Source: Candidatus Woesearchaeota archaeon (GTDB lineage: Archaea > Nanobdellota > Nanobdellia > Woesearchaeales > GW2011-AR9). Taken from it: a stretch of 59,217 nt of DNA. The notes under the pieces were generated by a model, which was given only the letters and a program-made list of their open reading frames with translations, made no database searches and had not been told where the DNA came from. Below are positions 1 to 59,217 of the stretch, one piece after another (within the stretch, counting starts at the first letter, position 1; each line of letters opens with the position of its first letter). The position numbers and the translations under genes were made by a program. The stretch is from assembly GCA_043797205.1 (NCBI GenBank), contig JAZDQB010000014.1, forward strand, positions 1 through 59,217, given 5' to 3'.

Positions 1-287
1 TCTTCTTTAGAAATAAGTGTGGCTACTACTGTGGCTCTCTTAGAAATTTCATCTTGATTTTTTAAGAGCACCACTATTTTATTAATTGGTTCTTGTTTTA
101 AGGTATTATAATTGATAGTGGATTGATCTAAATTAATCGTAGGAGTTTTGGCAACCACTGCTGCTCCCACTAACGCCGACCCTTCGGGACTAGTAATTTT
201 ACTTACGCTCATCACTGTTCCGATCACCGTGACTACTAAGGCTACTAAAAGCAAAGAGACGATAGTTTTGTTAGAGACCTGATCCAT
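1..287 (-). CDS. hypothetical signal-anchored protein; the 3' end lies beyond the window
   Basis: The ATG at 285-287 (minus) opens a frame that I translated by hand to the window edge without a stop. The N-terminus MDQVSNKTIVSLLLVALVVTVIGTV is a TM helix. It is absent from the ORF track because no stop is in the window. Confidence 0.4.
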   Translation of the reverse strand, partial: MDQVSNKTIVSLLLVALVVTVIGTVMSVSKITSPEGSALVGAAVVAKTPTINLDQSTINYNTLKQEPINKIVVLLKNQDEISKRATVVATLISKE

Positions 288-297
288 TTTATTTACC

Positions 298-537
298 TCA
301 TGTTTTGGTTAATACGGGTTGATGTTGATTTATAGTGGGCTCTTGAGATAAATCGATTATCATAGCTGGAGGAGCTTCTTGATTTTGTATTTCTTGTACT
401 GTAGCAATGTAGATACCTAAACTGATGATGCTTACTAGCATGACTAAAATTAAAACTAACACCACGGTGCGATTAGAAATCTCATTAGAAACCTTAAAAA
501 CTTCTCTCTTTGAACCTCTCTTCTTACCTCTAGCCAT
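298..537 (-). CDS. small single-pass membrane protein, hypothetical
   Basis: 79 aa ORF with a basic N-terminus (MARGKKRGSKRE) followed by the hydrophobic helix VVLVLILVMLVSIISLGIYI. Confidence 0.45.
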   Translation of the reverse strand: MARGKKRGSKREVFKVSNEISNRTVVLVLILVMLVSIISLGIYIATVQEIQNQEAPPAMIIDLSQEPTINQHQPVLTKT

Positions 538-560
538 AAGTGGAGTTATCCTTTTTTAGT

Positions 561-1289
561 TTATATACCTTTCGCACTCTTCTGGAGCAAATTCTGCACT
601 TTTCCAAAATTAAGAACCTCTTCTTGGTGCACAATCCACACCTCAAATTTAGAGATGTCGGTTAAGAAGGGGCTTAATAAACGTTCTTTAGCGATATCGG
701 TTCCTTCCAACAAAGGATTGAAGCTGGGCATAACAATAAGCTCTTTCTTTTTCCATTTCCCTTTCAGGAAACACTTGAATTTTTCTACTTTGCTTTTCTC
801 TTTCAGGCTGAGGGCGGGATGCTCATGTCCAATGATGATTCGCTTTACTTTTTGGGAGTCTTCTTTAATAAGTTTATCCCCGTGAATAATTAATGTGTCT
901 TGAAGAAGATACTCTTTTACTACCCTTATATTTCTCTTTTCTGCAATCGGTCCTAGAATCAGATCATGGTTGCCACGGATAAGAATAAGTTCTTGGCAGT
1001 TCTTTTGCAGAAAATCTATCACTTGTAATACTTCTTTCCATTCTTGCCTTAACACTCGGCCAAATTCGTGTTTCAAATCTCCGTTGATGATGATGGTTTT
1101 GGGGTGGACTTTCTTTAAGATTTTTTCTAACTCTTTAATAATCTCTTGAGCTTGGTATTTAGGCACTAAAACTCCTTTTTGGTGAAGGTATTCTTCGTAT
1201 CCCAGATGAAAGTCGCTCAGAATTAGAACTTTCTCTTTTTTGAACCACAGCGAAAGTCCAATGATTTCTATTCCTGGCGAAATCTCCAT
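561..1289 (-). CDS. calcineurin-like metallophosphoesterase (MJ0037/TIGR00024-like)
   Basis: Motifs LILSDFHLG, INGDLKH, RGNHD and IIGHEHP are present. I moved the start to the internal Met (MEISPGIEI, ATG at 1287-1289) because the track's upstream 48 codons run through a GC-rich tRNA-like fragment. Confidence 0.75.
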   Translation of the reverse strand: MEISPGIEIIGLSLWFKKEKVLILSDFHLGYEEYLHQKGVLVPKYQAQEIIKELEKILKKVHPKTIIINGDLKHEFGRVLRQEWKEVLQVIDFLQKNCQELILIRGNHDLILGPIAEKRNIRVVKEYLLQDTLIIHGDKLIKEDSQKVKRIIIGHEHPALSLKEKSKVEKFKCFLKGKWKKKELIVMPSFNPLLEGTDIAKERLLSPFLTDISKFEVWIVHQEEVLNFGKVQNLLQKSAKGI

Positions 1290-1342
1290 ACTCTTGAATA
1301 AAGAAGAAATCTTTATAAATAAATTGCCTCTTGATTTGCTTA

Positions 1343-1365
1343 TGCCCCAGTGGCTCAGTCTGGTT
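1343..1365 (+). repeat. 23-nt exact duplicate of the 5' end of tRNA-Asn (acceptor 5' strand plus D-arm up to GGTT)
   Basis: tgccccagtggctcagtctggtt occurs at 1343-1365 and again at 1479-1501. The first copy is followed by ~70 nt of unusually GC-rich sequence (1366-1435), and no matching 3' acceptor strand is present. Confidence 0.8.
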
Positions 1366-1479
1366 CCTCCGCGGCCAATTACGGTTGGCGTCCGTGGTGC
1401 CATCTTCGCCAACTGCGGTTTGCTCGATAGCACAGTTAACTTAATATAATATCACACAATTAAAACATCCAATTCAACT

Positions 1480-1599
1480 GCCCCAGTGGCTCAGTCTGGT
1501 TAGAGCGAATGGCTGTTATCCTCACTGGCGTTCGGGAACTTCCCGAACCTAGTTCGGTAAGTAACCATTAGACCGTCAGTTCAAATCTGACCTGGGGCG
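1480..1599 (+). tRNA. tRNA-Asn (anticodon GTT) with a 45-nt intron at the canonical 37/38 position
   Basis: Hand-folded cloverleaf. Acceptor is GCCCCAG/CTGGGGC, D-arm GCTC..GAGC, anticodon stem AATGG/CCATT with loop CTGTTA|A, and T-arm GTCAG-TTCAAAT-CTGAC with discriminator G. The intron is 1519-1563 and contains the hairpin GTTCGGG/CCCGAAC. Confidence 0.85.
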
Positions 1600-1776
1600 C
1601 ATTTCTTTTTAATAAATTTGTTAATATTAAAAAATTAAGATACTTTAATATAGAAGAATTAAAGGATGAAACTATTTTCCCGAAAATCATAATGGATAAG
1701 ATGTGGAAAGATTATAAAAACGATTTTCTTTCTATCAAGTTTATTGGCATGGATCAATAACTCCGGGGTAATGTTT

Positions 1777-2373
1777 CTACTTTTTTTTACCAATTTTAAT
1801 AGTTTGGTCAATAGACCAGATTCCCTCGTTATTTTTAATAATAGAGATAGCCTTAACCATAAAATTTTCCGAGATCTCTGGGAGGCCCTTCTTCAGCAAA
1901 GATTTGAAATTCTTCTCGTTAACATCTGGACCAGCGATAGTCAGATGAGAATTGTAGAATTCTTTAATGTAAGGGCTTCCGTATTCCAGGACATACTTTT
2001 GCTGTTTATCACCATATTTACCTTTAAGAAACGTTTCTTTAATCCAAGGGGTACGAAAATTTTTAACTAATTCCAGAAGTTCAAAGTGGACTTTTTCAGA
2101 ACCACTTGTATCGACAAAAATAATAGGTGGATCCTCGAAATGGCCAATTTTTAATAAATTGACTTCAAACGGCTCATTCCTTTCACCATATTTTTTCAGT
2201 TGGTAGATCAGTTCCTTATAATTATTTGTCCTAAATCTATGAACCAAGGTAATGTGAGGAGGAAAAGTAAGTGCCTTATGAGAATCCAAAAAAGCAGAAA
2301 TCTCTTTCATTATTTTGTTTAAATTAGTTAAAATAGGTTCCGGGGGAACTATAGCTATGAAACATTCTTCCAT
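1777..2373 (-). CDS. 2H phosphoesterase superfamily protein (LigT / 2'-5' RNA ligase-like)
   Basis: Two H-x-T/S-x motifs are present, PHITLV and SHLTIA, spaced ~95 aa apart in a 198 aa protein. Confidence 0.65.
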   Translation of the reverse strand: MEECFIAIVPPEPILTNLNKIMKEISAFLDSHKALTFPPHITLVHRFRTNNYKELIYQLKKYGERNEPFEVNLLKIGHFEDPPIIFVDTSGSEKVHFELLELVKNFRTPWIKETFLKGKYGDKQQKYVLEYGSPYIKEFYNSHLTIAGPDVNEKNFKSLLKKGLPEISENFMVKAISIIKNNEGIWSIDQTIKIGKKK

Positions 2374-2456
2374 AGTTATACGAAACAGTAGATATTCTTA
2401 AATTTTTGCTCTTTATGACATAATCTTTAAATATTAGTGCTACCTCATAGTGATTA

Positions 2457-3830
2457 ATGGCCCTAATATCCTATAATCCCTACACTGGGAAGATTATTGG
2501 AGAAGTACCCGAGACCGAGTTAAGTTCTTTAGAGGAAATATTCGCTTTAGGGAAAAGAAGCCAATCGCTCTGGAGTAAGCTGCCACTTGAACAGAGATCT
2601 TCACGATTAGAACAATTACCTAATTTAATTATAGAACGCATTAACCAAATAGTTGATGTTTTGATTGAAGAAGCAGGAATGCCTATAAGTGAGGCCAGAT
2701 CTTCAACAACTAAACTGATAGATAGGATTAAATTTCTTACTGTCAAATGCCCAGAATTTTTGAGGAATGAAGAAGTTAATTTAAAGGATGGTCGTTTAAA
2801 CAATACCACTTATCAACCAGTCGGTACTGTAGCGGCAGTCATGCCTTGGAATCATCCTTTTATGATTCCTTTTTGGACTTTTATTCCCGCCTTAATTGCC
2901 GGAAATAATGTTATCTATAAGCCTTCAGAATTAACTCCATTTATCGGAAAAGAAATCGAAGAAATTTTCTCTAAGTTAGGATTACCGGAAGGACTTTTTA
3001 GTACCGTTTATGGGGGTGGAAAAATGGGAAGGTATTTAAGTTCTGCTGCTCAGGTAAATATGGTTTCTTTTGCTGGTTCTGTTAGAGTAGGCATGAATAT
3101 TTATCAAGAAGCGGCCGGAAATATGAAACGGCTGATTCTAGAAAACGGAGGGAAAGATGCCTTAGTTGTTGGGCACTGTAAAGATTCAGAAAAAGTAACA
3201 GAACAGATTTTATTGGGCTTTTTAAGACATGCAGGTCAATTATGTTCTTCTGTAAGGAGAGTTTACGTTGTAGAAGACCAGTACGAAAAATATATAGAAT
3301 TATTAAAAGAGAGAATTATCACTTATAAAGTAGGTAATCCAAAGGATGAAGAAACAATAGTTGGTCCATTAAAATCAGAAAGGCAAGTTAACACCCTAGA
3401 TTCACAGATAGAAGATGCTCTATCTCTAGGTGGATCAATAGCCTATCAAGGAAAAGAGAGATCCGGACAACTTTATCCACCTACTATAATTACGAATGCC
3501 TCTCCCGAAATGAAAGTGGTTGATCAAGAAACATTCGGTCCTCTACTTCCAGTTGTGCGTGTAAAGAATCTTCAGGAAGCTGCAATTTATGTGAATCATT
3601 CTTCATTCGGATTAAACGCCTCAATCTGGGAGGATAATTTAGATGAAGCGATTAAACTTGCAGCTAATATCGATGTGGGTACTGTTTGTATTAATATGCT
3701 TCCAGGAACACATAATTACTGTACTTGGCATGGCGTTAAAATGAGTGGTGTAGGTAATATTCTTTCTCCTGAAGGAGTACGTCAATTTACCAATCGTAAG
3801 AATATTCGCTATTTTGGTGAAAAACAATAA
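2457..3830 (+). CDS. NAD(P)-dependent aldehyde dehydrogenase family protein
   Basis: Motifs KPSELTP, ENGGKDA (E-x-GGK), GQLCSS (catalytic Cys) and QETFGPLLPV are present in a 457 aa protein. Confidence 0.85.
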   Translation: MALISYNPYTGKIIGEVPETELSSLEEIFALGKRSQSLWSKLPLEQRSSRLEQLPNLIIERINQIVDVLIEEAGMPISEARSSTTKLIDRIKFLTVKCPEFLRNEEVNLKDGRLNNTTYQPVGTVAAVMPWNHPFMIPFWTFIPALIAGNNVIYKPSELTPFIGKEIEEIFSKLGLPEGLFSTVYGGGKMGRYLSSAAQVNMVSFAGSVRVGMNIYQEAAGNMKRLILENGGKDALVVGHCKDSEKVTEQILLGFLRHAGQLCSSVRRVYVVEDQYEKYIELLKERIITYKVGNPKDEETIVGPLKSERQVNTLDSQIEDALSLGGSIAYQGKERSGQLYPPTIITNASPEMKVVDQETFGPLLPVVRVKNLQEAAIYVNHSSFGLNASIWEDNLDEAIKLAANIDVGTVCINMLPGTHNYCTWHGVKMSGVGNILSPEGVRQFTNRKNIRYFGEKQ

Positions 3831-4585
3831 TGAGTAAAATTAAGATCCAGGAAGGGATTGAACAGATCGTTAGAGATTCTATAGATCTAGTAGAGGATAA
3901 CCTAAAAGGAATAATTCTTTTTGGAAGCATGAACAATGATGATTTTGTAGAAGGAATTTCTGATGTAGATTTAATATATATCTTAGGAAAAATTGATACT
4001 AACTCACTAAATATTCTTGGTGGCTTGCGAAATGCAGGAAAACAATATACTGGCTGCAAAGTAGACATAAAACCTTTTACTTTAAGTGAATTTAATGCTG
4101 CTGTGCGCGGAATTAGCAGTTTTGAGTTTTTTACTGGATGGGGTCTTGAAATGATTCGGTCCGGAAAACAAAGGTGTTTATATCACTCTTCTGAACTTTC
4201 ATTGGAATATACCATTGATAAATCTAGACTAAAAAAGGATGCATTGGAAAGAGCCCACTACTATATTACCAAATTAAGAAAGGTTATTTCTTCAGATGAA
4301 CAACTATTAATTAGAGGAGAAAGAAGAAAAGTGGAGGGAAATGAGTTTTTGAAAGTAGCAGCTTCTTCAGTTAAAAACGTTTTAAGGTTTTGTCTCGCGT
4401 ATAGAAGAATCGTTACTGATGATTGTGCTTCTATCTTAGTTGGAAGTACTAAATACTTAGGTAATGTAGAAGATATTGCCCTTTTCTTAAGTTCTAGAAA
4501 TAATAACAGTTGGAATCAAGAGATGATGTTTAAAGCATACGATCAAGTTGAACAAATTTATCGTTCGGTGATAGAAAATGGCTAA
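3830..4585 (+). CDS. nucleotidyltransferase-fold protein (Pol-beta-like NTase with helical C-terminal domain)
   Basis: The G-S..D-x-D signature ILFGSMNNDDFVEGISDVDLIYIL is present. The start shares position 3830 with the ALDH stop (TAATG junction). Confidence 0.6.
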   Translation: MSKIKIQEGIEQIVRDSIDLVEDNLKGIILFGSMNNDDFVEGISDVDLIYILGKIDTNSLNILGGLRNAGKQYTGCKVDIKPFTLSEFNAAVRGISSFEFFTGWGLEMIRSGKQRCLYHSSELSLEYTIDKSRLKKDALERAHYYITKLRKVISSDEQLLIRGERRKVEGNEFLKVAASSVKNVLRFCLAYRRIVTDDCASILVGSTKYLGNVEDIALFLSSRNNNSWNQEMMFKAYDQVEQIYRSVIENG

Positions 4586-5951
4586 AAGAAAAGTAGCAAT
4601 AATTGGTGCAGGTCCAGCGGGATTGGGAGCAGCATATTATTTTGCATGTAACTCTTCTAATCTAGATGTTACTGTTATCGACCAAGGAAAAATAATCGGC
4701 GAAAGAAATTGTTGTAAGGATTGCCAGAACCATCATTGTAATCCTTGTTATTCCTTGTCTGGACTTGGTGGGGCGGGGGGATTTACAGATGGAAAATTAA
4801 ATTTTCATCCCACTGTCGGTGGACGTTTAAATCAATTGGGTTTATCTAATCTTGAAGCAAATCACTTGATGGATGAGATTTATCACGGTATGTATGAATC
4901 ACATGCTCCTGTGCCTTTTAGAGAAGTTTCAGTTAATCTGGATGAGGAAAGAAAGTTATTGCAAAGAGCTGATGAGCTGGGCATCAGATATATTCCATTA
5001 AGACAAAAGCATATTGGAAGTGACAATTTACCTACTCTAATGAATAATTTGTTCCTTAATTTAGTTAGTAAAGGTATACAATTTAGGTTTAAGACAAAAG
5101 TGGAAGATATTTTATTAGAAGGAAATACTTCTTATGGTATTGTTACTTCTTTTGGTCAGGAACATTTTGATGCAGTAATTCTATGCCCCGGGAGAGCCGG
5201 TCATGAATGGGTAATCCAACTTGCAGAAAAATATAATATTACACATAAATTTAATGAAGTGGATATTGGAATTAGAGTTGAGATCCCTGAATCTGTTTAT
5301 AGAGACATTGTTGATGTTAATTATGATCCAAAATTTGTTATTCATTTAGGAGAAGAAAGAAAAGTAAGAACTTTTTGTACAAATCCAAAAGGGTTTGTTG
5401 TTTATGAGAGGTATCCGGATATTGTTGGAGTAAATGGTCATTCTTTCCTCAACCGTTTTTCAAGCAACACCAATTTCGCATTATTAAATTCAACATATGT
5501 TATTCCCACTGAAGGAGAGAATAGTTATTCCTATGCAAAGAATCTTGCGAAAAAAATAACTGGAGCAACGAATGGAAGAATATTATTACAGAAAATCGGA
5601 GACTTAAGAAGCAGAAAAACCAGCGTGCCTTATTTTGAAAAAGTTATCCCTTCTTTAACTGATGTATGTTTAATGGATTTAAATGAGTTCTATCCCACAG
5701 ACATTGTTGAAAATCTATTGTGCGGACTAGAATTATTAGATCGACTTGTCCCTGGAGTAAATGATAAGAATAATCTAGTCTATGCTCCAGAGATTAAATA
5801 TCGTTGTATGAGGGTATTGGTAGGAGATAGTTTAGAGAGTTCGGTTAAAAATTTATATTTTGCTGGAGATGGTGCTGGACTTTCTGGCGATTTGCTTCAT
5901 TCTTCTGTAACTGGATGGTTAGCGGGTAAAGGAGTTGATAATCATGGATAA
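4578..5951 (+). CDS. FAD-dependent oxidoreductase (COG2509-like uncharacterized dehydrogenase)
   Basis: N-terminal dinucleotide fold KVAIIGAGPAGLGAAYY, plus GLGGAGGFTDGKLNF and a C-terminal AGDGAGLSG motif. Confidence 0.7.
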   Translation: MAKRKVAIIGAGPAGLGAAYYFACNSSNLDVTVIDQGKIIGERNCCKDCQNHHCNPCYSLSGLGGAGGFTDGKLNFHPTVGGRLNQLGLSNLEANHLMDEIYHGMYESHAPVPFREVSVNLDEERKLLQRADELGIRYIPLRQKHIGSDNLPTLMNNLFLNLVSKGIQFRFKTKVEDILLEGNTSYGIVTSFGQEHFDAVILCPGRAGHEWVIQLAEKYNITHKFNEVDIGIRVEIPESVYRDIVDVNYDPKFVIHLGEERKVRTFCTNPKGFVVYERYPDIVGVNGHSFLNRFSSNTNFALLNSTYVIPTEGENSYSYAKNLAKKITGATNGRILLQKIGDLRSRKTSVPYFEKVIPSLTDVCLMDLNEFYPTDIVENLLCGLELLDRLVPGVNDKNNLVYAPEIKYRCMRVLVGDSLESSVKNLYFAGDGAGLSGDLLHSSVTGWLAGKGVDNHG

Positions 5952-6483
5952 GCCCATAATTTTGATTGGTGGAACTGCGGGAACAGGTAAAACTACTTTA
6001 GCACAAGACTTATGCTCTAAATTACAGATAGATCATCGTTTAGGAACAGGTTTTATACGAGAAATAATTAGATCTCAAACGACACCGCAACAAGAACCAT
6101 CACTATTTGAATATACATTTAGAGCAAATGATCCAATAATCCATTTTGTTTATCAATCGGAAAGGATATATGGTGCAATTAATGCTTGCATTAATAGAGT
6201 TAAAAGAGAAGGAACTTCTCTAATCATAGAGGGAAACCACTTAATCCCTTCTCTTTATTCTAATCTTGATGTTAATCTTTATCTAGTATTATCTGCTCCA
6301 GATTTAGAAACTCACATGAAACAGCTTCAAGGAACAACTCATGTCACAAGGATACTCAATTCAAATGATGTGCAAAACATAAGATGTATTGGAGATTATC
6401 TTAAAAGGGAGTGCAATCGTTTATCTATCCCTTATCTTCCGTATCCAAGAACCATTAATGATATTTTGAGATTAATAAAATGA
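5935..6483 (+). CDS. P-loop kinase, 2-phosphoglycerate-kinase-like
   Basis: Walker A GGTAGTGKTT followed by LGTGFIREIIR, which resembles the 2PGK-family segment. The start is ambiguous between 5935 and 5944. Confidence 0.45.
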   Translation: MIIMDKPIILIGGTAGTGKTTLAQDLCSKLQIDHRLGTGFIREIIRSQTTPQQEPSLFEYTFRANDPIIHFVYQSERIYGAINACINRVKREGTSLIIEGNHLIPSLYSNLDVNLYLVLSAPDLETHMKQLQGTTHVTRILNSNDVQNIRCIGDYLKRECNRLSIPYLPYPRTINDILRLIK

Positions 6484-7376
6484 TAAATAATCTAATTAAC
6501 GAGTTAGTACAAAAATATTGTGGTTCGGAAGTAACATCTATTATTGAAATTTTCGGAGGTTATAGGAATAAAGTCTATCACGTTTATACCAATAATGGAG
6601 AGCTTATTATAAAAAAGCACCGTCCTTTCAGGGATAAAGATGATTTTAAGAACGAAGTTAACGCTTATAAAATGCTCGGAGAGTACGGATGCAGGATACC
6701 CTCGTTCCTTTTTGCAGATGATGCTGAAAGGATATTAGGAATACAAAAGCTTAATGGAGGAACATTAGAGGAGAAGCAACCTGTGGATTATTATTTAGAA
6801 ACAATAAACTTGATTTCTGATACTTATCAAAAAACTAAACATTTAGTAAATGATGGAACTTTATCTTTCAGAAGATTACCGGAAGAGATATTTGAAGGGA
6901 TACAGTTACTTGAAGCAAATGGTGGGTTTAATCTATCAGAATCATTTAGAAATTATGCTCAAAGATGTTATGATATGTTAGCTAAAACACCTACTCGACT
7001 ATCCATCGGTTCGTTTATTCCTTCTAATGTTATTCGATTGACTCAGGACTACCATATTGACTTAGAATTGGTGTCTTTTGGTCGTCCAAGTGATGATTTG
7101 GCTTATTTTAGCTTATATTCCGGAGTAAATATATTTAAAGTTCCTACGGATTCACTAGTAAGTTTAGATATTCCTGAAGATCTTTTTTTGGCATCGATGA
7201 TGCATTTAGGCACATTGGCTTCGGGAATTTATCTTTCCGACCTAAAAGAGAATTTGGGAGAAGAACAGAGAAAAATGATTCGAAGAAGAATCAACAATTT
7301 TAGTTCCGTTTTGTTCGAATTAGGAAAACCGGGGTTTGAAGAATTGGCCGAGCGTTTAGAAAAGAAAAAATGGTAA
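6480..7376 (+). CDS. aminoglycoside/choline-kinase-like phosphotransferase fold protein (APH family), catalytic loop apparently degenerate
   Basis: It has a Gly-rich N-lobe (FGGYRNKVYHV, IIKKH) and a C-lobe HIDLELVSFGRPSDDLAYF (IDxE..DLA pattern). The expected H-x-D-x4-N loop reads IGSFIPSN. Confidence 0.5.
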   Translation: MINNLINELVQKYCGSEVTSIIEIFGGYRNKVYHVYTNNGELIIKKHRPFRDKDDFKNEVNAYKMLGEYGCRIPSFLFADDAERILGIQKLNGGTLEEKQPVDYYLETINLISDTYQKTKHLVNDGTLSFRRLPEEIFEGIQLLEANGGFNLSESFRNYAQRCYDMLAKTPTRLSIGSFIPSNVIRLTQDYHIDLELVSFGRPSDDLAYFSLYSGVNIFKVPTDSLVSLDIPEDLFLASMMHLGTLASGIYLSDLKENLGEEQRKMIRRRINNFSSVLFELGKPGFEELAERLEKKKW

Positions 7377-8230
7377 ACATCTGTAGAATTGGAGTTGTAC
7401 GAAACGAAGAGGATATTATAGAAAGAAATTTACGTTGGTATATTGATCAAGGATTTCCAACAATTATCTTAGATAACGGTTCTACTGATAGAACTTATGA
7501 TATCTGTCAAAGTTACTTGGGAAAGGGAATTGTGGATATAAATCAGATTACTTTTCAAGAGCATGATCGTGAACTATCGCTTAAGGAGCTGGGTCTTATT
7601 ACCCAGAGACATGGTTTTGAATGGTTATTATTGGCAGATGTTGATGAATTTTATGAGTCTCCAATTCCTGGAGAATCCTTAAGAAGCTCATTATCTGAAG
7701 AAATAGGTAAGGCATATAATATCGTTCAGTTTCACAATATGGAATTCTGGATGACTGATAAAGATAGATTAAACGAACCAGATCCCATTAAAAGGATAAA
7801 TCATTATTCCTATTTTGACAGTAATAGATACAAACTGTTCCCTAACGTTCCCGGCATAGATTTCTGGACCAAATTGGGACATGTTCCCATCTTGCCAAGC
7901 GGAATAGAATATACCATTTCTTCCAAAATACATATTAGCAGACATTATAAATTTCGCAGTATTGAACAGGGTTTAGAGAAAATTTCTCGGATACGTCCTT
8001 CACTCAGAAGAAAGGACACCAGCTTTCATTATGCCAAATTTACTTCGGATGAAAGTTTTTTTATTATACCCTACCAGCTGCTAAATGAGTATCATGAAGA
8101 TGGTAATTGGAATTTGAATAGAACTTTTGATGGTCATCGCATGAATAAACAGGAAATGATGAGTTATTTAAGAATCTCTAATGAAGATGATTTCCAAACT
8201 TGGATGAAATCTCGGGGTTTAGGAAAATGA
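7370..8230 (+). CDS. glycosyltransferase family 2-like protein
   Basis: LDNGSTDRTYDI (D-x-GS-x-D-x-T) and a DVDEF DxD-type motif are present. Confidence 0.6.
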   Translation: MVNICRIGVVRNEEDIIERNLRWYIDQGFPTIILDNGSTDRTYDICQSYLGKGIVDINQITFQEHDRELSLKELGLITQRHGFEWLLLADVDEFYESPIPGESLRSSLSEEIGKAYNIVQFHNMEFWMTDKDRLNEPDPIKRINHYSYFDSNRYKLFPNVPGIDFWTKLGHVPILPSGIEYTISSKIHISRHYKFRSIEQGLEKISRIRPSLRRKDTSFHYAKFTSDESFFIIPYQLLNEYHEDGNWNLNRTFDGHRMNKQEMMSYLRISNEDDFQTWMKSRGLGK

Positions 8231-8841
8231 GAATCTATCTTGTCCGACATGGTGAAACAGATTGGAATCTGGAGATGAGAATACAAGGAAAGACAGATGT
8301 TCCTTTAAATACCTTGGGAATAACACAAGCTGAAGAATGTGCGATGTTTTTTAGAGAGAATAGATTTGATTATGTCTATTCTTCCGGTCTAAAAAGAGCC
8401 ATTACCACTGCCCAGATCATTTCTAATGGTAAAATGCCTATCAGAACTTATGCCGAACTTAATGAAAGAAATTTTGGAGAGTGGGAAACCCGTCTTTGGT
8501 CAGAAGTTCGTAGAAATAACCCCTGCTTAAAAGAAGAATGGAAAATTATGGGTAATAAGTACCAACCTCCTGAGGGAGAATCCATTTTAGATATGACTAA
8601 TAGAGTGATAATAAAATTTAAAGAGATAATTGGTAGTCATTGCGATCATGATTCAATTCTGATAGTTTCTCATGGTGGACCTATTAAAGTAATGGTCGGA
8701 CATGCTAGTGGTTTAGATGAATATGTTTCTTATAATACCTTAAAAATGGATAATTGTAGTATTAATATTATAGATTATCACGATAACTTATTCAATGTGG
8801 AGAGGACTAATTATGTTTATAAACAATTTATTAACTGTTAA
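8227..8841 (+). CDS. histidine phosphatase (phosphoglycerate mutase-like) family protein
   Basis: MRIYLVRHGETDWN (RHG motif) and VSHGGPI are present. I chose the start at the ATGA overlap with the upstream stop rather than the track start at 8200. Confidence 0.8.
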   Translation: MRIYLVRHGETDWNLEMRIQGKTDVPLNTLGITQAEECAMFFRENRFDYVYSSGLKRAITTAQIISNGKMPIRTYAELNERNFGEWETRLWSEVRRNNPCLKEEWKIMGNKYQPPEGESILDMTNRVIIKFKEIIGSHCDHDSILIVSHGGPIKVMVGHASGLDEYVSYNTLKMDNCSINIIDYHDNLFNVERTNYVYKQFINC

Positions 8842-9562
8842 GGGTTGGAAAGATAATTCTCCTGAATTAATGGTCAAATTATTAGGAGAAAGATCTTCAA
8901 CTATGGAAACAGAGCTGATTAGAAGAGTTATGGGGGAAACTGCACGTTACTCCGAGAAAACATGGAAAAGGGGTGCGGACAAATACGATGCGTTTGATAT
9001 CCACCATGAAATCTCATTACGAAAGAAACCTTTGCGTATCTTGGATGTTGGTTGTGGAGATGCATTTGTTTTTTCTGAATTGAAAAGTAAATATGGATTA
9101 GCGATAGAATGTTATGGAATTAGTGTGATGGAACACCCTCATTTGGAAGATATAAATTATTTAATCTGTCCAGCGGAGATTATGCCTCAAGAATGGGATA
9201 ATTTCTTTGATATTATATTAACACATCAGACATTTTGTTACATGATTAATCCAATTAGTGCTTTAGGAGAATGTGTTCGAGTACTTAAGAAAGGCGGTAT
9301 TTTTGGAGGATATATTGGAACTATTGATCACGAAAAAAGATTGTTTTATAATCCCAATTTATCCGATGAATTAAATCAAGAAGTAGAAAGAACTATCTCT
9401 TCGAATAGGGAAAGATATAATCATAACTTCAATAAAGTATTATCTGATTTCCCCTTTGGTTTTACTGCGGAAGTCTTGTATGGTCAAAAAGGTTTTCCTC
9501 ATAAGATATACCTGGTTAAAACAGACGAAGATAAGATTATCAAGGATTATATCTCCTACTAA
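8795..9562 (+). CDS. class I SAM-dependent methyltransferase
   Basis: Motif I ILDVGCGDAFVF and post-I/II segments are present. The start is uncertain, with alternative Mets at 8813 and 8870. Confidence 0.7.
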   Translation: MWRGLIMFINNLLTVKGWKDNSPELMVKLLGERSSTMETELIRRVMGETARYSEKTWKRGADKYDAFDIHHEISLRKKPLRILDVGCGDAFVFSELKSKYGLAIECYGISVMEHPHLEDINYLICPAEIMPQEWDNFFDIILTHQTFCYMINPISALGECVRVLKKGGIFGGYIGTIDHEKRLFYNPNLSDELNQEVERTISSNRERYNHNFNKVLSDFPFGFTAEVLYGQKGFPHKIYLVKTDEDKIIKDYISY

Positions 9563-9622
9563 TTTAATTCCAAGTCAATATTTAAAATTAGTGTGGTATT
9601 CTCAAACTTCGTTTACTTAGTT

Positions 9623-9889
9623 CTACCATTTAATCAAAGCTGATTCATAAATCTCTTTAGAAGTTCTTTCCATAAACACTACATCTTCACATTCTTTGAA
9701 CATCAGTTCTCCGTGCGAGTGTACTACGATTTCAATTCCATTTACTTTAATTACCAAAAGAATGGGTGTCTCCAGAATAGTTTCATATCTCTTACGAATC
9801 TTGAGCAGGTCCAGCTTTCCTTTCTGCTGCAATTTAGCCGAATAAGCTGCTCGAGTCTTGCATTTCCCTAAGGTGAATTTTATGGGCAT
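9623..9889 (-). CDS. hypothetical protein (88 aa)
   Basis: An ORF with no motif I recognise securely. It is an isolated minus-strand gene. Confidence 0.4.
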   Translation of the reverse strand: MPIKFTLGKCKTRAAYSAKLQQKGKLDLLKIRKRYETILETPILLVIKVNGIEIVVHSHGELMFKECEDVVFMERTSKEIYESALIKW

Positions 9890-9919
9890 AAGCTGTAAAA
9901 TGAATCTCCATTTAAAAAA

Positions 9920-11797
9920 TTAGCTAATTTCTACTTGAAAAGCGTAATCCTGATAGGGAGGGATAAGTCCTGGAAAAACAATCCATTCAAATTCTCCGTC
10001 ATTCCAGTGGAAGTTATTGTTAGTGAGGGGATCGCTACCATAAATATTCAAAAAGTTACTTATCTTAATGTTTTGGTTCATCGTGCGAGGAATTTTAACT
10101 AGGCAAGCACTCCCTGAATTAAGGAAATGATTTACACTATCATAAGAACTAATTATTACAAAATTATTGTTCTCCGTAGTAGAGTTAAACATAATCGTAA
10201 CATCGTAGAGGTAAGTGTTATTTTTTAAAGAAGGGACTATCTTCTTGATGCAAGTATTAACCTCTTCTTTCTTTTTAGAAACTTTGAGGGCAGGATCGCC
10301 AAACAACACCCAATAACTCATTTGAATATCAACATATTTCTTGGTGAATGGATCCGTTATTAATGAATCAATAAGAGAATATTTATTTTTATATTCCTTT
10401 AAAGCAATTCCTATACTCTCTGAATGAAGCAGAGATTCAGAAATAAGTTCGTTTTCGGGGAAGAAACTACTAGAAGCAATAACTCCTTCCCCGATATAAG
10501 ATAATGCTCCCGACTTAAGGTAGGATAAGGCGATGGAGGTGTTAATTTCTCCTTTAATTTCATAATCTTCTCCTGTCGAGAGGATCGAATTAAAAAGGGG
10601 TTCCTTGTTGTTCGGTACTCCATTAATTCTAATCGTAATACAAGAATCAGCTATCAACAATGCGGCATTAGTCTTGAAAGGTATTTCTTGGTAGAATGTC
10701 CCGCTCGTGCAACCGAATCCACCATTAGTATTGTTTCCTCCCTCCTGAAAACACTTTTCTTCCTCGACATCATACTCTTCTGGTTTGAATATTCCGATAA
10801 ATTCATTTTTACAACTGCAATTAATTGCTTCTCCGTCGTCTTTCATCCCGATAGCTCCGCTTAAGTTTCCTTTGATATATTCATTTCCTGAAAAAAACAT
10901 TTTGTCGGGCTGACCATGAACATTAAACCATAAAACTTGGTTGTCTTGACTATACTGAATCACTTTATCCATGGTGTGTTCCTCGACACCTACTTCCTCA
11001 CAGGTATAACTAGCAAAACCAACATCCGTATTTATACATCCTACCTTAATATTTAAAGAAGTACCACTAAATTTATTTAGCAATTCATTTTTTCGAAGTG
11101 GCATATAGATAGAGAAATCTTCGGGGGTTTTGTAGGCAAGAATTCGGTTAACATATTCGTAAGCGTCAGCTTCATTAAAGGAAGTAATAACTCCATAAGC
11201 AACGTCCAGAAAAATATCCGAATCAATTTCTCTTAATTTATGATCCAAATTGAACAGGAAATCTGGATTTAACTCTTCTGGAGCAGCTACCATCGCAAGA
11301 TATTTTGGTTTGTTTGATTTTAATTTGTTCAATAAATCGTTCAAATCAATATACTTAATCAATTGAGCTTTCTTACCTGCTGTAAAGACTTCTGCTACTT
11401 TAGAAAAATTTGATCCTTCTTTTACTGCTACGATATACTTCTCTGGTGCGCAGCGGGAATTTTCACAAGAAAAACCAGCAGGGCAATTTTTAGAGAGGCT
11501 AAGAATATTTTTATTCCTGCTGCAATAGAATTCCATGACCTGGCTGGAATCAATGCAATAATCCGACTTAACGGCAAATTTTCCGTTGAACATACCGCGA
11601 GTAGTTCCCGCTTTGTCTAAGATAATCCCATTATCCGAATCCACACATTTAGATTCGTCCCAAGCGGGAAGAATTTTGATGCTGTTAGTAGGAATAGCCG
11701 GCCTAAAAGCCATTCCGGTAGGATTAACAAAAACTAAAGAAAAAACTCCTATCAGAATTAAGAATATCGCCGCAAATCCTATCACCACTAGTTTCAT
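9920..11797 (-). CDS. secreted or anchored protein with a possible clan CD (gingipain/caspase-fold) peptidase core
   Basis: The N-terminal TM is MKLVVIGFAAIFLILIGVFSLVFV. A His-Gly follows a hydrophobic strand (VLWFNVHGQPD) and a Cys follows a hydrophobic strand ~85 aa later (ALLIADSCIT). Confidence 0.4.
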   Translation of the reverse strand: MKLVVIGFAAIFLILIGVFSLVFVNPTGMAFRPAIPTNSIKILPAWDESKCVDSDNGIILDKAGTTRGMFNGKFAVKSDYCIDSSQVMEFYCSRNKNILSLSKNCPAGFSCENSRCAPEKYIVAVKEGSNFSKVAEVFTAGKKAQLIKYIDLNDLLNKLKSNKPKYLAMVAAPEELNPDFLFNLDHKLREIDSDIFLDVAYGVITSFNEADAYEYVNRILAYKTPEDFSIYMPLRKNELLNKFSGTSLNIKVGCINTDVGFASYTCEEVGVEEHTMDKVIQYSQDNQVLWFNVHGQPDKMFFSGNEYIKGNLSGAIGMKDDGEAINCSCKNEFIGIFKPEEYDVEEEKCFQEGGNNTNGGFGCTSGTFYQEIPFKTNAALLIADSCITIRINGVPNNKEPLFNSILSTGEDYEIKGEINTSIALSYLKSGALSYIGEGVIASSSFFPENELISESLLHSESIGIALKEYKNKYSLIDSLITDPFTKKYVDIQMSYWVLFGDPALKVSKKKEEVNTCIKKIVPSLKNNTYLYDVTIMFNSTTENNNFVIISSYDSVNHFLNSGSACLVKIPRTMNQNIKISNFLNIYGSDPLTNNNFHWNDGEFEWIVFPGLIPPYQDYAFQVEIS

Positions 11798-11875
11798 ATC
11801 CCAAGAAGACCTCTTTTGATATATAAAGTCTGCGCTTCCAATAAATATTTAAACCAGCAATTCCGAGGTATAATT

Positions 11876-12982
11876 ATGGCTGGAATTACCGAATATCTCA
11901 CTCAAGGCAGCAGGATCTTCTTGACCAGCTGGAAGAATAGGATTAAACCTAACGAGTATGCTGGGAATGCCCAGCAGATCTGCCGCAAGATTGTGAAAGA
12001 CTGCTGGAACGGGCAGTATTTTCAGGCTTCTACCAATAACTTTGCGCAATTCTGGACGCGAGATTTCGGCTGGTGCACTGCTTCTTTAATTAAATTAGGC
12101 TATGAAGCGGAAGTTAAACAAACTTTAAAATACGCTTTAAACCGCTTTCTGGAAGCAGAAAAGATTACTACTACTATCACTCCGAAAGGCAAACCGTTTG
12201 ATTTTCCCAATCGGGCCGTAGATTCCATTCCCTGGCTGATTCATAGTATCAAGATCTCACATTTTTATTTCGGAAACTATCGCGATTTTCTGAATCAGCA
12301 GATTCAGCAGCTGTTTGATGAGGTGGTCAATGCTCAGACCGGATTAGTAAAACAAAATGTTCATGCTTCTTCCATGAAGGATTTTTCTGTGCGGCAAAGC
12401 TCTTGTTATGATAATTGTATGATTGCTTTACTGGCTAAAGATTTACAAGGGATGACTGGATTACTGAATCCGTTTAAAGATTACAATTATCCTAAACTGA
12501 TTGAGAAGAACTTCTGGAACGGAACTTATTTTTACGACGACTTAACTAAACAAGAATATGTGGCCGGAGATGCCAACATTTTTCCATTCGTGTTGGGCGT
12601 AGTTACGGATGAAGATAAATTGCGTTCGGTGTTGAACATGATTCAAGTAGCCGGACTGGATAAGCCATTGCCGTTAAAGTATACCGCCAATCGTCAGGGA
12701 GTAAGGTTCATCATGCAAGAATATTTCTTACGCAATTACGAATCCAATACTATTTGGACGCATATGGGTCCATTGTACATCAAACTGATGCAGAAACTGG
12801 ACAAATGGATGGCTGAAGAGTATGAAAAGAAGTATACGCAGCTGATTGAAAAATATTTGAGTTATCCGGAAGTATTGACAGTGGTGGGAGAAGGAGAAAA
12901 AATGGAAGTAAAGCCTTTTAAGACTCCTTTCTACACCTGTGATCGGGGCATGTTGTGGGCAGCGAATTATTTGACCCTATAA
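11876..12982 (+). CDS. (alpha/alpha)6-barrel glycoside-hydrolase-like protein (debranching/GH63-like)
   Basis: The FWTRDFGW motif and overall helical composition fit this fold. The start was moved to MAGITEYL (11876), ~25 nt downstream of the TATA-like aataaatattta. Confidence 0.45.
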   Translation: MAGITEYLTQGSRIFLTSWKNRIKPNEYAGNAQQICRKIVKDCWNGQYFQASTNNFAQFWTRDFGWCTASLIKLGYEAEVKQTLKYALNRFLEAEKITTTITPKGKPFDFPNRAVDSIPWLIHSIKISHFYFGNYRDFLNQQIQQLFDEVVNAQTGLVKQNVHASSMKDFSVRQSSCYDNCMIALLAKDLQGMTGLLNPFKDYNYPKLIEKNFWNGTYFYDDLTKQEYVAGDANIFPFVLGVVTDEDKLRSVLNMIQVAGLDKPLPLKYTANRQGVRFIMQEYFLRNYESNTIWTHMGPLYIKLMQKLDKWMAEEYEKKYTQLIEKYLSYPEVLTVVGEGEKMEVKPFKTPFYTCDRGMLWAANYLTL

Positions 12983-13021
12983 TTAGTTAAAATTACTTAT
13001 TCTTAAAATTATTATTTAATT

Positions 13022-13801
13022 CTATTCCAATAAGGTCATCGCTAGCATCAATCCGATTCCCAGCAGCATGAACAAAAAGGGCCAGATGGATTTCTGCCAG
13101 AAGGTTTCTTTGGTATTACATTCTCGATGTAATTCTGGAATTAAATCTGAACTAGCGATATAAATAAATCCGCCAATAGCGAAAGGAATGATTAAAGAGA
13201 TAAAATTTTGGGAATAACTGCCCCATACTAAACCGATGACCGCTCCGATTACGGCAATCAAAGCGGAAAGAAAATTCATTAACAAGGCCTTACCTTTTGA
13301 CCATCCGGAATACAATAATACTCCAAAGTCGCCAATCTCTTGAGGAACTTCATGCAGAACTACAGCAATAGTGGTAGCGATTCCAGTAGGAATACTGACC
13401 AAGTAACTGGTAGCGATAATAATTCCGTCCATGAGATTGTGCACACCATCACCAATAAGGTTCATCGTAGCGAGATGATGGGGATGTCCTTCATGAGTAG
13501 CATGATGACAATGACGCCAATGCACAAATTTTTCCACAAGGAAAAACAACAAAATTCCACCAATAATGGCTAGAGCAGTAGTGGTAGTAAACCCTTTTTC
13601 TTCGATAGCTTCGGGAAGAAGATGCAAGAATGCTCCTCCTAATAGCGATCCAGCAGATAAGCTCACTAATAATAATAAGAATCGATCCAACTTTTCTTGC
13701 TTAAATAATAAGGATATTACTCCTACTAAAGACATCAAGGAGACGATAATGACACTAGCAAAAGTGTAAAGGATGATGGAATACATTCTTAATAACCTCA
13801 A
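13022..13801 (-). CDS. ZIP family divalent metal transporter (ZupT-like)
   Basis: HEVPQEIGDFGVL signature, the His-rich loop HCHHATHEGHPHH, and multiple TM helices. Confidence 0.85.
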   Translation of the reverse strand: MRLLRMYSIILYTFASVIIVSLMSLVGVISLLFKQEKLDRFLLLLVSLSAGSLLGGAFLHLLPEAIEEKGFTTTTALAIIGGILLFFLVEKFVHWRHCHHATHEGHPHHLATMNLIGDGVHNLMDGIIIATSYLVSIPTGIATTIAVVLHEVPQEIGDFGVLLYSGWSKGKALLMNFLSALIAVIGAVIGLVWGSYSQNFISLIIPFAIGGFIYIASSDLIPELHRECNTKETFWQKSIWPFLFMLLGIGLMLAMTLLE

Positions 13802-13861
13802 CTGTTATTTTTGATTAAATGTCCTTTACTTTAAATACTTTACTAACTTTTTTAGAAAAGT

Positions 13862-13877
13862 TTAATAACTTTATTAA
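13862..13877. promoter_or_regulatory. inverted repeat TTAATAA-CT-TTATTAA in the divergent ZIP/NikR intergenic region (candidate operator)
   Basis: A perfect 7-nt arm palindrome read directly from the sequence. It is AT-rich, so chance occurrence is possible. Confidence 0.25.
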
Positions 13878-13918
13878 TTTTTAAGGATGAATGTTAATAA
13901 CCATAATGAGGATTTAAG

Positions 13919-14311
13919 ATGCCGATCATCAGCTTATCTTTAAATGAAAAAATCGTAGAAGACATTAATTATATACAAAAAAAGCAAGGTTATTCTGGTA
14001 GAAGCGAAGTTGTTCGCTCGGCTATTCGCTCTTTTATTTCTGATACGGAAAAAGATGTTCTGTTGGACAAGAATGATAACTTTCATGCTACTCTTTCTGT
14101 AATTGTTCCGGAACATAGTAAAAATGTCTTGCATCAAGTAGAACATGAATACAACAGTTTGATTAAGACCAGAATTCACCAGTGTATCTCTGAGGAAAGT
14201 TGTCTAAATGTATTTATCTTATTCGGAAAAGGGAGTGAGATTAAACGATTGGTAAAAGAATTGGAATCACTTCCAAAAGTAGAGAATGTGAAGTTGTTTC
14301 TGGCGAGATAG
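13919..14311 (+). CDS. nikR: NikR-family ribbon-helix-helix metal-responsive regulator
   Basis: N-terminal RHH (ISLSLNEKIVEDINYI..GYSGRSEVVRSAIRSFI). The C-terminal domain has the IHQCISEESCLNVFILFG pattern typical of the NikR metal-binding domain. Confidence 0.75.
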   Translation: MPIISLSLNEKIVEDINYIQKKQGYSGRSEVVRSAIRSFISDTEKDVLLDKNDNFHATLSVIVPEHSKNVLHQVEHEYNSLIKTRIHQCISEESCLNVFILFGKGSEIKRLVKELESLPKVENVKLFLAR

Positions 14312-14340
14312 GATTATTCTGGTGTAGGTCTCCAGTTCTC

Positions 14341-14457
14341 TTAAGCTTTTAATCCGTATCTTTTAGCAAAATTATCCACTTTGATGCTTTTCTGTTTCTT
14401 GATCTCTTCCATCTTTTGAATGAATTCCGGGCGAAGCTCCTTTTTTTCTTTAATCAT
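14341..14457 (-). CDS. small ORF (38 aa), hypothetical
   Basis: Hand translation gives MIKEKKELRPEFIQKMEEIKKQKSIKVDNFAKRYGLKA, which is below the track length cutoff. It sits 20 nt downstream of the NnrE gene on the same strand. Confidence 0.25.
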   Translation of the reverse strand: MIKEKKELRPEFIQKMEEIKKQKSIKVDNFAKRYGLKA

Positions 14458-14477
14458 TGATTTTATACCTTCCAATC

Positions 14478-15104
14478 TCACTTCTTCGGTATTCCCACAT
14501 CCACAACCACACATTTCTTCTGCATCTTCTCTAAGCCCACTTTTAAATCGTGAAAGGTAACAATCAAATCGCTCTCACAGCACTTCTCGGCTACTTCTCC
14601 CGTATCCGCATTCATACCAGAAGGAACATCTACGGAAACTTTTTGTCCAGGGATAGAATTGTACATATCAATAGCAGAACTAAGCGGTTCTCTTACTATT
14701 CCTTTAATTCCAATTCCCAACAGAGCGTCCACTAACACAAACTCCAAATGTTTTTGCAGTTTAAATTTTCCCATTTCTTCTTTACTATGAATGCAAATGA
14801 TATTTACTTCTTTCTTGATGCGATTATAATTGTCCAAGGATTCTTCGCTAAGGTTATCTTTGTCTCCGAACAGGAAGATGATTACAGGATGATTGTTCTC
14901 ATGGAAATAACGTGCTGCCACTAATCCGTCTCCACCATTATTGCCTGGGCCGCAAAAGAGTACGATTCTTTTTCCACTCAAATCAAACCTTTTAATCGTT
15001 TCTTTATACGCTCCACGTCCGGCATTTTCCATCATTTTAGCTAGAGAAATATCTTTACTTAAAGCGAAAAGTTCCAGTTCTTTCATCTGTTGAGAAGTGA
15101 TCAT
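14478..15104 (-). CDS. NAD(P)H-hydrate epimerase (YjeF N-terminal domain, NnrE)
   Basis: GPGNNGGDGLVAARYF motif in a 208 aa protein. Confidence 0.8.
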   Translation of the reverse strand: MITSQQMKELELFALSKDISLAKMMENAGRGAYKETIKRFDLSGKRIVLFCGPGNNGGDGLVAARYFHENNHPVIIFLFGDKDNLSEESLDNYNRIKKEVNIICIHSKEEMGKFKLQKHLEFVLVDALLGIGIKGIVREPLSSAIDMYNSIPGQKVSVDVPSGMNADTGEVAEKCCESDLIVTFHDLKVGLEKMQKKCVVVDVGIPKK

Positions 15105-15174
15105 TTGGTATTCTTAATCTCTAATCTATATCCCAGAGAACAAGTTTTATAAATTTTGTGGCTTTCTGTTAACT

Positions 15175-16998
15175 ATGCACAGCGATAGAAGGTGTTCTAA
15201 ACAAAAAGTGGACTTGAAGTATACGCTGAAAGTATTTTGGAGTTTTGTTAGAAAATATCGCTGGTTGTTCTATGGAATAATTTTTATGATGTTTCTTAAC
15301 GAGTTAGTGCACTTCTTTGATAATTTCCTATTCAAGTATTTGATTGATAAAGCCACCTTATTCAATAAAGGACAAATAGATATAACTACTTTTAGTTCAG
15401 TAGTGTTAATCGCTCTGGGAGTGTACTTAGGAGTAAAATTAGTGGGAGCAGTGATTTGGTTCTTTACTTTTAAATTCATTAATCGCTTGGAATCCAAGGT
15501 AATGAACGATATTGAAAATAAATCTTTTTGGCACATCATTAATTTGTCTTACCGTTTTCATATTAATAAAAGAACCGGCTCGTTAATCTCTAAATTTACT
15601 CGCGGAGTAAGCAAGGTGGAAAGTTTTACTGATGCAGTTATTTTTAATTTTGCTCCTTCCATTTTTCGTTTAATTTTATCTTTTGGAGTGGTGTTTTATC
15701 TGGATATTCCTACAGCTATTGCTTTGATGATTATGTGCGTGGTGTTTGTGCTGATGGGAATCATTGCTACCAGTTTGCAAAGAGTTTCGCAGGATCAAGC
15801 TAACGACAGCGAAGATGAACTTAAACATAATCTTAGCGATGTTTTTATCAACATCGAGACGGTGAAATATTTTGCTAAAGAAGAATTGACGCATAATTAT
15901 TTCAGCCGGCTTTCACAGAAATTAAAAGATGCGCGCCGGCATTTTTGGGATTATTTTTCCTGGTATTTCGCTTTGGAAGCTATAATCTTTGCTTTTGGAT
16001 TTGTAGCCATCTTTTATCTAAGTTTTTCCAGTTTCCGAGCGGGAAAGATTGGTTTAGGAGATATTACTTTGATTTACACGGCTGTACTTACTTTAATCCC
16101 ACAATTATTCAGCTTGATGCATGGGTATCGTAATTTTATACGTAGCAGCGTGGACGTGAGCGATTTATTTGCTATGTTCAAAGAGGAGAATGAAGTAAAA
16201 GATGTAGAGAAGGCTCCTGGATTAAAAGTGGGAAGCGGAGAAATTGAATTTAACGATGTTTGTTTCTCTTATCCTCGGGGGTGGATCAAAAAAAGGTTAG
16301 ATCAGGATGTGCTAATCCGCAACTTTAGTCTTTTCATCCACCAAAATACCAAAGTAGCGATCGTGGGACCTTCCGGCAGCGGTAAGACTACCATTGTCAA
16401 ACTATTATATCGTCTGTTCGACTTAAATTCCGGAGAGATAAAGATTGATGGACAGGATATTAGTCATGTTACACAAGAATCCTTGCGTGATAGCATGAGT
16501 ATCGTTCCGCAGGAACCATTGTTGTTCAATAATACTATTTATTTTAATGTCGCTTATGCTCATCCTAAAGCTTCGGAGAAAGAAGTGTGGAAGGCGATTA
16601 AAATGGCTAGACTTGATACCTTGATTAATCGTTTGCCTCAAAAAGAGAAAACGGAAATCGGAGAAAGAGGAGTTAAATTATCGGGGGGAGAGAAGCAGAG
16701 AATCTCTATTGCTCGCGCTTTACTGGCCAATAAAAAGATTTTAGTGCTGGACGAAGCTACTTCTTCTTTAGATTCGGAGACGGAACGGGAGATTCAGAAA
16801 GATTTGGACGTGTTGATGCTAAATAGAACTACAATCATGATCGCTCATCGCTTATCTACTATTATGAATGCGGATTTGATTGTAGTGTTAGACCAAGGAA
16901 AAGTAGTAGAAATGGGCACACATCAACAGTTGTTGAAGTTGAAGAAAGGTCTTTATCGCCGCTTGTGGGAGATTCAGCAGGGATTAAGGGAGAGATAA
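15175..16998 (+). CDS. ABC exporter, fused permease/ATPase (MsbA/MdlB type)
   Basis: A six-helix TMD is followed by Walker A GPSGSGKTT, signature LSGGEKQR and Walker B ILVLDEATS. Confidence 0.9.
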   Translation: MHSDRRCSKQKVDLKYTLKVFWSFVRKYRWLFYGIIFMMFLNELVHFFDNFLFKYLIDKATLFNKGQIDITTFSSVVLIALGVYLGVKLVGAVIWFFTFKFINRLESKVMNDIENKSFWHIINLSYRFHINKRTGSLISKFTRGVSKVESFTDAVIFNFAPSIFRLILSFGVVFYLDIPTAIALMIMCVVFVLMGIIATSLQRVSQDQANDSEDELKHNLSDVFINIETVKYFAKEELTHNYFSRLSQKLKDARRHFWDYFSWYFALEAIIFAFGFVAIFYLSFSSFRAGKIGLGDITLIYTAVLTLIPQLFSLMHGYRNFIRSSVDVSDLFAMFKEENEVKDVEKAPGLKVGSGEIEFNDVCFSYPRGWIKKRLDQDVLIRNFSLFIHQNTKVAIVGPSGSGKTTIVKLLYRLFDLNSGEIKIDGQDISHVTQESLRDSMSIVPQEPLLFNNTIYFNVAYAHPKASEKEVWKAIKMARLDTLINRLPQKEKTEIGERGVKLSGGEKQRISIARALLANKKILVLDEATSSLDSETEREIQKDLDVLMLNRTTIMIAHRLSTIMNADLIVVLDQGKVVEMGTHQQLLKLKKGLYRRLWEIQQGLRER

Positions 16999-17020
16999 CT
17001 CATTATTCTTGGCTCAAAAT

Positions 17021-17183
17021 CGGCGGCACTATTTTTTGTGAGTGATGGCAAGGCCAAGATGTTTGCGAGGCTGAACGAATTTTAATTGAAAATTAGGTTA
17101 AAATTTACCAAAATACTTTAGTTGCGATAAATTTTCCGAGCAAACGGCCCACCATCACTCCCTTTTTGGATTGTGCCAAACCG
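17021..17183. repeat. long imperfect intergenic hairpin (~160 nt)
   Basis: Paired segments are GAGTGATGG (17040-48)/CCATCACTC (17152-60), GGCC/GGCC, GTTTGC/GCAAAC and an outer GGCAC/GTGCC, with an AT-rich apical loop. Confidence 0.5.
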
Positions 17184-17295
17184 GCAGAAGATTTATAAGG
17201 GATTAAGGGATATTTAATTGGTATCAGGGTGGATTAATGCTGGATAAGAATAAGGCAAAAGAGGAATTGAAGAGATTAATTGAGGAGAGCTTGAA

Positions 17296-18312
17296 ATGAA
17301 ACTCTTCAACCGTCCGTCAAACGATTACCAGCAATTTCTTATTGAAATCAAGCAAAGAATCAGAAATGCTCAGTATTCTGCACTAAAGGTAGTAAATCAG
17401 GAATTAATTAATTTATATTGGGATATTGGCAAGAAAATTGTTGAAAAACAGGATTGGGGCAAAGCTATTGTAGAAACGTTAGCTAAAGATTTACAGATAG
17501 AATATCCTGAAATAAAAGGGTTTTCCTCAGCAAATCTTTGGAGAATGAGGAATTTTTATCTAAACTATAAAGATAATGAAAAACTCGCACCACTGGTGCG
17601 AGAAATAAGTTGGGTGAAAAACATCATTATAATGGAAAAATGTAAAGATGCCCTAGAGAGAGAATTTTATATTAAAATTACTCGAAAATTTGGCTGGACA
17701 AAAAATGTTTTAATCCACCAAATGGAGAATAAATCTTATGAAAAATATCTTCTTAACCAAACTAACTTTGATCAGACAGTCCCAATTAAATATCAGAACC
17801 AAGCTAAATTAGCCGTAAAAGATGAGTACATTTTTGATTTTCTGGAACTGGGAGAAGAACATTCTGAAAAAGAGATGGAAAATGCGCTGGTTGATAAAAT
17901 AAAGAGTTTCTTATCGGAAATGGGAGATTATTTTTGTTTTATTGGAAGCCAATATCGGATAGAAGTAGATGATGAGGAATATTTTATTGATTTGCTGTTA
18001 TATCATCGAAAATTAAGAAGTCTGGTCGCAATTGAATTAAAAATAGGCAAGTTCAAGCCAGAGTATGCTGGAAAAATGCAGTTCTATCTTTCAGCTTTGG
18101 ACAGCCGGATGAAGCTGGAGGAGGAGAATGCTTCCATAGGTATTATTATTTGTAAAGAAAAGAGGAGGACAACAGTGGAATATGCTTTGCGTGATGCCAA
18201 GAAGCCAATAGGTGTTGCTACGTATAAAATAACCTCTTTACTACCCAAAGAGCTGATGAAGTATTTGCCATCTAAGGAAGATATAGAAAAACGGCTTAGT
18301 GATTTAATATGA
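17296..18312 (+). CDS. DUF1016/YhcG-like PD-(D/E)XK nuclease family protein
   Basis: The N-terminal segment LINLYWDIGKKIVE..WGKAIVETLAKDL and the C-terminal core FIDLLLYHRKLRSLVAIELKIGKFKPEYAGKMQFYL are present. Confidence 0.8.
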   Translation: MKLFNRPSNDYQQFLIEIKQRIRNAQYSALKVVNQELINLYWDIGKKIVEKQDWGKAIVETLAKDLQIEYPEIKGFSSANLWRMRNFYLNYKDNEKLAPLVREISWVKNIIIMEKCKDALEREFYIKITRKFGWTKNVLIHQMENKSYEKYLLNQTNFDQTVPIKYQNQAKLAVKDEYIFDFLELGEEHSEKEMENALVDKIKSFLSEMGDYFCFIGSQYRIEVDDEEYFIDLLLYHRKLRSLVAIELKIGKFKPEYAGKMQFYLSALDSRMKLEEENASIGIIICKEKRRTTVEYALRDAKKPIGVATYKITSLLPKELMKYLPSKEDIEKRLSDLI

Positions 18313-18521
18313 AGAACAAATTCAAGCAGGGATATATAGAATGGCGTAAATTCTTAGGAGTAATAGAAAAAGCAAAGGAAGCTTGTAAGAATTCTTATAT
18401 TAATATAAAAGACCATTTTGGCGGCTCCGACAAAATGGTTAAAATTGGTTCGGAAACGGAAATAGAAGATTTTATTTCAAAAGAAATTAACAAATTAACT
18501 TATAAACAATATAATATTTAA
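18309..18521 (+). CDS. DinD/Bro-N-related short protein, probably a truncated remnant
   Basis: WRKFLGVIEKAKEACKNS..IKDHFGGSDKMVKIGS matches the central DinD-like block, but the ORF is only 70 aa. It has an ATGA overlap with the upstream gene. Confidence 0.4.
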   Translation: MKNKFKQGYIEWRKFLGVIEKAKEACKNSYINIKDHFGGSDKMVKIGSETEIEDFISKEINKLTYKQYNI

Positions 18522-18532
18522 GAGGAATAAAC

Positions 18533-20257
18533 ATGGACTTTCAAAAGCTGGCTGAACTGTATGAAGAGTTGGAAAAGACTGCTTCCGGCAATGCTATGCG
18601 CGAAATCCTGGCCAAATTCTTCAAATCTGTTCCTGCGGAGGATATTGCGGTAATTTCTTATCTTACTTTAGGTCAAATCGCTTCCGATTACGAAAATGTA
18701 GTTCTCGGAATGGCGGAAAAGTCCGTGCTGAAAGCTATCGCCGTAGCCGGTGCTGCAGACAATTTTAAAGTGCAGAAATTCATGCAGGAAACGGGAGATG
18801 TAGGCTTGACCGCAGAAAAAATCTTGCAGAAGAAACCAATTACTTTAGTTCCGTTAGGAAAACTCACCGTAAAAGAATTGTTTGCTACTTTACATAAGAT
18901 TGGAGAATCAGGCGGTTCTGGTTCCCAAGACCAAAAACAAAACCTCTTAGCTTCTTTGTTGCAAAAATCTTCTCCCCTGGGGGCAAAATATATTGCTCGA
19001 ATCGCCCTCGGCACTTTAAGAATGGGGGTAGGAGATATGACGGTGCTGGATGCTTTATCCATCACTTTTACCGGAGATAAAGATGCTAAAGAAAAATTGG
19101 AGAAAGCGTACAATATCTGTCCAGACTTAGGATTGATTGCTGAAACCTTAGCTAAAGGAGGAATAAAAGCGATTGAAAAGATTGATGTGCATGTAGGCCG
19201 ACCGATAAAGATGATGTTAGCTCAGCGCGTAGAAGATTTAGAACAACTTCCAGACAAAATCACTCCACCTTGGACGATAGAAGCCAAGTATGACGGAGAA
19301 AGAGTACAGGCGCATAAGAACAAAAAAGGAAAAATTGTTTTATTTTCCCGCCGTTTGGAAAACATCACCAATCAATTTCCCGATTTAGTGAAATATTTAG
19401 AGAAGTATATCGCTGCAGAAGAGTGGGTGTTAGAAGGAGAGGTATTAGCCATCGATAAGAAAGGTCACCCTTTGCCGTTTCAAACTTTAATGCAGAGAAA
19501 GCGTAAGATGGATATTGAAGAGTACGTAAAATCTGTTCCAGTACATCTGAAAGTGTTTGACTTGCTTTACTTAGACGGAAAATCTTTCCTGCATCAGCCG
19601 TACTATAAGCGTTCGGAGCAGCTGGCTAAGCTCATCAAGAAGAACGAATTTATTGTTCCTACAGAAAAGATTATCACTTCCGATATCGAAGAATTGAATG
19701 ATTTTTTCCGCGAGATGCTCGATGCCGGTTATGAAGGGGTGATCGTCAAATCTCGGGCGGAAGATTCAGAATATCAAGCCGGAACGCGAGGATGGAATTG
19801 GATCAAATGGAAAAAAGAGTATGCGGCAGAAATGGCCGATACTTTTGATTTGGTGGTAGTGGGAGCATATCACGGCAAAGGAAAACGTTCTGGCACTTAT
19901 GGAGCATTACTTTGTGCGGCTTATAATCAGAAAGAGGATACCTTTGAGACTTTGTGCAAGATGGGCAGTGGATTGACGGATGAGTTGTTAGAACAATTTC
20001 CTAAATTGTTGGAGAAGTATAAGCTGACGCATAAGGCTGCAAGATTAAAAGTAAAAAGAGAGATGGAAGCAGATTTGTGGTTCGAACCGAAGATAGTGAT
20101 AGAAGTAAAAGGCGCAGAAATCACTAAAAGTACCTTTCACACTTGCGCTTCAGGATTGGCTTTAAGATTTCCACGCTTTCTGCAGTTCCGAGAGAATAAG
20201 AAGCCGGAACAGGCTACAACTTCTAAAGAGATTGAGCAGATGTTTCGGGGGAAGTAG
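18533..20257 (+). CDS. lig: ATP-dependent DNA ligase (archaeal/eukaryotic Lig1 type)
   Basis: Adenylation motif EAKYDGERVQ, plus EGEVLA, EGVIVK and a C-terminal OB region, in a 574 aa protein with an N-terminal DNA-binding domain. Confidence 0.9.
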   Translation: MDFQKLAELYEELEKTASGNAMREILAKFFKSVPAEDIAVISYLTLGQIASDYENVVLGMAEKSVLKAIAVAGAADNFKVQKFMQETGDVGLTAEKILQKKPITLVPLGKLTVKELFATLHKIGESGGSGSQDQKQNLLASLLQKSSPLGAKYIARIALGTLRMGVGDMTVLDALSITFTGDKDAKEKLEKAYNICPDLGLIAETLAKGGIKAIEKIDVHVGRPIKMMLAQRVEDLEQLPDKITPPWTIEAKYDGERVQAHKNKKGKIVLFSRRLENITNQFPDLVKYLEKYIAAEEWVLEGEVLAIDKKGHPLPFQTLMQRKRKMDIEEYVKSVPVHLKVFDLLYLDGKSFLHQPYYKRSEQLAKLIKKNEFIVPTEKIITSDIEELNDFFREMLDAGYEGVIVKSRAEDSEYQAGTRGWNWIKWKKEYAAEMADTFDLVVVGAYHGKGKRSGTYGALLCAAYNQKEDTFETLCKMGSGLTDELLEQFPKLLEKYKLTHKAARLKVKREMEADLWFEPKIVIEVKGAEITKSTFHTCASGLALRFPRFLQFRENKKPEQATTSKEIEQMFRGK

Positions 20258-20312
20258 GGAGTTTAATTTCTTTAAGGATAAATTTTTAAGCTTTGGAATT
20301 ATTAGTTTGGAT

Positions 20313-21083
20313 ATGGTGTTTAAGAAAGGAAACGTTCCCGTGAATAAAGGAAAACATCCCTCTGAAGAAACTAGAAGAAAACAATCCTTATCTCACTTAG
20401 GGATAAAATATCCTAACCGGAAATATACTTATTCCAAATCTGCATTTCAAAAAGGGCATAAAATAAACCTCGGAAGACATTTTCCCGAAGAATTTGGAAA
20501 AAAGATAGTGGAAACTAGGAGAAAAAACAATTCTTATAAAGTTTCTGAAGAAACTAAAATAAAACAAAGTTTAGCAAAAACGGGAAAACGTTCTTCTGAA
20601 GAAACTAAGAGAAAATTAAGTGCCATTTGGAGTAAGCCAGAATATCAGAAACTGGCAAAAGAAAGAAGAGCAAAACAAGTATTCCCCTTAAAAGATTCTT
20701 TGCCCGAAATCAAGATCCAACATTTCTTAAAACAATTAGGTATAATTTTTTTGGCGCATAAACTTATCACTAAAATTGAACATAGTTATCAGTGCGATAT
20801 TTTCATCCCTTCAATGAATCTTATAATAGAGGTGGATGGAGATTATTGGCACGGGAACATAAGCAATTCTCGATTTAAAACGTTGAATAAACCTCAAATA
20901 GCTACAAAAGAATTAGATTTTATCCGAACAAAAGAGCTTATTGAAAAAGGATTTAATGTATTAAGATTATGGGAAAGCGAAATTAAAAAAATGAATCTTC
21001 AAGAGTTTATGTTGAAAGTAAAACCATTTGGGAAATTAGTGAATAATTCCTCAAAAGAAGATTTAAATAAATGGCTGGTTTAA
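20313..21083 (+). CDS. free-standing homing-endonuclease-like protein with three NUMOD3-type DNA-binding repeats and a C-terminal Vsr/DUF559-like nuclease
   Basis: Repeats are GKHPSEETRRKQSLSHLG, VSEETKIKQSLAKTG and SSEETKRKLSAIW. The C-terminus reads CDIFIPSMNLIIEVDGDYWHGN..VLRLWESE. The start was moved to MVFKKGN at 20313. Confidence 0.6.
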   Translation: MVFKKGNVPVNKGKHPSEETRRKQSLSHLGIKYPNRKYTYSKSAFQKGHKINLGRHFPEEFGKKIVETRRKNNSYKVSEETKIKQSLAKTGKRSSEETKRKLSAIWSKPEYQKLAKERRAKQVFPLKDSLPEIKIQHFLKQLGIIFLAHKLITKIEHSYQCDIFIPSMNLIIEVDGDYWHGNISNSRFKTLNKPQIATKELDFIRTKELIEKGFNVLRLWESEIKKMNLQEFMLKVKPFGKLVNNSSKEDLNKWLV

Positions 21084-21091
21084 GATAAAAT

Positions 21092-21679
21092 ATGATTAAA
21101 GTGGAAAAAGAAGGGGGTTCTTTGTTTTATAGTTTGGACTGGAGAGAGTCTGTAGATAAACCTGCTAAAGAGGAAAATTACAAAGAAGCATTTGCATCAG
21201 CTGATTCGTGGATAGACTCCGAAATAGAATCTTTATTAAGATATATGTACGGAGAGAATAAATGTCAAGATTTGATAAATGAAATACATTATTTGAGAAG
21301 CCGTGTTAATTTTGATGGCATGATGATATTGGAAATACTTAAATCCAAAACAGTCGTCGATGAAGAATTTGTTAATAAAATTAGAGAATTCAAAAAAGCA
21401 AGAAATTTAGTTTTGCATTCAACAAGGGGGATTTATGAATTAGTGCGATTATCAGAGATGAAAGATATAAAGGATGAAGAATTTGAAACGGAAGCAAAAG
21501 AGAGGGCGAATCATTGGCTAAAGATTGCTCATGAAATTTACATCAAACTGGGCATTAAATTTTCAGAAATTGATAAAAGAGGTAAAGAATATTACACGTC
21601 TGACTTGTTTTATCAAAAAAACCCCCGCTTGAAAATATTTGAAAGACAACACCCTAAATATAAAACACAAAATAAATAA
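21092..21679 (+). CDS. hypothetical protein with a possible HEPN-like R-x4-H motif
   Basis: 195 aa helical protein whose KKARNLVLHS segment contains R-x4-H. There is no other support. Confidence 0.3.
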   Translation: MIKVEKEGGSLFYSLDWRESVDKPAKEENYKEAFASADSWIDSEIESLLRYMYGENKCQDLINEIHYLRSRVNFDGMMILEILKSKTVVDEEFVNKIREFKKARNLVLHSTRGIYELVRLSEMKDIKDEEFETEAKERANHWLKIAHEIYIKLGIKFSEIDKRGKEYYTSDLFYQKNPRLKIFERQHPKYKTQNK

Positions 21680-21696
21680 CAAAAAAATAAAAAACC

Positions 21697-21933
21697 TTAT
21701 TCCAACGTCAGATTATCCAACTCATTCAGATCAGAACTTAAGTCTTGGTCTAAACTATCCAAGTCATTCAAGTCGTCCAAACTGCTGGAAATCTGCTGTT
21801 CTTCACTGGCGGCAGCTGCTTCTCCGGCTACTGAAGTAGTTGGAGCAGGAGTACTCTTCTGGCATCCTACTACTAACAGAGCAGCGACCATCACTACCAA
21901 TAACGTTAAGGAAAGTATTTTTCTCATTTTCAT
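21697..21933 (-). CDS. small acidic lipoprotein-like secreted protein
   Basis: Signal peptide with lipobox-like LLVVGC, followed by a D/E/S-rich tail. Confidence 0.5.
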   Translation of the reverse strand: MKMRKILSLTLLVVMVAALLVVGCQKSTPAPTTSVAGEAAAASEEQQISSSLDDLNDLDSLDQDLSSDLNELDNLTLE

Positions 21934-21937
21934 TCAC

Positions 21938-22945
21938 CTAAGCACTAGCAGTAGTAGTTTCAGTAGCTGCTTCCACCGGTTTGGATTTAGCTTCCTTATT
22001 CAGCTCTTTGAACTTCTCCAGAAACTCGCGTAAAGTTTCTCGGGTTTGTTTCAAATCTTCTTTGACTTTGTCAGTAAGTTCTTTAGCTGCATCTAGTTTG
22101 TCCTTATCGATAGCCGCAATCCAGGCATCCGTTGCTGCAGTCTGGTCAGCTTTTAATTGTTCCGTCTGCTGCTTGAATTTCTCCGCCAAAGCTTCTAATT
22201 CTAAAGTATCCACGCCTTTTTGTTTCAATTGCTCAATCTTAGCAGTTAGAGTAATATAAAACTCGTCGTGCTTCTCAACAATGTTTTCCATTCGAGCATT
22301 GATTAAGCTGGCCATCAAGCGATGCTGCATCTTGCGGGTATCTTGCCAAACATTTTTCAGTTCTTTAATGGTATCTTTAAATTCAGCATTAGTAGCGTTG
22401 TCAGCCAGGGCTTCCACTTTAGCTTTCTGATCGATTAAAGTTTGTTCCAGAGTCGCAACCTGATTCAATAGGGTTTGCTTTTGCTCTGCCGTTAACCCCG
22501 TCGATGCGCTAATCTTCTGGGTCATGCGAAGATAGGAGTCGTCAATCAAATCTATGGTTTTTAACAGATGTTGTTTAACTCCTTTCTTCAGTTCCAACTT
22601 TTTATCTTGGCAGTCAGTAGTATTCTTCTTATCCTTACTGCCGCAGGCGGATTGCTTCTCTTTTAACTGCTCTAATTCTTGTTTCTTAGCTTCATATTGT
22701 TCTTTTATCTTATCACTCTTCTCTTTGACCCATTCCACTTGGTTAGCGCGAATTTCTTGGTTTTTTTCCTTTATCTGTGCTTTCTTTTGTTCTAACTTCT
22801 CTTTCAATTCTTTACTTAATCCTTGCTTTTCTCCTTTTGGTGTATTTACATCTCCTTCTTCAGCCCAAGCCAAAGGAATTACACTTATAGTAAATATGGC
22901 CAAGATCATCAAGGCCAGTACTTTCCATCCGGTTTTTGTTGTCAT
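21938..22945 (-). CDS. secreted K/E-rich coiled-coil protein
   Basis: An N-terminal signal (ILAIFTISVIPLAWA) is followed by a long heptad-like KE-rich sequence. Confidence 0.5.
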   Translation of the reverse strand: MTTKTGWKVLALMILAIFTISVIPLAWAEEGDVNTPKGEKQGLSKELKEKLEQKKAQIKEKNQEIRANQVEWVKEKSDKIKEQYEAKKQELEQLKEKQSACGSKDKKNTTDCQDKKLELKKGVKQHLLKTIDLIDDSYLRMTQKISASTGLTAEQKQTLLNQVATLEQTLIDQKAKVEALADNATNAEFKDTIKELKNVWQDTRKMQHRLMASLINARMENIVEKHDEFYITLTAKIEQLKQKGVDTLELEALAEKFKQQTEQLKADQTAATDAWIAAIDKDKLDAAKELTDKVKEDLKQTRETLREFLEKFKELNKEAKSKPVEAATETTTASA

Positions 22946-23194
22946 GGTTGTTACCTCACTATTTTAATTATTAATTGCTTTTCCAGTATTCTTAGTGGGA
23001 GAGTTACTTTTTAAAGATACTTTTGATAGTTCTTTCATTGGGAAGAATAACCGCCTTTTAACACTTTACTAAGCTTTATCCTCTTCTTTTAACCATAAAA
23101 ACAATAAAAATGGCCTTTCCTTACCAAAATAAGGAAAAATCCCCCTCTTTTACTTAACGATATCTTTTTATACCCCCAAAGTTATTAATGAGAT

Positions 23195-23899
23195 ATGAAG
23201 AAATTTTTGCTGTGGTCAGTATTATTTTTAATTTGTCTAAGCTTAGCTTTAGCCGCCACCTTAAAAGGCAGCATCTACAATTCTAATTTAGATTTAGAAA
23301 AGAATGTGCTGGTAGAAGTAAACAGTATTCCTCTGCAGAAGATGTTAGCTATTGATGGAACTTATGTTTTTAATCTTCCTCTCGGAAAATACCTTCTTCA
23401 TGCTTATACTTCCAATTTTGTTTCCAATGACGAAATAGAAATCGTGCAAGAAGGAGATTATGTTCGAGATATTTTTCTAATCCCTAGTTTAGGAGAAGAG
23501 GATACTGCTGATGAATATGCCAATCTGACCATAGTGAGTGAGAATGTTCTAGAAAATAATACTAACTGGTATTGGATTATCGGAATAGTTGTCTTGGTAG
23601 TTTTAATTATAGCAGTAATCGTTTATTTCTTATTTAAGAAAAGAAAGGTTTATCTAAAAGAAGCGGAACAGAAATCTGTTTCTGAACTGAAAGAAGAATT
23701 GGCGGCCGAGCCGGGATATTTAGAAGAAACCATTGCCATTATTAAGAAACAGGGTGGGAGAATCCATCAGAAAGAGTTGCGTAAAGAAATGCTCCATCTT
23801 TCTGAATCTAAAATCAGTTTAATTTTAACTGAATTGGAGCATAAAGGAAAGATTGAGAAGATCAAGAAAGGAAGAGGAAATGCGATTATTTTGAAATAG
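23195..23899 (+). CDS. membrane-associated protein with extracellular beta-sandwich, TM helix and cytoplasmic winged-helix domain (COG2512-like)
   Basis: It has a signal peptide, a central TM (WYWIIGIVVLVVLIIAVIVYFLF) and a C-terminal wHTH (QKELRKEMLHLSESKISLILTELEHKGKIEKIKKGRGN). Confidence 0.6.
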   Translation: MKKFLLWSVLFLICLSLALAATLKGSIYNSNLDLEKNVLVEVNSIPLQKMLAIDGTYVFNLPLGKYLLHAYTSNFVSNDEIEIVQEGDYVRDIFLIPSLGEEDTADEYANLTIVSENVLENNTNWYWIIGIVVLVVLIIAVIVYFLFKKRKVYLKEAEQKSVSELKEELAAEPGYLEETIAIIKKQGGRIHQKELRKEMLHLSESKISLILTELEHKGKIEKIKKGRGNAIILK

Positions 23900-23906
23900 G
23901 TTTGTT

Positions 23907-24037
23907 GTATTTGTTTAGCATCTTCGAAATCCTTGATGTGAACCGGCAAGTGCTGCGTTCCCGTATGGAGCATCCCCTCGCAACGCACTAGTTTCTGTAA
24001 TCACATGGATTTCGACCTGAGGATGCTAAACAAATAC
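23907..24037 (-). repeat. R-element copy 1, a ~130-nt structured intergenic element oriented on the minus strand
   Basis: The outer helix is 16 bp (23907-22/24022-37) and the inner helix 9 bp (23924-32/24007-15). A 6-nt one-sided bulge reads CTCAGG on the minus strand. The GC-rich core contains GGGGATGCTCCATACGGGAACGC (minus). Confidence 0.7.
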
Positions 24038-24092
24038 TATCTGCCCAATTCTTACCGTTATTTATATAAATAGGCAGATACTCCTCTTAATT

Positions 24093-25787
24093 ATGGACTT
24101 CAAACAAGAGCTGGTTAAACTTCTTTCCAAGGAATTAAAATGGAAAGAAGAAGATTTTAATAATCTGATTCTAGTTCCTCCGGATCCGAAGTTGGGAGAT
24201 TTTGCTTTCCCCTGCTTTAAAGTAGGCGGTAATCCTAAAGAAGCGGCGGAAAAGCTGAAAGTGAAATTAAAACTGCCCAAATTTATTGAAAGAGTAGAAG
24301 TAGCCGGTCCCTATCTGAATTTCTTCTTGAACAAAGCGGTGTGGGCAGAAGAAACTCTCACTAAAATTAAGAAAGAGAAGAAGAAATATGGGCAGGGAAC
24401 AGAAAACCAAAATATGGTAGTAGAATTCTGCAGTCCGAATACCAATAAGCCTTTACATTTAGGTCATGTCCGAAATATGTCTCTGGGTGATGCCATGGCT
24501 AAGATTTTGGATTTTCAAGGAAATAAAGTGCATCCGGTAGAAATCGTGAACGACCGCGGAGTGCACATCTGTAAATCTATGTTAGCTTATGAGCGCTGGG
24601 GAAATAAGAAGCAGCCAGATAAAAAAACTGACCATTTTGTAGGAGATTATTATGTTATCTTCGCTCAAAAAGCCAAAGACTTGCCGGGACTAGAAGAAGA
24701 AGCGCAGCAAATGTTAGTGCAGTGGGAGCAAGGAAACCAAAAAGTTCTGACTCTGTGGAAGAAGATGAATACCTGGGTGCTTAATGGGTTTAAAGAAACA
24801 TATCAACGCTTTGGAATAAAATTCGAGAAAGAATATTTTGAATCGCAATTTTATCTGCACGGAAAAGAAATCGCTCAGGAAGGATTGCAGAAAGGGATCT
24901 TTGAGAAAGACGAGACCGGAGCAGTAATGGTAGACTTAGAGCAGTACGGTCTGGGCAAGAAAGCAGTACTGCGAGCGGATGGAACTTCCATTTACTTCAC
25001 TCAAGACTTATATTTAGCAGAATTGCGCCAACAGGATTTTAAGTTTGATAAGTTGATGTATGTAGTGGCATCAGAGCAGAACTTGCATTTCCGGCAATTG
25101 ATTAAGGTGTTAGAGCTTTTGGGAAGAACTTATGCTAAAAACTTGTATCATTTAAGTTATGGGATGGTAAATCTGCCTACCGGAAAGATGAAATCTAGAG
25201 AAGGAACCGTAGTTGATGCGGATGATATTATGGACGAACTTTCTACCTTGGCGGCAGGAGAAGTGAGAAAGCGCCACGAAAATCTCTCTGAGAAAGAAAT
25301 TAAACAACGGGGGGAGTTTATTGCTCTGGGCGCCTTGAAATTTTATATGCTTAAAACCGATGCAGTAAGAGATATGATCTTCAATCCAGAAGAGTCGCTA
25401 AGCTTTGAAGGGGAAACTGGTCCGTATGTACAATATACTCACGCTCGCTCTTGCAGTCTGCTTCGGAAAGCTAAAGAAGAAAATCAAAAGAAGTCAGGAA
25501 AGATTAACTTTACTCTATTAAATACTAAAGAAGAATTAGCGGTAATTAAATTATTGTATGAATTCCCCGAAACTTTGATTAAAGCTGCTGAGCAGTATAA
25601 GCCGCACATCCTGTGCAATCACTTGATTTTCTTATCACAAGCGTTTAATGAATTTTATCATGCGCATCAAGTCATTTCTGAAGATAAAGACCTGATGCAA
25701 ACGCGGTTATTATTAGTGGATGCAGTTAGGCAGGTATTGGAGAATGGTCTGAGATTGTTAGGCATCCATGCTCCAGAAGAGATGTGA
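24093..25787 (+). CDS. argS: arginine--tRNA ligase
   Basis: HIGH-type PLHLGHVRN, KMSKS-type GKMKSREG and a C-terminal DALR-like anticodon-binding region. Confidence 0.9.
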   Translation: MDFKQELVKLLSKELKWKEEDFNNLILVPPDPKLGDFAFPCFKVGGNPKEAAEKLKVKLKLPKFIERVEVAGPYLNFFLNKAVWAEETLTKIKKEKKKYGQGTENQNMVVEFCSPNTNKPLHLGHVRNMSLGDAMAKILDFQGNKVHPVEIVNDRGVHICKSMLAYERWGNKKQPDKKTDHFVGDYYVIFAQKAKDLPGLEEEAQQMLVQWEQGNQKVLTLWKKMNTWVLNGFKETYQRFGIKFEKEYFESQFYLHGKEIAQEGLQKGIFEKDETGAVMVDLEQYGLGKKAVLRADGTSIYFTQDLYLAELRQQDFKFDKLMYVVASEQNLHFRQLIKVLELLGRTYAKNLYHLSYGMVNLPTGKMKSREGTVVDADDIMDELSTLAAGEVRKRHENLSEKEIKQRGEFIALGALKFYMLKTDAVRDMIFNPEESLSFEGETGPYVQYTHARSCSLLRKAKEENQKKSGKINFTLLNTKEELAVIKLLYEFPETLIKAAEQYKPHILCNHLIFLSQAFNEFYHAHQVISEDKDLMQTRLLLVDAVRQVLENGLRLLGIHAPEEM

Positions 25788-25802
25788 TTTTTTTGGATTA
25801 AG

Positions 25803-26270
25803 ATGGCTACTTCCTCTCTTCTGTGCCAGCTTAATGGCGGCTGTATGGGCTGCTGTGGACATGATTTTCTTTCCAAAGAGAAGATGAAAGAAGCGATTGA
25901 GGAGAATAGTCAAGAGTTTCGTTTCTTACATCCGCAAACTCGAGAAGAATTGGTTAAATTTCGGGAGCGCTTTCCTAAGATCTGTCTGCGTAATGGGGTG
26001 TGCTACAATCTAGTTCGTAAGAATGGGCAATTATTCTGTCCGCTGCATCCAACTTTGAATAACGGCAAAGATTTGCGGGAAGGGCATTGTGATCTTGACC
26101 ATCTCTGCGATACAGCAATACAATTTAATTTTTGGGAGAAGGAAAAGCAGACCAGATTTTTATTATTTTTAGAAACGAAGAAGCTGGATAATGTTGATTA
26201 TTCTTTTGGAATGGGAAAGGGTAGTTTGTTGATGGAATTTAACGGGTTAAAGATTAGTAAAAATATATAA
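25803..26270 (+). CDS. Cys-rich protein, possibly YkgJ/UPF0153-like metal-cluster protein
   Basis: The N-terminus is CQLNGGCMGCCGHD, and further CPLHP and HCDLDHLC motifs are present. Confidence 0.3.
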   Translation: MATSSLLCQLNGGCMGCCGHDFLSKEKMKEAIEENSQEFRFLHPQTREELVKFRERFPKICLRNGVCYNLVRKNGQLFCPLHPTLNNGKDLREGHCDLDHLCDTAIQFNFWEKEKQTRFLLFLETKKLDNVDYSFGMGKGSLLMEFNGLKISKNI

Positions 26271-26292
26271 ACCTTAAAATAATCTCTCCTCT

Positions 26293-26895
26293 ATGGCGGA
26301 AAAAGAGGGGAGTAATGGAAAGCGTAATGGAAACGGCCTTTCTGCTTATGAATTCGGCAAGATCGGGGTAACCCATACTGAACATAAAGCAGAAGTAAGC
26401 TTATGGCTGGATTCTTATACGGACTTATTTTCTGATTTCGATTCTCGTCCTTTTTCTAATCGAGCTATGTCCCAAGATTTTCTGGATGAAGCTAAAAGAG
26501 CCACTAAGGATTTAGAACCTGGAAAGTTTTCCTTTAAATTATTGATGCCGGAAAAATTGCGGGTATTAAGCGATGAAAAAGTAATCAAAAGAAGGCTGAA
26601 AGAGCATTTTCAAAAGCATCATGATGAATTGGAAGGAGAGCAGAGGATGATCACTTACAAAGGAATGGCTTTAGCAGTTTTAGGATTTTTGTTGATGATA
26701 GCCGCAGCACTAGTGACTTATCAAAATTTTTCGCAATGGTGGGCGGTCATTATTGTTACCATCTTCGAGCCGGCGGGATGGTTTACCTTATGGTTCGGCT
26801 TGGATCATGTATTTTATTTTAAGAAGCAAAAGAAGCCGGAATACTTGTTTTATGAGCGGATGAATGGCACGGAAATTAGTTTTGGGAGTTATTAA
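26293..26895 (+). CDS. hypothetical membrane protein (two C-terminal TM helices)
   Basis: The hydrophobic segments are ALAVLGFLLMIAAALV and WWAVIIVTIFEPAGWFTLWFGL. Confidence 0.45.
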   Translation: MAEKEGSNGKRNGNGLSAYEFGKIGVTHTEHKAEVSLWLDSYTDLFSDFDSRPFSNRAMSQDFLDEAKRATKDLEPGKFSFKLLMPEKLRVLSDEKVIKRRLKEHFQKHHDELEGEQRMITYKGMALAVLGFLLMIAAALVTYQNFSQWWAVIIVTIFEPAGWFTLWFGLDHVFYFKKQKKPEYLFYERMNGTEISFGSY

Positions 26896-26896
26896 G

Positions 26897-27208
26897 ATGA
26901 AATTTATTTTCATCTACATTACTTGTGCTTCAATTAAGGAAGCGGAAATAATTTCTAAACATTTGCTAAAGAAGAGACTGATTGCTTGTGCCAACTTCTT
27001 TCCTATCAAAAGTAAGTATTGGTGGAAAGGAAAAATTGTTCGAGGAAAGGAGTGGGTGTTGCTTCTGAAAACGGTGGAGAAGAATTATATTCTCATCAAG
27101 AAAGAGATCGAGAAATTACATTCTTATTCCGTCCCTTGCATTACCAAGATTAAAGTCCAGCCGAATAGGGAGTATGGGAAATGGATGAAAAGAGAAATTA
27201 AGTCTTAA
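26897..27208 (+). CDS. cutA: divalent-cation tolerance protein CutA
   Basis: The sequence MKFIFIYITCASIKEAEIISKHLLKKRLIACANFFPIKSKYWWKGKI..HSYSVPCI is a typical CutA1 pattern. The start was moved to 26897. Confidence 0.8.
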   Translation: MKFIFIYITCASIKEAEIISKHLLKKRLIACANFFPIKSKYWWKGKIVRGKEWVLLLKTVEKNYILIKKEIEKLHSYSVPCITKIKVQPNREYGKWMKREIKS

Positions 27209-27273
27209 TATACAACTTCATTGCGGTGCAGCTTATTCTTCCAGATCGATTCTTTTTGAATAGCCACCCCGTA

Positions 27274-28011
27274 CTAGTTTGAAGTGTCTGTTTCCTGTTT
27301 TCCCCTAAATGGATCCATTACCGCCAGATCGTACAAAGCAGACATACAGCAATCACGTTGGGGGTGGTTGATACGTGGATCGAAGACTGCCACATTTAGC
27401 GGCTTTCTTCCTCCAGTTAATCTAGGTAATATGATAGAAGGATCATCTTCTAATCCCGGGGAATAGTTATGCCTAAATCTATCCGAGAATAAGACGTAAG
27501 CCTTATCCATGGTATTTTCCAACATCGGATTAAAAATGGCCGGTGCAGTAAGATAAGGCACTCGAGTACCGTCTCTCATCCACAGTGTTTCTAAATACAG
27601 ATCAGCAACTGTTTCTGGTGAAGAATCAGCTGTTTCTAACCTAATCCTACCTTCTTGAAGTTTTTTAATCTCTTCTGGAGTGGCTCTTGATCGGTCAAAA
27701 TATGCTGCATTCGTGATGAGCTCGGGAGCCCTAAATTCTACCAAGCGGATAGGATTGTCTGTTTCAAATTCTTTTTCTACTAAATCAGTTTGACTTCCGT
27801 AACGTGTTCTCATTTCAATTAACATCATCAATTCTGGTCTCAATCTTTCTAGAAATCTATAACGGGTTTCATCCCGTCTTTCATAACGAGTACCCTCATA
27901 CTGACAACCGTCTTCTCCATAAACAGCAATATAAAATGGTAACTCCTGTCCTTTTAGTAATTTGATTACTTCCCTTGTTGCTTCTTCCATTGATACCATT
28001 TTTATTTTCAT
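27274..28011 (-). CDS. hypothetical protein (245 aa), compositionally atypical
   Basis: The start was reassigned to MKIKMVSMEE, giving an ATGA overlap with the upstream gene stop at 28008-28010. The protein is R/E-rich and I recognised no motif. Confidence 0.5.
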   Translation of the reverse strand: MKIKMVSMEEATREVIKLLKGQELPFYIAVYGEDGCQYEGTRYERRDETRYRFLERLRPELMMLIEMRTRYGSQTDLVEKEFETDNPIRLVEFRAPELITNAAYFDRSRATPEEIKKLQEGRIRLETADSSPETVADLYLETLWMRDGTRVPYLTAPAIFNPMLENTMDKAYVLFSDRFRHNYSPGLEDDPSIILPRLTGGRKPLNVAVFDPRINHPQRDCCMSALYDLAVMDPFRGKQETDTSN

Positions 28012-28925
28012 CCCCTCACAATCTCTACTTTCCATTCGGGAAGCTTTTCTCGAGCAAGGTAATCTTCCAGCAGCACTTGAATTATGGCTAGCGGGTATCC
28101 TTCTGCTTTTCCCCAACAACCTCTACCTACTTCCTTAGCAATAGTGCGAATTTTATCTTTATCTTCTATAATCATTTGGGTATTTTCCATATTCAAATCA
28201 GTTAACCCCAAGGTTATTCCCCTTTCTCCGGGTTTAATTCTTAGAACCTGATATTCCAAATTGACTTCTATGTCTGTTCCGCCGTAATAGTTTACAGCAC
28301 GTCTTTCTTTTTCTTTTCCACCTACTCGAGTGAAAAAATGTTTTCCATCCCTGGCTCTGACGTGAGCTTCAAGCGCAGTTTCTAATCCTTGAGCAGAAAT
28401 CTCTTGATGTAAACCAGCGATAATTTGTAGGTCTGCTACTCCTTCTCTAGCTAAAGTTGACACGACGCGAAGAAGATATCTTTCTTTAAAGTTCGGCTGT
28501 TCTTCATTTAAATTATCTTCGCGAACTGTTTCTTCAAAAAGGCCTACTCTAATTTGTATCGTTTTAACGGGATAAGTCATTTGGGAAATTTCTTTTCTTC
28601 TTTGACAATATTTTTTTATTTCTTCAGGATTGGTTATTCCCTCTGTTTCACGTAGGCGTAGCCAAGGAATTCCTATAGCTACTGTTTTTCTGGCTTCTTC
28701 TCCAAATAATCTTCTCACTTGATCCAATTGGTCTAAGAATTCTGGGCGATCTTCTACTCTGCTGAGAGTAGCATCTCGAATTAGCTCTGCGCCATAGAAA
28801 TGTAAAGCTTCTTGGATTTCCGGTACTACAGCTCCTTCTAATATATCTCTGAGTTCTAATACTTTATCTGTTCTATCTTTACTGCCGTAAACTTTTATTT
28901 CTGGAATGTCTAGGTATTCGGTCAT
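28008..28925 (-). CDS. hypothetical protein (305 aa), compositionally atypical
   Basis: A long ORF translationally coupled to the downstream gene. I recognised no motif. Confidence 0.5.
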   Translation of the reverse strand: MTEYLDIPEIKVYGSKDRTDKVLELRDILEGAVVPEIQEALHFYGAELIRDATLSRVEDRPEFLDQLDQVRRLFGEEARKTVAIGIPWLRLRETEGITNPEEIKKYCQRRKEISQMTYPVKTIQIRVGLFEETVREDNLNEEQPNFKERYLLRVVSTLAREGVADLQIIAGLHQEISAQGLETALEAHVRARDGKHFFTRVGGKEKERRAVNYYGGTDIEVNLEYQVLRIKPGERGITLGLTDLNMENTQMIIEDKDKIRTIAKEVGRGCWGKAEGYPLAIIQVLLEDYLAREKLPEWKVEIVRG

Positions 28926-29083
28926 TTTTTATTTCACTCCCCTATCATCTTTATTACTAATCAATAGTGACTTAATAGTTGATTCTTATATTTATAATTA
29001 ATCTTTAAAAAATATAAAAAAGCGACAAATTTAAATAGCAATTATGTTTATTATTAATAAAATGAACTCAATTCACCTTTGCT

Positions 29084-30058
29084 ATGAAAAATATCGACCT
29101 CATCGACCGGAAGATTTTATCCGAATTGGACTTTAATAGCCGGCAGCCGTTTTCGCTCCTTGCTAAGAAAGTACGCTGTTCTCGTACCGTGGCCGAGTAC
29201 CGCGTAAGACGGATGCGAGAAGAAGGTATTATCAGTTCTCTGGCTGCTTTCGTGGATCCGGCCAAATTCGGCTATACCAGCTGGAAAGTTTACGTGCAAT
29301 TTCAGGAGCATAACCTACCATTTTTGCACCAGATAGAAGAGTATCTTAAGAATCATCCCAAATTCTGGTGGGTAATCAAGTGCGAAGGAAGTTTTGACTT
29401 AATGTTTTGTGTTCTAGCTAAAAGCGTGCATGATTTTTATCAGGAATTGGACGCTTTCCAGATGAAGTTCAGCAAATATGAATCTAGAATCGAGATCACT
29501 TCTCATATTAATCCCGATTTCTTTTCTCGCGGTTATCTCTTGAATAAAGAATCAAAGAAAGTATGCGCTACTTTTCTGAAAGAGCCTTCGGTAGATAAGG
29601 TGGATGAAATAGATTTGAAAATATTAAAGATGCTGCTGCAGGATGCTCGCCTTCCCTCTACTGAAATGGCTTTAAAGCTTAAAACTACTCCGCGCATCAT
29701 CAATTATCGTATCAAAGAACTACTGAAAAGAAAGATCATTACTCATTTCCGTCTGATTCCTAACGTGAATAAATTAGGGATGGATTATTACAAAGTTATG
29801 CTGGGCTTGAAAGATTTGAACTCTCAGCAGCAGGCTAAACTGCGTCAATATTTAGAGGTGCATCCAAATATTATTAACTATTCCAATTCTTGGGGACCAT
29901 GGGAGATGGAGTTTGAAGCGGAGATAGAAGGATTTAAGGAATTGACTAATTTGATTAATAAGATTCGGGAAGAATTCTCTGAGATTATTAAGAAAGTAGA
30001 ATTTGTCTTGATTACTGAAGAGTTTAAGGCCAATAATGATTTTTTGGATGTTAAATAA
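29084..30058 (+). CDS. tandem-duplicated Lrp/AsnC-family transcriptional regulator
   Basis: Two HTH-plus-effector units are present: IDRKILSELDFNSRQPFSLLAKKVRCSRTVAEYRVRRMREEGII and IDLKILKMLLQDARLPSTEMALKLKTTPRIINYRIKELLKRKII. Confidence 0.75.
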   Translation: MKNIDLIDRKILSELDFNSRQPFSLLAKKVRCSRTVAEYRVRRMREEGIISSLAAFVDPAKFGYTSWKVYVQFQEHNLPFLHQIEEYLKNHPKFWWVIKCEGSFDLMFCVLAKSVHDFYQELDAFQMKFSKYESRIEITSHINPDFFSRGYLLNKESKKVCATFLKEPSVDKVDEIDLKILKMLLQDARLPSTEMALKLKTTPRIINYRIKELLKRKIITHFRLIPNVNKLGMDYYKVMLGLKDLNSQQQAKLRQYLEVHPNIINYSNSWGPWEMEFEAEIEGFKELTNLINKIREEFSEIIKKVEFVLITEEFKANNDFLDVK

Positions 30059-30365
30059 TAATGCCTTCTTTAACCGCTTCTCTAACTATACCCATCTCTT
30101 TCTTCTTTTTGTTAAATTCTTCTGGAGTATAACATAAAATATCCATCGCTGCCGGAATGTTCCTTTTTAGAAAATAAGCTTTTGCGTATCTATCTAAGAA
30201 CTTCTGTTTCTTGAACTTTTCACTTACTAAAATAAAGTCATAATCGCTATCTTTCTTAGCTGTACCTTTAGCCCTAGAACCAAATAAATATACCTGACAA
30301 TCCGGATACTCTTCTTTTGCAATCTTGGCAAAAGAATTCACTATTTTAGCTGTTTTTTGGTCCAT
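30051..30365 (-). CDS. minimal nucleotidyltransferase (MNT antitoxin-type)
   Basis: YLFGSRAKGTAKKDSDYDFILV carries the GS..D-x-D signature. Confidence 0.75.
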   Translation of the reverse strand: MDQKTAKIVNSFAKIAKEEYPDCQVYLFGSRAKGTAKKDSDYDFILVSEKFKKQKFLDRYAKAYFLKRNIPAAMDILCYTPEEFNKKKKEMGIVREAVKEGIII

Positions 30366-30721
30366 TTTAATATTATTTTAGTTTTATCTAAGTATTCTTG
30401 CGCTAGAACTGAATTGTAAAATTTTGAAGGAATTTCTGGTGCAGCTCCGGGGTAACGAGAGAAAATGTATGCTGAAGTAATTCTACTAGCGATTAAAATA
30501 ATCTCTTCTGGCGTCTTAGTCTGACGACATAGTTCGGTTAAATCATGTATCTTCGGTGCTAACTTGTTATTCTGATAAATATAAACTGCTTTTAACGCTT
30601 TTTCAGCAGCTTGCTGGCATAAAAAGGCAGTAACATAAAAAGTCTTACTTTTAAAATTTAAAGTAGCAGAACGATAGTCTTCTTCCGCTTGTTCTATCCA
30701 CATCTCTGCATCTTTATTCAT
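30341..30721 (-). CDS. HEPN domain protein (toxin-type partner of the MNT)
   Basis: The sequence pattern AEEDYRSA..FYVTAFLCQQAAEKALKA..KIHDLTELC..SRYPG fits HEPN. It overlaps the downstream NTase gene. Confidence 0.7.
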   Translation of the reverse strand: MNKDAEMWIEQAEEDYRSATLNFKSKTFYVTAFLCQQAAEKALKAVYIYQNNKLAPKIHDLTELCRQTKTPEEIILIASRITSAYIFSRYPGAAPEIPSKFYNSVLAQEYLDKTKIILKWTKKQLK

Positions 30722-30743
30722 AAAGTATTAATAATCATTCCAT

Positions 30744-31457
30744 TTATAATATTTTCCACATATTTTTAAAATATTCTGCATGAATCTGGCTTAGCTGTCT
30801 TGATTTTATCAAATATCCTACGGGCTTGGTTTCCCAAGTGAAAAAGCAGATTTTCCTGTTACAAATGCTAATGTTGGAAGGAATAGGTAAGTTAGTGTAT
30901 TTCATCTGCAGATATTTTCTTCCTTCAAACAACTTTTTTTCTTCTTTGGGAGCAATGCCTTTAACAACTAATCCTTTTTCTTTTCTCTTCAAATCGTAAT
31001 TTAAGAAGAATTTTTGGATTTCTTCATTCTGCTTCGGAACATTAATGGCAAAGAAAAGGTACTCTTCCCCTTTCTTGGCATCTTCAATTAAAAGGTTAAG
31101 CATAGTGATAACGCCTTTAGTTCCTTCAAAAATTTCTGCTTCTTGCCTTTCTTCAGCTAGCTTTTGCTTCAATTCTAATTCTGGCAGAATCTCTTGAATT
31201 TTTCTTTTCTTATCTTCAACAAACTCGAGCAATAGTTTTGGAGGGACGGCTTGATAGTGTTTAATCTTCCCTTTTTTGATATAGGTGATCAATCCTTTAT
31301 CGATTAAGCTGTTTACAGAATTATGCACGGCAGAGCTGGCCATCCCCGATTTCTCAATAATTGTGCCGACTTTAGTCGAGCCGGTTTCTAAGAGTGTAAG
31401 GTAGACTTTAATCTCTCCTTGGCTTAGTCCGAGGTTTTCCAAGATGGAAGTGTCCAT
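30744..31457 (-). CDS. TrmB-family transcriptional regulator
   Basis: The N-terminal wHTH reads LENLGLSQGEIKVYLTLLETGSTKVGTIIEKSGMASSAVHNSVNSLIDKGLITY. Confidence 0.75.
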   Translation of the reverse strand: MDTSILENLGLSQGEIKVYLTLLETGSTKVGTIIEKSGMASSAVHNSVNSLIDKGLITYIKKGKIKHYQAVPPKLLLEFVEDKKRKIQEILPELELKQKLAEERQEAEIFEGTKGVITMLNLLIEDAKKGEEYLFFAINVPKQNEEIQKFFLNYDLKRKEKGLVVKGIAPKEEKKLFEGRKYLQMKYTNLPIPSNISICNRKICFFTWETKPVGYLIKSRQLSQIHAEYFKNMWKIL

Positions 31458-31468
31458 GGTAGTTAGAG

Positions 31469-31591
31469 TTTATTTAGCATCATCAGTTCGAAATACTTTC
31501 GATAGCATCTTCGGGAGTGGTAAGGGGTTGTCCCTTACGGGGATGCCACTTTTACAATGCCTCTGCGAGTATTTCGAAGATGCTAAACAAA
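31469..31591 (+). repeat. R-element copy 2 (plus orientation)
   Basis: The outer helix is TTTAGCATC (31473-81)/GATGCTAAA (31579-87), the 5-nt bulge is ATCAG, and the inner 11-bp helix is TTCGAAATACT/AGTATTTCGAA. The core is GGGGTTGTCCCTTACGGGGATGCC. Confidence 0.7.
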
Positions 31592-31714
31592 TAGTTTGCT
31601 TCTATTTAAACCTTTCTAAATAACTCTCTAAATTTGGAGAGTTAGTGTTTAAATACAAACTTAATACTACTAACTCATAACAAAAATAGAATTAAAACAA
31701 AAAGGTGAAGTAAA

Positions 31715-32035
31715 ATGACTGATAAAAAATTCATGACTAAAAAAGATTTAGAAGGAGAATTATTTGGTTTACGGGATAGGTTATGTGAAATCATTGAGGA
31801 GTATGCGGTAAGAGAGAGGGAAGAGGGGAGAAGTATGGTTCAGGGAGCAATTGCATTAGGTTTAGGTCTCATTATTTCTTCTGGTGCAAGCTTTGCTTTA
31901 GTCGTGAATGAACACCCATTTATTGCCGCTGCAACTTTATTTGGCGGTACCGCTGGTTCTGTCTATGGAAGTTATCGTCTGGCAACAAGATATTTAGATG
32001 AGATTGAAAGGAATCAAGGAGGGAAAGAAAAATGA
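31715..32035 (+). CDS. hypothetical membrane protein (106 aa)
   Basis: It has two Gly/Ala-rich hydrophobic segments (GAIALGLGLIISSGASFALV and FIAAATLFGGTAGSVYG). Confidence 0.4.
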   Translation: MTDKKFMTKKDLEGELFGLRDRLCEIIEEYAVREREEGRSMVQGAIALGLGLIISSGASFALVVNEHPFIAAATLFGGTAGSVYGSYRLATRYLDEIERNQGGKEK

Positions 32036-32352
32036 AAACTAAAAATATACTTTTAGCCGGAATTTGTGCTGTAATAGCAGGTTGCTCTCTACAGCAAGAG
32101 GAATGCCATTGGCGTCCGCGAGCTGCTGACATGGGCGCATGGGTTGAGAAGAAAGAAATTCACGGAGAATGTATTGGAGGAGATTATATTGCCAGACATT
32201 TTACTGATTATGCTCCGTTGGGCAGTTTGGATGAAGTACTAATGGTTCGAAGAGATGATACCAGAATTGTTCTTCACCGAGGAGATGCTGGATTCGAAGA
32301 GCAGGAAAGAACTTATTTAGGAAAGATATATCCTCATTATTTGGGAGATTGA
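32032..32352 (+). CDS. small lipoprotein-like protein with a bacterial-type lipobox
   Basis: The N-terminus is MKTKNILLAGICAVIAGCSL. It has an ATGA overlap with the upstream ORF. Confidence 0.45.
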   Translation: MKTKNILLAGICAVIAGCSLQQEECHWRPRAADMGAWVEKKEIHGECIGGDYIARHFTDYAPLGSLDEVLMVRRDDTRIVLHRGDAGFEEQERTYLGKIYPHYLGD

Positions 32353-32403
32353 TTTAGTCTCCCGTTAATATATTAACATAATAGTCCTTTTATTTTATTC
32401 TGG

Positions 32404-32964
32404 TTAATTCATTAACATCAGTTTCCGGCGAGTGTATTTTATTTTCCATTGCTCCAGCACTTCCTGCATCTCTTTATCTTTCTCCAAGGGGATAAGAAAA
32501 GCACTATTTGAAACAAATTCACCGCTAAACTTCTTTACCAGCCCTTCTGAACCATTCCTTCCCCTTAATAAGTAAACAAAACGGACTTTCTTGCTGGGCG
32601 CCTCTGGGGATAAATCATAAGCATAAAGTAATTTTGGCATCAGCCCATAAGCTTCAGACAGCTTTTTTCCAGTAAGGATGCTTGCACCTTCGAAGAAGAT
32701 GGTTTTTGAGAGGGAATGGACTTCCTGAAAAAAGTTTTCAGCATTTAGAAAATTAATATGGTATTTTTCTCCTAACAACGATTCAACTTCTCTAACTAAT
32801 TTTAAGTTTGGCTTGTCTTTAAATATCAGGCAGATATCAATATCATGTGGGGCAAGTTTTCCTTTTACTGCCGATCCAAATATCAAAATATCTATTAGTT
32901 CCTCTTTCCATCTATTTTTCCAATTATTCTTTAACTGAGAAAATTTTTTTGAGTCTTTCCACAC
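32404..32964 (-). CDS. nucleotidyltransferase domain protein (186 aa)
   Basis: ILIFGSAVKGKLAPHDIDICLIF carries the GS..D-x-D signature. Confidence 0.7.
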   Translation of the reverse strand: MWKDSKKFSQLKNNWKNRWKEELIDILIFGSAVKGKLAPHDIDICLIFKDKPNLKLVREVESLLGEKYHINFLNAENFFQEVHSLSKTIFFEGASILTGKKLSEAYGLMPKLLYAYDLSPEAPSKKVRFVYLLRGRNGSEGLVKKFSGEFVSNSAFLIPLEKDKEMQEVLEQWKIKYTRRKLMLMN

Positions 32965-33268
32965 TTTCTTTTAACCTCTGAACCTGTTCTTTATGGATAC
33001 GCAGGTTGTAACTGTCGGTATATTCTCTAAACAAAGGAGAAATCAGGCTGTAAGCTTCTTTATAATGAACTTCTAAAAACAAGAACCTTTCCTTGTGGTT
33101 CTTTGGAAGCAATCCTTGTAATTTATATATTTGATAATCACAAAGAATAGCAATGGCCTTGAAGTAAGATGAAATGGCTGGATTATACCGTTGTTCCTGA
33201 TAATCCCTTTCTGCACTAGCCAAAAATTCTTTGAAATTGTTCAGCAAGTCTTCGGTTATCGCCGTCAT
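32924..33268 (-). CDS. HEPN-like helical protein partnered with the downstream NTase
   Basis: The AERDYQEQRYNPAISSYFKAIAILCDY pattern fits HEPN. It overlaps the NTase gene by 41 nt. Confidence 0.5.
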   Translation of the reverse strand: MTAITEDLLNNFKEFLASAERDYQEQRYNPAISSYFKAIAILCDYQIYKLQGLLPKNHKERFLFLEVHYKEAYSLISPLFREYTDSYNLRIHKEQVQRLKESVERLKKIFSVKE

Positions 33269-33357
33269 TTAATGCGTTAACAGTTAGCAACTATTTAAGG
33301 CTTTTGGTTAATTCGTTAAAGGAGCGTAATCATGGGGAGATTTAAGGAAACAAAAAA

Positions 33358-33602
33358 TAAAAGCGGGCCTACTGGTCAATAAGGGCAGACTGCCCTTATC
33401 AACCCTCAGGCTTACGCAATTTAACGGGCCTACAGGGACTTTCTCAAATCATGAAATAAATCATAACTTGCTTCGAACCCTGATTTAACGGTATCTTGCC
33501 AGCACCTGCTCGTCTCATCGCTAGTACTGGACCGAAGCCGTTTGTTCTTTTTGGCTACTGCCCAATTGCTTAAGCAGTGTATCCATTATACTATAGGCCC
33601 GC
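33358..33602 (-). ncRNA. candidate structured ncRNA of ~245 nt, identity unresolved
   Basis: The termini pair over 9 bp (GCGGGCCTA at 33602-33594 on the minus strand with TAGGCCCGC at 33371-33363). There are several internal hairpins, including the 9-bp stem ATAAGGGCA/TGCCCTTAT and a cUUCGg loop. A T-run follows directly on the minus strand and a TATA-like box lies ~24 nt upstream. Confidence 0.55.
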
Positions 33603-33620
33603 ACACTTCTAAAACTTTAA

Positions 33621-33631
33621 GCTATTTTTAA
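33621..33631 (-). promoter_or_regulatory. TATA-like box (TTAAAAATAGC on the minus strand) upstream of the ncRNA candidate
   Basis: It is centred ~24 nt upstream of the first paired G at 33602. Confidence 0.4.
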
Positions 33632-33846
33632 TCCTTTCGTTAGTTATCTCTGAAAAAACAAAGCGAGGATAAATCATTACCTTTTACCTCTTTCACCACT
33701 TCTCTTAGTATCTATATATATTTTATAGTGTTTATGGAAAAGGTATATATAAGATTAATATTATCTAAGTAGTGTGCGCGGAAATTAATCTGAATTGTGG
33801 AAATGGGTGTTGGCGCAGAGAGGGTGTTGAATCTTATTTTAGGTAG

Positions 33847-34173
33847 ATGGGGGTGAATACTATGGGTAGGTCAGAACATCGCTGTATGGAATGTGATGAA
33901 GGGATTAGTAATCCTATTTGTTCGGAATGCCTGGCCCAGAGAATGCGAATGGTAATCGGAGAAGAGAATCGCCGTTTAGCTCGAGCGATTAAAGGGATAG
34001 CTACTTCTGGAGCAACAGTTTGTCTTTTCTGCGGAAAAGGAGTAGGGGTTTGTGCCCATTGTTTCAGCCAAGATGTGCTGGAATATTTAGAAGAGAAAAA
34101 TTTTCCTTTAGCCCAAATGTTCAAAAGCCAGTTTGATTTCGATTTAAGACATAGAAGTATCGATTTTGATTAA
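33847..34173 (+). CDS. Cys-rich zinc-ribbon-like protein, hypothetical
   Basis: Two C-x2-C pairs are present, CMECDEG..CSEC and CLFCGKG..CAHC. The GC content looks higher than the surroundings. Confidence 0.4.
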   Translation: MGVNTMGRSEHRCMECDEGISNPICSECLAQRMRMVIGEENRRLARAIKGIATSGATVCLFCGKGVGVCAHCFSQDVLEYLEEKNFPLAQMFKSQFDFDLRHRSIDFD

Positions 34174-34247
34174 AGGAAATCGAAAAGGAGTATGTTTATA
34201 CTTCTCTTAGGCTAAGCTTTATATAAAGAATATTTTTCTTAATAGAT

Positions 34248-35396
34248 ATGTCCCTTTTTAAAATTCAGCATAAAGAAAAGCATACTAAAGCGCGCACCGG
34301 AATCATCTCTACTCCGCATGGAAAGATTCATACGCCCGCCTTTATTCCGGTAGCTACGCAAGCTACTATCAAGGCGTTAACTCCACAACAAATCAACGAG
34401 ATTGGTTTTGATTCAGTGTTGTGTAACACTTATCACCTTTTTCTTCGTCCCGGAGCAGATTTAGTAAAAAAGATGGGGGGAGTAGCTAAATTCATGTCTT
34501 GGTATAAGCCCACCTTTACCGACTCAGGGGGATTTCAAGTCTTCTCTCTGAAAGATAAGCTCTGTGAAGTGGATAACGAAGGAGTTACCTTCAAGTCTTT
34601 TATCGACCAATCTCAACATCGTTTCACTCCGGAGATTAGTATGCGGGTGCAAAAAAAGCTTGGGGCAGACTTAGTTTTTACTTTTGACCAATGTTTAGAT
34701 ATCAATGCTGATTATGAAACGACGAAAAGGTCTTTGGAAAGAACCCATACTTGGGCTGCACGCAGTTTAAAAGAATTTAAAAAATTAAACAAGGACAAGA
34801 CTCAAGCACTTTATGGTATCGTGCAGGGAGGAAGATTTACTAAACTACGAGAAGAATCGGCTAAATTTATTGCTCAATTGGATTTTGATGCTATTGGAAT
34901 AGGAAGTATTTTTGGAGATCCGAAAGAAGAGAGTAAGAAATTAGTGCAGCATGCTTTGAAATTCTTACCTTATAATAAAACTAAACATCTGTTAGGGATT
35001 GGAGCGGTGGAAGATATTTTTACTTATGTAGAATTAGGAATGGATACTTTCGATTGTGTGCTTCCGACCAGATTAGCGCGAGTGGGATATATCTATCTTC
35101 GTCCAGAATCCGGCGGAAGGCACGAAAATAAGTTTCGGTATCGAATTACTAATCTTCGGTATGTTTTGGACAAATCACCTTTAGACAAAAATTGTGGGTG
35201 TTATGTATGTAAGAATTTTACTCGTAGCTATATTCGCTATTTATTCAAAGCGGATGAACTGCTAGCTTATACTTTAGCTACATATCATAATTTGTATTTC
35301 TTCTCTAAGCTGATGGAAGAGATTAGAGGAGCGATTGATGCGGATAAATTCTTGCAGTTGAAGAAGAAGTGGATGAAATCTTTTCAAAAGGTTTAA
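34248..35396 (+). CDS. tgt: tRNA-guanine transglycosylase, catalytic-domain-only form (382 aa)
   Basis: Motifs FTDSGGFQVFSL, LYGIVQGG and the zinc site CGCYVCKNFTRSYIRYL..YHN are present. There is no C-terminal PUA extension. Confidence 0.85.
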   Translation: MSLFKIQHKEKHTKARTGIISTPHGKIHTPAFIPVATQATIKALTPQQINEIGFDSVLCNTYHLFLRPGADLVKKMGGVAKFMSWYKPTFTDSGGFQVFSLKDKLCEVDNEGVTFKSFIDQSQHRFTPEISMRVQKKLGADLVFTFDQCLDINADYETTKRSLERTHTWAARSLKEFKKLNKDKTQALYGIVQGGRFTKLREESAKFIAQLDFDAIGIGSIFGDPKEESKKLVQHALKFLPYNKTKHLLGIGAVEDIFTYVELGMDTFDCVLPTRLARVGYIYLRPESGGRHENKFRYRITNLRYVLDKSPLDKNCGCYVCKNFTRSYIRYLFKADELLAYTLATYHNLYFFSKLMEEIRGAIDADKFLQLKKKWMKSFQKV

Positions 35397-35424
35397 AAAT
35401 AGCTCCTTTTCTAGCTCTTTTGAA

Positions 35425-35919
35425 ATGAATCCAAATCTTGAACCTTTAGGTAAAATATATAGTACTTTATTTCCCTGCTTAGTGGAAAGAATGACCCAAC
35501 TGGGCGTTCCAGATGATCTTGCGGAAGAAGTAGCTGCCCAAACTTTTTATCAGGCGGTACTAAATCATCGTCATTTACCTAGCGAAGATAGACTTACTGC
35601 TTGGTTAACAACTATTTGCTATCATCAGTTAGATCACTCTTCTCGAGTAAGAGATGTGGAAGTAACGGGATTAAATCCAGATACTGTTGAAGCTCCGGAA
35701 GATAATCCAGAAATAAGAGTTTCTAGAAGAGAGGGAATTGAACAAGTATTGAGATTAGTGGATCCCACTCTTCCTCGGGATTGCGCTTTGGTCCTAGACC
35801 GTTTTATCTACGGTGGAAATTATCACGAAGTAGCTCCACAACTAGGAGCTAAACTAAAATCAGGTGTAGGAGAAAGATTAAGACTTTATCAAGAATTCAT
35901 TCGAGATGCATTAGGTTGA
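35425..35919 (+). CDS. ECF-type sigma-70 family-like protein
   Basis: The region-2-like segment is DDLAEEVAAQTFYQAVLN..LTAWLTTICYHQLDHSSR. The region-4-like segment is LPRDCALVLDRFIYGGNYHEVAPQLG..GERLRLYQEFIRDAL. Confidence 0.55.
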   Translation: MNPNLEPLGKIYSTLFPCLVERMTQLGVPDDLAEEVAAQTFYQAVLNHRHLPSEDRLTAWLTTICYHQLDHSSRVRDVEVTGLNPDTVEAPEDNPEIRVSRREGIEQVLRLVDPTLPRDCALVLDRFIYGGNYHEVAPQLGAKLKSGVGERLRLYQEFIRDALG

Positions 35920-35944
35920 TTTGGTAAAAGCAGTTGAATTATTA

Positions 35945-38233
35945 TTACTTCTTCCTTTTCTTCACTTCCTTTTTCAGCCATTCTTTGTATTCAAAGAAAA
36001 TCTTCTTAGAATCCAATTTGCCATACTTATCTTTAATGCGGTCAGAAATCATGTGCATGGAATCATTGGCTCTGATCACAAACTCTGCTTCTAATAGTTC
36101 GGGATTGTTTGTTTCGACAAAAGCGTCGACAATAGCCTGCTTGCAGTCGGCCCTTAACTGAATATTTTCCCACACCGCTTCCCAATCTCCGGCAAATTCT
36201 CTTACTTTACCGGCCATCCGTTTCAGGATTTCAGAATTGCCGTTGATGAAATCGTCCGTCAATTCTAACTGATCGGTTTTGGGATTGTACACCATCAGGT
36301 CTACAAAGGCCCCTTCTTTCAGGGGATCGTCATCCCATTCTTTTCTCACTTCGGTTATCCGTAGAACTCTTTTGTACTTCTTTAATCCCGAAGCGACCGG
36401 ATTAGCGATAACGATAATATCAATGGCTTTGAAAGAAGTTTTAGGCACCCCAATATCATTAACTACTCGATCATATACGCCGTACGGAGAATCAGCATGA
36501 ATGGTTCCGGCCACGACATTAGCGGCAGCACCGACGCGCATGGCTTCAAACAGAGCTACCGCTTCTTTACTTCTTACTTCACCAATGAACAGAGCCGAGT
36601 CTCCCAAACGTAAAGTTGAACGAATTCCGGTAGCGGCATCTACTTCTGAACCGGGGGCGGAAAGGGCTGAGGCTACTTTCATCGATTCGATATTATAACC
36701 CATATTCCGCAGTGCTTCGGCCGGAAGTTCAAAGGTGTCTTCGATCGTAATCATTCTTACTCGACGCATAATCTCCACTAAAACACTTCCCAACAAGCTG
36801 GATTTTCCGCTGCTTCTGGTTCCTGCAATCAAAATAGCAGCGTTATTGTCAATGATAAAACTCAACAATCCGGCGGCAATGGAATTCATCATCCTCACCT
36901 TAGGCTGCATGTATAAAGGGAAAGTCCAAGGAAAGTCGCGATGACGACGGAAAGAAAAAGCCATTCCTAGTGGAGAGAGCGGAGCAGTAATCGCCGCTAC
37001 TCTGGACGTAAATCCTTTTACTTTTAATTCTGTATCCAAAATCGGATTAGCTTCATCTAAAGGTCTGCCGGAAATCAATCTTAGTTTAGTAGCCCAGCTG
37101 TCTACTTCTTCCCGCGTGGGATAAACATTAGTATAACAATCACCATAATCTTGGTGAACAATAAAGATGGGCAGTTCTCCGTTAGGAGCATTAATATTTA
37201 CATCTTGTACTTTAGGATCGGCTAACAATAATTCAATCAATCCGAATCCAACGGTATAACGCAATAAGGCTCGAGCTAGTTCCTCAATCTCTTCTTCTTT
37301 TAATTTTAATTTTTTATGTTCTACTAAATCGGTAAGCAGGTCTTTGCCGATATTGAAGAATACTTCGCGCATGCGTTGCGGATCAACGAACTCTTCTCGA
37401 GTAGGCTTATGTTCGGCCATAATCCGTTTAGCATCGTCCAGCAATTCGTAAGCTTCTTCACTGAACTTGAATTCGGGTGGAGTGAGATGAAACATGGTTT
37501 TGACATTATCGTCAAAATCGAAAATGTTCACTTCGCACTCGTCACCACTATCTTTAAAACTATAACTTTCCACTAAATTTCCGTCCGGGAATTCGGTAAT
37601 GAGTTTAGTGTACATGAAATCCGGACGAGTAGTAGGATGGAAAACATTACTGTAAATCTGCCGTTCTCCCAGTTTGTATTCTTGTACATGCGGAAGAAGC
37701 ATCTTGATTATTTTTAGTTGTTCCAGCCTTTGAATAATCTCTAATAGTATTCCAATAAATTTATGTTGGGAAGTTAACTGTTTTTCGTCGAAAATCACTT
37801 CTAATTTCCCTTTCTCGCGGATTTCCATCCGTTTCAGTTCTACATAAGCAGCGAAAGGATCTTCTTTTAAACGCTTGTTAACAATGCGTTGAAATTGGGT
37901 GTAACTGTTGCGGACATAGCGTTCATGCTGGGGATCAACTACCACTTGCGAATACAAGTAACGATCTTCTTTGTTTAGAGCTTTGTATAAGGAAGCCAGT
38001 TCAATCAGCAATTGGGTTTGGGAGTAATCATATTCATATTCTCGCAACTGGGTGAGAATAATAGTAGTTACTCCACTTACTTGCATTAGAATATCCACTA
38101 TTTTTCCGAAGCAGAGGTCACTGTATTCGATGGAAGGGGGAAAATTGCACTTCTCAGTATAAATTTTAAGGATTTTATTATCTCCTTCATGTAAAGTCTC
38201 GTACTCAAAACAGTTCTTGCCTAGATCTACCAT
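35945..38233 (-). CDS. FlaI/VirB11/PilB-superfamily secretion or assembly ATPase with a long N-terminal extension (762 aa)
   Basis: Walker A AGTRSSGKSSLL, Walker B-like ALFIGEVRSKEA and His-box GTIHADSPYG are present. About 330 aa precede the core. Confidence 0.8.
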   Translation of the reverse strand: MVDLGKNCFEYETLHEGDNKILKIYTEKCNFPPSIEYSDLCFGKIVDILMQVSGVTTIILTQLREYEYDYSQTQLLIELASLYKALNKEDRYLYSQVVVDPQHERYVRNSYTQFQRIVNKRLKEDPFAAYVELKRMEIREKGKLEVIFDEKQLTSQHKFIGILLEIIQRLEQLKIIKMLLPHVQEYKLGERQIYSNVFHPTTRPDFMYTKLITEFPDGNLVESYSFKDSGDECEVNIFDFDDNVKTMFHLTPPEFKFSEEAYELLDDAKRIMAEHKPTREEFVDPQRMREVFFNIGKDLLTDLVEHKKLKLKEEEIEELARALLRYTVGFGLIELLLADPKVQDVNINAPNGELPIFIVHQDYGDCYTNVYPTREEVDSWATKLRLISGRPLDEANPILDTELKVKGFTSRVAAITAPLSPLGMAFSFRRHRDFPWTFPLYMQPKVRMMNSIAAGLLSFIIDNNAAILIAGTRSSGKSSLLGSVLVEIMRRVRMITIEDTFELPAEALRNMGYNIESMKVASALSAPGSEVDAATGIRSTLRLGDSALFIGEVRSKEAVALFEAMRVGAAANVVAGTIHADSPYGVYDRVVNDIGVPKTSFKAIDIIVIANPVASGLKKYKRVLRITEVRKEWDDDPLKEGAFVDLMVYNPKTDQLELTDDFINGNSEILKRMAGKVREFAGDWEAVWENIQLRADCKQAIVDAFVETNNPELLEAEFVIRANDSMHMISDRIKDKYGKLDSKKIFFEYKEWLKKEVKKRKK

Positions 38234-38393
38234 CTTTTTGTGAATAGATAACCTTGGAGAGTTTAAATAGGTTTCTCTACACTATCATACAATAAAAAAG
38301 GAATCGTTATTTTAAAAAGCTACCAATACTTCAAAATACTACTCTTGAATAATTACATAACTTTATTACCTCTTCTTTATTATTTAAAGAGAT

Positions 38394-38804
38394 ATGGCTA
38401 CTGCTACTCCTGCACCTGAACCTTCCGGCTATGATCCGGCTAAACTCTATATGTGGATAAAATCATTAGAGAGTAAAGTCAATAATCTGATTCGGGAGAT
38501 GGATCTGCTCAAAAATAGCAGCGTGAAGAAGGCCGAGGAGATGAAAAGAGAGTTGAAGATGATGAATGAAGAACTCTTAGCCATCAAAAGTGAGCAGCAG
38601 AAGACCAGCGAGAAGATGGATTTGATCATCAAAGAACTGAAGCAGACGGCGGGAATAGAAGAGGTAATGGTATTGAAGAAGTATGTGGATTTGTGGAATC
38701 CGATGAATTTTGTCACTCAACGTGATTTAGACCGAGCTTTAAACGCTAAATTGACCATCTTAAAAGAAGTGGCGAATAAACAAACTGCTGTGGCGCCCAA
38801 ATAG
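38394..38804 (+). CDS. coiled-coil protein, hypothetical
   Basis: 136 aa K/E-rich heptad-like sequence, divergent from the ATPase gene. Confidence 0.45.
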   Translation: MATATPAPEPSGYDPAKLYMWIKSLESKVNNLIREMDLLKNSSVKKAEEMKRELKMMNEELLAIKSEQQKTSEKMDLIIKELKQTAGIEEVMVLKKYVDLWNPMNFVTQRDLDRALNAKLTILKEVANKQTAVAPK

Positions 38805-38856
38805 TTTAAATAATCCAAAAAACTACTAACTAAATAATTCAAAAAAGGTGATACTT

Positions 38857-39459
38857 ATGCCCGTAAATAAACTTCCAACTAATGATGTGTTACAATTGCG
38901 TAATCAGGGTTTAACTGATAATTTAATCGCAGAAGAATTGCGCAAACGCGGCCATAATCCGCAGCAAATAACTATGGCCCTTTCTGAAGCAGACTCTTCC
39001 GGAGATATGTCGAGCTCTTTTCCTTCTGGACCAAGCAGTTTTCCTTCCGGTTATGGGGCTCAACCGTCCGCCTTCGGACAACCTTCAGGATTTGGTCCGC
39101 AACCTGCAGCTGCTTCTAATTCTCCTGACGATGCCTTCTTCGAACGCATAGAAGAAACGGTAGAAAATATGATTGACGAGAAATGGGATGAATTGTTAGG
39201 AGAAGTAAAAAAGATAGTGGAATGGAAAGAAAAAGTGGAAGGAAACCTTTCTAAACTACAAGGAGACGTCGATAAGTTGAAAGAGGATTTCAAATTCTTA
39301 CATCAAGGTGTTTTGGGCAAGTTGGACGATTATGACCGCAAGATGACTGATGTGGATACTGAGTTAAAGGCAGTAAGCAAGGTGTTTAAGGATGTGGTGC
39401 CGGAATTTGTAGAGAATGTGAAACAGTTGGGCAGTATCACGCAGGGATTGAAGAAATAA
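38857..39459 (+). CDS. hypothetical protein with a small N-terminal helical module, a P/S/G-rich linker and a coiled-coil C-terminus
   Basis: The start was moved to the ATG at 38857, which is 5 nt after the AGGTGAT Shine-Dalgarno site. The track start at 38848 is a GTG inside the SD. Confidence 0.5.
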   Translation: MPVNKLPTNDVLQLRNQGLTDNLIAEELRKRGHNPQQITMALSEADSSGDMSSSFPSGPSSFPSGYGAQPSAFGQPSGFGPQPAAASNSPDDAFFERIEETVENMIDEKWDELLGEVKKIVEWKEKVEGNLSKLQGDVDKLKEDFKFLHQGVLGKLDDYDRKMTDVDTELKAVSKVFKDVVPEFVENVKQLGSITQGLKK

Positions 39460-39485
39460 ATGTTTCTAAATATTTTTAGTATTTC

Positions 39486-39611
39486 TTTTTAGCCGTCTGG
39501 GCCGCTCGCTCGACCTATCCTCGTTACTTAAGTATAGAATGGATGAGGACTTAATTTATCATTAAAATTAGCAACCTCTCGCTCGCATATTGGCCTAGAC
39601 TCGGCTAAAAA
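39486..39611. repeat. long imperfect hairpin element (126 nt) with TTTAGC...GCTAAA termini
   Basis: TTTTTAGCCG (39486-95) pairs with CGGCTAAAAA (39602-11). This is followed by TCTGGGCC/GGCCTAGA with a 2-nt bulge. It lies between convergent genes. Confidence 0.55.
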
Positions 39612-39613
39612 CC

Positions 39614-40207
39614 TTATCCCTTCGTCAACAGTGCAATGGCAAAAATCATCACGGCAAATAATACTACCATTCCTAATACCTTAGGATGAGTAGCAATGGC
39701 GTAAATGTTTGATTGAAAATTAGGGGTGGCAGTGGACGTTCCGGTCGATAGTTCTCCGGCAGCGTTAGCCGGAAGGCTTCCATTATTAATTACCGTAGTT
39801 CCGTCAGAGAAAGAAGCTTCCGTCAATTGCTGGCCCATGACATTGCCTACCGCTGCACCGAAAATTAATAAACATACTCCAATCATCACCCACAAAAAGG
39901 TTTTGTTCTTTATCACTGAAGCGATGTCGGTGTCTTTTGCTCCAAAAGTCATGAAAGCTAACATCAGCAGCACGATAAAGATAATCAACAGGGCAAACCA
40001 AGGTACCATAAAATTAACGATAGCAACCAATGTCGGCGAAAGTAGCGTCATTAAAGCAATCACTACCGAAATAATTCCGTTGATGCCCATCGATTGTCCG
40101 ATAACCTTCGTTTTTTGTAATAAAGCAAAAACAATGGCCCATACAATTAGAACCGGATAAATATTACTAAAGTAGTTCACTAACCCCAAATCTAAAACCG
40201 TAGCCAT
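39614..40207 (-). CDS. multi-pass membrane protein, paralog 1 of 3
   Basis: It shares an N-terminal block with its neighbours (PVLIVWAIVFALLQKTKVIG). Confidence 0.55.
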   Translation of the reverse strand: MATVLDLGLVNYFSNIYPVLIVWAIVFALLQKTKVIGQSMGINGIISVVIALMTLLSPTLVAIVNFMVPWFALLIIFIVLLMLAFMTFGAKDTDIASVIKNKTFLWVMIGVCLLIFGAAVGNVMGQQLTEASFSDGTTVINNGSLPANAAGELSTGTSTATPNFQSNIYAIATHPKVLGMVVLFAVMIFAIALLTKG

Positions 40208-40230
40208 TTTATTTATTCAACTTTCTGATC

Positions 40231-40809
40231 CTATTTTCTTTCGAACATATTGGCGATACCCTTGCCAATATTGCCGATGGTATCTGTAACTTTCTTATCG
40301 GTAGGCTCTTTAGTAATAAACCAGACTACTAGCCCAAAGATTAACAGGATGATAACCAATTCTGTAGTTTGATCTGTCCACCAGTTAAAAACCATGGAAG
40401 GAGAATCCCAAAAATGCAAGGATGCACCAAAGATGTAAAACACAAAACCAATGGCGATAATGGCTATGATTGGAGCTGCTGCCTGAGAAAAGTTAGTTCC
40501 GAAAATACCCATCAATAATAAGAGCATAATCGCGGCGATGGAAACTAAGGAAATGCTCGGAAGGGATTCGTTCATAACCTGTACCGGATCGTAACCCAGG
40601 GGATATGAACCCATAATATGGGGTATTACAAAGAGCAGACCCATGATTAAAGCGATAATTACATTAAAATTCTTTCTTCCTTCACCGACAATCTTCGTTT
40701 TTTGCAGTACGGCGTACACGATAGTAAATACCAGTAAAAACGGTAACAGGAAATCCATTACTCCCCAGGTTTGTAAATAACTTGCGAGATTGGAAAAATC
40801 GATTGCCAT
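40231..40809 (-). CDS. multi-pass membrane protein, paralog 2 of 3
   Basis: Shared block LLPFLLVFTIVYAVLQKTKIVG. Confidence 0.55.
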   Translation of the reverse strand: MAIDFSNLASYLQTWGVMDFLLPFLLVFTIVYAVLQKTKIVGEGRKNFNVIIALIMGLLFVIPHIMGSYPLGYDPVQVMNESLPSISLVSIAAIMLLLLMGIFGTNFSQAAAPIIAIIAIGFVFYIFGASLHFWDSPSMVFNWWTDQTTELVIILLIFGLVVWFITKEPTDKKVTDTIGNIGKGIANMFERK

Positions 40810-40870
40810 ATTTATTGACCTCCTTTTTAGATAGTTATCTTGTTGGGATTTATTAAGCTTTGTTTATTTT

Positions 40871-41440
40871 TTACTTTTTTTCTTCTTTTTTAGGATGTGG
40901 TTCTCTGACAATGTAAAACATAAATCCGAAAATGACGATCAGGAAGATGATGGCGGCAGCCCAAGTTTCGTTCCAATAAACAAAAATGGACAGGACAATA
41001 TCTAGCACAGTATTTTCTCCGATAGTAATGGCGTTCATGAAAATAATCACAATACCCAGGAACATCAAGACCATAAAGAATTTCATCCATCCGGGATAGT
41101 CTTTAAGAGTAAACTCTTTATCTCCCATAAATACTCCTACTAACATCAAGAAGCACACGGCCAGAATAATCAATAAAACCACGTTGGCCATAACTTGATT
41201 AATCGTGGCTACTAGTTGAGTAGAAGCTATGACTAGGAAGGCTATTACAAAAGCGACAATGGAATTAAGGTTTTTCTTAGTGTACTCTTTCCCGTCAATT
41301 TTTTCTAAACCGAGAACTTTAGTTTTTTCTAAAATAGCAAAGACAATGGTAAAGACCAGGATAAAAGGCAGGATAATATCGTATACTCCCATCTTATCTA
41401 AGAAACCTATCACTCCTCTAAACAAGCTTTCTTCTGCCAT
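40871..41440 (-). CDS. multi-pass membrane protein, paralog 3 of 3
   Basis: Shared block ILPFILVFTIVFAILEKTKVLG. Confidence 0.55.
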   Translation of the reverse strand: MAEESLFRGVIGFLDKMGVYDIILPFILVFTIVFAILEKTKVLGLEKIDGKEYTKKNLNSIVAFVIAFLVIASTQLVATINQVMANVVLLIILAVCFLMLVGVFMGDKEFTLKDYPGWMKFFMVLMFLGIVIIFMNAITIGENTVLDIVLSIFVYWNETWAAAIIFLIVIFGFMFYIVREPHPKKEEKK

Positions 41441-41552
41441 TAATTTTCCTCTTTTATAAGGGGTAATTAAAAGAGAGGAGTATATAAATGTTTCTTTAAT
41501 CTGACGGGGTATTTTTTAGATTGTTTCTACCCATAGTTATTTCTCCAAAATA

Positions 41553-41684
41553 GGCGGTTATGAAACCCTCTCGCACCGACCCGTTCCAACGTATACTAAA
41601 GTTTTGAGGTGAACGGGAAGCTAGTTGTCTCACGAATAACTTCCGTTCGGTGCTGGCCACATTGGCGAGGGTTTCATATTAGCC
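41553..41684. repeat. long imperfect hairpin element (132 nt)
   Basis: ATGAAACCCTC-T-CGC (41560-74) pairs with GCGAGGGTTTCAT (41665-77). The interior has three mutually complementary CCGTTC/GAACGG-type segments. Confidence 0.55.
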
Positions 41685-41772
41685 CCAAAATCGAAGACTT
41701 TAAATAGTAGTTAGAAGTTTACTCTCTTAAGAATAATAGTCTACAATTTACGATAATAATCAAAAAATAGAG

Positions 41773-43215
41773 GTGGAGAAAGTGAGGAAATCTTTTTTAT
41801 GGGCATCTTTAACGATATTTTTACTGCTAATGGTGGGAGTTTGCGCAGAAATGGTTTTGACTCCGGTAGCTAATCAAATCACTCCTCGAGATAAGGCTTA
41901 TTTTAATTTAAAGATAACTAATAATAATGAACTGGAACAGAAATATCAGATTTTCTCTTTAGAATCGCAATGGAACGTCGAACCATTTCCTTTAAAAGAT
42001 AAAGTAGTCATTCTTAAACCGGGAGAAAGTTACACGGTCCAAATGGTAGCTAGCCTGCTTAAGGTTCTTCAACCGGGAATTTATTATATTTCTATTTCAG
42101 TAGACGGAGATCGCGGAGAGACGTTTGAAGAGAAGATGAAAATTTATTTAAGTTCAGCCCAACCGGCCAGTTATGCTCCTTTAATCAAACCGATCATTAC
42201 TATACCGGAAAAAATTAATCCTCAAGAGCCGGTATCAATTAAATTTTCTTTAGAAAATAAAAATGCTTTGAATTTAAGTAACCTAATTATTAAAGTGGAA
42301 AGTGAAGAAGTTCCGGAATTTAATAAGGTAATCGCGGTGGCTTTAGAACCGTTAGGAAGAAAAGAAGCAGAAATAACTTTAATCCCTAATAAATATCAAC
42401 AGCCCAAAGCTTATACTTTGAAATTTATTTTTGAACGGTATGGGGAAGCTTTCAAGACGGTAGAACAGCAAACGGAAATAATGACTATGATTCCTGCTTT
42501 TACGGTGATGGAAGTGGAAAGCAATCCTATCTTTTTGAAATATTTCCGCCGTTTCGCGGTCAAGAACGAAGGTAATGTGCAGAATACTCAAGAAGTAAAA
42601 TATCCTACTACTTTTTTTGAAGGTTTATTGACACAAGGAGATCCAGAAATTAAAAAAGAAGAAGGTCAACGCTACTTAACCTGGTCTTCCACTTTAGGTC
42701 CAGGAGAAAGCACTTTTGTTTATTCTGTTACTAACTATAGAATATTATTCTATTTGGGACTGTTTTTGGTAGCGATATTGGTGTTTTACCTTTATGTGCG
42801 TACTCCGTTAACCGTGAAAAAAACGGCCGTTTCTAGTAAAAAAGATGCGGAAGGAGCTTTATCGGAAGTAAAAGTGATGATTGAAGTTAAAAATCATTCT
42901 AGACATCCGGTGAAGGAAGTTCAGGTGTTGGACTTAATCCCGGCTTATGCTACTTTACATAAAATCGCCGAAAAAGAAGGAGGGGTGGAATCAGCTCACC
43001 CCCATAAAATCAGTCATGTGCGGGAAGGAACCAAGTTAAGCTGGGTTTTGAACGATCTGGAAGCTAAAGAACAGCGAGTGATGGTGTACCGACTGAAAGC
43101 TAAACTAAACATTTTAGGCGGATTAAGCTTGCCCCGAGCGGCAGCAGAGTTCGCTCGCCATAAAGGCCGGAAAGGTAAAGCTTATTCTGGAGTATTCCAC
43201 TTGGGAGAAAAGTAA
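41773..43215 (+). CDS. secreted or membrane protein with repeated beta-sandwich (NEW3/CARDB-like, COG1470-type) domains and a TM helix
   Basis: It has a signal peptide, repeated segments of the 'KITNNN..Y.I' type, and the internal TM ILFYLGLFLVAILVFYLYV. The start codon is uncertain (GTG at 41773 or 41782). Confidence 0.5.
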   Translation: MEKVRKSFLWASLTIFLLLMVGVCAEMVLTPVANQITPRDKAYFNLKITNNNELEQKYQIFSLESQWNVEPFPLKDKVVILKPGESYTVQMVASLLKVLQPGIYYISISVDGDRGETFEEKMKIYLSSAQPASYAPLIKPIITIPEKINPQEPVSIKFSLENKNALNLSNLIIKVESEEVPEFNKVIAVALEPLGRKEAEITLIPNKYQQPKAYTLKFIFERYGEAFKTVEQQTEIMTMIPAFTVMEVESNPIFLKYFRRFAVKNEGNVQNTQEVKYPTTFFEGLLTQGDPEIKKEEGQRYLTWSSTLGPGESTFVYSVTNYRILFYLGLFLVAILVFYLYVRTPLTVKKTAVSSKKDAEGALSEVKVMIEVKNHSRHPVKEVQVLDLIPAYATLHKIAEKEGGVESAHPHKISHVREGTKLSWVLNDLEAKEQRVMVYRLKAKLNILGGLSLPRAAAEFARHKGRKGKAYSGVFHLGEK

Positions 43216-43339
43216 GTTCATTTAGCTTCATCAGGTCGAAACGCCAGCCGGAAAATAGCGAGCCCGTCGCGGGGGATGACCCCTACGGGAAGCAGGGTAA
43301 TCTGATTAATATCTAGCGTTTCGAAGAAGCTAAATAAAC
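43216..43339 (+). repeat. R-element copy 3 (plus orientation)
   Basis: The outer helix is ATTTAGCTTC (43220-29)/GAAGCTAAAT (43326-35), the bulge is ATCAGG, and the inner helix is TCGAAACGC/GCGTTTCGA. The core is GGGGGATGACCCCTACGGGAAGCAGGG. The element begins directly after the stop codon of the upstream ORF. Confidence 0.7.
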
Positions 43340-43468
43340 TCCGGCGAATCAAACAATATATATCCTCCGTAAAGGATAGACTAGAGAATGAAAACCTTTA
43401 TATAGAAGCACTAGTCTTAACAAACTACAAAATTAAGATAACAATCAAAGAATAAAGAGGGAGAGAAA

Positions 43469-43861
43469 ATGAAAGACTTTTTTTTAAGCTTAAGGGAAAA
43501 ATTTTCGAAATCTTCTGGTGAAAGAGGAACGGATGCGGAATCTTATCCGGAAGTGGGAGATGCAGCACGGGAAGACAAGTCTAGAGTGTTAGTACGACCG
43601 TTCGTGATGGAAGAGTTTGAAGACATTAAAGAAATTTTGGATGTTCTAAGAGAAGGTTCCACTATCGCTTTAATCAACATCAGGCCGTTGAAAGAAAAAG
43701 ATTTGATCGAACTGAAAAGAGCTATCGGCAAATTAAGAAAAACTTGTGAAGCTATCGACGGAGATATTGCTGGATTCGGAGAAGATTATGTGGTTGCGGT
43801 TCCCCAGTTCGCTAAGATTCATCGGGCTAGAGCAAACTTTGCTACTGCTGATACCGATTAA
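43469..43861 (+). CDS. sepF: cell division protein SepF
   Basis: VLVRPFVMEEFEDIKEILDVLREGSTIALINIRPL..DGDIAGFGEDYVVAVP is the typical DUF552/SepF core. Confidence 0.75.
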   Translation: MKDFFLSLREKFSKSSGERGTDAESYPEVGDAAREDKSRVLVRPFVMEEFEDIKEILDVLREGSTIALINIRPLKEKDLIELKRAIGKLRKTCEAIDGDIAGFGEDYVVAVPQFAKIHRARANFATADTD

Positions 43862-43947
43862 GTTTTTTAATTATTATTTTATTTGTTATTGTTTTTTAGG
43901 TTTTCCTTTAAGCAAAATTTTTAAGTAGGCTTTGTGTTTTAGTTCCT

Positions 43948-44586
43948 ATGGGGTTAACTCCACAAAAAGCAGAGTTGATAGGTGCACACGCTGGTGATGG
44001 TACTTTGTATCAAACTTGGAAAAACACTTTTGTTTGGGAATTAAGGGGCGCACTTGAAGAGAAGGAATATTACTTAAATAATATCTGTCCATTACTAAAG
44101 GACATATTTCGGCTTGAGATAATCTCAAAATTTCGAAGTGGTGGTGCTCACGGAGTTTGGGGCGTTCAAACCACCAAAAAAGAGATAATTCATTTTTTCT
44201 TAGAGTGGGGATTTAATCCGGGGAGTAAGACTTATTCCGTTACTGTGCCAGAATACATTTTCAGTTCTAGCGCTTTGATTAAAAGAGCTTTTGTTCGTGG
44301 TTTGTTTGATACGGATGGTTGTTTAAGATTTGATCGAATTAATAAAACCGTAAATCGAGAATATCCTCGGATTGAATTTGGTTTTGCTTCCATTGCATTA
44401 AGAGATTCTCTTAAAAAATTGTTAGGAGAGTTAGGTTTTAACTCTTTTATTTGGAATGATAAGAGTAATTATCGTCTTTGCGTTCCTGGAAAAAATAATT
44501 TGGAAAAGTGGATTAATGAGATTGAACCAAAGAACCCGAAACATTTAAAAAAGTACTATATTTGGAAGGAAAAGGGTTGTTATTAA
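43948..44586 (+). CDS. LAGLIDADG-family homing endonuclease (double-motif, free-standing)
   Basis: Two motifs are present, LIGAHAGDGTL and VRGLFDTDGCL. The stop codon ends 1 nt before the tRNA 5' end. Confidence 0.75.
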   Translation: MGLTPQKAELIGAHAGDGTLYQTWKNTFVWELRGALEEKEYYLNNICPLLKDIFRLEIISKFRSGGAHGVWGVQTTKKEIIHFFLEWGFNPGSKTYSVTVPEYIFSSSALIKRAFVRGLFDTDGCLRFDRINKTVNREYPRIEFGFASIALRDSLKKLLGELGFNSFIWNDKSNYRLCVPGKNNLEKWINEIEPKNPKHLKKYYIWKEKGCY

Positions 44587-44587
44587 T

Positions 44588-44769
44588 GCCACGGTGGCAC
44601 AATCTGGTAATGCGCAGACACTTCAACGTGGCGTTGGATTGCTAGGTTTTGCGTCTGTTCGATAATGCATAAGCTGAAAATGAGAACAGAATCCGCGCAG
44701 ATATCCTGTCCCTTTGGGATTCCCGGTTCAAATGCAAACAAAAATTGCTTGAAAGTCCGGGCCGTGGCG
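44588..44769 (+). tRNA. tRNA gene with multiple introns (182 nt); isotype unresolved, and Lys(UUU) is possible only under a 32/33 intron model
   Basis: Acceptor is GCCACGG/CCGTGGC with discriminator G, the D-arm is GCAC-AATCTGGTA-ATGC, and the T-stem is CCCGG/CCGGG. A 23-nt intron (44733-44755) sits in the T-loop within a clean helix-bulge-helix-bulge motif. About 85 further extra nucleotides lie between the D-arm and the T-arm. Confidence 0.7.
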
Positions 44770-44872
44770 TATTTTTCTTTTATAGATTTAGTCTATTAAC
44801 TTTAGTGTACTTGGTAACGAAAACTTTCTTATAAGTAAATTATTTAAAGAGCAGAATAATCTTCCATCTAAG

Positions 44873-45271
44873 ATGAAGTTTAATCTATCTGCATTAAAAA
44901 AATTGTCTCAGAAACACAATCTTAAGCTGTTGGTGGCTTTTGGTTCTCAGATTAGTGGTAAGATTCATAAAGAAAGTGATTTAGATTTGGCTTTCTTTCC
45001 GAATGGAAATGTTGATGAAGAAAAGTTGTACCAAGATTTAGTTCACTTGTTTAAGAAGGCCGATATTGATTTAATAAACTTGGCCACCACCCACAATCAG
45101 ATTCTCCGTTTTAAAATCCTTAATTCTGGAAAAATTCTTTACGAAGAGGAGACAGGGATTAAAAGTACAATGGAATGGCAGAGTTATTTTGATTATTGCG
45201 ACTTTAAGAAGTATTTTGATTTGCGCAGTTCTATTCTTGACAAGAAAATTGGTGAGATGATTCATGGATAA
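44873..45271 (+). CDS. mntA: MNT-type nucleotidyltransferase antitoxin
   Basis: LLVAFGSQISGKIHKESDLDLAFF. Confidence 0.75.
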   Translation: MKFNLSALKKLSQKHNLKLLVAFGSQISGKIHKESDLDLAFFPNGNVDEEKLYQDLVHLFKKADIDLINLATTHNQILRFKILNSGKILYEEETGIKSTMEWQSYFDYCDFKKYFDLRSSILDKKIGEMIHG

Positions 45272-45671
45272 GATAATTATCGAGAGCAAGATTAGTTCTT
45301 TGCTCACTTTGTTGGAAAAGCTGAAAGGTATTCTTAAAGAGTACGAAACAAATAAAACCTTAAAGGAGATTATTTTTTATGCTGCAGAAAAGAAAGCAGA
45401 AGAAATTGTGGAACTAGCTATTTCCATTAATCAGGAATTGCTGAGGGAAAAAGGAAAAACAAGTTTAAGCTATTATGACAGTTTCATAGATTTAAAGGTG
45501 TTTAAGTCTTTTTCCGAATCGGAGCTGAAGGAATTAGCCAGTACCGCCGGATTTAGGAACAGGTTGGCTCACGAATATTTGGAAGTTAATGAAGAGATTG
45601 CCGTAAGATCGATGAAGAATCTTCTAAGGATCTATCCTCCTTACCTGCAGAAGGTAAAAAAGCTTCTTTAA
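45264..45671 (+). CDS. hepT: HepT (DUF86) HEPN-domain toxin
   Basis: The R-x4-H motif is FRNRLAHEY. It overlaps the MNT gene by 8 nt. Confidence 0.75.
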   Translation: MDKIIIESKISSLLTLLEKLKGILKEYETNKTLKEIIFYAAEKKAEEIVELAISINQELLREKGKTSLSYYDSFIDLKVFKSFSESELKELASTAGFRNRLAHEYLEVNEEIAVRSMKNLLRIYPPYLQKVKKLL

Positions 45672-45732
45672 GGCACCGATGCATTTATAAATAAAATAAA
45701 CTTACTTCCTCTTAAAAGTAAGGTGTAATTAG

Positions 45733-48198
45733 ATGGACCTAGATCGGCACAAAATCTGGCTAGTGGTAGGTGTAATTGTAGTGGTGGTAGCGCTAGTCTT
45801 AGGGTTATTATATTTCTCTGGTTTTAAAGAAGCAGTGGTGGGGCAAGGAAGCTTTTCAGGGGTTCCTAAACCTATTCCTAAACCCATTTATGGGGATCAG
45901 TTTCCTATTGATAATTTTCTACAGAAAGAGAATCTTAGTTCTTGCAAGAGTTTCGGCTGGGTTAGCGGAACGATTTATACTTTGAATCAGTCTATTTCTT
46001 TTAATAAGTCCGGTGAGTCTTGTATGGTAATTGATGCCGACAATGTAGTTCTTGATTGTCAGGGACATTCAATCCGTTTTATCAGTTCAGCGAGCTCTGT
46101 CGCAATCAAATTATGGTCTAAAAATAATTTCTTCCTTCAGAATTGTAATATTACTGGATTTAGAGGAGGAATAGATATGTATAATTCTTCTGGAAACATG
46201 ATTCGAAACAATTTTTTTGAAACTACTGAATCTGGTGTTAATGGTCAAACTAAAAGTAATAGTTTTACTTTGTTTAACAATAGTTTTAAATCAAATAAAT
46301 ATGGGGTGAAGGTTGAGAGTTCTACTGCCGTAAATGTTCTTAATAATACCTTCCGATTTAATAAAATTGGTGGTTTGTATTTTACAAAAATAATCAATAG
46401 TTCTATTCAAGGAAACTCTTTTTCTGATGGTGAGGGCGATGGTATTTATTTGGAATTAACCAATTCTACTTTGATTTCTTTTAATAACATTACTAAAAAA
46501 GTGTATGGGGTAAAGAGCATAAAATCCCATAATAATATCTTTGTGAATAATATCGTTAATTATAATCTCATCCCGGGAGGAGGAGGAACAGGTTTTTACT
46601 TAGAGAAGTCTGATAACAACAATATTAGTGGTAACATTGCTAAACATAACGGGCGAATCGACTTTAATTGTAGTCTTTCTTCTGGAAATTATGGAACCAA
46701 TAACGATTTTACTTTTGCCGAATCTTGTGGGGGTTGGCCCAATCAGCCTTTCACTCCTATTGATTCTTGTGATACTTCTTATGATTTAGGTTCATCAGGA
46801 GGTAAACAGACTTTAATCAATATTAAACTCTCTAATAAAACATACGTTCTGACTGAAAACCTTTCTACTCAGATTACTCCTTGTTTTACGGTTGGAGCGA
46901 ATAATCTTATTTTGGACTGTCAGGGACATAGTATCGGTGGGTTAGGGACCGGCTTAGATATTAAAAATCAGCACGATATACTTGTACAAAATTGTGTTTT
47001 TAAAGGGATGGGGATTTCAGCGGAGGATTCTAAAAACCTTTATTTTTACAATAATTCTTTTAATACTGCCGGAATATCTCTCACTCGGGTTACACCAAGT
47101 TATATTGTTTCTAATTCTTTTGCCGATATGGGAATGTCTATTAGTTTGAATAATATAGGGGGTGCGCTTATTTCCAAAAATTATTTTGTTAATCCTAATA
47201 TCGGGATTTATGTGAAGAGTTCTAATAATTCTCTGATTACCAGTAATACTTTTATAAATGTCAGCCAACGAGGAATTCATCTATTTGAGACAACTTTATT
47301 TTTTATATTAGGGAACAACATTGTAAATCAAGTTCCTCTCCCCCTTCTTACTTCATCAATAACTCCAGAACGAACTTATGGGGTTTTTCTCCAAGATTCT
47401 TTTAAAAATGTGTTGGGTTTAAACACTATTTTGGGGTATGTGATAGGGATATCGTTTGGAACACCTATGGAAGGTAAGGATTATGACACTTCTAATTTTA
47501 ATGTGGTAGCTAATAATTCTGCTTGTGGTAACCGAGATGCGGATTTTTATTGCGGTATAGATCGTAGTTTAATTGGTAATAATGGAACAGGTAATCTATT
47601 TGATCAGGTTATTCCTTGTGCTTCTGGTAATTTTCAATGGCCTCGCGAGAATTCTGATTATAAAAATTGTACCATTAACTTCGGAGCGTTTGGTTCGTTG
47701 AACTATTCTACTGATTATGTTCCTCAGGGGACTGGTGACGGTATAATAACTGTCGGCAATTTAACTGATTTGTTAGACAGTGAAGGAAGTACGGAGAGTT
47801 GTCTGCCTTATGGGGATGTCTATAAGGACAACCTACTTGATACTAAAGATTTGTCCGTGCTCCAGTTAATTTTACAAATTCAAACTGATACTACTTGTGG
47901 TGCAGTCGGACAAAATTATTGCTACGTGTCAAAGGCTTACGTTTGCAAGAATGGCATAGTTAAACAAACAATCGAGAGCGATGAAACTTGTCAAGACAAT
48001 TCTTGTACGCCCTTGGGCGATGTTATGAAAGATGGGAAACTCGATACTAAAGATTTGTCCGTATTACAATTAATCCTTCAAATTCAAACGGATACTACTT
48101 GTGGCGCAACGGAACAAGATTATTGCTACGTGTCTAAGGCTTACGTCTGCAAAAATGGTATCGTGAAACAAACAATCGGGAGTGGTGAAAAATGTTAA
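45733..48198 (+). CDS. large secreted protein with a signal-anchor leader, two right-handed parallel beta-helix (PbH1) repeat blocks and two C-terminal dockerin-like plus Cys-knot repeats
   Basis: Many N-x-[IVL]-x-x-N-x-F and 'GIxL..S.NN.I..N' repeats are present, and CQGHSI occurs twice. The dockerin-like segments are GDVYKDNLLDTKDLSVLQLIL and GDVMKDGKLDTKDLSVLQLIL. N-x-S/T sequons are very dense. Confidence 0.65.
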   Translation: MDLDRHKIWLVVGVIVVVVALVLGLLYFSGFKEAVVGQGSFSGVPKPIPKPIYGDQFPIDNFLQKENLSSCKSFGWVSGTIYTLNQSISFNKSGESCMVIDADNVVLDCQGHSIRFISSASSVAIKLWSKNNFFLQNCNITGFRGGIDMYNSSGNMIRNNFFETTESGVNGQTKSNSFTLFNNSFKSNKYGVKVESSTAVNVLNNTFRFNKIGGLYFTKIINSSIQGNSFSDGEGDGIYLELTNSTLISFNNITKKVYGVKSIKSHNNIFVNNIVNYNLIPGGGGTGFYLEKSDNNNISGNIAKHNGRIDFNCSLSSGNYGTNNDFTFAESCGGWPNQPFTPIDSCDTSYDLGSSGGKQTLINIKLSNKTYVLTENLSTQITPCFTVGANNLILDCQGHSIGGLGTGLDIKNQHDILVQNCVFKGMGISAEDSKNLYFYNNSFNTAGISLTRVTPSYIVSNSFADMGMSISLNNIGGALISKNYFVNPNIGIYVKSSNNSLITSNTFINVSQRGIHLFETTLFFILGNNIVNQVPLPLLTSSITPERTYGVFLQDSFKNVLGLNTILGYVIGISFGTPMEGKDYDTSNFNVVANNSACGNRDADFYCGIDRSLIGNNGTGNLFDQVIPCASGNFQWPRENSDYKNCTINFGAFGSLNYSTDYVPQGTGDGIITVGNLTDLLDSEGSTESCLPYGDVYKDNLLDTKDLSVLQLILQIQTDTTCGAVGQNYCYVSKAYVCKNGIVKQTIESDETCQDNSCTPLGDVMKDGKLDTKDLSVLQLILQIQTDTTCGATEQDYCYVSKAYVCKNGIVKQTIGSGEKC
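47800..48195 (+). repeat. tandem duplication (2 units, period 204 bp) encoding a dockerin-like EF-hand segment plus a 4-Cys module
   Basis: Unit 1 is 47800-48003 and unit 2 is 48004-48195. Long nucleotide runs are near-identical, for example gatactaaagatttgtccgt and attgctacgtgtc/taaggcttacgt. Confidence 0.85.
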
Positions 48199-49349
48199 CT
48201 AAAAAAATTATGTTTTTATCTTTATTACTCGTGCTCTGTGCCTCTTTAGTCTTTGCAGAAAACGTAGTATTTAATATCGTTGCCCCAGACAGTGTTGTGG
48301 TAAATTCTTTCTTTGATGTTAATGTTACATTAAACATTCCTAATTCTATTCCCATCTCCGCGGCAGATATCATTATAAAACCAAATAATACGAATATTGA
48401 GATCTCTTCTGCAACTTCTGGAAAAATGTTTGATCCAACACCCGTAACTCCCGTATCCGTAAAAAATGGTAATGGATGGAATTATGCTGAAGTTGAAACA
48501 CAATCCAACAAGGCTGTATCTGGGAATAATAAACTATTTGTTACATTAAAAGTTAAAGCAAATACTGCCGGTTCAGTCGTGGTTAGTTTCGATAAAGCGG
48601 TAGCTCAAGACACTTTAAATGATGTGTTCGGTGGAGATAGAACCACTACTTCTACCTTTAAAACCATCACCATTACTTCTGCCGATACTCCTCCCGTTCC
48701 TGCTGGTGCTATTACTGCTATTAACTGTACTCAGAAAGGCAATTGGAACAATATTAGTTGTCTAGGTCAAGCTTGTGACAGTAATCCTTCACATAATGTT
48801 ACTCGGAGTTATCTTCTTCCGGACGAACAGTCCAAGAAAGATGGTAAAATTTATGGTTCTCGAAACGGATGTTGCGCGAAAGGAGAATGTGGTTCTGGAA
48901 GTCAGAGTTGTGCTTCAGCGGGATATGTTGTGTCTTCTGGTTCTTTAAACGGTACTATTTGTTCTAACTCTGATTGGTGGGTATGCAATTCTTCTCTGAA
49001 AAATACATTTACTTCTGATAATAAATACACATGTAATGGTACAGTGTGGGTTGCTTATATCACTCCCCAAGATACGGAGATTCAAGTAGATTCTATGAGA
49101 ATGTATGTTTTTTTACAGGCGGTTAATATTAATTTTACAAATAAATCTCTTAAAGAATATGCTACTATCGCTTCAGCTTTGAAAACTTACTTTAATACTG
49201 ATGATGTTTCCTATAAAGGGAAATTACTCATTAAACTCGAAAAGAAGGCTCTATTAGGATCTATCCAAACAATTTTAATTAGCTCTAATTTGAACTCCCT
49301 GCAAAAAGTATCTAAAATAGCGTACTTATTGACCCAATATTACCCCTAA
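48192..49349 (+). CDS. secreted protein with an N-terminal cohesin-like beta-sandwich and a Cys-rich C-terminal region
   Basis: The signal peptide ends LVFAEN. FFDVNVTLNIPNSIPISAADIIIKPNNTNIEISS and NNKLFVTLKVKANTAGSVVVSF follow the cohesin-type pattern. Confidence 0.5.
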   Translation: MLTKKIMFLSLLLVLCASLVFAENVVFNIVAPDSVVVNSFFDVNVTLNIPNSIPISAADIIIKPNNTNIEISSATSGKMFDPTPVTPVSVKNGNGWNYAEVETQSNKAVSGNNKLFVTLKVKANTAGSVVVSFDKAVAQDTLNDVFGGDRTTTSTFKTITITSADTPPVPAGAITAINCTQKGNWNNISCLGQACDSNPSHNVTRSYLLPDEQSKKDGKIYGSRNGCCAKGECGSGSQSCASAGYVVSSGSLNGTICSNSDWWVCNSSLKNTFTSDNKYTCNGTVWVAYITPQDTEIQVDSMRMYVFLQAVNINFTNKSLKEYATIASALKTYFNTDDVSYKGKLLIKLEKKALLGSIQTILISSNLNSLQKVSKIAYLLTQYYP

Positions 49350-49474
49350 AGATAGATATAACTTAAAAAAGACTGCTGTTAACAAAAATGGACAAGCGTA
49401 CACGAAAGTGGACAGTATCGGATTAGAGGTAACTTAATAAACCCCAAAATAATCTTTAGCTTAAAAGGAGAAAG

Positions 49475-49783
49475 ATGAAGAAAAACAACTCACAGAAACT
49501 TAAGGAATTGAAAGGCATAACTAAAATAGTGATTCCTCTCTTAAAAAAGAACGGGGTGAGGAAGGCGGGAATTTTTGGCTCTTATGTTCGAGGCGAACAA
49601 AATAAAGAGAGTGATGTAGACCTGTTGGTCCAGCTGCCTAAAGGGAGCAGTTTATTGGATTTAGTGGGGTTGGAAAGAGAATTAGAAATAATGTTAAGGA
49701 AAAAAGTAGACTTATTAACTTATAATGGAATAAATCATCGGCTTAAGGGGATAATTCTCAAAGAAGAGGTGCGGATCATATGA
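49475..49783 (+). CDS. mntA: MNT-type nucleotidyltransferase antitoxin
   Basis: GIFGSYVRGEQNKESDVDLLV. Confidence 0.8.
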   Translation: MKKNNSQKLKELKGITKIVIPLLKKNGVRKAGIFGSYVRGEQNKESDVDLLVQLPKGSSLLDLVGLERELEIMLRKKVDLLTYNGINHRLKGIILKEEVRII

Positions 49784-50124
49784 ACAAAGAACCAAGAATC
49801 TTCTTAGAGCACATCATGGAAGCGGTGAATCTGGTAGAGTCCTTTACTCGGAATGGTCCTAAAGAGAAATTCTTCAAAGACAAACTTGTCCAAAGTGGAG
49901 TGATTCGCCAGATGGAAGTTATTGGTGAAGCGGTTAAGAATCTACCCCTAGATTTTGTGAACAGATATCCTCAAGTTCCTTGGGGCAACATCGCCAAGAT
50001 GAGAGATAAGTTAATCCATAATTATTTTGGGGTAAACTTGGAAATCACGTATAAGGTAGTTAAAGAAGAACTGCCTAAATTAAAAGAGCAAGTGTCTAAA
50101 ATATTAAAAGAATTGTCCTCATAA
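49780..50124 (+). CDS. hepT: HepT (DUF86) HEPN-domain toxin
   Basis: The R-x4-H motif is MRDKLIHNYFGV. It has an ATGA overlap with the MNT gene. Confidence 0.8.
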   Translation: MNKEPRIFLEHIMEAVNLVESFTRNGPKEKFFKDKLVQSGVIRQMEVIGEAVKNLPLDFVNRYPQVPWGNIAKMRDKLIHNYFGVNLEITYKVVKEELPKLKEQVSKILKELSS

Positions 50125-50141
50125 AATAAAAAAAGAGAAAG

Positions 50142-52874
50142 ATGAAGAAAAAGAGTGTTAGAATTACGAGAAGAGGTGTTTTTCATAGAAAGAAGACTCT
50201 TCCTCCGCATTCTTGGGAACCACATCCTTTAGCACATAAAGGGGAAGCGAATAAGGCTTTTATAATTATTGCCGTAGCGATTATCGCTTTAGTGGCTCTT
50301 TCCTTACTGCTGTTTTTTGGAAAACAATTTGTGGGGCAAGCGATTACTTTTGATGTGACAGGGGCAAATCAAGCCGGAATATTTATTTATGAGGGAAGTT
50401 TTGGGACAGTGGGCAGTTCTTTTACTCTTCCGATAAAAGCTAACTTAGGAGGGCAAAAATCTGTTGCTCTTAAGTTCAATTTAACTTATGACAATAGTCT
50501 AACTATCGATTGCAGTAAGATTTCTTCAGAGTTGGATAAAAAATTTGTGATAAGCGGTAATTCTTTGGTTGTAACTAATACTTCTACTTGTGCTAACGGA
50601 AAGATCACTTTTGAATATGCGGGATTGTGTAAAGACGATACTTGTAGTAATGCTCTGACGGGAGATATGATTTTAGCGAATATTACTTTTACTGCCAGCG
50701 CTTCCAAGGATTACTACTTTAATTTCACTTTGTTGGAAGTGTATAACTTATCTGGAGAGAATATTATTTTATCGGTACAGAATGCGAAATTATACCTCCA
50801 CGGCGGGGATAGAAAGTGTACCAATACTGGCTTTCAATGGTGTGAATATGCTAATAATTTTTCTACTTGCACTAATGGACAATGGAGTATGCCTATTGGT
50901 TGTCCGATAAATACTAGTTGTACCGTCGGAAGTAATACCTCGGATCAAATTGATACAGTGTGTAAATGTAATAATTGGGCGACGAATCCTCCTGCTTGTG
51001 ATAAGTGTCAGAGTTTTCCCTCACCACCTCCACCAGGAGGAAAATGTGGAGATATTGCTTGTAATACTTCTGGAGTTACTTGTAGCAGTAATGGTAAGAA
51101 TGTGATAAACTGTTCTATCGGTTCGAGTGGAATACTTGTCAATACTTATACCGATTGCTGGGCACAAAATAAAACCTGCAAGAATGGGGCTTGTGTAGCG
51201 GAATGTTCTCCAGTCGGCACCACTTGCAGCTCCGATCAATATTCTATTTTGACTTGTTCTCAAGACGGAAAGTTAACTTCATTTGAGTGTAATCCAGCCG
51301 AAGGTTTAACTTGCAAGGAGGGTCAATGTGTCAGTACTAATCCTACTTCCAAAAACTGTACTTCTGATCGGAAAGTTTACGAGAAGATGGATACCGCTCC
51401 TACTGACCTAACTCTTGTCGACGGAAAAGTGGGCAAGGCCCTTCAGTTTGATGGAAGCAGTAATAAAATTGTTACCACTGCTATTGAACTTGGAGATTCT
51501 ATCACTTTCGAAGCTTGGATTAAATTGGAGGCGAAAGCCGGAAAAAATGCTAGTGATTGGAAGTACAATCAAGGAATAATTTCTCAATATATAAACGGGA
51601 ATTATATTTTAGATGCTAGTGCCGATGGAAAAACTCTTCAATTTTATGATACTGCTAATGATTGGGTTACAGTAGCCGATGCTAATCTTGCTGGTGCTTG
51701 GCATCACGTTGCGGTTACTCGCGATGCTGCTAATGTAAAGATTTTTATTGACGGAACCGAAAGAATAACTAACAAATCTTCCGGTGCTAATAAAGGTACT
51801 ACTAATCCGGTTAAAATAGGTTATACTGGAAATTATAATCGATACTTTAAAGGCAGCATGGACGAAGTGGCAGTTTATAGTCGTACTTTGAATTCTACTG
51901 AAATTAAGGAACATTATGAATCTACTCAGGACGGAACTAAAAATTATTGTAAGGAAGGAATAAATATTCAAGGTAGTTGCACTGATAAAGATGGTGACGG
52001 TTATCCTCTTTCTCCTTGTTCGGGTAATACTAAAGCCTCTGATTGCAACGATAGCGATCCGAAGGTCTGGAAAAGTATGACTGGTTACTCTGATGGCGAT
52101 CAGGACGGGAAAGGAAAATTCTCAGCGGAAGCAAAAGTATTCTGTACTAACGGGACTTTGCCTCAGGATTATGCTCCTAATAATGACGATTGCTTTGATA
52201 CGGACCAACAAAAAGTTTGTGATCCGGGAAAGAAATGCACTGCTGATAATATTTGTAATTGGGATTGCGGCAGTGGATGTTTGGTGGGAAATACCCGCTG
52301 TAAAGTGGGTTGGGAAAATATTCGGGAAGAATGTATAGAGACACAACATCTCTGCCAAGTGTGGATGCAATCAACATGTGCTGAAGGCTTGGTTTGTAAA
52401 AAAACTTCTAGTTCTACGGCAGTTTGTAAATCTGTTCTAGATTGCGCTTCTAATGCCGAATGTAAAAGCGGATTATGCCAAAATAATCGTTGTGTTCCGT
52501 TCCAATCCAGTGGAGAGAATATCTCTGTAGTTATTCTTAATCGAGATAATAATCTTCAAGTTCAAACTAACACTGGGTTGAACAATGGAGAAGAATATAT
52601 CATTATCGTGCAAGTGCGTCCGCAAATAACTCTTAAAGAAGGACATATCGTTTCCGTTTCCGTCAGCTATCTAAACCAATCTCAAGTGACAAGATATTGG
52701 GTGATGGAACCGACTTTAGCAGCAGGTGAAATGGAAGTGGTCGCTTTTAATCATAAAGTTCCCGAGTATGGAAAAGCGTGGGGAAACATGACTATTACTG
52801 CTTACGTGTGGGAATACTGGTCTAAAGATAATGTTAACTTACTACCAAAATTAGAGGTAAAATATGTTATTTAA
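50142..52874 (+). CDS. 910-aa surface protein with leader, cohesin-like module, Cys-rich repeats, LamG domain, DxDxDG-type Cys/Asp repeats and a C-terminal beta-sandwich
   Basis: The cohesin-like segments are FTLPIKANLGGQKSVALKFNLTYDNSLTI and GDMILANITFTASASKDYYFNF. The LamG domain (~51409-51921) carries ITFEAWIKL, WHHVAVTRD and FKGSMDEVAVYSRTL. DGDGYPLSPC..DCNDSDP and DGDQDGKG motifs are also present. Confidence 0.6.
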   Translation: MKKKSVRITRRGVFHRKKTLPPHSWEPHPLAHKGEANKAFIIIAVAIIALVALSLLLFFGKQFVGQAITFDVTGANQAGIFIYEGSFGTVGSSFTLPIKANLGGQKSVALKFNLTYDNSLTIDCSKISSELDKKFVISGNSLVVTNTSTCANGKITFEYAGLCKDDTCSNALTGDMILANITFTASASKDYYFNFTLLEVYNLSGENIILSVQNAKLYLHGGDRKCTNTGFQWCEYANNFSTCTNGQWSMPIGCPINTSCTVGSNTSDQIDTVCKCNNWATNPPACDKCQSFPSPPPPGGKCGDIACNTSGVTCSSNGKNVINCSIGSSGILVNTYTDCWAQNKTCKNGACVAECSPVGTTCSSDQYSILTCSQDGKLTSFECNPAEGLTCKEGQCVSTNPTSKNCTSDRKVYEKMDTAPTDLTLVDGKVGKALQFDGSSNKIVTTAIELGDSITFEAWIKLEAKAGKNASDWKYNQGIISQYINGNYILDASADGKTLQFYDTANDWVTVADANLAGAWHHVAVTRDAANVKIFIDGTERITNKSSGANKGTTNPVKIGYTGNYNRYFKGSMDEVAVYSRTLNSTEIKEHYESTQDGTKNYCKEGINIQGSCTDKDGDGYPLSPCSGNTKASDCNDSDPKVWKSMTGYSDGDQDGKGKFSAEAKVFCTNGTLPQDYAPNNDDCFDTDQQKVCDPGKKCTADNICNWDCGSGCLVGNTRCKVGWENIREECIETQHLCQVWMQSTCAEGLVCKKTSSSTAVCKSVLDCASNAECKSGLCQNNRCVPFQSSGENISVVILNRDNNLQVQTNTGLNNGEEYIIIVQVRPQITLKEGHIVSVSVSYLNQSQVTRYWVMEPTLAAGEMEVVAFNHKVPEYGKAWGNMTITAYVWEYWSKDNVNLLPKLEVKYVI

Positions 52875-54039
52875 TAAATTGATTTTAATGGTACTGCTCT
52901 TGCCAACTTTAGTTTTAGCGGCTACTACTGTTTTTACAGACGAGAGCAGTTATTCGATAGAAGAGTATGCTCTAATCACCGGAACATGTTCTAAAGAGGG
53001 AGCAGTGGGATTGCAAGTTTCTTTAAGTGATAATATTGTGTGGCTGGAACAAGTGCAAACTATCGATCAAGAATTTGAAGCCAATTTTATTCCTACCGTA
53101 GAAGGTAATTATACTTTATTAGCAGCTTGTGATGGCGATAAGGCTCAGAAAGTAGGTTTCTGTTATGGAAATTGTGCTGGTGGTAATGGAACCATTATTC
53201 CTCTGGCTAACGATACTAAGAAAAATCAAACCGGAACCTATTGTGGAGATGGAACTTGTCAGAGTAATGAGTCTGTTACTAGCTGTCCGGCTGATTGTAA
53301 AGTAACTCCTCCTGTAGTTGATGGAGGAACTCCTCCTAGTGGCGGCAGTAGTGGCAGTGGAAGAAGTTGTACTTCTTCTTGGAACTGCGGAACATGGAAT
53401 TATTGTGGTCCTTCTTTAAAACAAACTAGAATCTGTAATGATGAAAAGGGTTGCGAGAAGAGCCGTACGGAAGAAAAAGCGTGCACCAAGTGTGAAGAAT
53501 CGTGGGTGTGCTCGGGATGGTCAGAATGCGTTTCTGACGAGCAGGTAAGAGCCTGTTATGACGAACATAAATGTGGTTCTACTGTTCTGAAACCGAGCTT
53601 GAGAAAGTTCTGTCAAGCTAGTTATGTTTCCGGTCCGGCTCCGGCGTACGTCTCGCCACAAATACCTGCTCCCACTTATTATCCGGCCAGCCAGCCCGAG
53701 CCCACTTATACTCCTCCGGCAGAATCTAAATTAGATGCGTTAAAGCCCACTAAAGCGGCAGTTCCTTTCTCCTTCAGTAAGTTCTGGAACGATTACCAGA
53801 TATACTTCTTAGGATTAGGAGCATTGATCATAGCGATAATCATTGTTGTGGTGTTAGTAGCACATTTGGCTAAACCACAACAAAAAGTGTATAATTTAGA
53901 AGAGTTGAAAGAATGGATTGTTAAAGAACGACAGATGGGTACGAATGATACTCAAATCAGGCAGATTCTGGCTCAGAATACCGGCTGGGATGCCGAAGAG
54001 ATCAGCGCTGCTTTCAGCGAATTAAAGGAAAGAGGATAA
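52864..54039 (+). CDS. type I membrane protein with a Cys-rich ectodomain, a P-rich stalk, a TM anchor and a short cytoplasmic helical tail
   Basis: It has a signal peptide (LLLPTLVLAATT), a YCGDGTCQSNESVTSCPADC motif, the TM IYFLGLGALIIAIIIVVVLVAHL and the tail GTNDTQIRQILAQNTGWDAEEISAAFSEL. Confidence 0.6.
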   Translation: MLFNKLILMVLLLPTLVLAATTVFTDESSYSIEEYALITGTCSKEGAVGLQVSLSDNIVWLEQVQTIDQEFEANFIPTVEGNYTLLAACDGDKAQKVGFCYGNCAGGNGTIIPLANDTKKNQTGTYCGDGTCQSNESVTSCPADCKVTPPVVDGGTPPSGGSSGSGRSCTSSWNCGTWNYCGPSLKQTRICNDEKGCEKSRTEEKACTKCEESWVCSGWSECVSDEQVRACYDEHKCGSTVLKPSLRKFCQASYVSGPAPAYVSPQIPAPTYYPASQPEPTYTPPAESKLDALKPTKAAVPFSFSKFWNDYQIYFLGLGALIIAIIIVVVLVAHLAKPQQKVYNLEELKEWIVKERQMGTNDTQIRQILAQNTGWDAEEISAAFSELKERG

Positions 54040-54048
54040 ATATATAAA

Positions 54049-54909
54049 ATGGCCAAGAATACACCAAAACAAAAGATGGAAAAGGTAGAGGTTGACAAGC
54101 ACAAGATTTGGTTAATTCTGGCGATAGGTATAGCCGTGGTAGCGATAGCTTTCTTGTTATTATATTCTCCGGCGAGAGTAGGTGTGTTTGGAAAGGCGGT
54201 GAGTGTCGGAACCAGTTCTGATATTAAAGAGGGAATGACCTATTTATCTAAATTTACAGTTGATCGTATAACAATTAATTCTTCTGCTGTTGCTGGTACG
54301 TATACTTTATCTTTTGCTACAGGTAGATTTGGGTCCGTTACTGCTTCTCTTAAAGCATCTAATGGTAATATAATTTCAGAAATGAAATATAACCAGAATG
54401 ATTCTGTTTCTAGATCTAAACCTTTTGTTTTAAAATTGAACTATTTTAATTTATCTATCATTGGACCAATAACAGGAGAGTCTGTTAATGTTAGCCTTCT
54501 TCCTCGATGGTTAAATAATAAGACTATCACTCTTCAGGAAGTTTCTCCGGCTTGCGTTGTAGGATTTGTCAGCAGTTGTAGTAATGCTACTTCTTGCAAA
54601 AATGCAAGAGGTTATTGGTATGTGGATAAATGTTATAGTACTTGTCCTGCTGATACTACTCCCGGTAATGGTATTTGTACTGCTACCACTCCTACTGCTA
54701 CTTGCACCGCAGAACAGGAACTTGTTGGGGATACTTGCTTCTTAAGTGGAGATTTTAATAATGATAAGGTTGTAAATGAATCAGATTTTAGCGATCTTAC
54801 TAAAATTACAGAAAAAATAAACTCTTTGAAGTCCAACCTCCAAGAATTAAATAAGTACTTATGGGTTGTTTACCATAACTTTCAACCTAGTTCTGGAGGT
54901 GCACAATGA
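54049..54909 (+). CDS. leader-bearing surface protein with a single C-terminal dockerin-like EF-hand segment
   Basis: The leader VDKHKIWLILAIGIAVVAIAFLLLY closely resembles that of the 45733 protein. GDFNNDKVVNESDFSDL lies at ~54748-54801. Confidence 0.55.
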   Translation: MAKNTPKQKMEKVEVDKHKIWLILAIGIAVVAIAFLLLYSPARVGVFGKAVSVGTSSDIKEGMTYLSKFTVDRITINSSAVAGTYTLSFATGRFGSVTASLKASNGNIISEMKYNQNDSVSRSKPFVLKLNYFNLSIIGPITGESVNVSLLPRWLNNKTITLQEVSPACVVGFVSSCSNATSCKNARGYWYVDKCYSTCPADTTPGNGICTATTPTATCTAEQELVGDTCFLSGDFNNDKVVNESDFSDLTKITEKINSLKSNLQELNKYLWVVYHNFQPSSGGAQ

Positions 54910-56501
54910 GAAAAAAACCGACAGCAAATAAGCCACAACCAGTGATTACTCCGGCTATCCAGAATAAAAATAAAATCATTATTATCACTGTTATCTCTAT
55001 TGTATTAATATTAGGGTTAGTGCTGTTCTTAGTGAATAAACAGATGGTGGGGAAAGTGATTGAAGGAACTGATTATAATGCCACTCTTCTATCTCAAGCG
55101 GGTTCAGCTGGAATTCCAATCAAAGCGGCCCAAGTGTTGGCCGGAAGTGAGGATAATGTAGTAGTGGGAGCTAATCTTGGTCCTAGCGGAGATGGAATGG
55201 TATTTAGTTTCAATTTTACTTACCCTTCTAATTTGGTTAACTTTACCGGAATAAGCGAGAGTTTTACCGGGGTAACCTTTCCTCAAGCTGTGATTAACTT
55301 TGAGAAATCAGTCAATTCTGGAACGGGTACAGTTAAAGTAACTGGTGCTCTTATTCCCACCAAGACGTTAAGAAATTATTCAATCTCTGATTTTGGAGAT
55401 GGTAATGTGGTTGCTCTGGTGGCATTACATTTTAAAGCGGTTAATTTCAGTAACGATGCGAGTGGTAATGCTATAACAAAACCAGTCCGGATCCAATTCA
55501 CCGAGTTTACTATTCTTAATGAGACTGGTGGTAATATAGTAACTAAAAAGGTAGGTGCTACTTTCTCAATAGTTTCTAAATTGGCCGGTCTAACCGATAC
55601 GATTACGCCACCTGACGTCTGTAATAACACCATAGCTCCGGCAGGAATGGTGGGATATTGGGCTCTTAATGAAGGTAAGGGATTAATTGCGTATGATTCT
55701 TATGGTAGTAATAATGGAACCATTAATGGATTGCAATGGCAGTCTTTTGCTAGCGATGCAAACCGTATAGAACTTAATTTTAGTCAAAGCGGTTCAGTAA
55801 AGATTCCTGATTCTGACTCCTTAGATCTTACTGGAGATATGTCCATTGAATTATGGGTGAATCCCGGTGAGACGCAAAAACAATATGCCGATATCTTGAG
55901 TAAGCATACTCCGGGCGGATATGCAATTGAACAGAATGATAATAATGTTAATCAATATGCCTTTGGTTGGGCTATCGGTAAAGATCCTGACGTTTGGGCC
56001 AACGCCACTGGAACAGTGCAATTAACTGCTAACACTTGGCAGCATCTGGCTATTGTCAAAACAGGAGCTGATGTAACTTATTACCTTAATGGCGTAAAGA
56101 ACTTTAGTAGCACTGGTGCTGGAGAGAATATTGCTATAAACAATAATCCTCTTAAGTTAGGAGATTGGGCGGGTGGAAGTAATCGCCAATTTAACGGAAT
56201 GCTTAGTGATGTCGCTATCTACAGTCGTGCTTTAACTATAGATGAAGTGAAAGCTCACTATACTAGCAGTACAAAAGGGGAAGGATATTGTGTGGCAGGA
56301 ACGGGATTGTTAGGAGATGTGGATGGAATTGATGGGGTTACCATATTTGACGCTTTAGCTATAGTTGAAAGCATAAATGCAGGAACTACAGCTAATTTAC
56401 CTAGTGCAGCTAATGCTGATTGCAAAGATAATATAACTATTTTTGATGCATTGGCTATAGTAGAATCGATTAATATAAACATAGCTTTAAGCTGTGATTA
56501 A
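54906..56501 (+). CDS. leader-bearing surface protein with a cohesin-like module, a LamG domain and a C-terminal two-segment dockerin-like module
   Basis: The cohesin-like segments are MVFSFNFTYPSNLVNF and VALVALHFKAVNFSN. The LamG domain carries MSIELWVNPG, WQHLAIVKTG and FNGMLSDVAIYSRAL. The dockerin-like tail is annotated separately. Confidence 0.65.
   Translation: MRKKPTANKPQPVITPAIQNKNKIIIITVISIVLILGLVLFLVNKQMVGKVIEGTDYNATLLSQAGSAGIPIKAAQVLAGSEDNVVVGANLGPSGDGMVFSFNFTYPSNLVNFTGISESFTGVTFPQAVINFEKSVNSGTGTVKVTGALIPTKTLRNYSISDFGDGNVVALVALHFKAVNFSNDASGNAITKPVRIQFTEFTILNETGGNIVTKKVGATFSIVSKLAGLTDTITPPDVCNNTIAPAGMVGYWALNEGKGLIAYDSYGSNNGTINGLQWQSFASDANRIELNFSQSGSVKIPDSDSLDLTGDMSIELWVNPGETQKQYADILSKHTPGGYAIEQNDNNVNQYAFGWAIGKDPDVWANATGTVQLTANTWQHLAIVKTGADVTYYLNGVKNFSSTGAGENIAINNNPLKLGDWAGGSNRQFNGMLSDVAIYSRALTIDEVKAHYTSSTKGEGYCVAGTGLLGDVDGIDGVTIFDALAIVESINAGTTANLPSAANADCKDNITIFDALAIVESININIALSCD
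56307..56498 (+). other. two-segment dockerin-like module (domain-level annotation)
   Basis: LLGDVDGIDGVTIFDALAIVESI and ADCKDNITIFDALAIVESI are separated by a 15-aa linker. This is an EF-hand-like D/N ladder followed by a helix, duplicated. Confidence 0.6.
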
Positions 56502-56512
56502 AGGTGATAAAA

Positions 56513-57325
56513 ATGAAAATTACTATAATTAAATCTTGGAAATTAATGTTGGTTTTGCTTTTGATTTTGTTGCTCTCGTCTTCAGCAGCCCTTGCGTTGA
56601 AAATTAACGTTAAGTGTCCTACGTCAGCATCTGTTGGTTCGGCTGTTGATTGTACTCTTGAAGCAGATAGCAGTTTAGTTGCACCTTTTGGGGTACAGTT
56701 TAAGATAAATGCGCCCGGATTTATAGCAGGCACTCCTTTCTTTGCGGGTAATTCACCCATCGGCGATGTGCCAAATGTGGGATTAGATAAAGACATTGCT
56801 CTGCTTGCTTTAAGTCCTCCAAATCTTAAACTTGCTACTATCAAACTAATTGCCGGTAATGTTGCAGGAAGTTATGTTATTTCAATACAAAATTTAGCCG
56901 GTAAAAGTGGAACTACTGTTTTAGGTGGTGGTGATACCACTTCTGCGACCATAACAGTTACCACTGGTTGTATTCCTAAAGAATGTGTTTACCAAGACTA
57001 CGCTGGTGGGATCAAAGATTGTGGAATTAAAGATGATGGTTGTGGTGGAACAATCAATTGTAATTTTCAGAAGTACACAGGTGGTTTAGAATGTCCGAAC
57101 GGACTTGCCTGTAAGAATAATGCTTGTGTCCCCTCTGGAGGAGATGGTGAAGAAACTACTGATGATGAACAAGGACTGTTTGATAAGATTACTGAATATT
57201 TAGCAGCATTGAGAGCTCAAGTTATAACTGAAAAAGGTGCAGATGCTACTCCTACCGTAATGCAAAAGCTAACGGCTATCGCTCGGGCCATTAAAGAATC
57301 TAATCCCTTCCATCAAAATACTTAA
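56513..57325 (+). CDS. secreted protein with an N-terminal cohesin-like module, a Cys-rich segment and an acidic helical tail
   Basis: The start was moved to the ATG at 56513, after the AAGGTGAT SD. The signal peptide ends SSSAALA. Cohesin-like segments are VGSAVDCTLEADSSLVAPFGVQFKINAPGF and LKLATIKLIAGNVAGSYVISI. Confidence 0.5.
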   Translation: MKITIIKSWKLMLVLLLILLLSSSAALALKINVKCPTSASVGSAVDCTLEADSSLVAPFGVQFKINAPGFIAGTPFFAGNSPIGDVPNVGLDKDIALLALSPPNLKLATIKLIAGNVAGSYVISIQNLAGKSGTTVLGGGDTTSATITVTTGCIPKECVYQDYAGGIKDCGIKDDGCGGTINCNFQKYTGGLECPNGLACKNNACVPSGGDGEETTDDEQGLFDKITEYLAALRAQVITEKGADATPTVMQKLTAIARAIKESNPFHQNT

Positions 57326-57326
57326 G

Positions 57327-58262
57327 ATGTTTTCCCAACCTAAACTAAAACAAGGACAAGTAAGTAAGACCGTAGTGATAGCTATAATCGTAATCGTCTT
57401 GCTCCTCGCTTTAGTGTGGTTCTTCTGGGGAAAACAACTGGTGGGAAAAGCGATTGAAATTCCGAATGCCGCCGGTTTCTCTCCCGTTGGCACTTTCATT
57501 ACCGGAAAAAATATTACTTTAACCGTCAGCGCCAATATCGGCACTGCTCAAACTTTGGGCGCAGAATTTAATCTAACCCTGCCAAATGGAGTAAATTGTA
57601 ATAAGATCGAAGTTAAATCGTTGCTGGCAGAAGTAGAGAATCTTACCTTAGCTAATGATACTATCTGTAAAGGCAATCAACTATTCTTCCGTCATTTTAA
57701 TTTGTTCGCTTATGATGAACACGGAGAACCAGTAATAAACTTTAAAACCGAACAATTTGATATCGCTCGAATTACTATTAAAGATGGTCTCGATCCCGGA
57801 AACTATTTCTTTAACTTTTCCTACTTTGAAATTGTAGATTTTGAGGATTATAAAAATTTAGTAACCACCATCGTTCCTATAGGAATTAAAGTTACTGGAG
57901 AAGGAGGAGAGATTTTCATCAAAGCCACGTCTAAAGAAGACAGTAAAGTGGCTACGACTGAAGTAAAACCAAAAGAATATACTATTACTACCACTATTAA
58001 TCCTTTAAGCGATCTTCCCGCCAATCATCTGGTTTTAGTTACCATCAACGTAAAGGGAGTACAGAAAGCCCAGTTCTGGCACACTCTTTCCGCTTTGGCT
58101 AAAGGTAATTCAGAAACCGTCTCTTTCGATTACACTTTCCCGGCTAAAGGTCCAGTGGCCATCAAAGCGATGGTGTGGAAGAATCTTCTATTATATAACA
58201 CTACTTGGGATAGTTTAATCACTCCAGCGGCAGAGAAAGAGTATACGGTTTCAAACGAATAG
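57327..58262 (+). CDS. leader-bearing surface protein with a cohesin-like module and a C-terminal beta-sandwich
   Basis: The leader ends FWGKQLVGKAIEI. Cohesin-like segments are ITLTVSANIGTAQTLGAEFNLTLPNGVNCNKIEV and FDIARITIKDGLDPGNYFFNFSYFEIVDF. Confidence 0.5.
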   Translation: MFSQPKLKQGQVSKTVVIAIIVIVLLLALVWFFWGKQLVGKAIEIPNAAGFSPVGTFITGKNITLTVSANIGTAQTLGAEFNLTLPNGVNCNKIEVKSLLAEVENLTLANDTICKGNQLFFRHFNLFAYDEHGEPVINFKTEQFDIARITIKDGLDPGNYFFNFSYFEIVDFEDYKNLVTTIVPIGIKVTGEGGEIFIKATSKEDSKVATTEVKPKEYTITTTINPLSDLPANHLVLVTINVKGVQKAQFWHTLSALAKGNSETVSFDYTFPAKGPVAIKAMVWKNLLLYNTTWDSLITPAAEKEYTVSNE

Positions 58263-58263
58263 T

Positions 58264-58878
58264 TTATTCCAATTCTTTTAGTTTTTTTATTTTAACCGTT
58301 ATCTTATACTTTTTGAATAGTTGGTGAAATAAAAGCGAGTTTTCTAGGGGAACAACGATACTCCCTTTCCCCAGCCGTTCTCCGTTATATTTCTGCATCA
58401 GTCCGAAGTAAAATTTACCTTTCTGCTTATATCCAAATAATTGTTTATTAAAAAGCACTCTAATTGAATTAGGATGAATGTTCTCCCAAGCAAATAATAC
58501 TTTTGATTTCCCTTTAAATTCCGCTTGATACTTTCCAAAAAGAATTATGCCATTGGAAATGATGCTAGAATGTAATTCTTTCCAGTCCTTTAGTTTTCCG
58601 ACAATTACTTTAATTTCATTTTCTATCCCTAGGGGTTTCCAATAATTTTGTTGTTTGGAAGATTCTAAAAACAAGTTGAGTATCTTTTTTATCTCTTGAT
58701 CTAACTCTTTCTCATTTTTTAGCACATCAACAAATAAATCAATGTCGCTTCCTTTGGAAGATTCTTCTCTAGCTACGCTACCATAAAGAACGATGTTTTT
58801 GATGTTATTCTTGTCTTTTGTCTTTTGAATCAAAAAGGAAACAAAATCCGTGGCGTAAGCGATAAGTTTAGAGCTCAT
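58264..58878 (-). CDS. nucleotidyltransferase domain protein (204 aa)
   Basis: IVLYGSVAREESSKGSDIDLFVDV. Confidence 0.7.
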   Translation of the reverse strand: MSSKLIAYATDFVSFLIQKTKDKNNIKNIVLYGSVAREESSKGSDIDLFVDVLKNEKELDQEIKKILNLFLESSKQQNYWKPLGIENEIKVIVGKLKDWKELHSSIISNGIILFGKYQAEFKGKSKVLFAWENIHPNSIRVLFNKQLFGYKQKGKFYFGLMQKYNGERLGKGSIVVPLENSLLFHQLFKKYKITVKIKKLKELE

Positions 58879-59217
58879 TTAAACCCGCCTCCTGGAAAAT
58901 TGTCTTTAATGAATTAAATTCTTCCAACAACTCTCTTAAAAGTTCGATTTTCTGTGGTTTACCATAACATAAAACATTTCTTCTTTCCTCTATTTTAAAA
59001 ATAAGATTAAATATTTCTTTCTTATGGGGAAAATCAAAAGGAAATTTTTCTTCAACCTTATTCTTAGAAGAGAACCAATCATGTTTTACCACAAATCCGG
59101 GATCAATAAGGTTTAATTTGTGCAACAATAATTCTAACATGTCTGCCGCTGCCGCAGAAGTGTTAAACCCAATAGTGCGCTGCCTTTCTACCAGCCCTTT
59201 TTCTATGCTCTCTTCAA
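58868..59217 (-). CDS. helical HEPN-like partner protein; the 5' end lies beyond the window
   Basis: The frame stays open upstream of the track Met to the window edge (hand translation ..EESIEKGLVERQRTIGFNTSAAAADMLELLLHKL..). It overlaps the NTase gene by 11 nt. Confidence 0.45.
   Translation of the reverse strand, partial: EESIEKGLVERQRTIGFNTSAAAADMLELLLHKLNLIDPGFVVKHDWFSSKNKVEEKFPFDFPHKKEIFNLIFKIEERRNVLCYGKPQKIELLRELLEEFNSLKTIFQEAGLNEL

What the first reader, a model, noticed from the sequence alone, without database searches (positions are those of the whole stretch)
2457..9562. Eight-gene, overlap-coupled operon of small-molecule-modifying enzymes with no obvious known pathway
The gene order is:

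1. aldehyde dehydrogenase
2. Pol-beta-type nucleotidyltransferase
3. COG2509-type FAD dehydrogenase
4. 2PGK-like P-loop kinase
5. APH-fold kinase-like protein
6. GT2 glycosyltransferase
7. histidine phosphatase
8. SAM methyltransferase

All are on one strand, and nearly every junction overlaps: 3830, 4578-4585, 5935-5951, 6480-6483, 7370-7376, 8227-8230 and 8795-8841.

The combination of oxidise, phosphorylate, nucleotidylate, glycosylate, dephosphorylate and methylate looks like activation and decoration of a sugar, polyol or lipid head-group, or of a secondary metabolite. I know of no described pathway with this exact set. It is a large metabolic investment for what otherwise looks like a reduced genome.
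Basis: partly seen in the sequence, partly recalled or inferred. Interest (0 to 1): 0.6.

Follow-up and report, generated by a model that had tools for sequence, protein, structure and literature searches.

The report
Mobile sugar-activation gene island in DPANN archaeon
The eight overlapping enzyme genes are real and, with a ninth gene upstream, form a rare 8-kb island that a few Woesearchaeota carry and their closest relatives lack; it most likely phosphorylates, nucleotide-activates, transfers and dephosphorylates a small sugar-like molecule, but the product is unknown and no described pathway matches.

Summary
Observation confirmed. Eight same-strand ORFs lie at 2457-9562. All seven junctions overlap, against 12 of 35 elsewhere in the window.

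The functional unit differs from the one described. A divergent 2H phosphoesterase gene (1777-2373) belongs to it. Five genes recur in every full copy recovered with DNA: an ANT-fold nucleotidyltransferase, a short 2PGK-type P-loop kinase, an APH/choline-kinase-like protein, a GT-A glycosyltransferase and a histidine phosphatase. ALDH, the COG2509 flavoenzyme, the methyltransferase and 2H are interchangeable accessories. Other copies carry GAPDH, two radical-SAM/SPASM enzymes, a NodU-type carbamoyltransferase or AP_endonuc_2 instead.

A same-genus genome is collinear on both sides at about 89.5% identity. It has 0.9 kb with an IS200 transposase where the window has 8.0 kb (1612-9638), starting 12 nt after a tRNA. 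The marker NTase was found in none of 400 other genomes of the class.

The NTase and kinase occur fused. A kinase homolog elsewhere is coupled to an unrelated MobA-type NTase. No curated family, defence model or paper found explains the set.

Best reading: a mobile activation-and-transfer pathway for a sugar, polyol or hydroxy-acid, with variable tailoring.

The parts
It marks the left edge of the island.
   Evidence: Rfam RF00005, 57 bits; ARAGORN misses it. Homology to the same-genus contig G402:C90 ends at 1611, 12 nt after the tRNA.
1612..9638 (.). 8.0-kb variable island: the 2H gene plus the eight-gene operon.
   Evidence: blastn of the window against G402:C90 matches 1-1611 and 9639-14335 at about 89.5% identity. 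The 8027 bp between are replaced by 904 bp carrying an IS200-type transposase. Island GC is 0.340 against 0.376 for the rest of the window.
1777..2373 (-). 2H (LigT-like) phosphoesterase, divergently transcribed. It is an accessory member of the type-A form of the cluster.
   Evidence: Pfam 2_5_RNA_ligase2 1.8e-10, LigT_PEase, and DUF1045 weakly. Both HxT motifs are invariant (H39xT41, H142xT144). It lies upstream and divergent in every type-A locus.
2374..2456 (.). 83-bp divergent intergenic region. It holds a TATA-like TTTAAATA at 2426-2433, about 27 nt before the ALDH ATG, which suggests a leaderless operon transcript (inference).
   Evidence: Sequence read. Nothing was tested beyond reading the sequence.
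2457..3830 (+). Aldehyde dehydrogenase (accessory, first gene of the operon).
   Evidence: Aldedh 1e-121. Generic: AldA, GAPN and SSADH all score about 1e-61. The catalytic Cys sits in GQLC, not the GQRC of the S. mutans GAPN aligned in the same output. Absent in L006 and L010; replaced by a type-I GAPDH in L012.
3830..4585 (+). Pol-beta-superfamily nucleotidyltransferase with a two-domain ANT-type fold (core).
   Evidence: Invariant G-S...D-x-D...D. AlphaFold pLDDT 93. Foldseek top hits are ANT(4'), ANT(9) and AadA, prob 1.0, TM 0.45-0.58. Found fused to the P-loop kinase in P0093 and P0096 (hhalign 99.6%).
4578..5951 (+). COG2509-type FAD-dependent oxidoreductase (recurrent accessory, always next to the NTase gene).
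   Evidence: DAO plus FAD-depend_C. The only PDB relative is the uncharacterised 3NLC, 1.8e-19. Present in the window, L040, the contig, L068 and L012.
5944..6483 (+). Short 2PGK-family (COG2074-type) P-loop kinase (core). The longest ORF starts at TTG 5935.
   Evidence: NF003259 2PGK 2e-24, matching profile positions 94-271 only; mevalonate-3-phosphate 5-kinase 6e-13. Invariant Walker A, HRxGTGFIRE and EGNHL. 64 representative clusters at E<1e-30.
6480..7376 (+). APH/choline-kinase-fold protein with Ser in place of the catalytic-loop Asp (core).
   Evidence: K45, E59, N183 and D194xE196 are invariant. The residue at N-5 is Ser in the window clade, L010 and L012, and Asp in L006 and L011. The best PDB relative is LicA choline kinase, 2e-7. 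The nearest named Atlas cluster is choline/ethanolamine kinase.
7370..8230 (+). GT-A-fold (GT2-like) glycosyltransferase (core).
   Evidence: PF13704 1.6e-10. Invariant DNGSTD and ADADEF. pLDDT 94.7. Foldseek hits are SunS/ThuS, TarS, SpsA and WrtF. A 33%-identical homolog lies in an ordinary polysaccharide cluster.
8227..8841 (+). Branch-1 histidine phosphatase, short form (core). The longest ORF starts at TTG 8200.
   Evidence: His_Phos_1 3e-56. The nearest PDB relatives are PhoE, CobC, PspA and GpgP. RHGE and SHGG are present. It remains paired with the GT even in the minimal locus L015.
8795..9562 (+). Class-I SAM-dependent methyltransferase (accessory, last gene).
   Evidence: Methyltransf_11 4e-11. 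Motif I is LDVGCGDA. PDB relatives are weak (LahSB 6e-5, BamL). Present in L002, L004, L008, L017 and L040; absent in L006 and L011.

Best explanation
The locus is a horizontally mobile, Woesearchaeota-restricted biosynthetic island of about 8 kb, lying next to a tRNA gene.

Its conserved core is a five-enzyme pathway that activates and transfers a small hydroxylated molecule (sugar, polyol or hydroxy-acid).
- The APH/choline-kinase-like protein and the short 2PGK-type P-loop kinase install phosphate. Both characterised enzymes of the 2PGK family turn a monophosphate into a bisphosphate.
- The histidine phosphatase removes one phosphate.
- The ANT-fold nucleotidyltransferase, which is functionally coupled to the P-loop kinase, joins the molecule to a nucleotide.
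- The GT-A enzyme transfers the activated moiety to an acceptor.

This is the kinase / phosphatase / nucleotidyltransferase / glycosyltransferase logic of ADP-heptose-type and synthase-plus-phosphatase pathways, built from non-homologous parts.

Lineage-specific tailoring enzymes then diversify the product. In the window these are ALDH, the COG2509 flavoenzyme, the SAM methyltransferase and the 2H phosphoesterase. Elsewhere they are GAPDH, two rSAM/SPASM enzymes, a carbamoyltransferase and AP_endonuc_2.

Shown: the operon, the island, the core-versus-accessory pattern, the kinase-NTase coupling, the folds and the intact motifs. Inferred: the order of steps, the substrate class, and that the product is a glycoside or glycoconjugate.
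For: - Operon: 7 of 7 junctions overlap.
- Conservation: the same five families co-occur in every full cluster recovered with DNA, down to 42-49% identity and in different flanking contexts. L040 repeats the window's nine-gene layout at 49% kinase identity.
- Island: there is an 8.0-kb indel against a collinear same-genus genome, which has an IS200 transposase at that site. The NTase was found in 0 of 400 other genomes of the class. The GT family was found in 0 of 6 same-genus genomes. Only 2 of 185,579 species genomes were hit.
- Kinase-NTase coupling: P0093 and P0096 are full-length fusions, and L108 shows the fusion arose inside a type-A cluster. In L066 and L070 a kinase homolog overlaps a MobA/GlmU-N-type sugar- or polyol-phosphate NTase of unrelated fold.
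- In L016 the fusion gene lies between CTP synthase and an HD phosphohydrolase plus a GT2, which is the same logic with different parts.
- The GT and the phosphatase stay paired even in the minimal locus L015.
- Folds: the NTase resembles small-molecule O-nucleotidyltransferases. The GT is a DxD GT-A enzyme.
- The accessory enzymes are of the kinds that decorate sugars: NodU-type O-carbamoyltransferase, MTase, AP_endonuc_2.
Against: - No substrate is identified, and no enzyme reaches a curated equivalog cut-off.
- ANT-fold enzymes are known to nucleotidylate hydroxyls, not to make NDP-sugars from sugar phosphates, so the NTase step may differ from the model.
- The APH-like protein has Ser for the catalytic Asp in most copies and may not be a kinase.
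- One locus (P0044) lacks the NTase.
- Other members of the kinase family are fused to an RNA-ligase-like domain or a G1P-dehydrogenase-like domain, so the family's substrates are diverse.
- The role of the 2H phosphoesterase is unexplained.
- There are no expression data.
Confidence: 0.55

Rival explanations
1. A xenobiotic-modification (antibiotic resistance or detoxification) island. The ANT-fold and APH-fold enzymes, helped by the GT and MTase, inactivate an aminoglycoside-like or similar compound met in the environment.
For: The NTase's closest structures are aminoglycoside nucleotidyltransferases. The APH fold is the aminoglycoside and macrolide kinase fold. The locus is a rare mobile island, as resistance loci often are.
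Against: Sequence similarity to real ANT and APH enzymes is marginal (E 0.14 to AadA; APH below the Pfam cut-off). Resistance enzymes normally act alone, but here five enzymes are translationally coupled, co-conserved and partly fused. The phosphatase would undo phosphorylation. ALDH or GAPDH, the rSAM enzymes and the carbamoyltransferase are biosynthetic-type accessories.
Confidence: 0.12
2. A peptide- or protein-modification system (RiPP-like, or surface-protein glycosylation). The SunS-like GT glycosylates a peptide or an S-layer or archaellin protein, and the kinase, NTase, MTase and rSAM/SPASM enzymes act as further maturases.
For: The top fold hits of the GT are the glycocin S-glycosyltransferases SunS and ThuS, and its best sequence hit is GmaR, which on background knowledge is a flagellin O-GlcNAc transferase. 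The MTase's nearest PDB relatives are RiPP methyltransferases (LahSB, BamL). Type-B copies have two rSAM/SPASM enzymes. Bud32/RIO-type protein kinases appear among the weak APH-like hits.
Against: No conserved small ORF lies in or next to any type-A cluster, and the operon junctions leave no room for one. The only conserved small ORF (57 aa, type B) is hydrophobic, of low complexity, and less conserved than its neighbours. The fold and sequence hits are generic GT-A and class-I MTase matches (TM 0.4-0.5; E 6e-5). A 2PGK-type kinase, ALDH or GAPDH and a histidine phosphatase are not RiPP-type enzymes.
Confidence: 0.1
3. An RNA- or nucleotide-end processing or repair module. The 2H phosphoesterase opens cyclic phosphates, the kinase and phosphatase heal the ends, the NTase adds nucleotides and the MTase caps, in the way Pnkp/Hen1-type systems work.
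For: 2H enzymes act on 2',3'-cyclic phosphates, which is family knowledge (Pfam assignment). One kinase homolog (P0129) is fused to an archaeal RNA-ligase-like domain (TIGR01209, 1.4e-14). The island abuts a tRNA gene.
Against: The 2H gene and the MTase are accessories, absent from type-B copies. The core includes a GT-A glycosyltransferase and an APH-like protein. ALDH, the FAD enzyme, the rSAM enzymes and the carbamoyltransferase have no role in RNA repair. The NTase fold is ANT-type, not a CCA-adding, poly(A) or ligase type. tRNA adjacency is not general: only one of eight other loci has a tRNA, and it is 1.3 kb away. The tRNA region is shared with the island-free relative.
Confidence: 0.06
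4. A patch for lower glycolysis. ALDH or GAPDH makes phosphoglycerate, the 2PGK-type kinase makes 2,3-bisphosphoglycerate, and the histidine phosphatase is a cofactor-dependent phosphoglycerate mutase.
For: All three families have glycolytic namesakes. GAPDH replaces ALDH at the first position of the operon in L012. GAPDH also lies upstream of the kinase in L066 and L070.
Against: The ALDH has Leu where the aligned S. mutans GAPN has Arg next to the catalytic Cys. The phosphatase is nearest to the phosphatases PhoE, CobC and PspA, not to dPGM. The kinase lacks the N-terminal third of true 2PGK and scores far below its cut-off. The NTase, GT and APH-like proteins are core members with no glycolytic role. 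The island is missing from all six same-genus genomes searched, which does not fit a central-metabolism function.
Confidence: 0.05

Closest known systems
Nucleotide-activated heptose pathway (GmhA, HldE or HldA/HldC, GmhB, heptosyltransferase); comparison from background knowledge
   Same: It has the same set of activities: a kinase makes a bisphosphate, a phosphatase trims it, a nucleotidyltransferase activates the sugar-1-phosphate and a glycosyltransferase transfers it. The kinase and NTase are fused in HldE, as the kinase and NTase are fused here in P0093 and P0096.
   Different: Every enzyme here has a different fold: P-loop 2PGK-type and APH-type kinases instead of PfkB or GHMP, a histidine phosphatase instead of HAD, and a Pol-beta/ANT-type NTase instead of the cytidylyltransferase or GlmU type. 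There is no isomerase, there are two kinases, the substrate is unknown, and the system is archaeal and on an island.
Two-step 'synthase plus phosphatase' glycoside pathways (GpgS/GpgP, MpgS/MpgP, OtsA/OtsB, GgpS/GgpP)
   Same: A GT-A enzyme is tightly paired with a phosphatase; they are still adjacent in the minimal locus L015. Mycobacterial GpgP is also a histidine phosphatase (PMC3240985) and is among the PDB relatives (4pz9, 5e-14). ALDH or GAPDH could supply a C3 acid.
   Different: The GT is not GT81, GT55 or GT78: no GpgS or MpgS appears among the top 50 fold hits and there is no NCBIfam hit. PhoE and CobC are closer to the phosphatase than GpgP is. Those pathways need no dedicated kinases or NTase, and they do not carry rSAM, FAD or carbamoyl tailoring enzymes.
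Aminoglycoside O-nucleotidyltransferases ANT(4'), ANT(9) and AadA
   Same: The two-domain architecture, the length (about 250 aa) and the Pol-beta catalytic carboxylates match. They are the best structural matches.
   Different: Sequence identity is only 11-14% and the profile E-value is 0.14. This enzyme sits in, and is sometimes fused into, a multi-enzyme operon. The invariant ERAHYYxTKLRK helix is specific to this family.
2-phosphoglycerate kinase and mevalonate-3-phosphate 5-kinase (COG2074 family)
   Same: These are the best family matches (2e-24 and 6e-13). The Walker A, HRxGTGFIRE-type and EG(N/V)HL-type motifs are shared.
   Different: The match covers only the kinase core (profile positions 94-271 of 306) and scores 86 bits against a cut-off of 343. 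In the representative search the short forms of about 180 aa separate from the 300-aa 2PGK-type proteins.
F420 side-chain assembly (CofA aldehyde dehydrogenase, the proposed lactate kinase CofB, CofC, CofD; PMC6450877)
   Same: The formal logic matches: aldehyde to acid, then phospho-acid, then NDP-activated acid, then transfer. An ALDH begins the operon, and a kinase-NTase couple follows.
   Different: There are no CofC, CofD, CofE or FrhB homologs in the recovered genome. The NTase is Pol-beta type, not MobA type. The rSAM enzymes of type-B copies do not list CofG or CofH among the best 25 NCBIfam matches shown.

Membership tests
2-phosphoglycerate kinase (NCBIfam NF003259 / COG2074) | Whole-protein score above the curated cut-off (343 bits) | tested here: not met
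   86.5 bits, E 2e-24.
2-phosphoglycerate kinase (NCBIfam NF003259 / COG2074) | Full architecture, including the N-terminal region of about 90 aa in the profile | tested here: not met
   The match covers profile positions 94-271 of 306, and the protein is about 180 aa. The 300-aa forms appear only below about 1e-30.
2-phosphoglycerate kinase (NCBIfam NF003259 / COG2074) | P-loop (Walker A) and conserved kinase-core motifs | tested here: met
   GGTAGTGKTT, HRLGTGFIRE and EGNHL are invariant in A4.
Aminoglycoside nucleotidyltransferase (ANT(4')/ANT(9)/AadA type) | Pol-beta catalytic motif G-S...D-x-D plus a third carboxylate | tested here: met
   G32, S33, D45, D47 and D79 are invariant in 19 sequences.
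Aminoglycoside nucleotidyltransferase (ANT(4')/ANT(9)/AadA type) | Two-domain fold: N-terminal NTase domain plus C-terminal helical domain | tested here: met
   pLDDT 93. Foldseek prob 1.0, TM 0.45-0.58 to 6un8, 1kan, 6xz0 and 4cs6.
Aminoglycoside nucleotidyltransferase (ANT(4')/ANT(9)/AadA type) | Significant sequence-profile membership | tested here: not met
   Best profile E-values against the PDB are 0.024 (the minimal NTase 2rff) and 0.14 (AadA).
Aminoglycoside nucleotidyltransferase (ANT(4')/ANT(9)/AadA type) | An aminoglycoside as substrate | not testable with these tools
   This needs an enzyme assay.
APH / choline-kinase phosphotransferases (PF01636) | ATP-binding Lys and Glu, and the Mg-binding N and D-x-E | tested here: met
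   K45, E59, N183, D194 and E196 are invariant or nearly invariant.
APH / choline-kinase phosphotransferases (PF01636) | Catalytic-loop Asp of the H-x-D-x4-N (Brenner) motif | tested here: not met
   The window reads G-S-F-I-P-S-N, with Ser178. Asp occurs only in L006 and L011.
APH / choline-kinase phosphotransferases (PF01636) | Pfam score above the gathering threshold | tested here: not met
   19.6 bits against 23.2 for the window protein. Several homologs do carry precomputed PF01636 hits.
GT-A glycosyltransferases (GT2-like, PF13704) | Pfam score above threshold, the DxD motif and a GT-A fold | tested here: met
   41.8 bits against 27.5. D90xD92 and DNGSTD are invariant. Foldseek prob 1.0 to SunS, TarS and SpsA.
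Glycosyl-3-phosphoglycerate synthase/phosphatase pathways (GpgS/GpgP, MpgS/MpgP) | The GT belongs to GT81, GT55 or GT78 | tested here: not met
   No such chain is among the top 50 fold hits. No NCBIfam hit for the GT.
Glycosyl-3-phosphoglycerate synthase/phosphatase pathways (GpgS/GpgP, MpgS/MpgP) | A phosphatase specific for glycosyl-3-phosphoglycerate | tested here: inconclusive
   GpgP (4pz9) is a relative at 5e-14, but PhoE (4e-22) and CobC (2e-19) are closer.
F420 biosynthesis (CofC/CofD/CofE) | Presence of CofD, CofE or F420-dependent enzymes in the genome | tested here: not met
   PF01933, PF01996 and PF04432 give no match in G000, which is 68% complete; the controls respond.
Known anti-phage defence systems (PADLOC-DB 2.0) | A significant match of any member to a defence-system model | tested here: not met
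   Only generic P-loop, NTase and MTase motif hits, with E 1.6e-5 at best.
RiPP biosynthetic clusters | A precursor-peptide gene in or beside the cluster | tested here: not met
   No conserved small ORF lies near the type-A clusters. The 57-aa ORF of type B is doubtful.
Genomic island | Presence/absence polymorphism between close relatives with conserved flanks, at a tRNA or mobile-element site | tested here: met
   Flanking direct repeats (att sites) were not found.

The most novel reading that the evidence does not exclude
The island encodes a previously undescribed route to a nucleotide-activated metabolite. An ANT-fold enzyme serves as a biosynthetic nucleotidyltransferase, coupled (and sometimes fused) to a 2PGK-type kinase. 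The product would be a new glycoside, phosphodiester solute or cell-surface decoration that a subset of DPANN symbionts acquire horizontally, perhaps to alter how they interact with hosts or viruses. Aminoglycoside-resistance-type folds would then have a native biosynthetic role in archaea.
Probability: 0.25. Interest if true: 0.75.

Novelty: new variant of a known kind. Interest (0 to 1): 0.55.

Why it matters
DPANN archaea are thought to have minimal biosynthetic capacity and to depend on hosts. This would be a self-contained, horizontally mobile multi-enzyme pathway that only a few lineages carry, with swappable tailoring enzymes in the manner of a natural-product or surface-glycan cluster. 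Such a pathway could be a strain-level accessory trait in these organisms.

It also gives a physiological context to three poorly understood enzyme groups: ANT-fold nucleotidyltransferases outside antibiotic resistance, short 2PGK-type kinases, and COG2509 flavoenzymes.

The kinase-NTase fusions and the displacement of the NTase by an enzyme of unrelated fold give a concrete biochemical hypothesis that can be tested.

Tried and rejected
- Missing canonical NTase. PF00483 is not found in this 68%-complete bin, which suggested the cluster might supply a missing NDP-sugar enzyme. All 6 same-genus and 15 of 15 same-family genomes have it, so the absence is probably incompleteness. I dropped the argument.
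- Betaine or choline route (ethanolamine kinase, phospho-base MTase, phosphatase, FAD oxidase, BADH). The FAD enzyme is COG2509 (3NLC), not a GMC choline oxidase. The MTase shows no PMT-like hit. These three genes are accessories, not core.
- F420-type pathway. No CofD, CofE or FrhB was found.
- GAPN-type ALDH. It has Leu, not Arg, before the catalytic Cys.
- Defence system. PADLOC gave nothing.
- Virus-borne cluster. No relative of the GT or NTase was found in IMG/VR.
- General tRNA adjacency of the cluster. Only L011 has a tRNA, 1.3 kb away.
- att-type direct repeats flanking the island. None were found. The 23-nt tRNA 5'-fragment repeat lies upstream, within the region shared with G402.
- RiPP precursor search. 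Negative for type A.
- Expression. No RNA holder is listed for this stretch. Only small DNA shares in groundwater metagenomes were found, and I did not lay them.
- Earlier scan notes, searched by sequence. Nothing was found.
- Stand-alone kinase homologs in high-GC soil contigs (47-53% identity). Their neighbours (luciferase-like monooxygenase, chlorite-dismutase-like protein, ABC ATPase, hydrolase) gave no functional lead.
- Structure atlas search for the NTase. It returned only uncharacterised bacterial two-domain NTases and a DUF4254 family.

Full report
OBSERVATION

The eight ORFs are at the stated coordinates on the + strand.

- aldehyde dehydrogenase;
- a Pol-beta-type nucleotidyltransferase;
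- a COG2509-type FAD enzyme, whose only solved relative is the uncharacterised 3NLC;
- a 2PGK-like P-loop kinase;
- an APH-fold protein;
- a GT2-like glycosyltransferase;
- a branch-1 histidine phosphatase;
- a class-I SAM methyltransferase.

All seven junctions overlap. Elsewhere in the same window only 12 of 35 same-strand junctions overlap, so 7 of 7 is unlikely by chance (P about 6e-4).

Homolog alignments suggest two starts are ATG 5944 and ATG 8227, not the upstream TTGs. That still leaves overlaps of 8 and 4 nt.

Catalytic motifs are intact in all members except the APH-like protein, which has Ser at the catalytic-loop Asp position.

ORGANISM

Homolog names and record titles point to Candidatus Woesearchaeota, a DPANN lineage. 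The bin is 0.99 Mb at 68% completeness. Same-genus genomes are 1.3-1.6 Mb.

THE REAL UNIT

I fetched contigs encoding homologs and scanned 97 loci with HMMs built from each cluster family. This recovered at least 14 distinct copies of the cluster.

Five families co-occur in every full copy recovered with DNA: the NTase, the P-loop kinase, the APH-like protein, the GT and the histidine phosphatase. The remaining genes vary.
- Type A: 2H(-) | ALDH, NTase, [FAD], P-loop, APH, GT, HisPhos, [MTase]. Examples are the window, L002, L004, L017, L008, L011 and L040. L006 lacks ALDH and the MTase.
- Type B: the GT on the opposite strand, then rSAM/SPASM, P-loop, APH, rSAM/SPASM, NTase, HisPhos. Examples are L010 and L072.
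- Hybrids: L012 adds a type-I GAPDH in place of ALDH, the FAD enzyme, a NodU-type carbamoyltransferase and an AP_endonuc_2 protein. L068 combines ALDH and FAD with the two rSAM genes.

L040 reproduces the window's complete nine-gene layout at only about 49% kinase identity.

The FAD gene, when present, is always adjacent to the NTase gene.

The divergent 2H phosphoesterase, with both HxT motifs intact, accompanies every type-A copy, in otherwise unrelated flanks.

Reduced forms also exist. One locus has P-loop, APH, GT and HisPhos without the NTase. Another has only the GT + HisPhos pair.

A 33%-identical GT homolog lies in an ordinary surface-polysaccharide cluster.

AN ISLAND

Contig C90 of a same-genus genome (G402, 92% complete) is collinear with the window at about 89.5% nucleotide identity over window 1-1611 and 9639-14335.

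The 8,027 bp between those segments hold exactly the 2H gene plus the eight-gene operon. In G402 they are replaced by 904 bp that encode an IS200-type transposase.

The left edge is 12 nt after a 120-nt tRNA gene. The island's GC is 0.340, against 0.376 for the rest of the window.

The cluster is rare:
- The NTase profile found no match in 400 other genomes of the same class, including 10 near-complete genomes of the same family.
- The GT profile found none in six same-genus genomes.
- A pattern scan of 185,579 species genomes returned two, both Woesearchaeota.
- It was not found on viral contigs.
- tRNA adjacency is not general among the other copies.
- No flanking direct repeats were seen.

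HOW THE PARTS CONNECT

The strongest functional link is between the P-loop kinase and the NTase.
- Two natural proteins (P0093, P0096) are full-length fusions of the two (hhalign probability 99.6%).
- In L108 the fusion follows an ALDH gene, so it arose inside a type-A cluster.
- In L066 and L070 a kinase homolog overlaps a MobA/GlmU-N-type nucleotidyltransferase, a fold unrelated to Pol-beta. That enzyme's best curated matches are sugar-1-phosphate and inositol-phosphate nucleotidyltransferases.
- In L016 the fusion gene overlaps an upstream CTP synthase gene and is followed by an HD phosphohydrolase and a GT2.

The combination of kinase, NTase, phosphatase and GT therefore recurs with non-homologous parts. 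This argues for a conserved chemical logic, not a chance neighbourhood.

Each core enzyme in turn:
- Kinase. It belongs to the 2PGK / mevalonate-3-phosphate-5-kinase family but is a distinct short form. From background knowledge, both characterised enzymes of that family convert a monophosphate to a bisphosphate.
- NTase. The model (pLDDT 93) is closest to the two-domain aminoglycoside O-nucleotidyltransferases.
- GT. The model (pLDDT 94.7) is a DxD GT-A enzyme nearest to SunS/ThuS, TarS and SpsA.
- Phosphatase. It is nearest to PhoE, CobC, PspA and GpgP.
- APH-like protein. It is nearest to the LicA choline kinase. Its structural look-alikes include bacterial APH-NTase fusions.

MOST LIKELY MECHANISM (INFERRED)

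Two kinases phosphorylate a small hydroxylated molecule. The histidine phosphatase trims one phosphate. The NTase links the molecule to a nucleotide. The GT-A enzyme transfers the activated group to an acceptor.

Accessory enzymes then oxidise it (FAD enzyme, ALDH or GAPDH), methylate it, carbamoylate it, rearrange it (rSAM, AP_endonuc_2), or open cyclic phosphates (2H).

The closest known logic is the ADP-heptose type (kinase, phosphatase, NTase, GT, with a fused kinase-NTase) and the 'synthase plus phosphatase' glycoside pathways. None of the enzymes here is homologous to those of these pathways.

I put 0.55 on this general reading. The order of steps and the substrate class are not established.

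RIVALS

- Xenobiotic modification (0.12). It fits the ANT and APH folds and the island status. It does not fit a five-enzyme, partly fused, co-conserved operon that includes a phosphatase and biosynthetic accessories.
- Peptide or protein modification (0.10). It fits the SunS-like GT, the RiPP-like MTase relatives and the rSAM/SPASM enzymes. No precursor ORF exists in type-A clusters.
- RNA-end processing (0.06). It fits the 2H enzyme, the kinase, the NTase, the MTase and one RNA-ligase-kinase fusion. The 2H gene and the MTase are accessories, and the core includes a GT.
- A glycolytic patch (0.05). The ALDH active site, the phosphatase's affinities and the island's absence from close relatives all argue against it.

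KNOWN PATHWAYS

None matches.
- No NCBIfam equivalog is above its cut-off.
- There is no PADLOC system.
- No F420 genes were found.
- There is no GpgS/MpgS-type GT.
- There is no choline-oxidase-type flavoenzyme or PMT-type MTase.
- Three literature searches returned nothing describing this set.

VERDICT

It is a new variant of a known kind of system, namely nucleotide-activation and transfer pathways with tailoring enzymes. It is of moderate interest because DPANN archaea are not expected to carry such accessory biosynthesis, and because it offers a native role for ANT-fold and short 2PGK-type enzymes.

Noticed in passing
L107 (G402:C90) 15586-16101: In the same-genus genome the site downstream of the tRNA holds an IS200/IS605-type Y1 transposase (PF01797, 9e-25) where the window has the 8-kb island. 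The spot is therefore an insertion hotspot.
   Followed up: yes
window 1343-1365 and 1479-1501: There is an exact 23-nt duplicate of the tRNA 5' end 136 nt upstream of the tRNA (family D4). It lies within window 1-1611, which aligns with the island-free relative at about 89.5%. This suggests the duplicate predates the island and is not its att site. I did not check that G402 carries the repeat itself.
   Followed up: partly
L066 9998-11283; L070 9998-11234: On low-GC contigs a short 2PGK-type kinase (about 40% identical) is translationally coupled to a MobA/GlmU-N-type nucleotidyltransferase, with a GAPDH gene about 1.5 kb upstream. This is a second, independent kinase-NTase pairing, without the rest of the cluster.
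   Followed up: partly
P0129, P0134 (representative proteins): Other fusions of the same kinase family exist. One has an archaeal RNA-ligase-like domain (TIGR01209, 1.4e-14). One has a glycerol-1-phosphate-dehydrogenase-like domain (NF002022, 3e-33). Multi-kinase proteins of 1000-2400 aa also occur.
   Followed up: partly
L019, L025-L038, L048-L051, L061 (e.g. L050 9989-10594): Stand-alone short 2PGK-type kinases, 47-53% identical to the window's, are common on high-GC (0.54-0.71) contigs, one of them 1.7 Mb long, mostly from samples I took to be soil metagenomes. None has any other cluster gene nearby. Their function is unknown.
   Followed up: partly
L010 4516-4689; L072 8709-8882; L073 3933-4106: A conserved 57-aa hydrophobic ORF lies just upstream of the first rSAM/SPASM gene in type-B clusters. 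It is 60% identical between L010 and L072, less than the adjacent rSAM gene (69%). It may be a small membrane peptide or simply a conserved leader region.
   Followed up: partly
L016 864-1865; locus of P0044: A polyprenyl synthase gene lies close to two divergent versions of the cluster: directly upstream in the P0044 locus, and about 3.7 kb upstream on the opposite strand in L016. This may be coincidence or a hint of a lipid-linked acceptor.
   Followed up: no
L002 2811-6617: A 1268-aa T2SSE-type secretion ATPase gene carries an intein with a LAGLIDADG endonuclease (precomputed Pfam hits). It lies in the flank of another copy of the cluster.
   Followed up: no
window 1480-1599: The 120-nt tRNA is found by Rfam (57 bits) but missed by ARAGORN. 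That fits a tRNA with an archaeal intron.
   Followed up: partly

Follow-up and report, generated by a model that had tools for sequence, protein, structure and literature searches.

Three palindromic intergenic elements of a Woesearchaeota contig are probably copies of a new MITE family of DPANN archaea

Three intergenic elements that share one layout raise the question of what kind of sequence they are, and the initial annotation had offered three answers: an RNA gene family, a MITE, or a recombination or processing site. The window, by which we mean the whole analysed stretch of 59,217 nt, is archaeal and belongs to the Woesearchaeota/Nanoarchaeota (DPANN). The first hint of this came from a tRNA gene (window 1480-1599, plus strand) with an archaeal-type intron of 46 nt at the anticodon loop; it scored 57 bits with the Rfam tRNA model and was not reported by ARAGORN. 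The best homologues of the ArgRS and SepF encoded in the window were labelled Woesearchaeota or Nanoarchaeota, and the TrmB, SepF and DUF7343 families were represented among its genes.

Reading of all three regions confirmed that one copy lies on the minus strand and two on the plus strand, at the positions first proposed. The copies, with their covariance-model scores, and the parts of copy 1 are the following.

23907-24037, minus strand: copy 1, a complete element of 131 nt with perfect 16-bp TIRs (GTATTTGTTTAGCATC / GATGCTAAACAAATAC); 124 bits
24022-24037, minus strand: left TIR of copy 1, the 5' strand of outer helix P1
24016-24021, minus strand: conserved 6-nt bulge of copy 1, CTCAGG (family consensus NTNAGG), facing a single unpaired A at 23923
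24007-24015, minus strand: 5' strand of inner helix P2 of copy 1 (TCGAAATCC), partner of 23924-23932 (GGATTTCGA)
23950-23988, minus strand: GC-rich core of copy 1
23907-23922, minus strand: right TIR of copy 1, the 3' strand of P1
about 31466-31594, plus strand: copy 2, diverged, with ends GAGTTTATTTAGCATC ... GATGCTAAACAAATAG; 103 bits
43216-43339, plus strand: copy 3, diverged, with ends GTTCATTTAGCTTC ... GAAGCTAAATAAAC; 109 bits

Copy 1 reads GTATTTGTTTAGCATC-CTCAGG-TCGAAATCC ... GGATTTCGA-A-GATGCTAAACAAATAC, and its core is built from a GTGC/GCAC helix, a GCG/CGC helix and an apical box composed of a G-run, a C-run, ATAC and a second G-run. It is located 7 nt past a stop codon. The layout recurs in copies 2 and 3, which differ by a few substitutions. 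Copy 2 carries the bulge ATCAGT and a single P1 mismatch, and is found 10 nt from the start codon of a divergent TrmB-family gene, in a variable HEPN/MNT island. In P1 of copy 3 an A-U pair has become U-A, a compensated change. This copy begins immediately after the stop codon of a 480-aa gene and has sepF downstream. A scan of the window with the covariance model gave no copy beyond these three (103-124 bits).

The conserved ends that had been described for the three copies were recovered: the 21-nt 5' motif TTTAGCWTCNTCAGKTCGAAA had three exact matches in the window, where shuffled sequence led us to expect 0.04, and the 16-nt 3' motif had three exact matches as well. Folding of each copy reproduced the proposed arrangement of an outer helix (14-16 bp), a bulge of 5-6 nt on the 5' side only and an inner helix (9-11 bp), with z-scores of -3.4 to -5.4 (-5.1 to -7.8 for the reverse strands). 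The core GGGG..CCC..TACGGG, with its TACGGG box, was common to the three copies. With a GC content of 43-49% the elements were indeed richer than the window (about 37%), although the original wording, 'much more GC-rich', mildly overstated the difference.

To describe the family beyond the window, one genome per GTDB species was scanned with the query TTAGCNTCNTCAGNTCGAAA, which returned 67 loci. Forty-nine of these were located in DPANN-type archaeal MAGs, often many per MAG, and nearly all had a matching 3' end 113-213 nt downstream. The 18 bacterial matches were rejected as family members; the 3' end was missing, and in 596 Gb a query with 17 specified bases could give that many by chance. 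With a covariance model trained on 30 copies we detected about 59-60 copies in 45 sources (44 genome loci and the window), diverged subfamilies included, and at least 17 further copies on metagenome contigs. About 75 copies were thereby known overall in related MAGs and metagenomes. Fifty-five of the 75 were 128-135 nt long (median of all copies 131 nt); the others measured 162-229 nt, a tail due to extra hairpins in the apical region. The interior varied among copies and contained no conserved ORF, and at 128-229 nt the element is short and non-coding. The sampled loci of one MAG held ~25 copies, and three occur in 59 kb here. Many of the metagenome matches stopped at contig borders, which is the usual sign of a repeat breaking assembly. 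The further copies and the compensatory substitutions that the initial annotation had expected were both found.

The element was also present in MAGs labelled 'uncultured Methanosarcinales archaeon' (L007, L008, L020, L025, L030, L033, L044, L051 and L066). The genes flanking the element in L066 were about 90% identical to those of JAGVMW01, an element-bearing MAG labelled only as an unclassified 'archaeon'. The taxonomic labels of these bins may be unreliable. Viral carriage was considered and rejected: the 16-mer TIR matched 53 IMG/VR contigs, but none of these yielded an element with the model, which marks the matches as chance.

The ends and the flanks of the copies bear the marks of mobility. 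Intact copies, including copy 1 and those of most relatives, end in GTATTTGTTTAGCATC...GATGCTAAACAAATAC, a perfect TIR of 16 bp. A second subfamily has the ends GTATGTGCATAGCACC...GGTGCTATGCACATAC, and its copies were flanked by perfect direct repeats of 8 bp (TACACAAC, TAGGAAAC, ATTTTGAG and ATTAAGAC). Duplications were counted in 29 copies anchored on their GT...AC termini; the flanking 8-mers were identical in 18 copies, matched at 7/8 positions in seven and at 6/8 in three, against a mean of 2.4/8 for the offset control. Nested or extended copies were duplicated too (TTTCCCCC, AAAAGAAT, AAACAAAA). As the duplicated 8-mers were AT-rich and without consensus, they represent true target duplications with a fixed length of 8 bp.

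Two orthologous sites were found filled in one genome and empty in another, which amounts to insertion polymorphism. The first is that of window copy 3, between the 480-aa gene and sepF: L125 had no insertion there, L124 and L126 had DNA unrelated to the element, and the adjacent sepF promoter region was almost invariant. The second, filled in L066 (3143-3272), was empty in front of the orthologous gene of L042. The syntenic contig of the closest relative (~36 kb; ArgRS 84% and SepF 89% identical) carried no copy, and none was detected by the covariance model on four other related contigs. The copies are intergenic, and their orientation to the neighbouring genes was random (14 sense, 12 antisense, 9 convergent, 9 divergent). 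The independence from flanking genes that had been claimed for the three window copies held for them and for 59 copies overall.

The unrelated DNA at the copy 3 spot consisted of hairpin-like inserts of about 70 nt (L124:9807-9880) and 150 nt (L126:7246-7400), and the spot after the 480-aa stop codon may be an insertion hotspot or a home of other repeat families. A 334-nt gap upstream of ArgRS in a relative, L123 (8071-8404), was GC-rich and had many inverted repeats. The covariance model gave no match to it, and it may be another structured element.

The window copies themselves had no duplications. The flanks of copy 1, GGCAGATA and AACAAACC, were identical at 3/8 positions and contained no recognisable target-site duplication; copy 2 had none either, and 3/8 was the value for all three copies. 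The TIRs of copy 1 are nevertheless flawless and equal to the active consensus. The interiors of the three were 49-61% identical to each other, each being closer to copies in other genomes. Given this mutual divergence, the missing duplications and the absence of the copies from the nearest relatives, the three are best read as separate, older insertions. An inversion between copies 1 and 2 as the cause of the missing duplications was rejected by inspection, as the flanks contradict its prediction.

MITEs are shorter than 500 bp, have TIRs of 4-30 bp and direct repeats that fade with age, lie between genes, and give rise to transcripts that form stem-loops (PMC10969869). A bulk census has counted 105 MITEs per Mb in a Woesearchaea genome and did not describe their families (PMC11602168). 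On the basis of the TIRs, the 8-bp duplications, the filled and empty sites, the dispersal and the random orientation, we assign the family to the MITEs, and we put the probability that the three elements are copies of such a non-coding MITE family of DPANN archaea at roughly 78%. Of the readings offered at the outset, only this one proved correct. The family is new: our search of the literature found no published description of it, and turned up nothing on the class beyond the census and one review. The class itself is well known and ordinary. What sets this family apart is its fold, which is preserved unusually well.

The following mechanism would be consistent with these observations. A non-coding element of ~131 nt, bounded by 16-bp TIRs (GTATTTGTTTAGCATC), would be mobilized by a transposase supplied in trans, which would cut AT-rich intergenic DNA with an 8-bp stagger and so leave 8-bp direct repeats at young copies. 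The chemistry would be of the DDE type, either cut-and-paste or copy-in. Over its whole length the element is an imperfect palindrome, and either strand can fold, in the order outer helix (the paired TIRs), invariant asymmetric loop 5'-C[NTNAGG]TC / GA[A]G-3', inner helix and GC-rich forked core, with small hairpin modules nested in the apical loop of the core. Compensatory changes preserve the pairing between lineages, each of which has multiplied recently, and this suggests that the element probably needs the fold to propagate itself, most likely in single-stranded DNA or in a synapsed pair of ends. Template switching, a palindrome-specific mutational process, may contribute too, and a host-encoded RNA job is less likely.

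An autonomous partner was sought at three levels. The 58 ORFs of the window gave no transposase match in Pfam, and neither TIR pairs at kilobase spacing nor multi-copy ORFs were present in the 49 genome loci, which cover the DNA within a few kb of the copies. A metagenome scan with the right-end 23-mer returned 27 loci, all of which were MITEs, nested variants, contig-end fragments or, in one case, a mini-palindrome, with no partner among them.

Covariation was strong throughout and extended into the interior helices, to five helices in all. Paired cells made up 95% of the total and 26 of 35 pairs had double changes, a level reached by none of 500 shuffles and compared with about 41% in slid controls. 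The subfamilies swap their helix sequence almost entirely (TTTAGCATC is replaced by CATAGCACC or GGTTAGCAGC), and in the inner helix TCGAAA/TTTCGA gives way to TCAAAA/TTTTGA or TCAAAG/CTTTGA. Across subfamilies the internal loop was kept: NTNAGG on the 5' strand faces a lone A on the 3' strand, between the invariant closing pairs C-G and T-A. The interior consisted of two short covarying helices and the apical box of G-run, C-run, NTNC and G-run, in which the loop read CTAC in 27 copies, TTAC in 21, GTCC in seven and other variants in the rest. We had considered this box as a UNCG tetraloop, but a C[NUNC]G loop is the better register, and the argument for RNA that it would have provided was dropped.

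Compensatory changes of this kind are predicted equally by a DNA palindrome or by co-evolving TIRs. Wobble events showed no strand-specific signal or polarity (17 distinct G·U versus 11 A·C), and the two strands of the window copies folded about equally well, the reverse strand being equal or better. In the flanks of the copies no TATA-like box, T-run, or conserved promoter or terminator was seen at a fixed distance. The lack of G·U polarity, the equal stability of the strands and the missing promoter and terminator favour reading the element as a DNA-level palindrome under constraint and not as an oriented RNA gene.

Several features speak against a plain MITE. One is that the search of the window ORFs and of the genome and metagenome loci gave no autonomous partner. 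The missing duplications beside the flawless TIRs of copy 1 are not explained by simple neutral ageing. Covariation in the interior helices, which are not transposase-binding ends, needs another cause, and the composition is atypical, the element being richer in GC than its genome, unlike typical MITEs. Moreover, in a number of copies (L030, L033, L044 and L051 of MAG CAZFPU01, L061:4946, L040:6458 and window copy 3) the stem ended in 3-8 bp that were unique to the copy and yet complementary, without duplications, while the interiors were 85-90% alike; fixed TIRs do not explain such copy-specific complementary ends. We give some weight, though a small one, to a mobile hairpin in which the fold serves as the substrate, or to old copies that were co-opted by the host as RNA hairpins. 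If the fold were the substrate, the loop C[NTNAGG]TC / GA[A]G might be recognised by a putative DPANN transposase or integrase on single-stranded DNA or on an RNA copy. Fold-back synthesis could then regenerate the terminal stem and give stem ends that are unique and perfectly complementary, and such a process would account for 45-nt hairpin modules homing into one apical loop.

The hairpins might act in cis in the mRNAs of neighbouring genes, in either orientation, as 3'-end stabilisers, processing sites or transcription barriers. Many copies do lie 0-30 nt past a stop codon, among them window copies 1 (7 nt) and 3 (the next base), and long helices form on both strands. The window copies have also kept near-perfect helices and ends despite their lost duplications and interiors of only 49-61% identity, and the orthologous elements L066:906 and L057:2093 were about 97% identical between flanks of 89-92%. 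Bacterial MITEs, for example ERIC and Correia, alter mRNA stability (PMC10969869). The sites, however, are not kept in the nearest relatives, and the copies adjoin gene starts about as often as gene ends. Archaeal transcription termination is also not known to require hairpins. A cis-acting role is compatible with a MITE origin, the host having retained old copies such as the three of the window, but on balance we consider it unlikely.

Independent small structured RNA genes, trans-acting or protein-binding and copied around the genome, fare worse. Their functional sites would be the conserved asymmetric loop together with the apical NUNC box. The strong covariation in five helices is in keeping with this, as are the loop and closing pairs that do not vary although subfamilies differ completely in helix sequence, the confinement of variable-length insertions to one apical loop, and the terminal stems that differ among copies and are still paired. 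A search of the whole window with Rfam 15 at the gathering threshold nevertheless returned only a tRNA, and copy 1 at E<=10 only an 11.5-bit chance match to SNORD44; the comparison with Rfam called for by the initial annotation thus gave no family that matches the elements. Neither a conserved promoter nor an oligo-T at a fixed distance was found, and neither wobble pairs nor folding energy showed a strand bias. Orientation was random, the copies are absent from orthologous sites in relatives, and the target-site duplications together with presence/absence polymorphism show spread at the level of DNA. The independent RNA gene family that had been suggested is quite improbable. The judgement that the elements are no simple terminators was right.

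Structure-specific recombination sites in single-stranded DNA, like integron attC sites or IS200/IS605 ends, are less probable still, and we regard them as very unlikely here. In those systems the recombinase recognises a hairpin with extrahelical bases, and the present elements resemble them in a structure conserved more than its sequence and in a conserved one-sided bulge. Some of the inserted modules also have C-GAA-G and C-GTA-G triloops, and triloops of the GAA/GTA type form very stable DNA mini-hairpins. Tyrosine and HUH recombinases, however, are not known to produce fixed 8-bp duplications such as those seen here. The copies are dispersed singly, kilobases apart, in both orientations and beside housekeeping genes rather than in cassette arrays, and the Pfam scan of the window ORFs found no integrase, TnpA or TnpB gene nearby.

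For the reverse strand, a hammerhead-like ribozyme and a K-turn or box C/D RNA are effectively refuted. That strand does carry CUGA[U/G/A]GA (CUGANGA with a variable middle base) beside CGAAAC, and a GAAA sequence nearby, but the motifs lie in a two-helix junction that lacks the third stem, with additional bases between them and the helices. The outer helix is Watson-Crick along its whole length, so that tandem G·A pairs do not occur, and no GA faces the bulge. The hammerhead and C/D models of Rfam gave nothing but the SNORD44 match. An archaeal bulge-helix-bulge, which has two opposite 3-nt bulges 4 bp apart, was also rejected, as the loop here places 6 nt opposite 1 nt; folds of module-bearing copies showed no such motif at the module borders either.

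With the MITE reading preferred, the family can be compared with known systems. Its closest functional analogue is the enterobacterial ERIC/IRU element, a 127-bp imperfect palindrome classed among the MITEs. The likeness lies in the size of ~130 nt, the imperfect palindrome that spans the whole element, the intergenic location in either orientation, a copy number that varies greatly between related genomes, and longer forms that arise by insertion at fixed internal positions. For ERIC/IRU no cognate transposase is known, and for the DPANN family none was found in the loci examined. The fixed-position insertions of ERIC/IRU were reportedly described by Hulton et al. in 1991 and by Wilson and Sharp in 2006. 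The DPANN family differs in its host domain, shares no sequence similarity with ERIC/IRU, and is distinguished by clear 8-bp duplications, perfect 16-bp TIRs, a GC-rich core and an invariant asymmetric loop.

The Correia elements of Neisseria (CREE) and the RUP and BOX elements of pneumococcus are likewise short, TIR-bounded, non-coding and present in many copies, and their transcripts fold into long hairpins that can be processed (PMC10969869). Correia elements, however, duplicate TA and not 8 bp, and their parent IS families are different or known. Inner helices maintained by covariation and nested modules, both present in the DPANN family, are not reported for them. The archaeal MITEs of Sulfolobus (SM1-SM4), Haloquadratum and Halobacterium are non-autonomous TIR elements that lie between genes in tens of copies per genome (PMC10969869). 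These are tied to identified host IS, whereas the partner of the DPANN family was not found in the loci examined. Integron attC sites and the PATEs derived from IS200/IS605 share with the family a hairpin structure and extrahelical bases that are conserved beyond the helix sequence. They make no target-site duplication, in contrast to the 8 bp found here; attC sites form ordered cassette arrays beside an integrase, which the DPANN family does not, and PATEs have subterminal hairpins where that of the family is terminal.

DPANN genomes are very small and streamlined, and the element still reaches tens of copies per genome. Its recognition accounts for many GC-rich intergenic islands that look 'structured' and might be taken for RNA genes, as well as for contig breaks in MAG assemblies, and it offers a marker for strain-level variation and horizontal exchange among the Woesearchaeales. 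The compensatory evolution, the invariant loop and the nested modules also make it testable whether the secondary structure of a MITE is selected for transposition itself.

The modules were observed in several variant copies. A hairpin module of 45 nt (GTTTGCGTAGCGAACTCACGAGTGGAGCAGAGCGGAACGACTCGA) occupied one apical-loop position of L057:2093-2264 and was absent from the orthologous L066:906-1032. The identical module was present in the otherwise diverged L061:4946-5120, and a variant of it in L017:4206-4377, which belongs to a different subfamily. It behaves like a smaller mobile unit nested in the MITE. The modules of L013 were tandem hairpins of about 33 nt. Further insertions occurred at the position TTTCGAAG^, and extra DNA within the right end, after TTTCGAAG or TTTCGAAGATG, was seen in L018:3834-4227, L065:6737-6987, L017:960-1128 and L041:6701-6939; the same insert of ~85 nt was common to L018 and L065. 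A mini-palindrome of 58 nt (L152:161-218) consisted of two joined ends that form a near-perfect hairpin without bulge or core.

Other features of the window were noted alongside. Three toxin-antitoxin-like gene pairs of nucleotidyltransferase and HEPN (or HepT) type were located at 30051-30721, 32404-33268 and 44873-45671. Two HEPN/MNT pairs lie together with copy 2 within a stretch of ~5 kb (about 27.3-33.3 kb) that is absent from the closest relative. A free-standing LAGLIDADG-domain ORF (43948-44586, plus strand) directly follows sepF, and a NUMOD3/Vsr-like endonuclease ORF (20232-21083, plus strand) is situated directly 3' of the gene for an ATP-dependent DNA ligase (18533-20257); both may be selfish genes of the homing-endonuclease type. 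The ~110 nt upstream of sepF (window 43342-43468, plus strand) were near-invariant in four genomes, next to sequence that was saturated with changes. In this stretch an inverted repeat, GACTAG...CTAGTC, flanks the box TTTATATA, and a hairpin ATCCT-CCGTAA-AGGAT is also present. The stretch resembles a 5' leader or a regulated promoter/operator.

Follow-up and report, generated by a model that had tools for sequence, protein, structure and literature searches.

A tRNA-Arg(UCG) gene very probably interrupted by three introns, with a palindromic module at its 3' side, in a Woesearchaeota archaeon

Archaeal tRNA genes with three introns have been described in the Thermoproteales, in which tRNA-Pro(UGG) of Pyrobaculum islandicum, for instance, is interrupted at positions 25/26, 37/38 and 56/57 (PMC4090602). 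Relaxed bulge-helix-bulge motifs and introns at sites 20/21 and 59/60 have been published as well (PMC4090602). A three-intron tRNA gene is a known kind of gene, and the tRNA-Arg(UCG) locus described in this study is a further example. As in the Thermoproteales genes (PMC4090602), one canonical intron is combined with two non-canonical ones, the splice sites fall in motifs of strict or relaxed form, and the gene is missed by standard finders. Nevertheless, the host is a DPANN archaeon (Woesearchaeota-type) and not a crenarchaeote, a different tRNA is interrupted at a different combination of sites, and a K-loop is conserved in the anticodon intron. The locus also resembles the intron-rich tRNA genes of ARMAN-2 (PMC3239211), which likewise reside in a small genome of the DPANN type and contain non-canonical introns needing an endonuclease tolerant of relaxed motifs.

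The window, by which we mean the whole stretch of DNA analysed here (59,217 nt), belongs to an assembly of 995 kb in total, distributed over 38 contigs. The locus lies in a gap without any ORF of at least 40 aa (33269-33846), bounded by ORFs at 32924-33268 on the minus strand and at 33847-34173 on the plus strand. The original prediction had placed in this gap a structured-RNA gene on the minus strand, flanked by a promoter and a terminator, and all of the features it listed were indeed found there. We are highly confident that positions 33600-33425 of the minus strand constitute a tRNA-Arg(UCG) gene, which is split into four exons by three introns of the bulge-helix-bulge type. When the G-rich start of the RNA at 33602 on the minus strand is taken as RNA position 1, the gene and its flanks are laid out as follows.

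33624..33631, minus strand: A/T-rich TATA-like box, putative promoter, 24-31 nt 5' of the mature tRNA start (from the sequence and its relatives)
33601-33602, minus strand (RNA 1-2): 2-nt leader
33581..33600, minus strand (RNA 3-22): exon 1, with the acceptor 5' strand GGGCCUA, U8, A9, the D-stem 5' strand and the D-loop to 20a
33549..33580, minus strand (RNA 23-54): intron 1, 32 nt, in the D-loop at about 20a/21, a 9-bp hairpin with a GCAA loop
33532..33548, minus strand (RNA 55-71): exon 2, with A21, the D-stem 3' strand, A26, the anticodon-stem 5' strand and loop positions 32-37
33535-33533, minus strand: anticodon UCG, within exon 2
33493..33531, minus strand (RNA 72-110): intron 2, 39 nt, at the canonical site 37/38, an 8-bp hairpin capped by a K-loop motif
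33472..33492, minus strand (RNA 111-131): exon 3, with A38, the anticodon-stem 3' strand, a 4-nt variable loop, the T-stem 5' strand and T-loop positions 54-59
33439..33471, minus strand (RNA 132-164): intron 3, 33 nt, in the T-loop at 59/60, its 3' end pairing with the T-loop UUCG
33425..33438, minus strand (RNA 165-178): exon 4, with U60, the T-stem 3' strand, the acceptor 3' strand UAGGCCC and the discriminator G73
33364..33424, minus strand: 3' insertion, 61 nt in total, made up of 52 nt (33424-33373) and a 9-nt duplicate of the tRNA end (33372-33364)
33352..33362, minus strand: T-run, candidate archaeal transcription terminator (from the sequence and its relatives)

The spacing of the A/T-rich box is constant in six relatives, where the box occupies -32/-31 to -24 relative to the mature 5' end, and we infer from its sequence and position that it may act as the promoter. 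In the side-by-side comparison of orthologs, the T-run directly adjoins the tRNA 3' end in six relatives, and judging from the sequence it is likely an archaeal transcription terminator. The 245-nt stretch has a minimum free energy (MFE) of -104.1 kcal/mol, as opposed to -66.8 +/- 4.5 kcal/mol in dinucleotide shuffles (z = -8.3; 0 of 200 shuffles were as good), and each of the helices listed in the original prediction is present in the MFE fold. The original prediction was right in its general claim of a structured-RNA gene with a putative promoter and terminator on its flanks, and the checks it suggested were the appropriate ones. The locus is single-copy in the assembly, and its flanks are roughly syntenic with those of the relatives. 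The upstream neighbour (34248-35396, plus strand) is a tRNA-guanine transglycosylase gene (Pfam TGT, 420 bits), of which the product is probably the archaeosine enzyme. On the downstream side (32404-33268, minus strand), we found a nucleotidyltransferase gene followed by a HEPN match at 17 bits, which is under the Pfam cut-off; the two look like a toxin-antitoxin pair.

The Rfam search on the window and the locus recovered no named family. No match reached the gathering score, and those obtained at E<=10, including APC IRES, miRNA and Gram-positive sRNA families, were rejected as chance-level. The strong thermodynamic fold and the lack of an Rfam match speak for the three identities proposed earlier, namely SRP RNA or RNase P RNA in reduced form, or else a small structured RNA of a new class. 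We reject the first two of these proposals and find the third scarcely credible, as (i) the genome carries a canonical SRP RNA (C13:56021-56289, 118.7 bits) and a canonical RNase P RNA (C9:33262-33599, 116.7 bits) at other loci, while the locus itself matched neither RF01857 nor RF00373, and (ii) the conserved segments all map to tRNA exons, the segments between them being dispensable in orthologs. The motifs that had been likened to those RNAs fall on parts of the tRNA-Arg(UCG) gene. GAGAAAGUCCC, which had been compared to CR-I of RNase P RNA, is the 3' splice junction of the T-loop intron, and the GAGCA helix regarded as reminiscent of SRP helix 8 is the K-loop hairpin within the anticodon intron. 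The ACUGC/GCAGU hairpin and the cUUCGg loop are both present as described; the former is the body of the D-loop intron, and the latter is the anticodon loop with the anticodon UCG.

The DNA search of 60 relatives retrieved homologs in the own genus and beyond, among them orthologs with a covarying cloverleaf. When aligned, these orthologs consist of conserved blocks separated by segments that vary in length or are missing. For instance, the T-arm of relative G004 is uninterrupted at the site where the window has 33 extra nt, and relative G003 has no 32-nt hairpin segment behind the D-loop. Common to all of the relatives compared is the loop CUUCGG...A on a covarying stem. Across seven orthologs, pairing in the cloverleaf and intron helices amounts to 95.3%, against 31-47% in slid controls, and eight pairs have changed on both sides. 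The covariance model built from this seven-ortholog alignment found a match in 104 of the 114 family genomes. The 30 best matches all bear the anticodon UCG, and their cloverleaf is 99.4% paired, the slid controls reaching 30-48%. Compensatory changes were detected in 12 of the 21 cloverleaf pairs of these 30 matches, a level that 0 of 500 shuffles attained; pair 7-66, for example, is A-U in 15 orthologs and G-C in the other 15.

The Rfam tRNA model (RF00005, threshold 29) gave 56.8, 47.5 and 42.3 bits for orthologs with one or two introns, and no match for the window's own three-intron gene, as is expected with three introns. In the Rfam alignment of the less-interrupted orthologs, the acceptor stem begins at GGGCCUA, which is the same start as in our gene model. 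The 9-bp helix that the original prediction drew between the two ends of the RNA therefore stands in part: seven of its pairs form the acceptor stem, whereas the outer two, between leader and trailer, are fortuitous, and their leader positions vary freely in the 30 orthologs. We also rejected a tRNA-Sec-like fold with a 9-bp acceptor, on account of this free variation at the outer two 5' positions, of the anticodon UCG and of the 7-bp stem recognised by Rfam in the orthologs.

When the four exons were joined in silico, ARAGORN called a tRNA-Arg(tcg) of 73 nt with a 7/4/5/5-bp cloverleaf. The conserved tRNA nucleotides are all intact after splicing (U8, A14, the D-loop GG at G18-G19, A21, U33, G53-U54-U55-C56, A58 and C61), and the T-arm reads GUUCGAAUC. 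The 7-nt anticodon loop, CUUCGGA, is invariant among the orthologs. Of 30 orthologs spliced by alignment column, 22 were called as tRNA by ARAGORN; the other eight were missed where the choice of columns had cut a loop or left intron residues. Without any splicing, the first 183 nt of the RNA alone fold into the acceptor, anticodon and T stems together with the intron hairpins. For the D-stem, pairings with UAGU or UAUGG were considered and rejected in favour of the covarying G10-C25, U11-A24, N12-N23 and U13.G22.

Each of the three introns is missing from some of the orthologs. Intron 1 occurs in 19 of the 30 and is precisely absent in 11, its length elsewhere being 13-39 nt. Introns 2 and 3 are each present in 23 orthologs and precisely absent in seven, and intron 3 measures 15-96 nt elsewhere; all three introns are found together in eight of the 30. 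In the central helix of intron 1, UGG/CCA, three pairs are formed next to an A.A mismatch. A C-G pair closes the clean 3-nt bulge on the 5' side, whereas the 3' splice site of this intron is relaxed, with an internal loop in place of a clean bulge (the intron boundary may shift 1 nt later owing to an A|A ambiguity). Three of the four pairs are formed in the central helix of intron 2, where the C.C mismatch is conserved. At intron 3, UUCG of the T-loop is paired with a CGAA close to the end of the intron on its 3' side, and a 3-nt bulge flanks the helix at either end; this central helix is canonical in the orthologs, and has three of four pairs in the own genome, one pair being G.A.

From these motifs, the following course of expression may be proposed. 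The TATA-like box would drive a precursor of ~250 nt carrying three protein-spliced introns, each of which, together with the adjoining exon nucleotides, would adopt a bulge-helix-bulge motif of strict or relaxed form. These motifs would then be cut by the archaeal splicing endonuclease, and ligation of the four exons by RtcB would yield a cloverleaf of the canonical type, 73 nt in length. Transcription and splicing of the locus are read here from the DNA, and the part assigned to the endonuclease and RtcB rests on the splice-site motifs and on the presence of both enzyme genes. The gene for the splicing endonuclease EndA (100 bits), which lies on C12, encodes N-terminal and catalytic Pfam domains, and the RtcB ligase gene was detected at 567 bits. 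The relaxed 3' site of intron 1 implies that an endonuclease of broad specificity is needed. Unlike the broad-specificity three-unit endonuclease of ARMAN (PMC3239211), EndA of the own genome is a single-unit enzyme of 237 aa, whose best relative in the PDB is the Nanoarchaeum catalytic subunit (3iey_A).

An interrupted gene of this kind might be a decaying tRNA pseudogene, disabled by insertions, by a D-stem mismatch and by the duplication at its 3' end. In the D-stem, A.A stands in place of the third pair, the 3' insertion is unique to the own genome, and the standard finders fail on the locus: ARAGORN called no tRNA on the raw window, and it still missed the gene when run with the intron search on the whole genome. 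Nevertheless, the mismatch is common to three species (the own genome and two close relatives), which suggests that it is tolerated, and the failure of the standard tRNA and RNA-family finders is explained by the three introns together with the small repeat inserted 3'. Decay is, moreover, difficult to reconcile with matches in nearly all of the family genomes, the best of which, all of them UCG, keep near-perfect pairing and compensatory changes, with orthologs that carry all three introns, with the retained promoter box and terminator, or with conserved tRNA nucleotides that are each intact after splicing. We consequently judge a pseudogene very improbable and retain the reading as a tRNA-Arg(UCG) gene with three introns. 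As the assembly is 68% complete, a second, uninterrupted tRNA-Arg(UCG) gene could exist elsewhere in the genome.

The anticodon intron carries a feature of its own. At the apex of its hairpin (33522-33507, minus strand) lies a K-loop motif, in which a GC/GC stem is followed by a 3-nt bulge, by tandem G.A/A.G pairs and by a 3-nt loop. A kink-turn is defined as a helix followed by a 3-nt bulge and then by tandem G.A and A.G pairs (PMC5061560), and the sequence pattern in intron 2 fits this definition. The K-loop is kept in 12 of the 23 orthologs that bear intron 2, in several genera, and four pairs of the stem beneath it show compensatory changes among the seven aligned orthologs. No such motif was seen in eight other intron-bearing tRNA genes of the own genome, and we rejected the K-loop as a general feature of the introns of this genome. 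Its retention across genera, while the T-loop intron varies freely, is a hint that the RNA of intron 2 may have a role, such as L7Ae-assisted folding or the production of a stable excised RNA; that the K-loop binds L7Ae is put forward purely as a hypothesis. In Euryarchaeota, the tRNA-Trp intron contains a box C/D guide. The intron described here resembles it in that a conserved motif of the kink-turn type, predicted as a likely L7Ae site, lies inside a canonical tRNA intron. There is, however, just one K-loop in the 39-nt intron, and guide sequences would not fit into it, so that it does not itself qualify as a box C/D guide. Our literature search on K-turns in tRNA introns found nothing specific.

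On the 3' side, the tRNA gene and the T-run are separated by the 61-nt segment, which ends in a second copy of the 9-nt tRNA end, the first copy being at 33433-33425. This segment is unique within the assembly and is found in none of the six close orthologs compared. It carries a palindromic hairpin module with a 14-bp stem (33405-33375) around a core at 33399-33379; the 9-bp AUAAGGGCA stem noted in the original prediction is present, as part of this repeat module 3' of the tRNA. We propose that this 61-nt segment would be a later insertion plus the 9-nt duplicate, located outside the mature tRNA, and that it would be removed as a 3' trailer. In the MFE structure, the acceptor 5' strand is paired with the downstream duplicate, but the alternative in which the first copy is used is less stable by no more than 2 kcal/mol. 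According to this folding model, the competing duplicate could disturb the folding of the full transcript; the first copy of the 3' strand is presumably the one used in the mature tRNA.

Alternatively, the 61-nt segment may itself be a fourth intron, excised by the endonuclease through cuts after RNA positions 178 and 239, with the ancestral trailer restored as a result. The GGCC in both 9-nt copies can pair to give a central helix of 4 bp, flanked at either end by a 3-nt bulge, the same hairpin module sits in genuine introns of relatives, and the own genome has no T-run between the first copy and the insertion. The helices flanking this putative motif are, however, just 1-2 bp long, and the fold competes with the acceptor stem. 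Relatives of the same arrangement have a T-run after the first copy, or a decayed second copy, and the module is antisense at this locus, whereas it is sense in the true introns. In addition, both cuts would fall after the discriminator, so that the mature tRNA is independent of them. We therefore consider a four-intron gene improbable and continue with three introns and a 3' insertion.

The module occurs well beyond this locus. Its 21-nt palindrome and C-rich tail, which are nearly invariant, were found in 29 of the 114 family genomes (17 of 58 genera) at one to four copies each, the module-bearing relatives including L009-L031 and L063-L091; a control with the reversed pattern gave no matches in the 114 genomes. 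Two contexts can be distinguished. In class I, the module is in the sense orientation and begins 0-1 nt past the 5' splice site, in introns of the T-loop or the anticodon loop of several different tRNAs, and is followed by a second, covarying hairpin. In class II, to which the tRNA-Arg(UCG) locus belongs, it is antisense and follows a complete tRNA gene on the 3' side, enclosed by direct repeats of the tRNA end. These repeats range from 9 to ~75 nt, and some first copies have a T-run of their own, while some second copies have decayed. The variable length of the repeats argues against a simple target duplication by a transposase. We also considered an integrated element beside the tRNA, which was rejected because the tRNA end has no additional copy in the window, synteny with the relatives is roughly preserved in the flanks and no integrase is among the neighbours.

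A comparable case is the 2010 work as far as it is covered in PMC4090602, in which near-identical intron sequence was found in non-orthologous tRNAs and at both 37/38 and 59/60, as with the hairpin module. Unlike that case, to the extent described there, the shared unit in the Woesearchaeota is a short palindromic module, and it is also found in inverted form outside the tRNA, where the two copies of a duplicated 3' end enclose it. The review PMC4090602 makes no mention of the latter arrangement.

It is tempting to speculate, albeit as a tentative and rather doubtful proposal, that the 52-nt insertion is the footprint of a small mobile module, consisting of the 21-nt palindrome and a short C-rich tail and acting at the DNA level, which targets tRNA genes of Woesearchaeota. 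In one orientation, the module would land in the T-loop or the anticodon loop and would be tolerated there as a bulge-helix-bulge intron; in the other, it would land at the tRNA 3' end and duplicate 9-75 nt of it. According to a 2026 preprint on Asgard tRNA introns, the route by which introns arrive is still open. A palindromic module common to introns of different tRNAs and to insertions at tRNA 3' ends bears on how archaeal tRNA introns are gained, and if such a mobile module were real, it would be a concrete vehicle for their arrival and spread, a route that has long been sought.

In G031, the sites C2:45440-45468 and C9:20935-20963 (L018 and L009) share one composite of a tRNA-end fragment, a spacer, the hairpin module and another tRNA-end fragment; one of them follows an entire tRNA and the other has nothing but fragments around it, an arrangement that points to movement or duplication of the composite as a unit. 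Separately, a stretch of 26-30 nt in the 79-nt T-loop intron of the G002 ortholog (L004:1022-1060) is 96-100% identical to two other sites, one in G003, within an insertion on the 3' side of another tRNA (L028:1436-1461), and one in the own genome (G000) at C21:16381-16410. This stretch is a second small repeat common to introns and tRNA flanks.

Interrupted tRNA genes are not confined to the tRNA-Arg(UCG) locus. With the intron search, ARAGORN called only 10 tRNA genes in the 995 kb, a number from which we expect that most tRNA genes of this genome are hidden in the same manner. A regular-expression scan of the genome yielded 14 candidates, about a dozen of which are convincing T-arms interrupted at 59/60 by introns ending in NGAAAG (e.g., C10:18511, C13:32973, C17:19522, C22:1623, C23:26158, C28:62231, C33:228 and C35:19256). 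Among the 59/60 introns genome-wide, TTCG is accompanied by CGAAAG and TTCA by TGAAAG; in other words, the central helix covaries with T-loop nucleotide 57. Loci such as tRNA-Arg(UCG) are the missing tRNAs of a 1-Mb assembly with ~10 standard calls, and the translational capacity of DPANN genomes will be underestimated unless multi-intron tRNA genes are resolved by comparison.

Two other tRNA genes were noticed in the window. At 44587-44775 on the plus strand, a second hidden tRNA gene has the acceptor stem GCCACGG/CCGUGGC, a 23-nt T-loop intron at 59/60 and at least one more intervening sequence; after removal of the T-loop intron, ARAGORN called it as tRNA-Leu(cag) with a 66-nt intron, an assignment that we regard as putative. 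The tRNA-Asn(GUU) gene at 1480-1599 on the plus strand, with a canonical intron of 45-46 nt, is the sole tRNA of the window detected by Rfam (57 bits), and ARAGORN detects it only with the intron search on.

Follow-up and report, generated by a model that had tools for sequence, protein, structure and literature searches.

Organisation of the P1–P8 gene cluster

The ORF list of the window (the whole stretch of DNA analysed, 59 kb) gives eight closely spaced or overlapping plus-strand ORFs, here called P1–P8, over positions 45733-58262. These ORFs and the two toxin-antitoxin pairs associated with them are as follows.

44873..45671, +, second MNT/HepT pair, directly upstream of the cluster (Pfam Polbeta 4.3e-15, HepT-like 1.6e-17)
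45733..48198, +, P1, ORF of 821 aa
48192..49349, +, P2, ORF of 385 aa
49475-49783 and 49780-50124, +, MNT/HepT toxin-antitoxin pair inside the cluster (Pfam NTP_transf_2 5.7e-15, HepT-like 3.9e-25)
50142..52874, +, P3, ORF of 910 aa
52864..54039, +, P4, ORF of 391 aa
54049..54909, +, P5, ORF of 286 aa
54906..56501, +, P6, ORF of 531 aa
56504..57325, +, P7, ORF of 273 aa (started from the ATG at 56513 in the preliminary description)
57327..58262, +, P8, ORF of 311 aa

Within each gene run, neighbouring ORFs show stop/start overlaps or gaps of 1–17 nt, and the only larger gap (125 nt) precedes the internal MNT/HepT pair. Every protein has one N-terminal hydrophobic segment, with a second TM in P4 alone. 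ORFs, Pfam matches and hydrophobic segments together bear out the preliminary description of eight co-directional genes for exported proteins, interrupted solely by an MNT/HepT pair. Such a pair also lies immediately 5' of the cohesin gene in two related loci (L003 and L010).

The archaeal origin proposed earlier is likewise upheld, and is of DPANN type: the window contains archaeal housekeeping genes and a tRNA with an intron, and metagenome-assembled genomes (MAGs) with related loci are labelled Nanoarchaeota and Woesearchaeota. The source archaeon is tiny and probably symbiotic, and the P1–P8 interval is an operon-like cluster for modular cell-surface proteins in a DPANN (Woesearchaeota/Nanoarchaeota-type) archaeon.

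Cohesin modules in P3, P6 and P8

Five of the proteins had been proposed to carry a cohesin module after the leader. This holds for P3, P6 and P8, each of which bears one true cohesin directly after a conserved leader; the modules of P2 and P7 are only possible cohesins, P2 scoring below the Pfam threshold and P7 giving no Pfam match.

50322..50819, +, P3 cohesin module, residues 61-226 (Pfam, AF2, Foldseek)
55053..55601, +, P6 cohesin module (family HMM 5.5e-26; BLAST to P3 1.3e-5, to P8 1.8e-7)
57432-57905, +, P8 cohesin module (family HMM 1.7e-40; BLAST to P3 3.8e-16)
48249..48686, +, P2 N-module, possible cohesin-like beta-sandwich (Pfam Cohesin 19.4 bits, below the cutoff)
56585-57013, +, P7 N-module, beta-rich, P2-related (BLAST P2 vs P7 7e-5)

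The whole P3 protein scores 24.1 bits against Pfam Cohesin, exactly the gathering threshold of 24.1 bits, and the isolated module 27.8 bits. The AF2 model of this module (pLDDT 93.1, pTM 0.86) adopts the expected cohesin fold, with cohesins occupying all top 50 Foldseek matches in PDB (best 2xdh, E=2.1e-8). The P6 module is 47% identical to R613, and P8 has an orthologue (R306/P0003) at 57.5% identity. Within the cohesin family, the cohesins of the cluster belong to a branch specific to their lineage, in which the N-terminal leader is conserved across at least 154 clusters and the module is located at residues about 45–220 in at least 154 cluster representatives. Pfam Cohesin is matched unaided by 19 of 97 members (best 1.2e-11), and at E<=1 the family profile matches exclusively cohesins in PDB (best E=7.5e-4). 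Both strand motifs quoted in the preliminary description fall in conserved columns of the family alignment (A4), where F52 and F135 are near-invariant.

The Pfam match of the P2 module spans model positions 10-125 of 139, whereas P7 has no Pfam match and is linked by BLAST to P2 alone within the cluster proteins. Against the cohesin family, the P2 module gave 5–30% probability in hhalign with one strand region aligned, and a PDB profile search with it returned no cohesin; the P2-orthologous modules in R443 and L011 have no Pfam Cohesin match, and a word-index search with P2 found no relatives beyond P2 itself. Judged from its sequence, the P2 N-module is a possible cohesin-like beta-sandwich.

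Dockerin-type tails in P1, P5 and P6

A search of all six frames of the window for the Ca-loop pattern gave four matches, compared with 0.06 expected, and these lie only in P1 (twice), P5 and P6, where dockerin tails had been proposed.

47803..48000, +, P1 type-A unit 1: 12-residue dockerin-type Ca loop plus helix (GDVYKDNLLDTKDLSVLQLIL), then C..C..C knot (pattern match)
48007..48195, +, P1 type-A unit 2: GDVMKDGKLDTKDLSVLQLIL plus Cys knot (pattern match)
54736..54906, +, P5 type-B tail: one canonical Ca loop (GDFNNDKVVNESD), long helix, motif 'LNKYLW..HNF'
56289..56498, +, P6 type-C tail: two loop-plus-helix repeats 33 aa apart (GDVDGIDGVTIFDALAIVESIN ... NADCKDNITIFDALAIVESIN)

Dockerin_1 is the best Pfam match of all three tails, at 14.1 (P1), 15.8 (P5) and 13.1 bits (P6), all below the cutoff of 22.9, so that the earlier assignment stands in location but falls short in Pfam score. 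Three independent tail profiles (A11, A12 and A7) rank solved dockerins first, with almost no other matches. Position 12 is Asp in every one of the loops; Asp is typical of dockerins at this position and Glu of EF-hands. We infer that the P1, P5 and P6 tails are dockerin-derived calcium-loop tails.

The canonical duplicated dockerin layout is found in P6 only. In P1 there are two loop-helix units with Cys knots and a repeat period of ~67 aa, and this tail is therefore not a compact dockerin; the top 19 PDB matches of its profile (A11) are nevertheless all dockerins (best E=7.5e-8), and a tail in L003 (R396) is 44% identical to its units. The P5 tail has a single loop, which alone is aligned when its profile (A12) places dockerins in the top 14 positions (best 1.4e-5), and is kept in R443, P0049 and a 1400-aa protein of L005. 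The P6 tail, the most dockerin-like module of the window, shares 47% identity (43% in a five-sequence alignment) with the corresponding tail of a cohesin protein from L005; that tail has canonical loops, and its Dockerin_1 match of 17.8 bits covers model positions 1-54 of 57. The profile of this tail family (A7) matches dockerins at 5e-10 over both segments, and a strict two-sequence profile (A8) still has dockerins as its top three, at E of only ~0.04. The one structure prediction run on a tail, an AF2 model of the P6 tail, was of low confidence (pLDDT 47.9), with no significant Foldseek match (best E=0.19).

Cargo domains and the candidate membrane base

Between leaders and tails, the proteins carry a varied set of domains, including the two LamG domains and two PbH1 beta-helix blocks recognised earlier, which Pfam confirms.

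46030..47652, +, P1 beta-helix region with two blocks of PbH1 type, residues ~100-640 (NosD two stretches, Beta_helix four stretches)
51450..51908, +, P3 Laminin_G_3 domain (Pfam 1.8e-24)
52539..52871, +, P3 C-terminal CARDB-like Ig domain, common to P8 (BLAST P3 817-891 vs P8 216-285, 7.6e-6)
53806-53862, +, P4 TM, residues 315-333 (TM prediction)
55782..56252, +, P6 Laminin_G_3 domain (Pfam 2.3e-26)

P1 consists of a '(D)KHKIWL + TM' leader (TM at residues 8-26), two right-handed beta-helix blocks (NosD 1.1e-28, Beta_helix 2.6e-24; NCBIfam para_beta_helix repeat in six stretches) and the C-terminal pair of dockerin-type units. P2 has a short signal peptide, the beta-rich N-module and a Cys-rich region, and ends in an amphipathic tail. 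In P3, leader and cohesin are followed by a Cys-rich segment, LamG, a Cys-rich/MopE-like region and the CARDB-like domain; P8 has leader, cohesin and CARDB-like domain, the last matching Pfam CARDB weakly (18.8 bits). P5 combines a P1-type leader (65% identical to R267) with a beta-rich region, a Cys-rich region and the type-B tail (38% identical to R443). P6 runs from leader and cohesin through LamG to the duplicated dockerin-like tail, and is, as first described, the one protein with both module types. P7 has a signal peptide, the beta-rich N-module, a Cys-rich module (69% identity with one in P0022) and a helical tail ('MQKLTAIARAIK', 40% identical to R271).

P4 contains a signal peptide, a small beta domain, two W..C..W..C..R.C Cys repeats, a Pro-rich stalk, the TM and a conserved cytoplasmic tail, features that predict a type I membrane protein. 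No other gene of the locus is as well conserved; identities to P4 homologues are 76.5% in L003, 47% in L005 and 31% in L006. In each of the six independent loci sampled by cohesin membership, a P4 homologue is fused with a cohesin gene or adjoins one, and the P4-type TM cassette is fused to a cohesin in 15 of 150 family representatives. These associations support the proposal of a TM-anchored base, and P4 is likely to be the membrane base of the locus.

Proposed assembly and its alternatives

We lean, at slightly better than even confidence, towards a model in which the lineage-specific cohesins and the dockerin-derived Ca-loop tails build a heteromeric surface assembly. The exported proteins would be joined by Ca2+-dependent cohesin–dockerin pairing into a network with one socket per protein, rather than a multi-socket scaffold. 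P4 and/or the N-terminal hydrophobic segments would tie this network to the membrane, with a putative topology of either cleaved signal or signal anchor. The N-terminal hydrophobic leader of P1 and P5 is of the same kind as in the cohesin proteins, so that no simple division into secreted ligand and anchored receptor can be seen. The domains displayed by the assembly would be of LamG, beta-helix, Cys-rich and CARDB-like type and may bind glycans or the surface of another cell in an adhesive role, and fast module exchange would vary the displayed repertoire.

The locus is syntenic in Nanoarchaeota/Woesearchaeota MAGs, with the order 'type-A tail gene -> P2-type module gene' kept in the window, L003 and L011. 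Beyond the window, a family cohesin is combined with a Pfam-significant dockerin in P0022 (1.6e-8) and with NosD and a dockerin in P0108, and in L008 its neighbours have precomputed Dockerin_1 matches. The modules are shuffled widely among orthologous loci, and this shuffling speaks for a less probable yet credible reading: the proteins could be independent modular adhesins or envelope proteins, with cohesins serving only as structural or adhesive Ig-like sandwiches close to the membrane and Ca loops only stabilising the tails, comparable to thrombospondin-type repeats, without mutual binding. The cluster would then be a recombination hotspot for a surface repertoire of leader, head, cargo, tail and TM anchor cassettes. 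For example, R938 and a 524-aa protein of L005 retain the P3 leader and C-terminal domain yet lack the cohesin. The P4 cassette occurs with many differing heads, so its adjacency or fusion to cohesins could reflect shared cassette ancestry and not physical partnership. A Ca-loop tail ends only ~8% of cohesin-family representatives, and L009 and L010, with cohesin and P4 genes, have no dockerin-type loop among the genes scanned; many family members may thus work without dockerins. The sub-threshold Pfam dockerin scores point the same way. Against mutual independence, binding of archaeal cohesin–dockerin pairs has been shown by experiment, in work as cited in PMC9012536. Furthermore, the tail profiles match dockerins in PDB rather than proteins of thrombospondin or calmodulin type, and both module types are confined to the P1–P8 locus and absent elsewhere in the window. 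Their co-occurrence is repeated in four independent loci, neighbouring genes carrying dockerin-type loops in four of the six sampled by cohesin membership.

DPANN lineages are generally seen as host-dependent, which would suit an unlikely second alternative, docking between cells, where cohesins and/or tails of the episymbiont bind complementary modules on the host surface and shuffling tracks host range. Candidate hosts would be ANME or Methanosarcinales, whose genomes encode many cohesin/dockerin proteins (PMC9012536). The quick module turnover among related loci fits such docking, as would the P1 and P5 tails, which would point away from the cell if the N-terminal segment is an anchor. One related locus (L006) lies within a MAG labelled Methanosarcinales, although this assignment may stem from faulty binning (GC 32.7%; nothing else in common with the window). 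Against docking between cells, the cohesins and the tails are neighbours in a single operon, and self-assembly is the simplest reading of that arrangement.

A minimal cellulosome-like polysaccharide degrader, with the P1 beta-helix as lyase or hydrolase and LamG as carbohydrate-binding modules (CBMs) on surface cohesins, is very improbable: beta-helix/NosD domains are joined to a dockerin-type tail in P1 and again in P0108, and Laminin_G_3 has been reported as a carbohydrate-binding module (reference 41, as cited in PMC10066038), but domain searches of the eight proteins were negative for glycoside hydrolases, polysaccharide lyases and CBM families, a multi-cohesin scaffoldin is absent here and from related loci, and the remaining cargo is Cys-rich or Ig-like, typical of adhesins. 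With a single cohesin in every protein, and thus no scaffoldin, the term 'cellulosome-style' used in the preliminary description overstates the case.

Comparison with known cohesin–dockerin systems

The closest known kind is that of the non-cellulosomal cohesin–dockerin systems. The Archaeoglobus fulgidus system is likewise archaeal, with one cohesin per protein in a non-cellulolytic context, and its cohesin 2xdh heads the structural matches of the P3 model (TM 0.72 on target), although sequence identity is only ~14%. A. fulgidus also has cohesin and dockerin in a single polypeptide, as Bayer et al. reportedly described in 1999. It differs from the cluster, where the cohesins directly follow a conserved leader and form a separate family, the tails take unusual forms (a loop with either a Cys knot or an 'LNKYLW' helix), and the genes form a conserved operon with a TM anchor protein. 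The best PDB sequence-profile match of the family is the Clostridium perfringens NagJ/GH84C cohesin (2jh2, 2ozn, 2w1n). That toxin complex is also non-cellulosomal, its single cohesins and dockerins joining separate secreted proteins, but it is bacterial and joins glycoside-hydrolase toxins, whereas no enzymes were detected in the cluster, whose leader, anchor and tails differ.

ANME cohesin/dockerin proteins, proposed to attach functional proteins outside the cell and to mediate cell–cell contact (Chadwick et al. 2022, PMC9012536), are archaeal and highly variable among close relatives, as here. Some of them are scaffoldin-like, with as many as five cohesins, in contrast to the single cohesins of the window, and the ANME dockerins are carried by ABC-transporter binding proteins and S-layer proteins, in contrast to LamG, beta-helix and Cys-rich cargo in a DPANN lineage (PMC9012536). 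The ultra-small, host-dependent Omnitrophota combine dockerin (PF00404) and Laminin_G_3 in giant putative adhesins (PMC10066038), again non-cellulosomal surface proteins; each of these is encoded by one giant bacterial ORF, for which no cohesin partner is reported there, and the window has several mid-sized proteins with matched cohesin modules in one operon. The classical cellulosome (Clostridium thermocellum CipA, OlpB and dockerin-bearing enzymes) shares the two module families; type I dockerins align with the P6-type tail profile (A7) over both segments, and the cohesin–dockerin combination of P6 resembles adaptor scaffoldins. The cluster differs in having no multi-cohesin scaffoldin, glycoside hydrolases, CBM3, SLH or sortase anchoring, and in its sub-threshold dockerin scores.

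In the literature searched we found no description of a cohesin–dockerin system of this sort in DPANN. The P1–P8 proteins most likely assemble an adhesive cell-surface layer, and plug-and-socket parts known from bacterial cellulosomes occur in a DPANN archaeon without enzymes or a multi-socket scaffold.

Organization of the locus

The window is archaeal, since it carries an intron-bearing tRNA, an ATP-dependent DNA ligase, ArgRS and an archaeosine-type TGT, and its relatives are MAGs labelled Nanoarchaeota or Candidatus Woesearchaeota. The tRNA gene (120 nt, 1480-1599) was found by Rfam at 57 bits and not by ARAGORN, as would fit an archaeal intron. Eight co-directional genes for exported proteins, P1 to P8, form the cluster considered here.

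Genes of the surface-protein cluster and the adjoining MNT/HepT pairs
44873-45271 and 45264-45671, + strand, second MNT/HepT pair, just upstream of the cluster (Pfam)
45733-48198, + strand, P1, ORF
48192-49349, + strand, P2, ORF
49475-49783 and 49780-50124, + strand, MNT/HepT pair inside the cluster (Pfam NTP_transf_2 5.7e-15, HepT-like 3.9e-25)
50142-52874, + strand, P3, ORF
52864-54039, + strand, P4, ORF
54049-54909, + strand, P5, ORF
54906-56501, + strand, P6, ORF
56504-57325, + strand, P7, ORF
57327-58262, + strand, P8, ORF

Within each run the genes overlap by 4-11 nt or are separated by 1-17 nt, and the sole larger gap (125 nt) precedes the internal MNT/HepT pair. The adjacency of NTP_transf_2-type and HepT-like genes identifies both pairs as predicted MNT/HepT toxin-antitoxin modules. 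Altogether three nucleotidyltransferase/HepT-type modules flank and interrupt the surface cluster (44873-45671, 49475-50124 and, on the minus strand, 58264-59140), and in two related loci, L003 and L010, an MNT/HepT pair occupies the equivalent site upstream of the cohesin gene. Two genes before the cluster begins, at 43948-44586, is a free-standing ORF resembling LAGLIDADG_3 homing endonucleases (Pfam 9.3e-9). Three further genes of the window may have a role at the surface or in secretion; they encode a 762-aa T2SSE-type ATPase (35945-38233, minus strand), a 480-aa protein weakly matching DUF11 (41773-43215) and a 625-aa protein weakly matching Peptidase_C25 (9920-11797, minus strand). The last also resembles a cohesin protein (1643-3052) of the related locus L006 (32% over 77 aa).

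Every P1-P8 product has one hydrophobic segment at its N-terminus. Only P4 has another TM, at residues 315-333 towards the C-terminus, and a tail of 56 residues lies beyond it. Apart from the threshold-level cohesin match of P3 described below, scanning the eight proteins with Pfam and NCBIfam gave just NosD/Beta_helix, Laminin_G_3 and weak CARDB matches, bearing out the LamG and beta-helix domains named in the preliminary description.

Cohesin modules of P3, P6 and P8

Cohesins had been proposed from the sequence alone in five proteins (P2, P3, P6, P7 and P8). All-vs-all BLAST divided the five modules into two groups, P3, P8 and P6 (4e-16, 1e-5, 2e-7) and P2 and P7 (7e-5), and because an alignment of all five was poor between these groups, they were handled separately. 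Against Pfam Cohesin (PF00963, gathering score 24.1 bits), P3 scored 24.1 bits as a whole protein, equal to the threshold, and 27.8 bits as an isolated module. No direct Pfam Cohesin match was obtained for the modules of P6, P7 or P8; those of P6 and P8 are homologous to the P3 module by BLAST and by the family HMM. An exhaustive HMMER search with the P3/P8/P6 profile recovered 154 cluster representatives, in nearly all of which the module starts at about residue 45-65, and we take the family to comprise at least 154 clusters. PF00963 was matched independently by 19 of the 97 full-length members scanned (best 1.2e-11), and one of the 97 carries a significant Dockerin_1 match (1.6e-8). Run over the window, the family HMM found exactly one module each in P3, P6 and P8, and none elsewhere.

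A 37-sequence module profile searched against PDB sequences matched cohesins only, namely that of NagJ from C. perfringens at 7.5e-4 and the type II cohesin of ScaB from A. cellulolyticus at 0.045. With the P3 module as single query, phmmer against PDB sequences gave no meaningful match and a word-index homologue search gave no match. The P3 module, the one module modelled, was predicted by AlphaFold2 from the 37-sequence alignment as all-beta with high confidence (pLDDT 93.1, pTM 0.86), and the model agrees with the nine-stranded flattened beta-sandwich (jelly-roll) expected of cohesins. Its best 50 Foldseek matches in the PDB are cohesins throughout (E 2e-8 to 2.5e-5), led by the Archaeoglobus fulgidus non-cellulosomal cohesin 2xdh (E=2.1e-8). 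The sequence, profile and predicted-structure evidence thus indicates that P3, P6 and P8 carry genuine cohesins, with dockerin binding putative.

N-terminal modules of P2 and P7

Of the five cohesins proposed, those of P3, P6 and P8 were upheld and those of P2 and P7 could not be verified, P2 scoring 19.4 bits, under the Pfam threshold, and P7 giving no match. Orthologous modules in R443 (a protein of L003) and in the related locus L011 did not match Pfam Cohesin, profile searches of the PDB with P2/P7-type modules returned no cohesin, and a word-index search with P2 found only itself. When the P2/P7 profile was aligned with the cohesin family by hhalign, the probability rose from 5% to 14% and 30% as sequences were added, over one 32-column strand stretch. 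The identity of these two modules as cohesins is unproven. The gene order is suggestive, in that a gene with a type A tail (see next section) is followed by one with a P2-type module in the window (P1, P2), in L003 (R396, R443) and in L011. This recurrence hints at dedicated pairing; on a milder reading, in which the tails of P1 and P5 are new dockerin classes, it would point to a new cohesin-like receptor class.

P2 (about 49150-49346), P7 (57176-57322), R271 of L003 and L011_8913_9821 also end in a similar amphipathic helical tail without a Ca loop ('..MLQKLTAIA.GIK..F'), which may be another docking or anchoring element.

Dockerin-type tails

Dockerin tails had been proposed for P1, P5 and P6. 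Dockerin_1 (PF00404, gathering score 22.9 bits) was the best Pfam match of each isolated tail, at 14.1 (P1), 15.8 (P5) and 13.1 bits (P6), all under the cutoff. A six-frame search of the 59-kb window for the Ca-loop-plus-helix pattern gave four occurrences, two in P1 and one each in P5 and P6, with 0.06 expected, and a chance origin of the loops was rejected on these numbers. Comparison with relatives resolved three tail types.

Type A (two units each in P1, R396 and L011_6993, and also in the relatives P0084, P0141, P0149 and P0152) places a C..C..C knot behind a canonical 12-residue loop and its helix; in P1 the two canonical loops are 67 aa apart, each with a Cys knot after it. A profile of seven such units (A11), built without any Pfam-positive dockerin, matched dockerins in its first 19 PDB hits (best 7.5e-8), aligning to both dockerin segments, and no calmodulin-type protein at E<=1. 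A word-index search with the type A unit alignment returned a single 111-aa protein. Type B (P5, R443, a 1400-aa protein of the Woesearchaeota locus L005 and P0049) has a single loop, a long helix and the motif 'LNKYLW..HNF'; the first 14 PDB matches of its profile (A12) are all dockerins (best 1.4e-5), with the loop alone aligned.

Type C, the P6 tail, has two repeated loop-helix segments 33 residues apart. By sequence this agrees with the dockerin layout of two tandem segments of about 22 residues, each with a 12-residue Ca-binding loop and then a helix, except that loop position 5 is not Asp. Its identity with the tail of a cohesin protein from L005 is 47% (43% in a five-sequence alignment), and this relative has canonical loops and scores 17.8 bits with Dockerin_1 over model positions 1-54 of 57. 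The five-sequence type C profile (A7), which includes a Pfam-positive dockerin, matched type I dockerins at 5e-10 over both segments, and in a strict profile of P6 and the L005 tail alone (A8) three dockerins ranked first, marginally (E about 0.04). Single-sequence phmmer of the P6 tail against PDB sequences gave no meaningful match. Its AlphaFold2 model is unreliable (pLDDT 47.9), with helices at 19-30 and 51-63, one after each loop; eight of nine Foldseek matches of this low-confidence model are dockerins, at non-significant values (best E 0.19).

Homology to solved dockerins was thus found through A11, A12 and A7, and we read the loops as dockerin-derived and not as generic EF-hands. The P6 tail is probably a divergent true dockerin, and those of P1 and P5 are, in our reading, non-canonical dockerin derivatives. 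The proposal of three dockerin tails stands as to the loops and their profile matches, and fails as to the Pfam gathering score, which none reaches. The loop with Cys knot and the loop with LNKYLW helix may represent novel classes of dockerin that have a single loop, each class with a partner of its own.

N-terminal leaders

Nearly all full-length members of the cohesin family (144 of 147) have an N-terminal TM-like segment, with a median n-region of 31 aa and net charge +5; '[V]G[KQ]A' follows it directly in 107 of the 147 and 'PPH[ST][WY]E' precedes it in 37. In full, the family leader reads 'LPPHSWE.HPL..GE.NK', a TM of ~22 aa, then 'FVGKAI' (P3 residues 19-68, 50196-50345, and also P6 and P8), and is covered by no Pfam or NCBIfam model. 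It is kept in R938 of L003 and in a 524-aa protein of L005, both of which lack the cohesin. The leader may be a lineage-specific sorting or processing signal: small residues at -3/-1 would fit cleavage by signal peptidase I, with a signal anchor as the alternative. TAT and class III (pilin-like) signals were rejected, as the motif positions do not fit.

A second leader type, '(D)KHK[IV]WL', TM, 'LLYS..VG.FGKA', is found in P1 (45733-45850), P5 (54049-54200) and R267 of L003, supported by BLAST between P1 and P5 (1e-5) and by 65% identity between P5 and R267.

P4 and the related loci

The syntenic locus L003 (GCA_964363875.1 and JBBSWE010000043, a Nanoarchaeota MAG from Hainich groundwater well H52) has the order MNT/HepT, R938, R394, R267, R396, R443, R613, R271, R306. 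R394 and R306 are the orthologues of P4 (76.5%) and P8 (57.5%). R613 shares with P6 the leader and cohesin alone (47%), R938 keeps the P3 leader (87%) and C-terminal part without a match to the cohesin HMM, R396 carries the double type A tail of P1 on different cargo, R443 combines an N-module like that of P2 with a tail like that of P5, and R267 has the P5 leader alone in common. This gene-by-gene comparison therefore indicates that the same cassettes have been recombined between orthologous loci. P5 (54049-54909), compared with L003 4762-8126, itself looks like a recombinant of the R267 leader and the R443 tail, and the R396 tail and R443 N-module that lie between these two parts in L003 are located here on P1 and P2, on the upstream side of the MNT/HepT pair; the arrangement suggests a recent cassette rearrangement.

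On the L005 scaffold a P3-like gene is followed by a P4 homologue (47%) and then by large proteins with cohesins and type B or type C tails. In all six loci sampled solely by cohesin-family membership (L003, L008, L009, L010, L011 and L012), a P4 homologue adjoins or is fused to the cohesin gene, and in four of the six, neighbouring genes contain dockerin-type loops. The neighbours in L008 include Pfam-positive dockerins, and dockerin-type tails are present on four L012 proteins, of which one is truncated by the end of the contig. Moreover, in 15 of 150 family representatives the cohesin is fused to the P4-type cassette of Cys repeats, stalk, TM and the cytoplasmic tail 'LKEW..KE..MGTS.E.IK.IL.QHTGW..EEIE.AF'. 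Both adjacency and fusion support the proposed role of P4 as the membrane base. The same evidence is also compatible with P4 as one more member of a cassette repertoire, as expected under the closest rival explanation, namely that the locus encodes independent adhesins assembled from cassettes, with no internal pairing.

In P4 itself the cytoplasmic tail (53869-54036) follows the TM with the conserved 'LKEW..KE..MGT.D..IR.IL.Q.TGW..EEI..AF', also found at the C-terminus of the 15 fused representatives; no family model matches this motif. Genome and metagenome scans with P6, and a metagenome scan with the P4 alignment, gave no match. In locus L006 (CAYSWQ010000017.1) two cohesin-family genes precede a homologue of P4 (31%). 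The contig bears the label 'uncultured Methanosarcinales' but has a GC of 32.7%; it comes either from a DPANN genome, and was then binned wrongly, or from the host side. Phosphatidylethanolamine-binding protein domains (PBP, PF01161) recur as cargo in cohesin-family or P4-cassette proteins of related loci (L011 1923-3908 and 10001-12496, L007 11040-12479).

Discussion

The preliminary description had called the locus cellulosome-style, a label that we abandon. A cellulosome is built on a multi-cohesin scaffoldin, whereas here, as in the related loci, each protein has one module. It has dockerin-bearing glycoside hydrolases and a cellulose-binding module, neither of which was found in the eight proteins with Pfam and NCBIfam, and a cellulolytic function was rejected on this ground. 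Cellulosomes are anchored by SLH or sortase, but here N-terminal hydrophobic leaders and the C-terminal TM of P4 are present, with no SLH or sortase signal. Non-cellulosomal archaeal cohesins and dockerins are known from A. fulgidus and ANME (PMC9012536), and the locus is best filed with this kind, as a variant. Four features set it apart: its cohesins form a lineage-specific family and sit beside a conserved leader, its single-loop dockerin derivatives are atypical, its TM partner is conserved, and so is the operon across related genomes. For ultra-small Omnitrophota, adhesins with dockerin and LamG domains have been suggested (PMC10066038). A full-text literature search found no paper on such a system in DPANN archaea, and a Hainich groundwater paper (PMC9938205) contains nothing on these proteins.

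What is observed is which modules are present, that they are confined to this locus, conserved and found together, and that fusions occur. Beyond this, we postulate that Ca2+-dependent pairing of the single cohesins with the dockerin-type tails would link the products into a surface assembly. P4, the leaders or both would tether the assembly to the cell, and it would serve adhesion through the LamG, beta-helix, Cys-rich and CARDB-like domains that it exposes. Specific binding between cohesins and dockerins of archaea is reported in references cited in PMC9012536. We regard as improbable a host-docking device, in which the cohesins and dockerin-derived tails of a DPANN episymbiont plug into complementary cohesin or dockerin modules on the host surface and cassette shuffling sets or shifts the host range; candidate hosts would be cohesin/dockerin-rich methanogens or ANME-type archaea.

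Little is known of how DPANN archaea recognize their hosts and attach to them, and annotation is lacking for most of the large proteins on their surface. The locus offers a testable handle. It defines a family of at least 154 protein clusters in which a verified cohesin module accompanies a conserved leader, and links this family genetically with dockerin-derived tails and with a TM anchor protein, likewise conserved, in an operon that is conserved in Woesearchaeota/Nanoarchaeota-type genomes. These features are relevant to DPANN surface biology and to module engineering, with cohesin-dockerin binding putative here. Even if the modules should prove not to pair, the family identifies a surface repertoire that evolves fast and is useful for the study of host specificity. 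If they do pair, the cohesin-dockerin principle would extend to surface assembly in ultra-small archaea, and new orthogonal pairs of plug and socket would become available, among them possibly dockerin variants with a single loop stabilised by disulfides.
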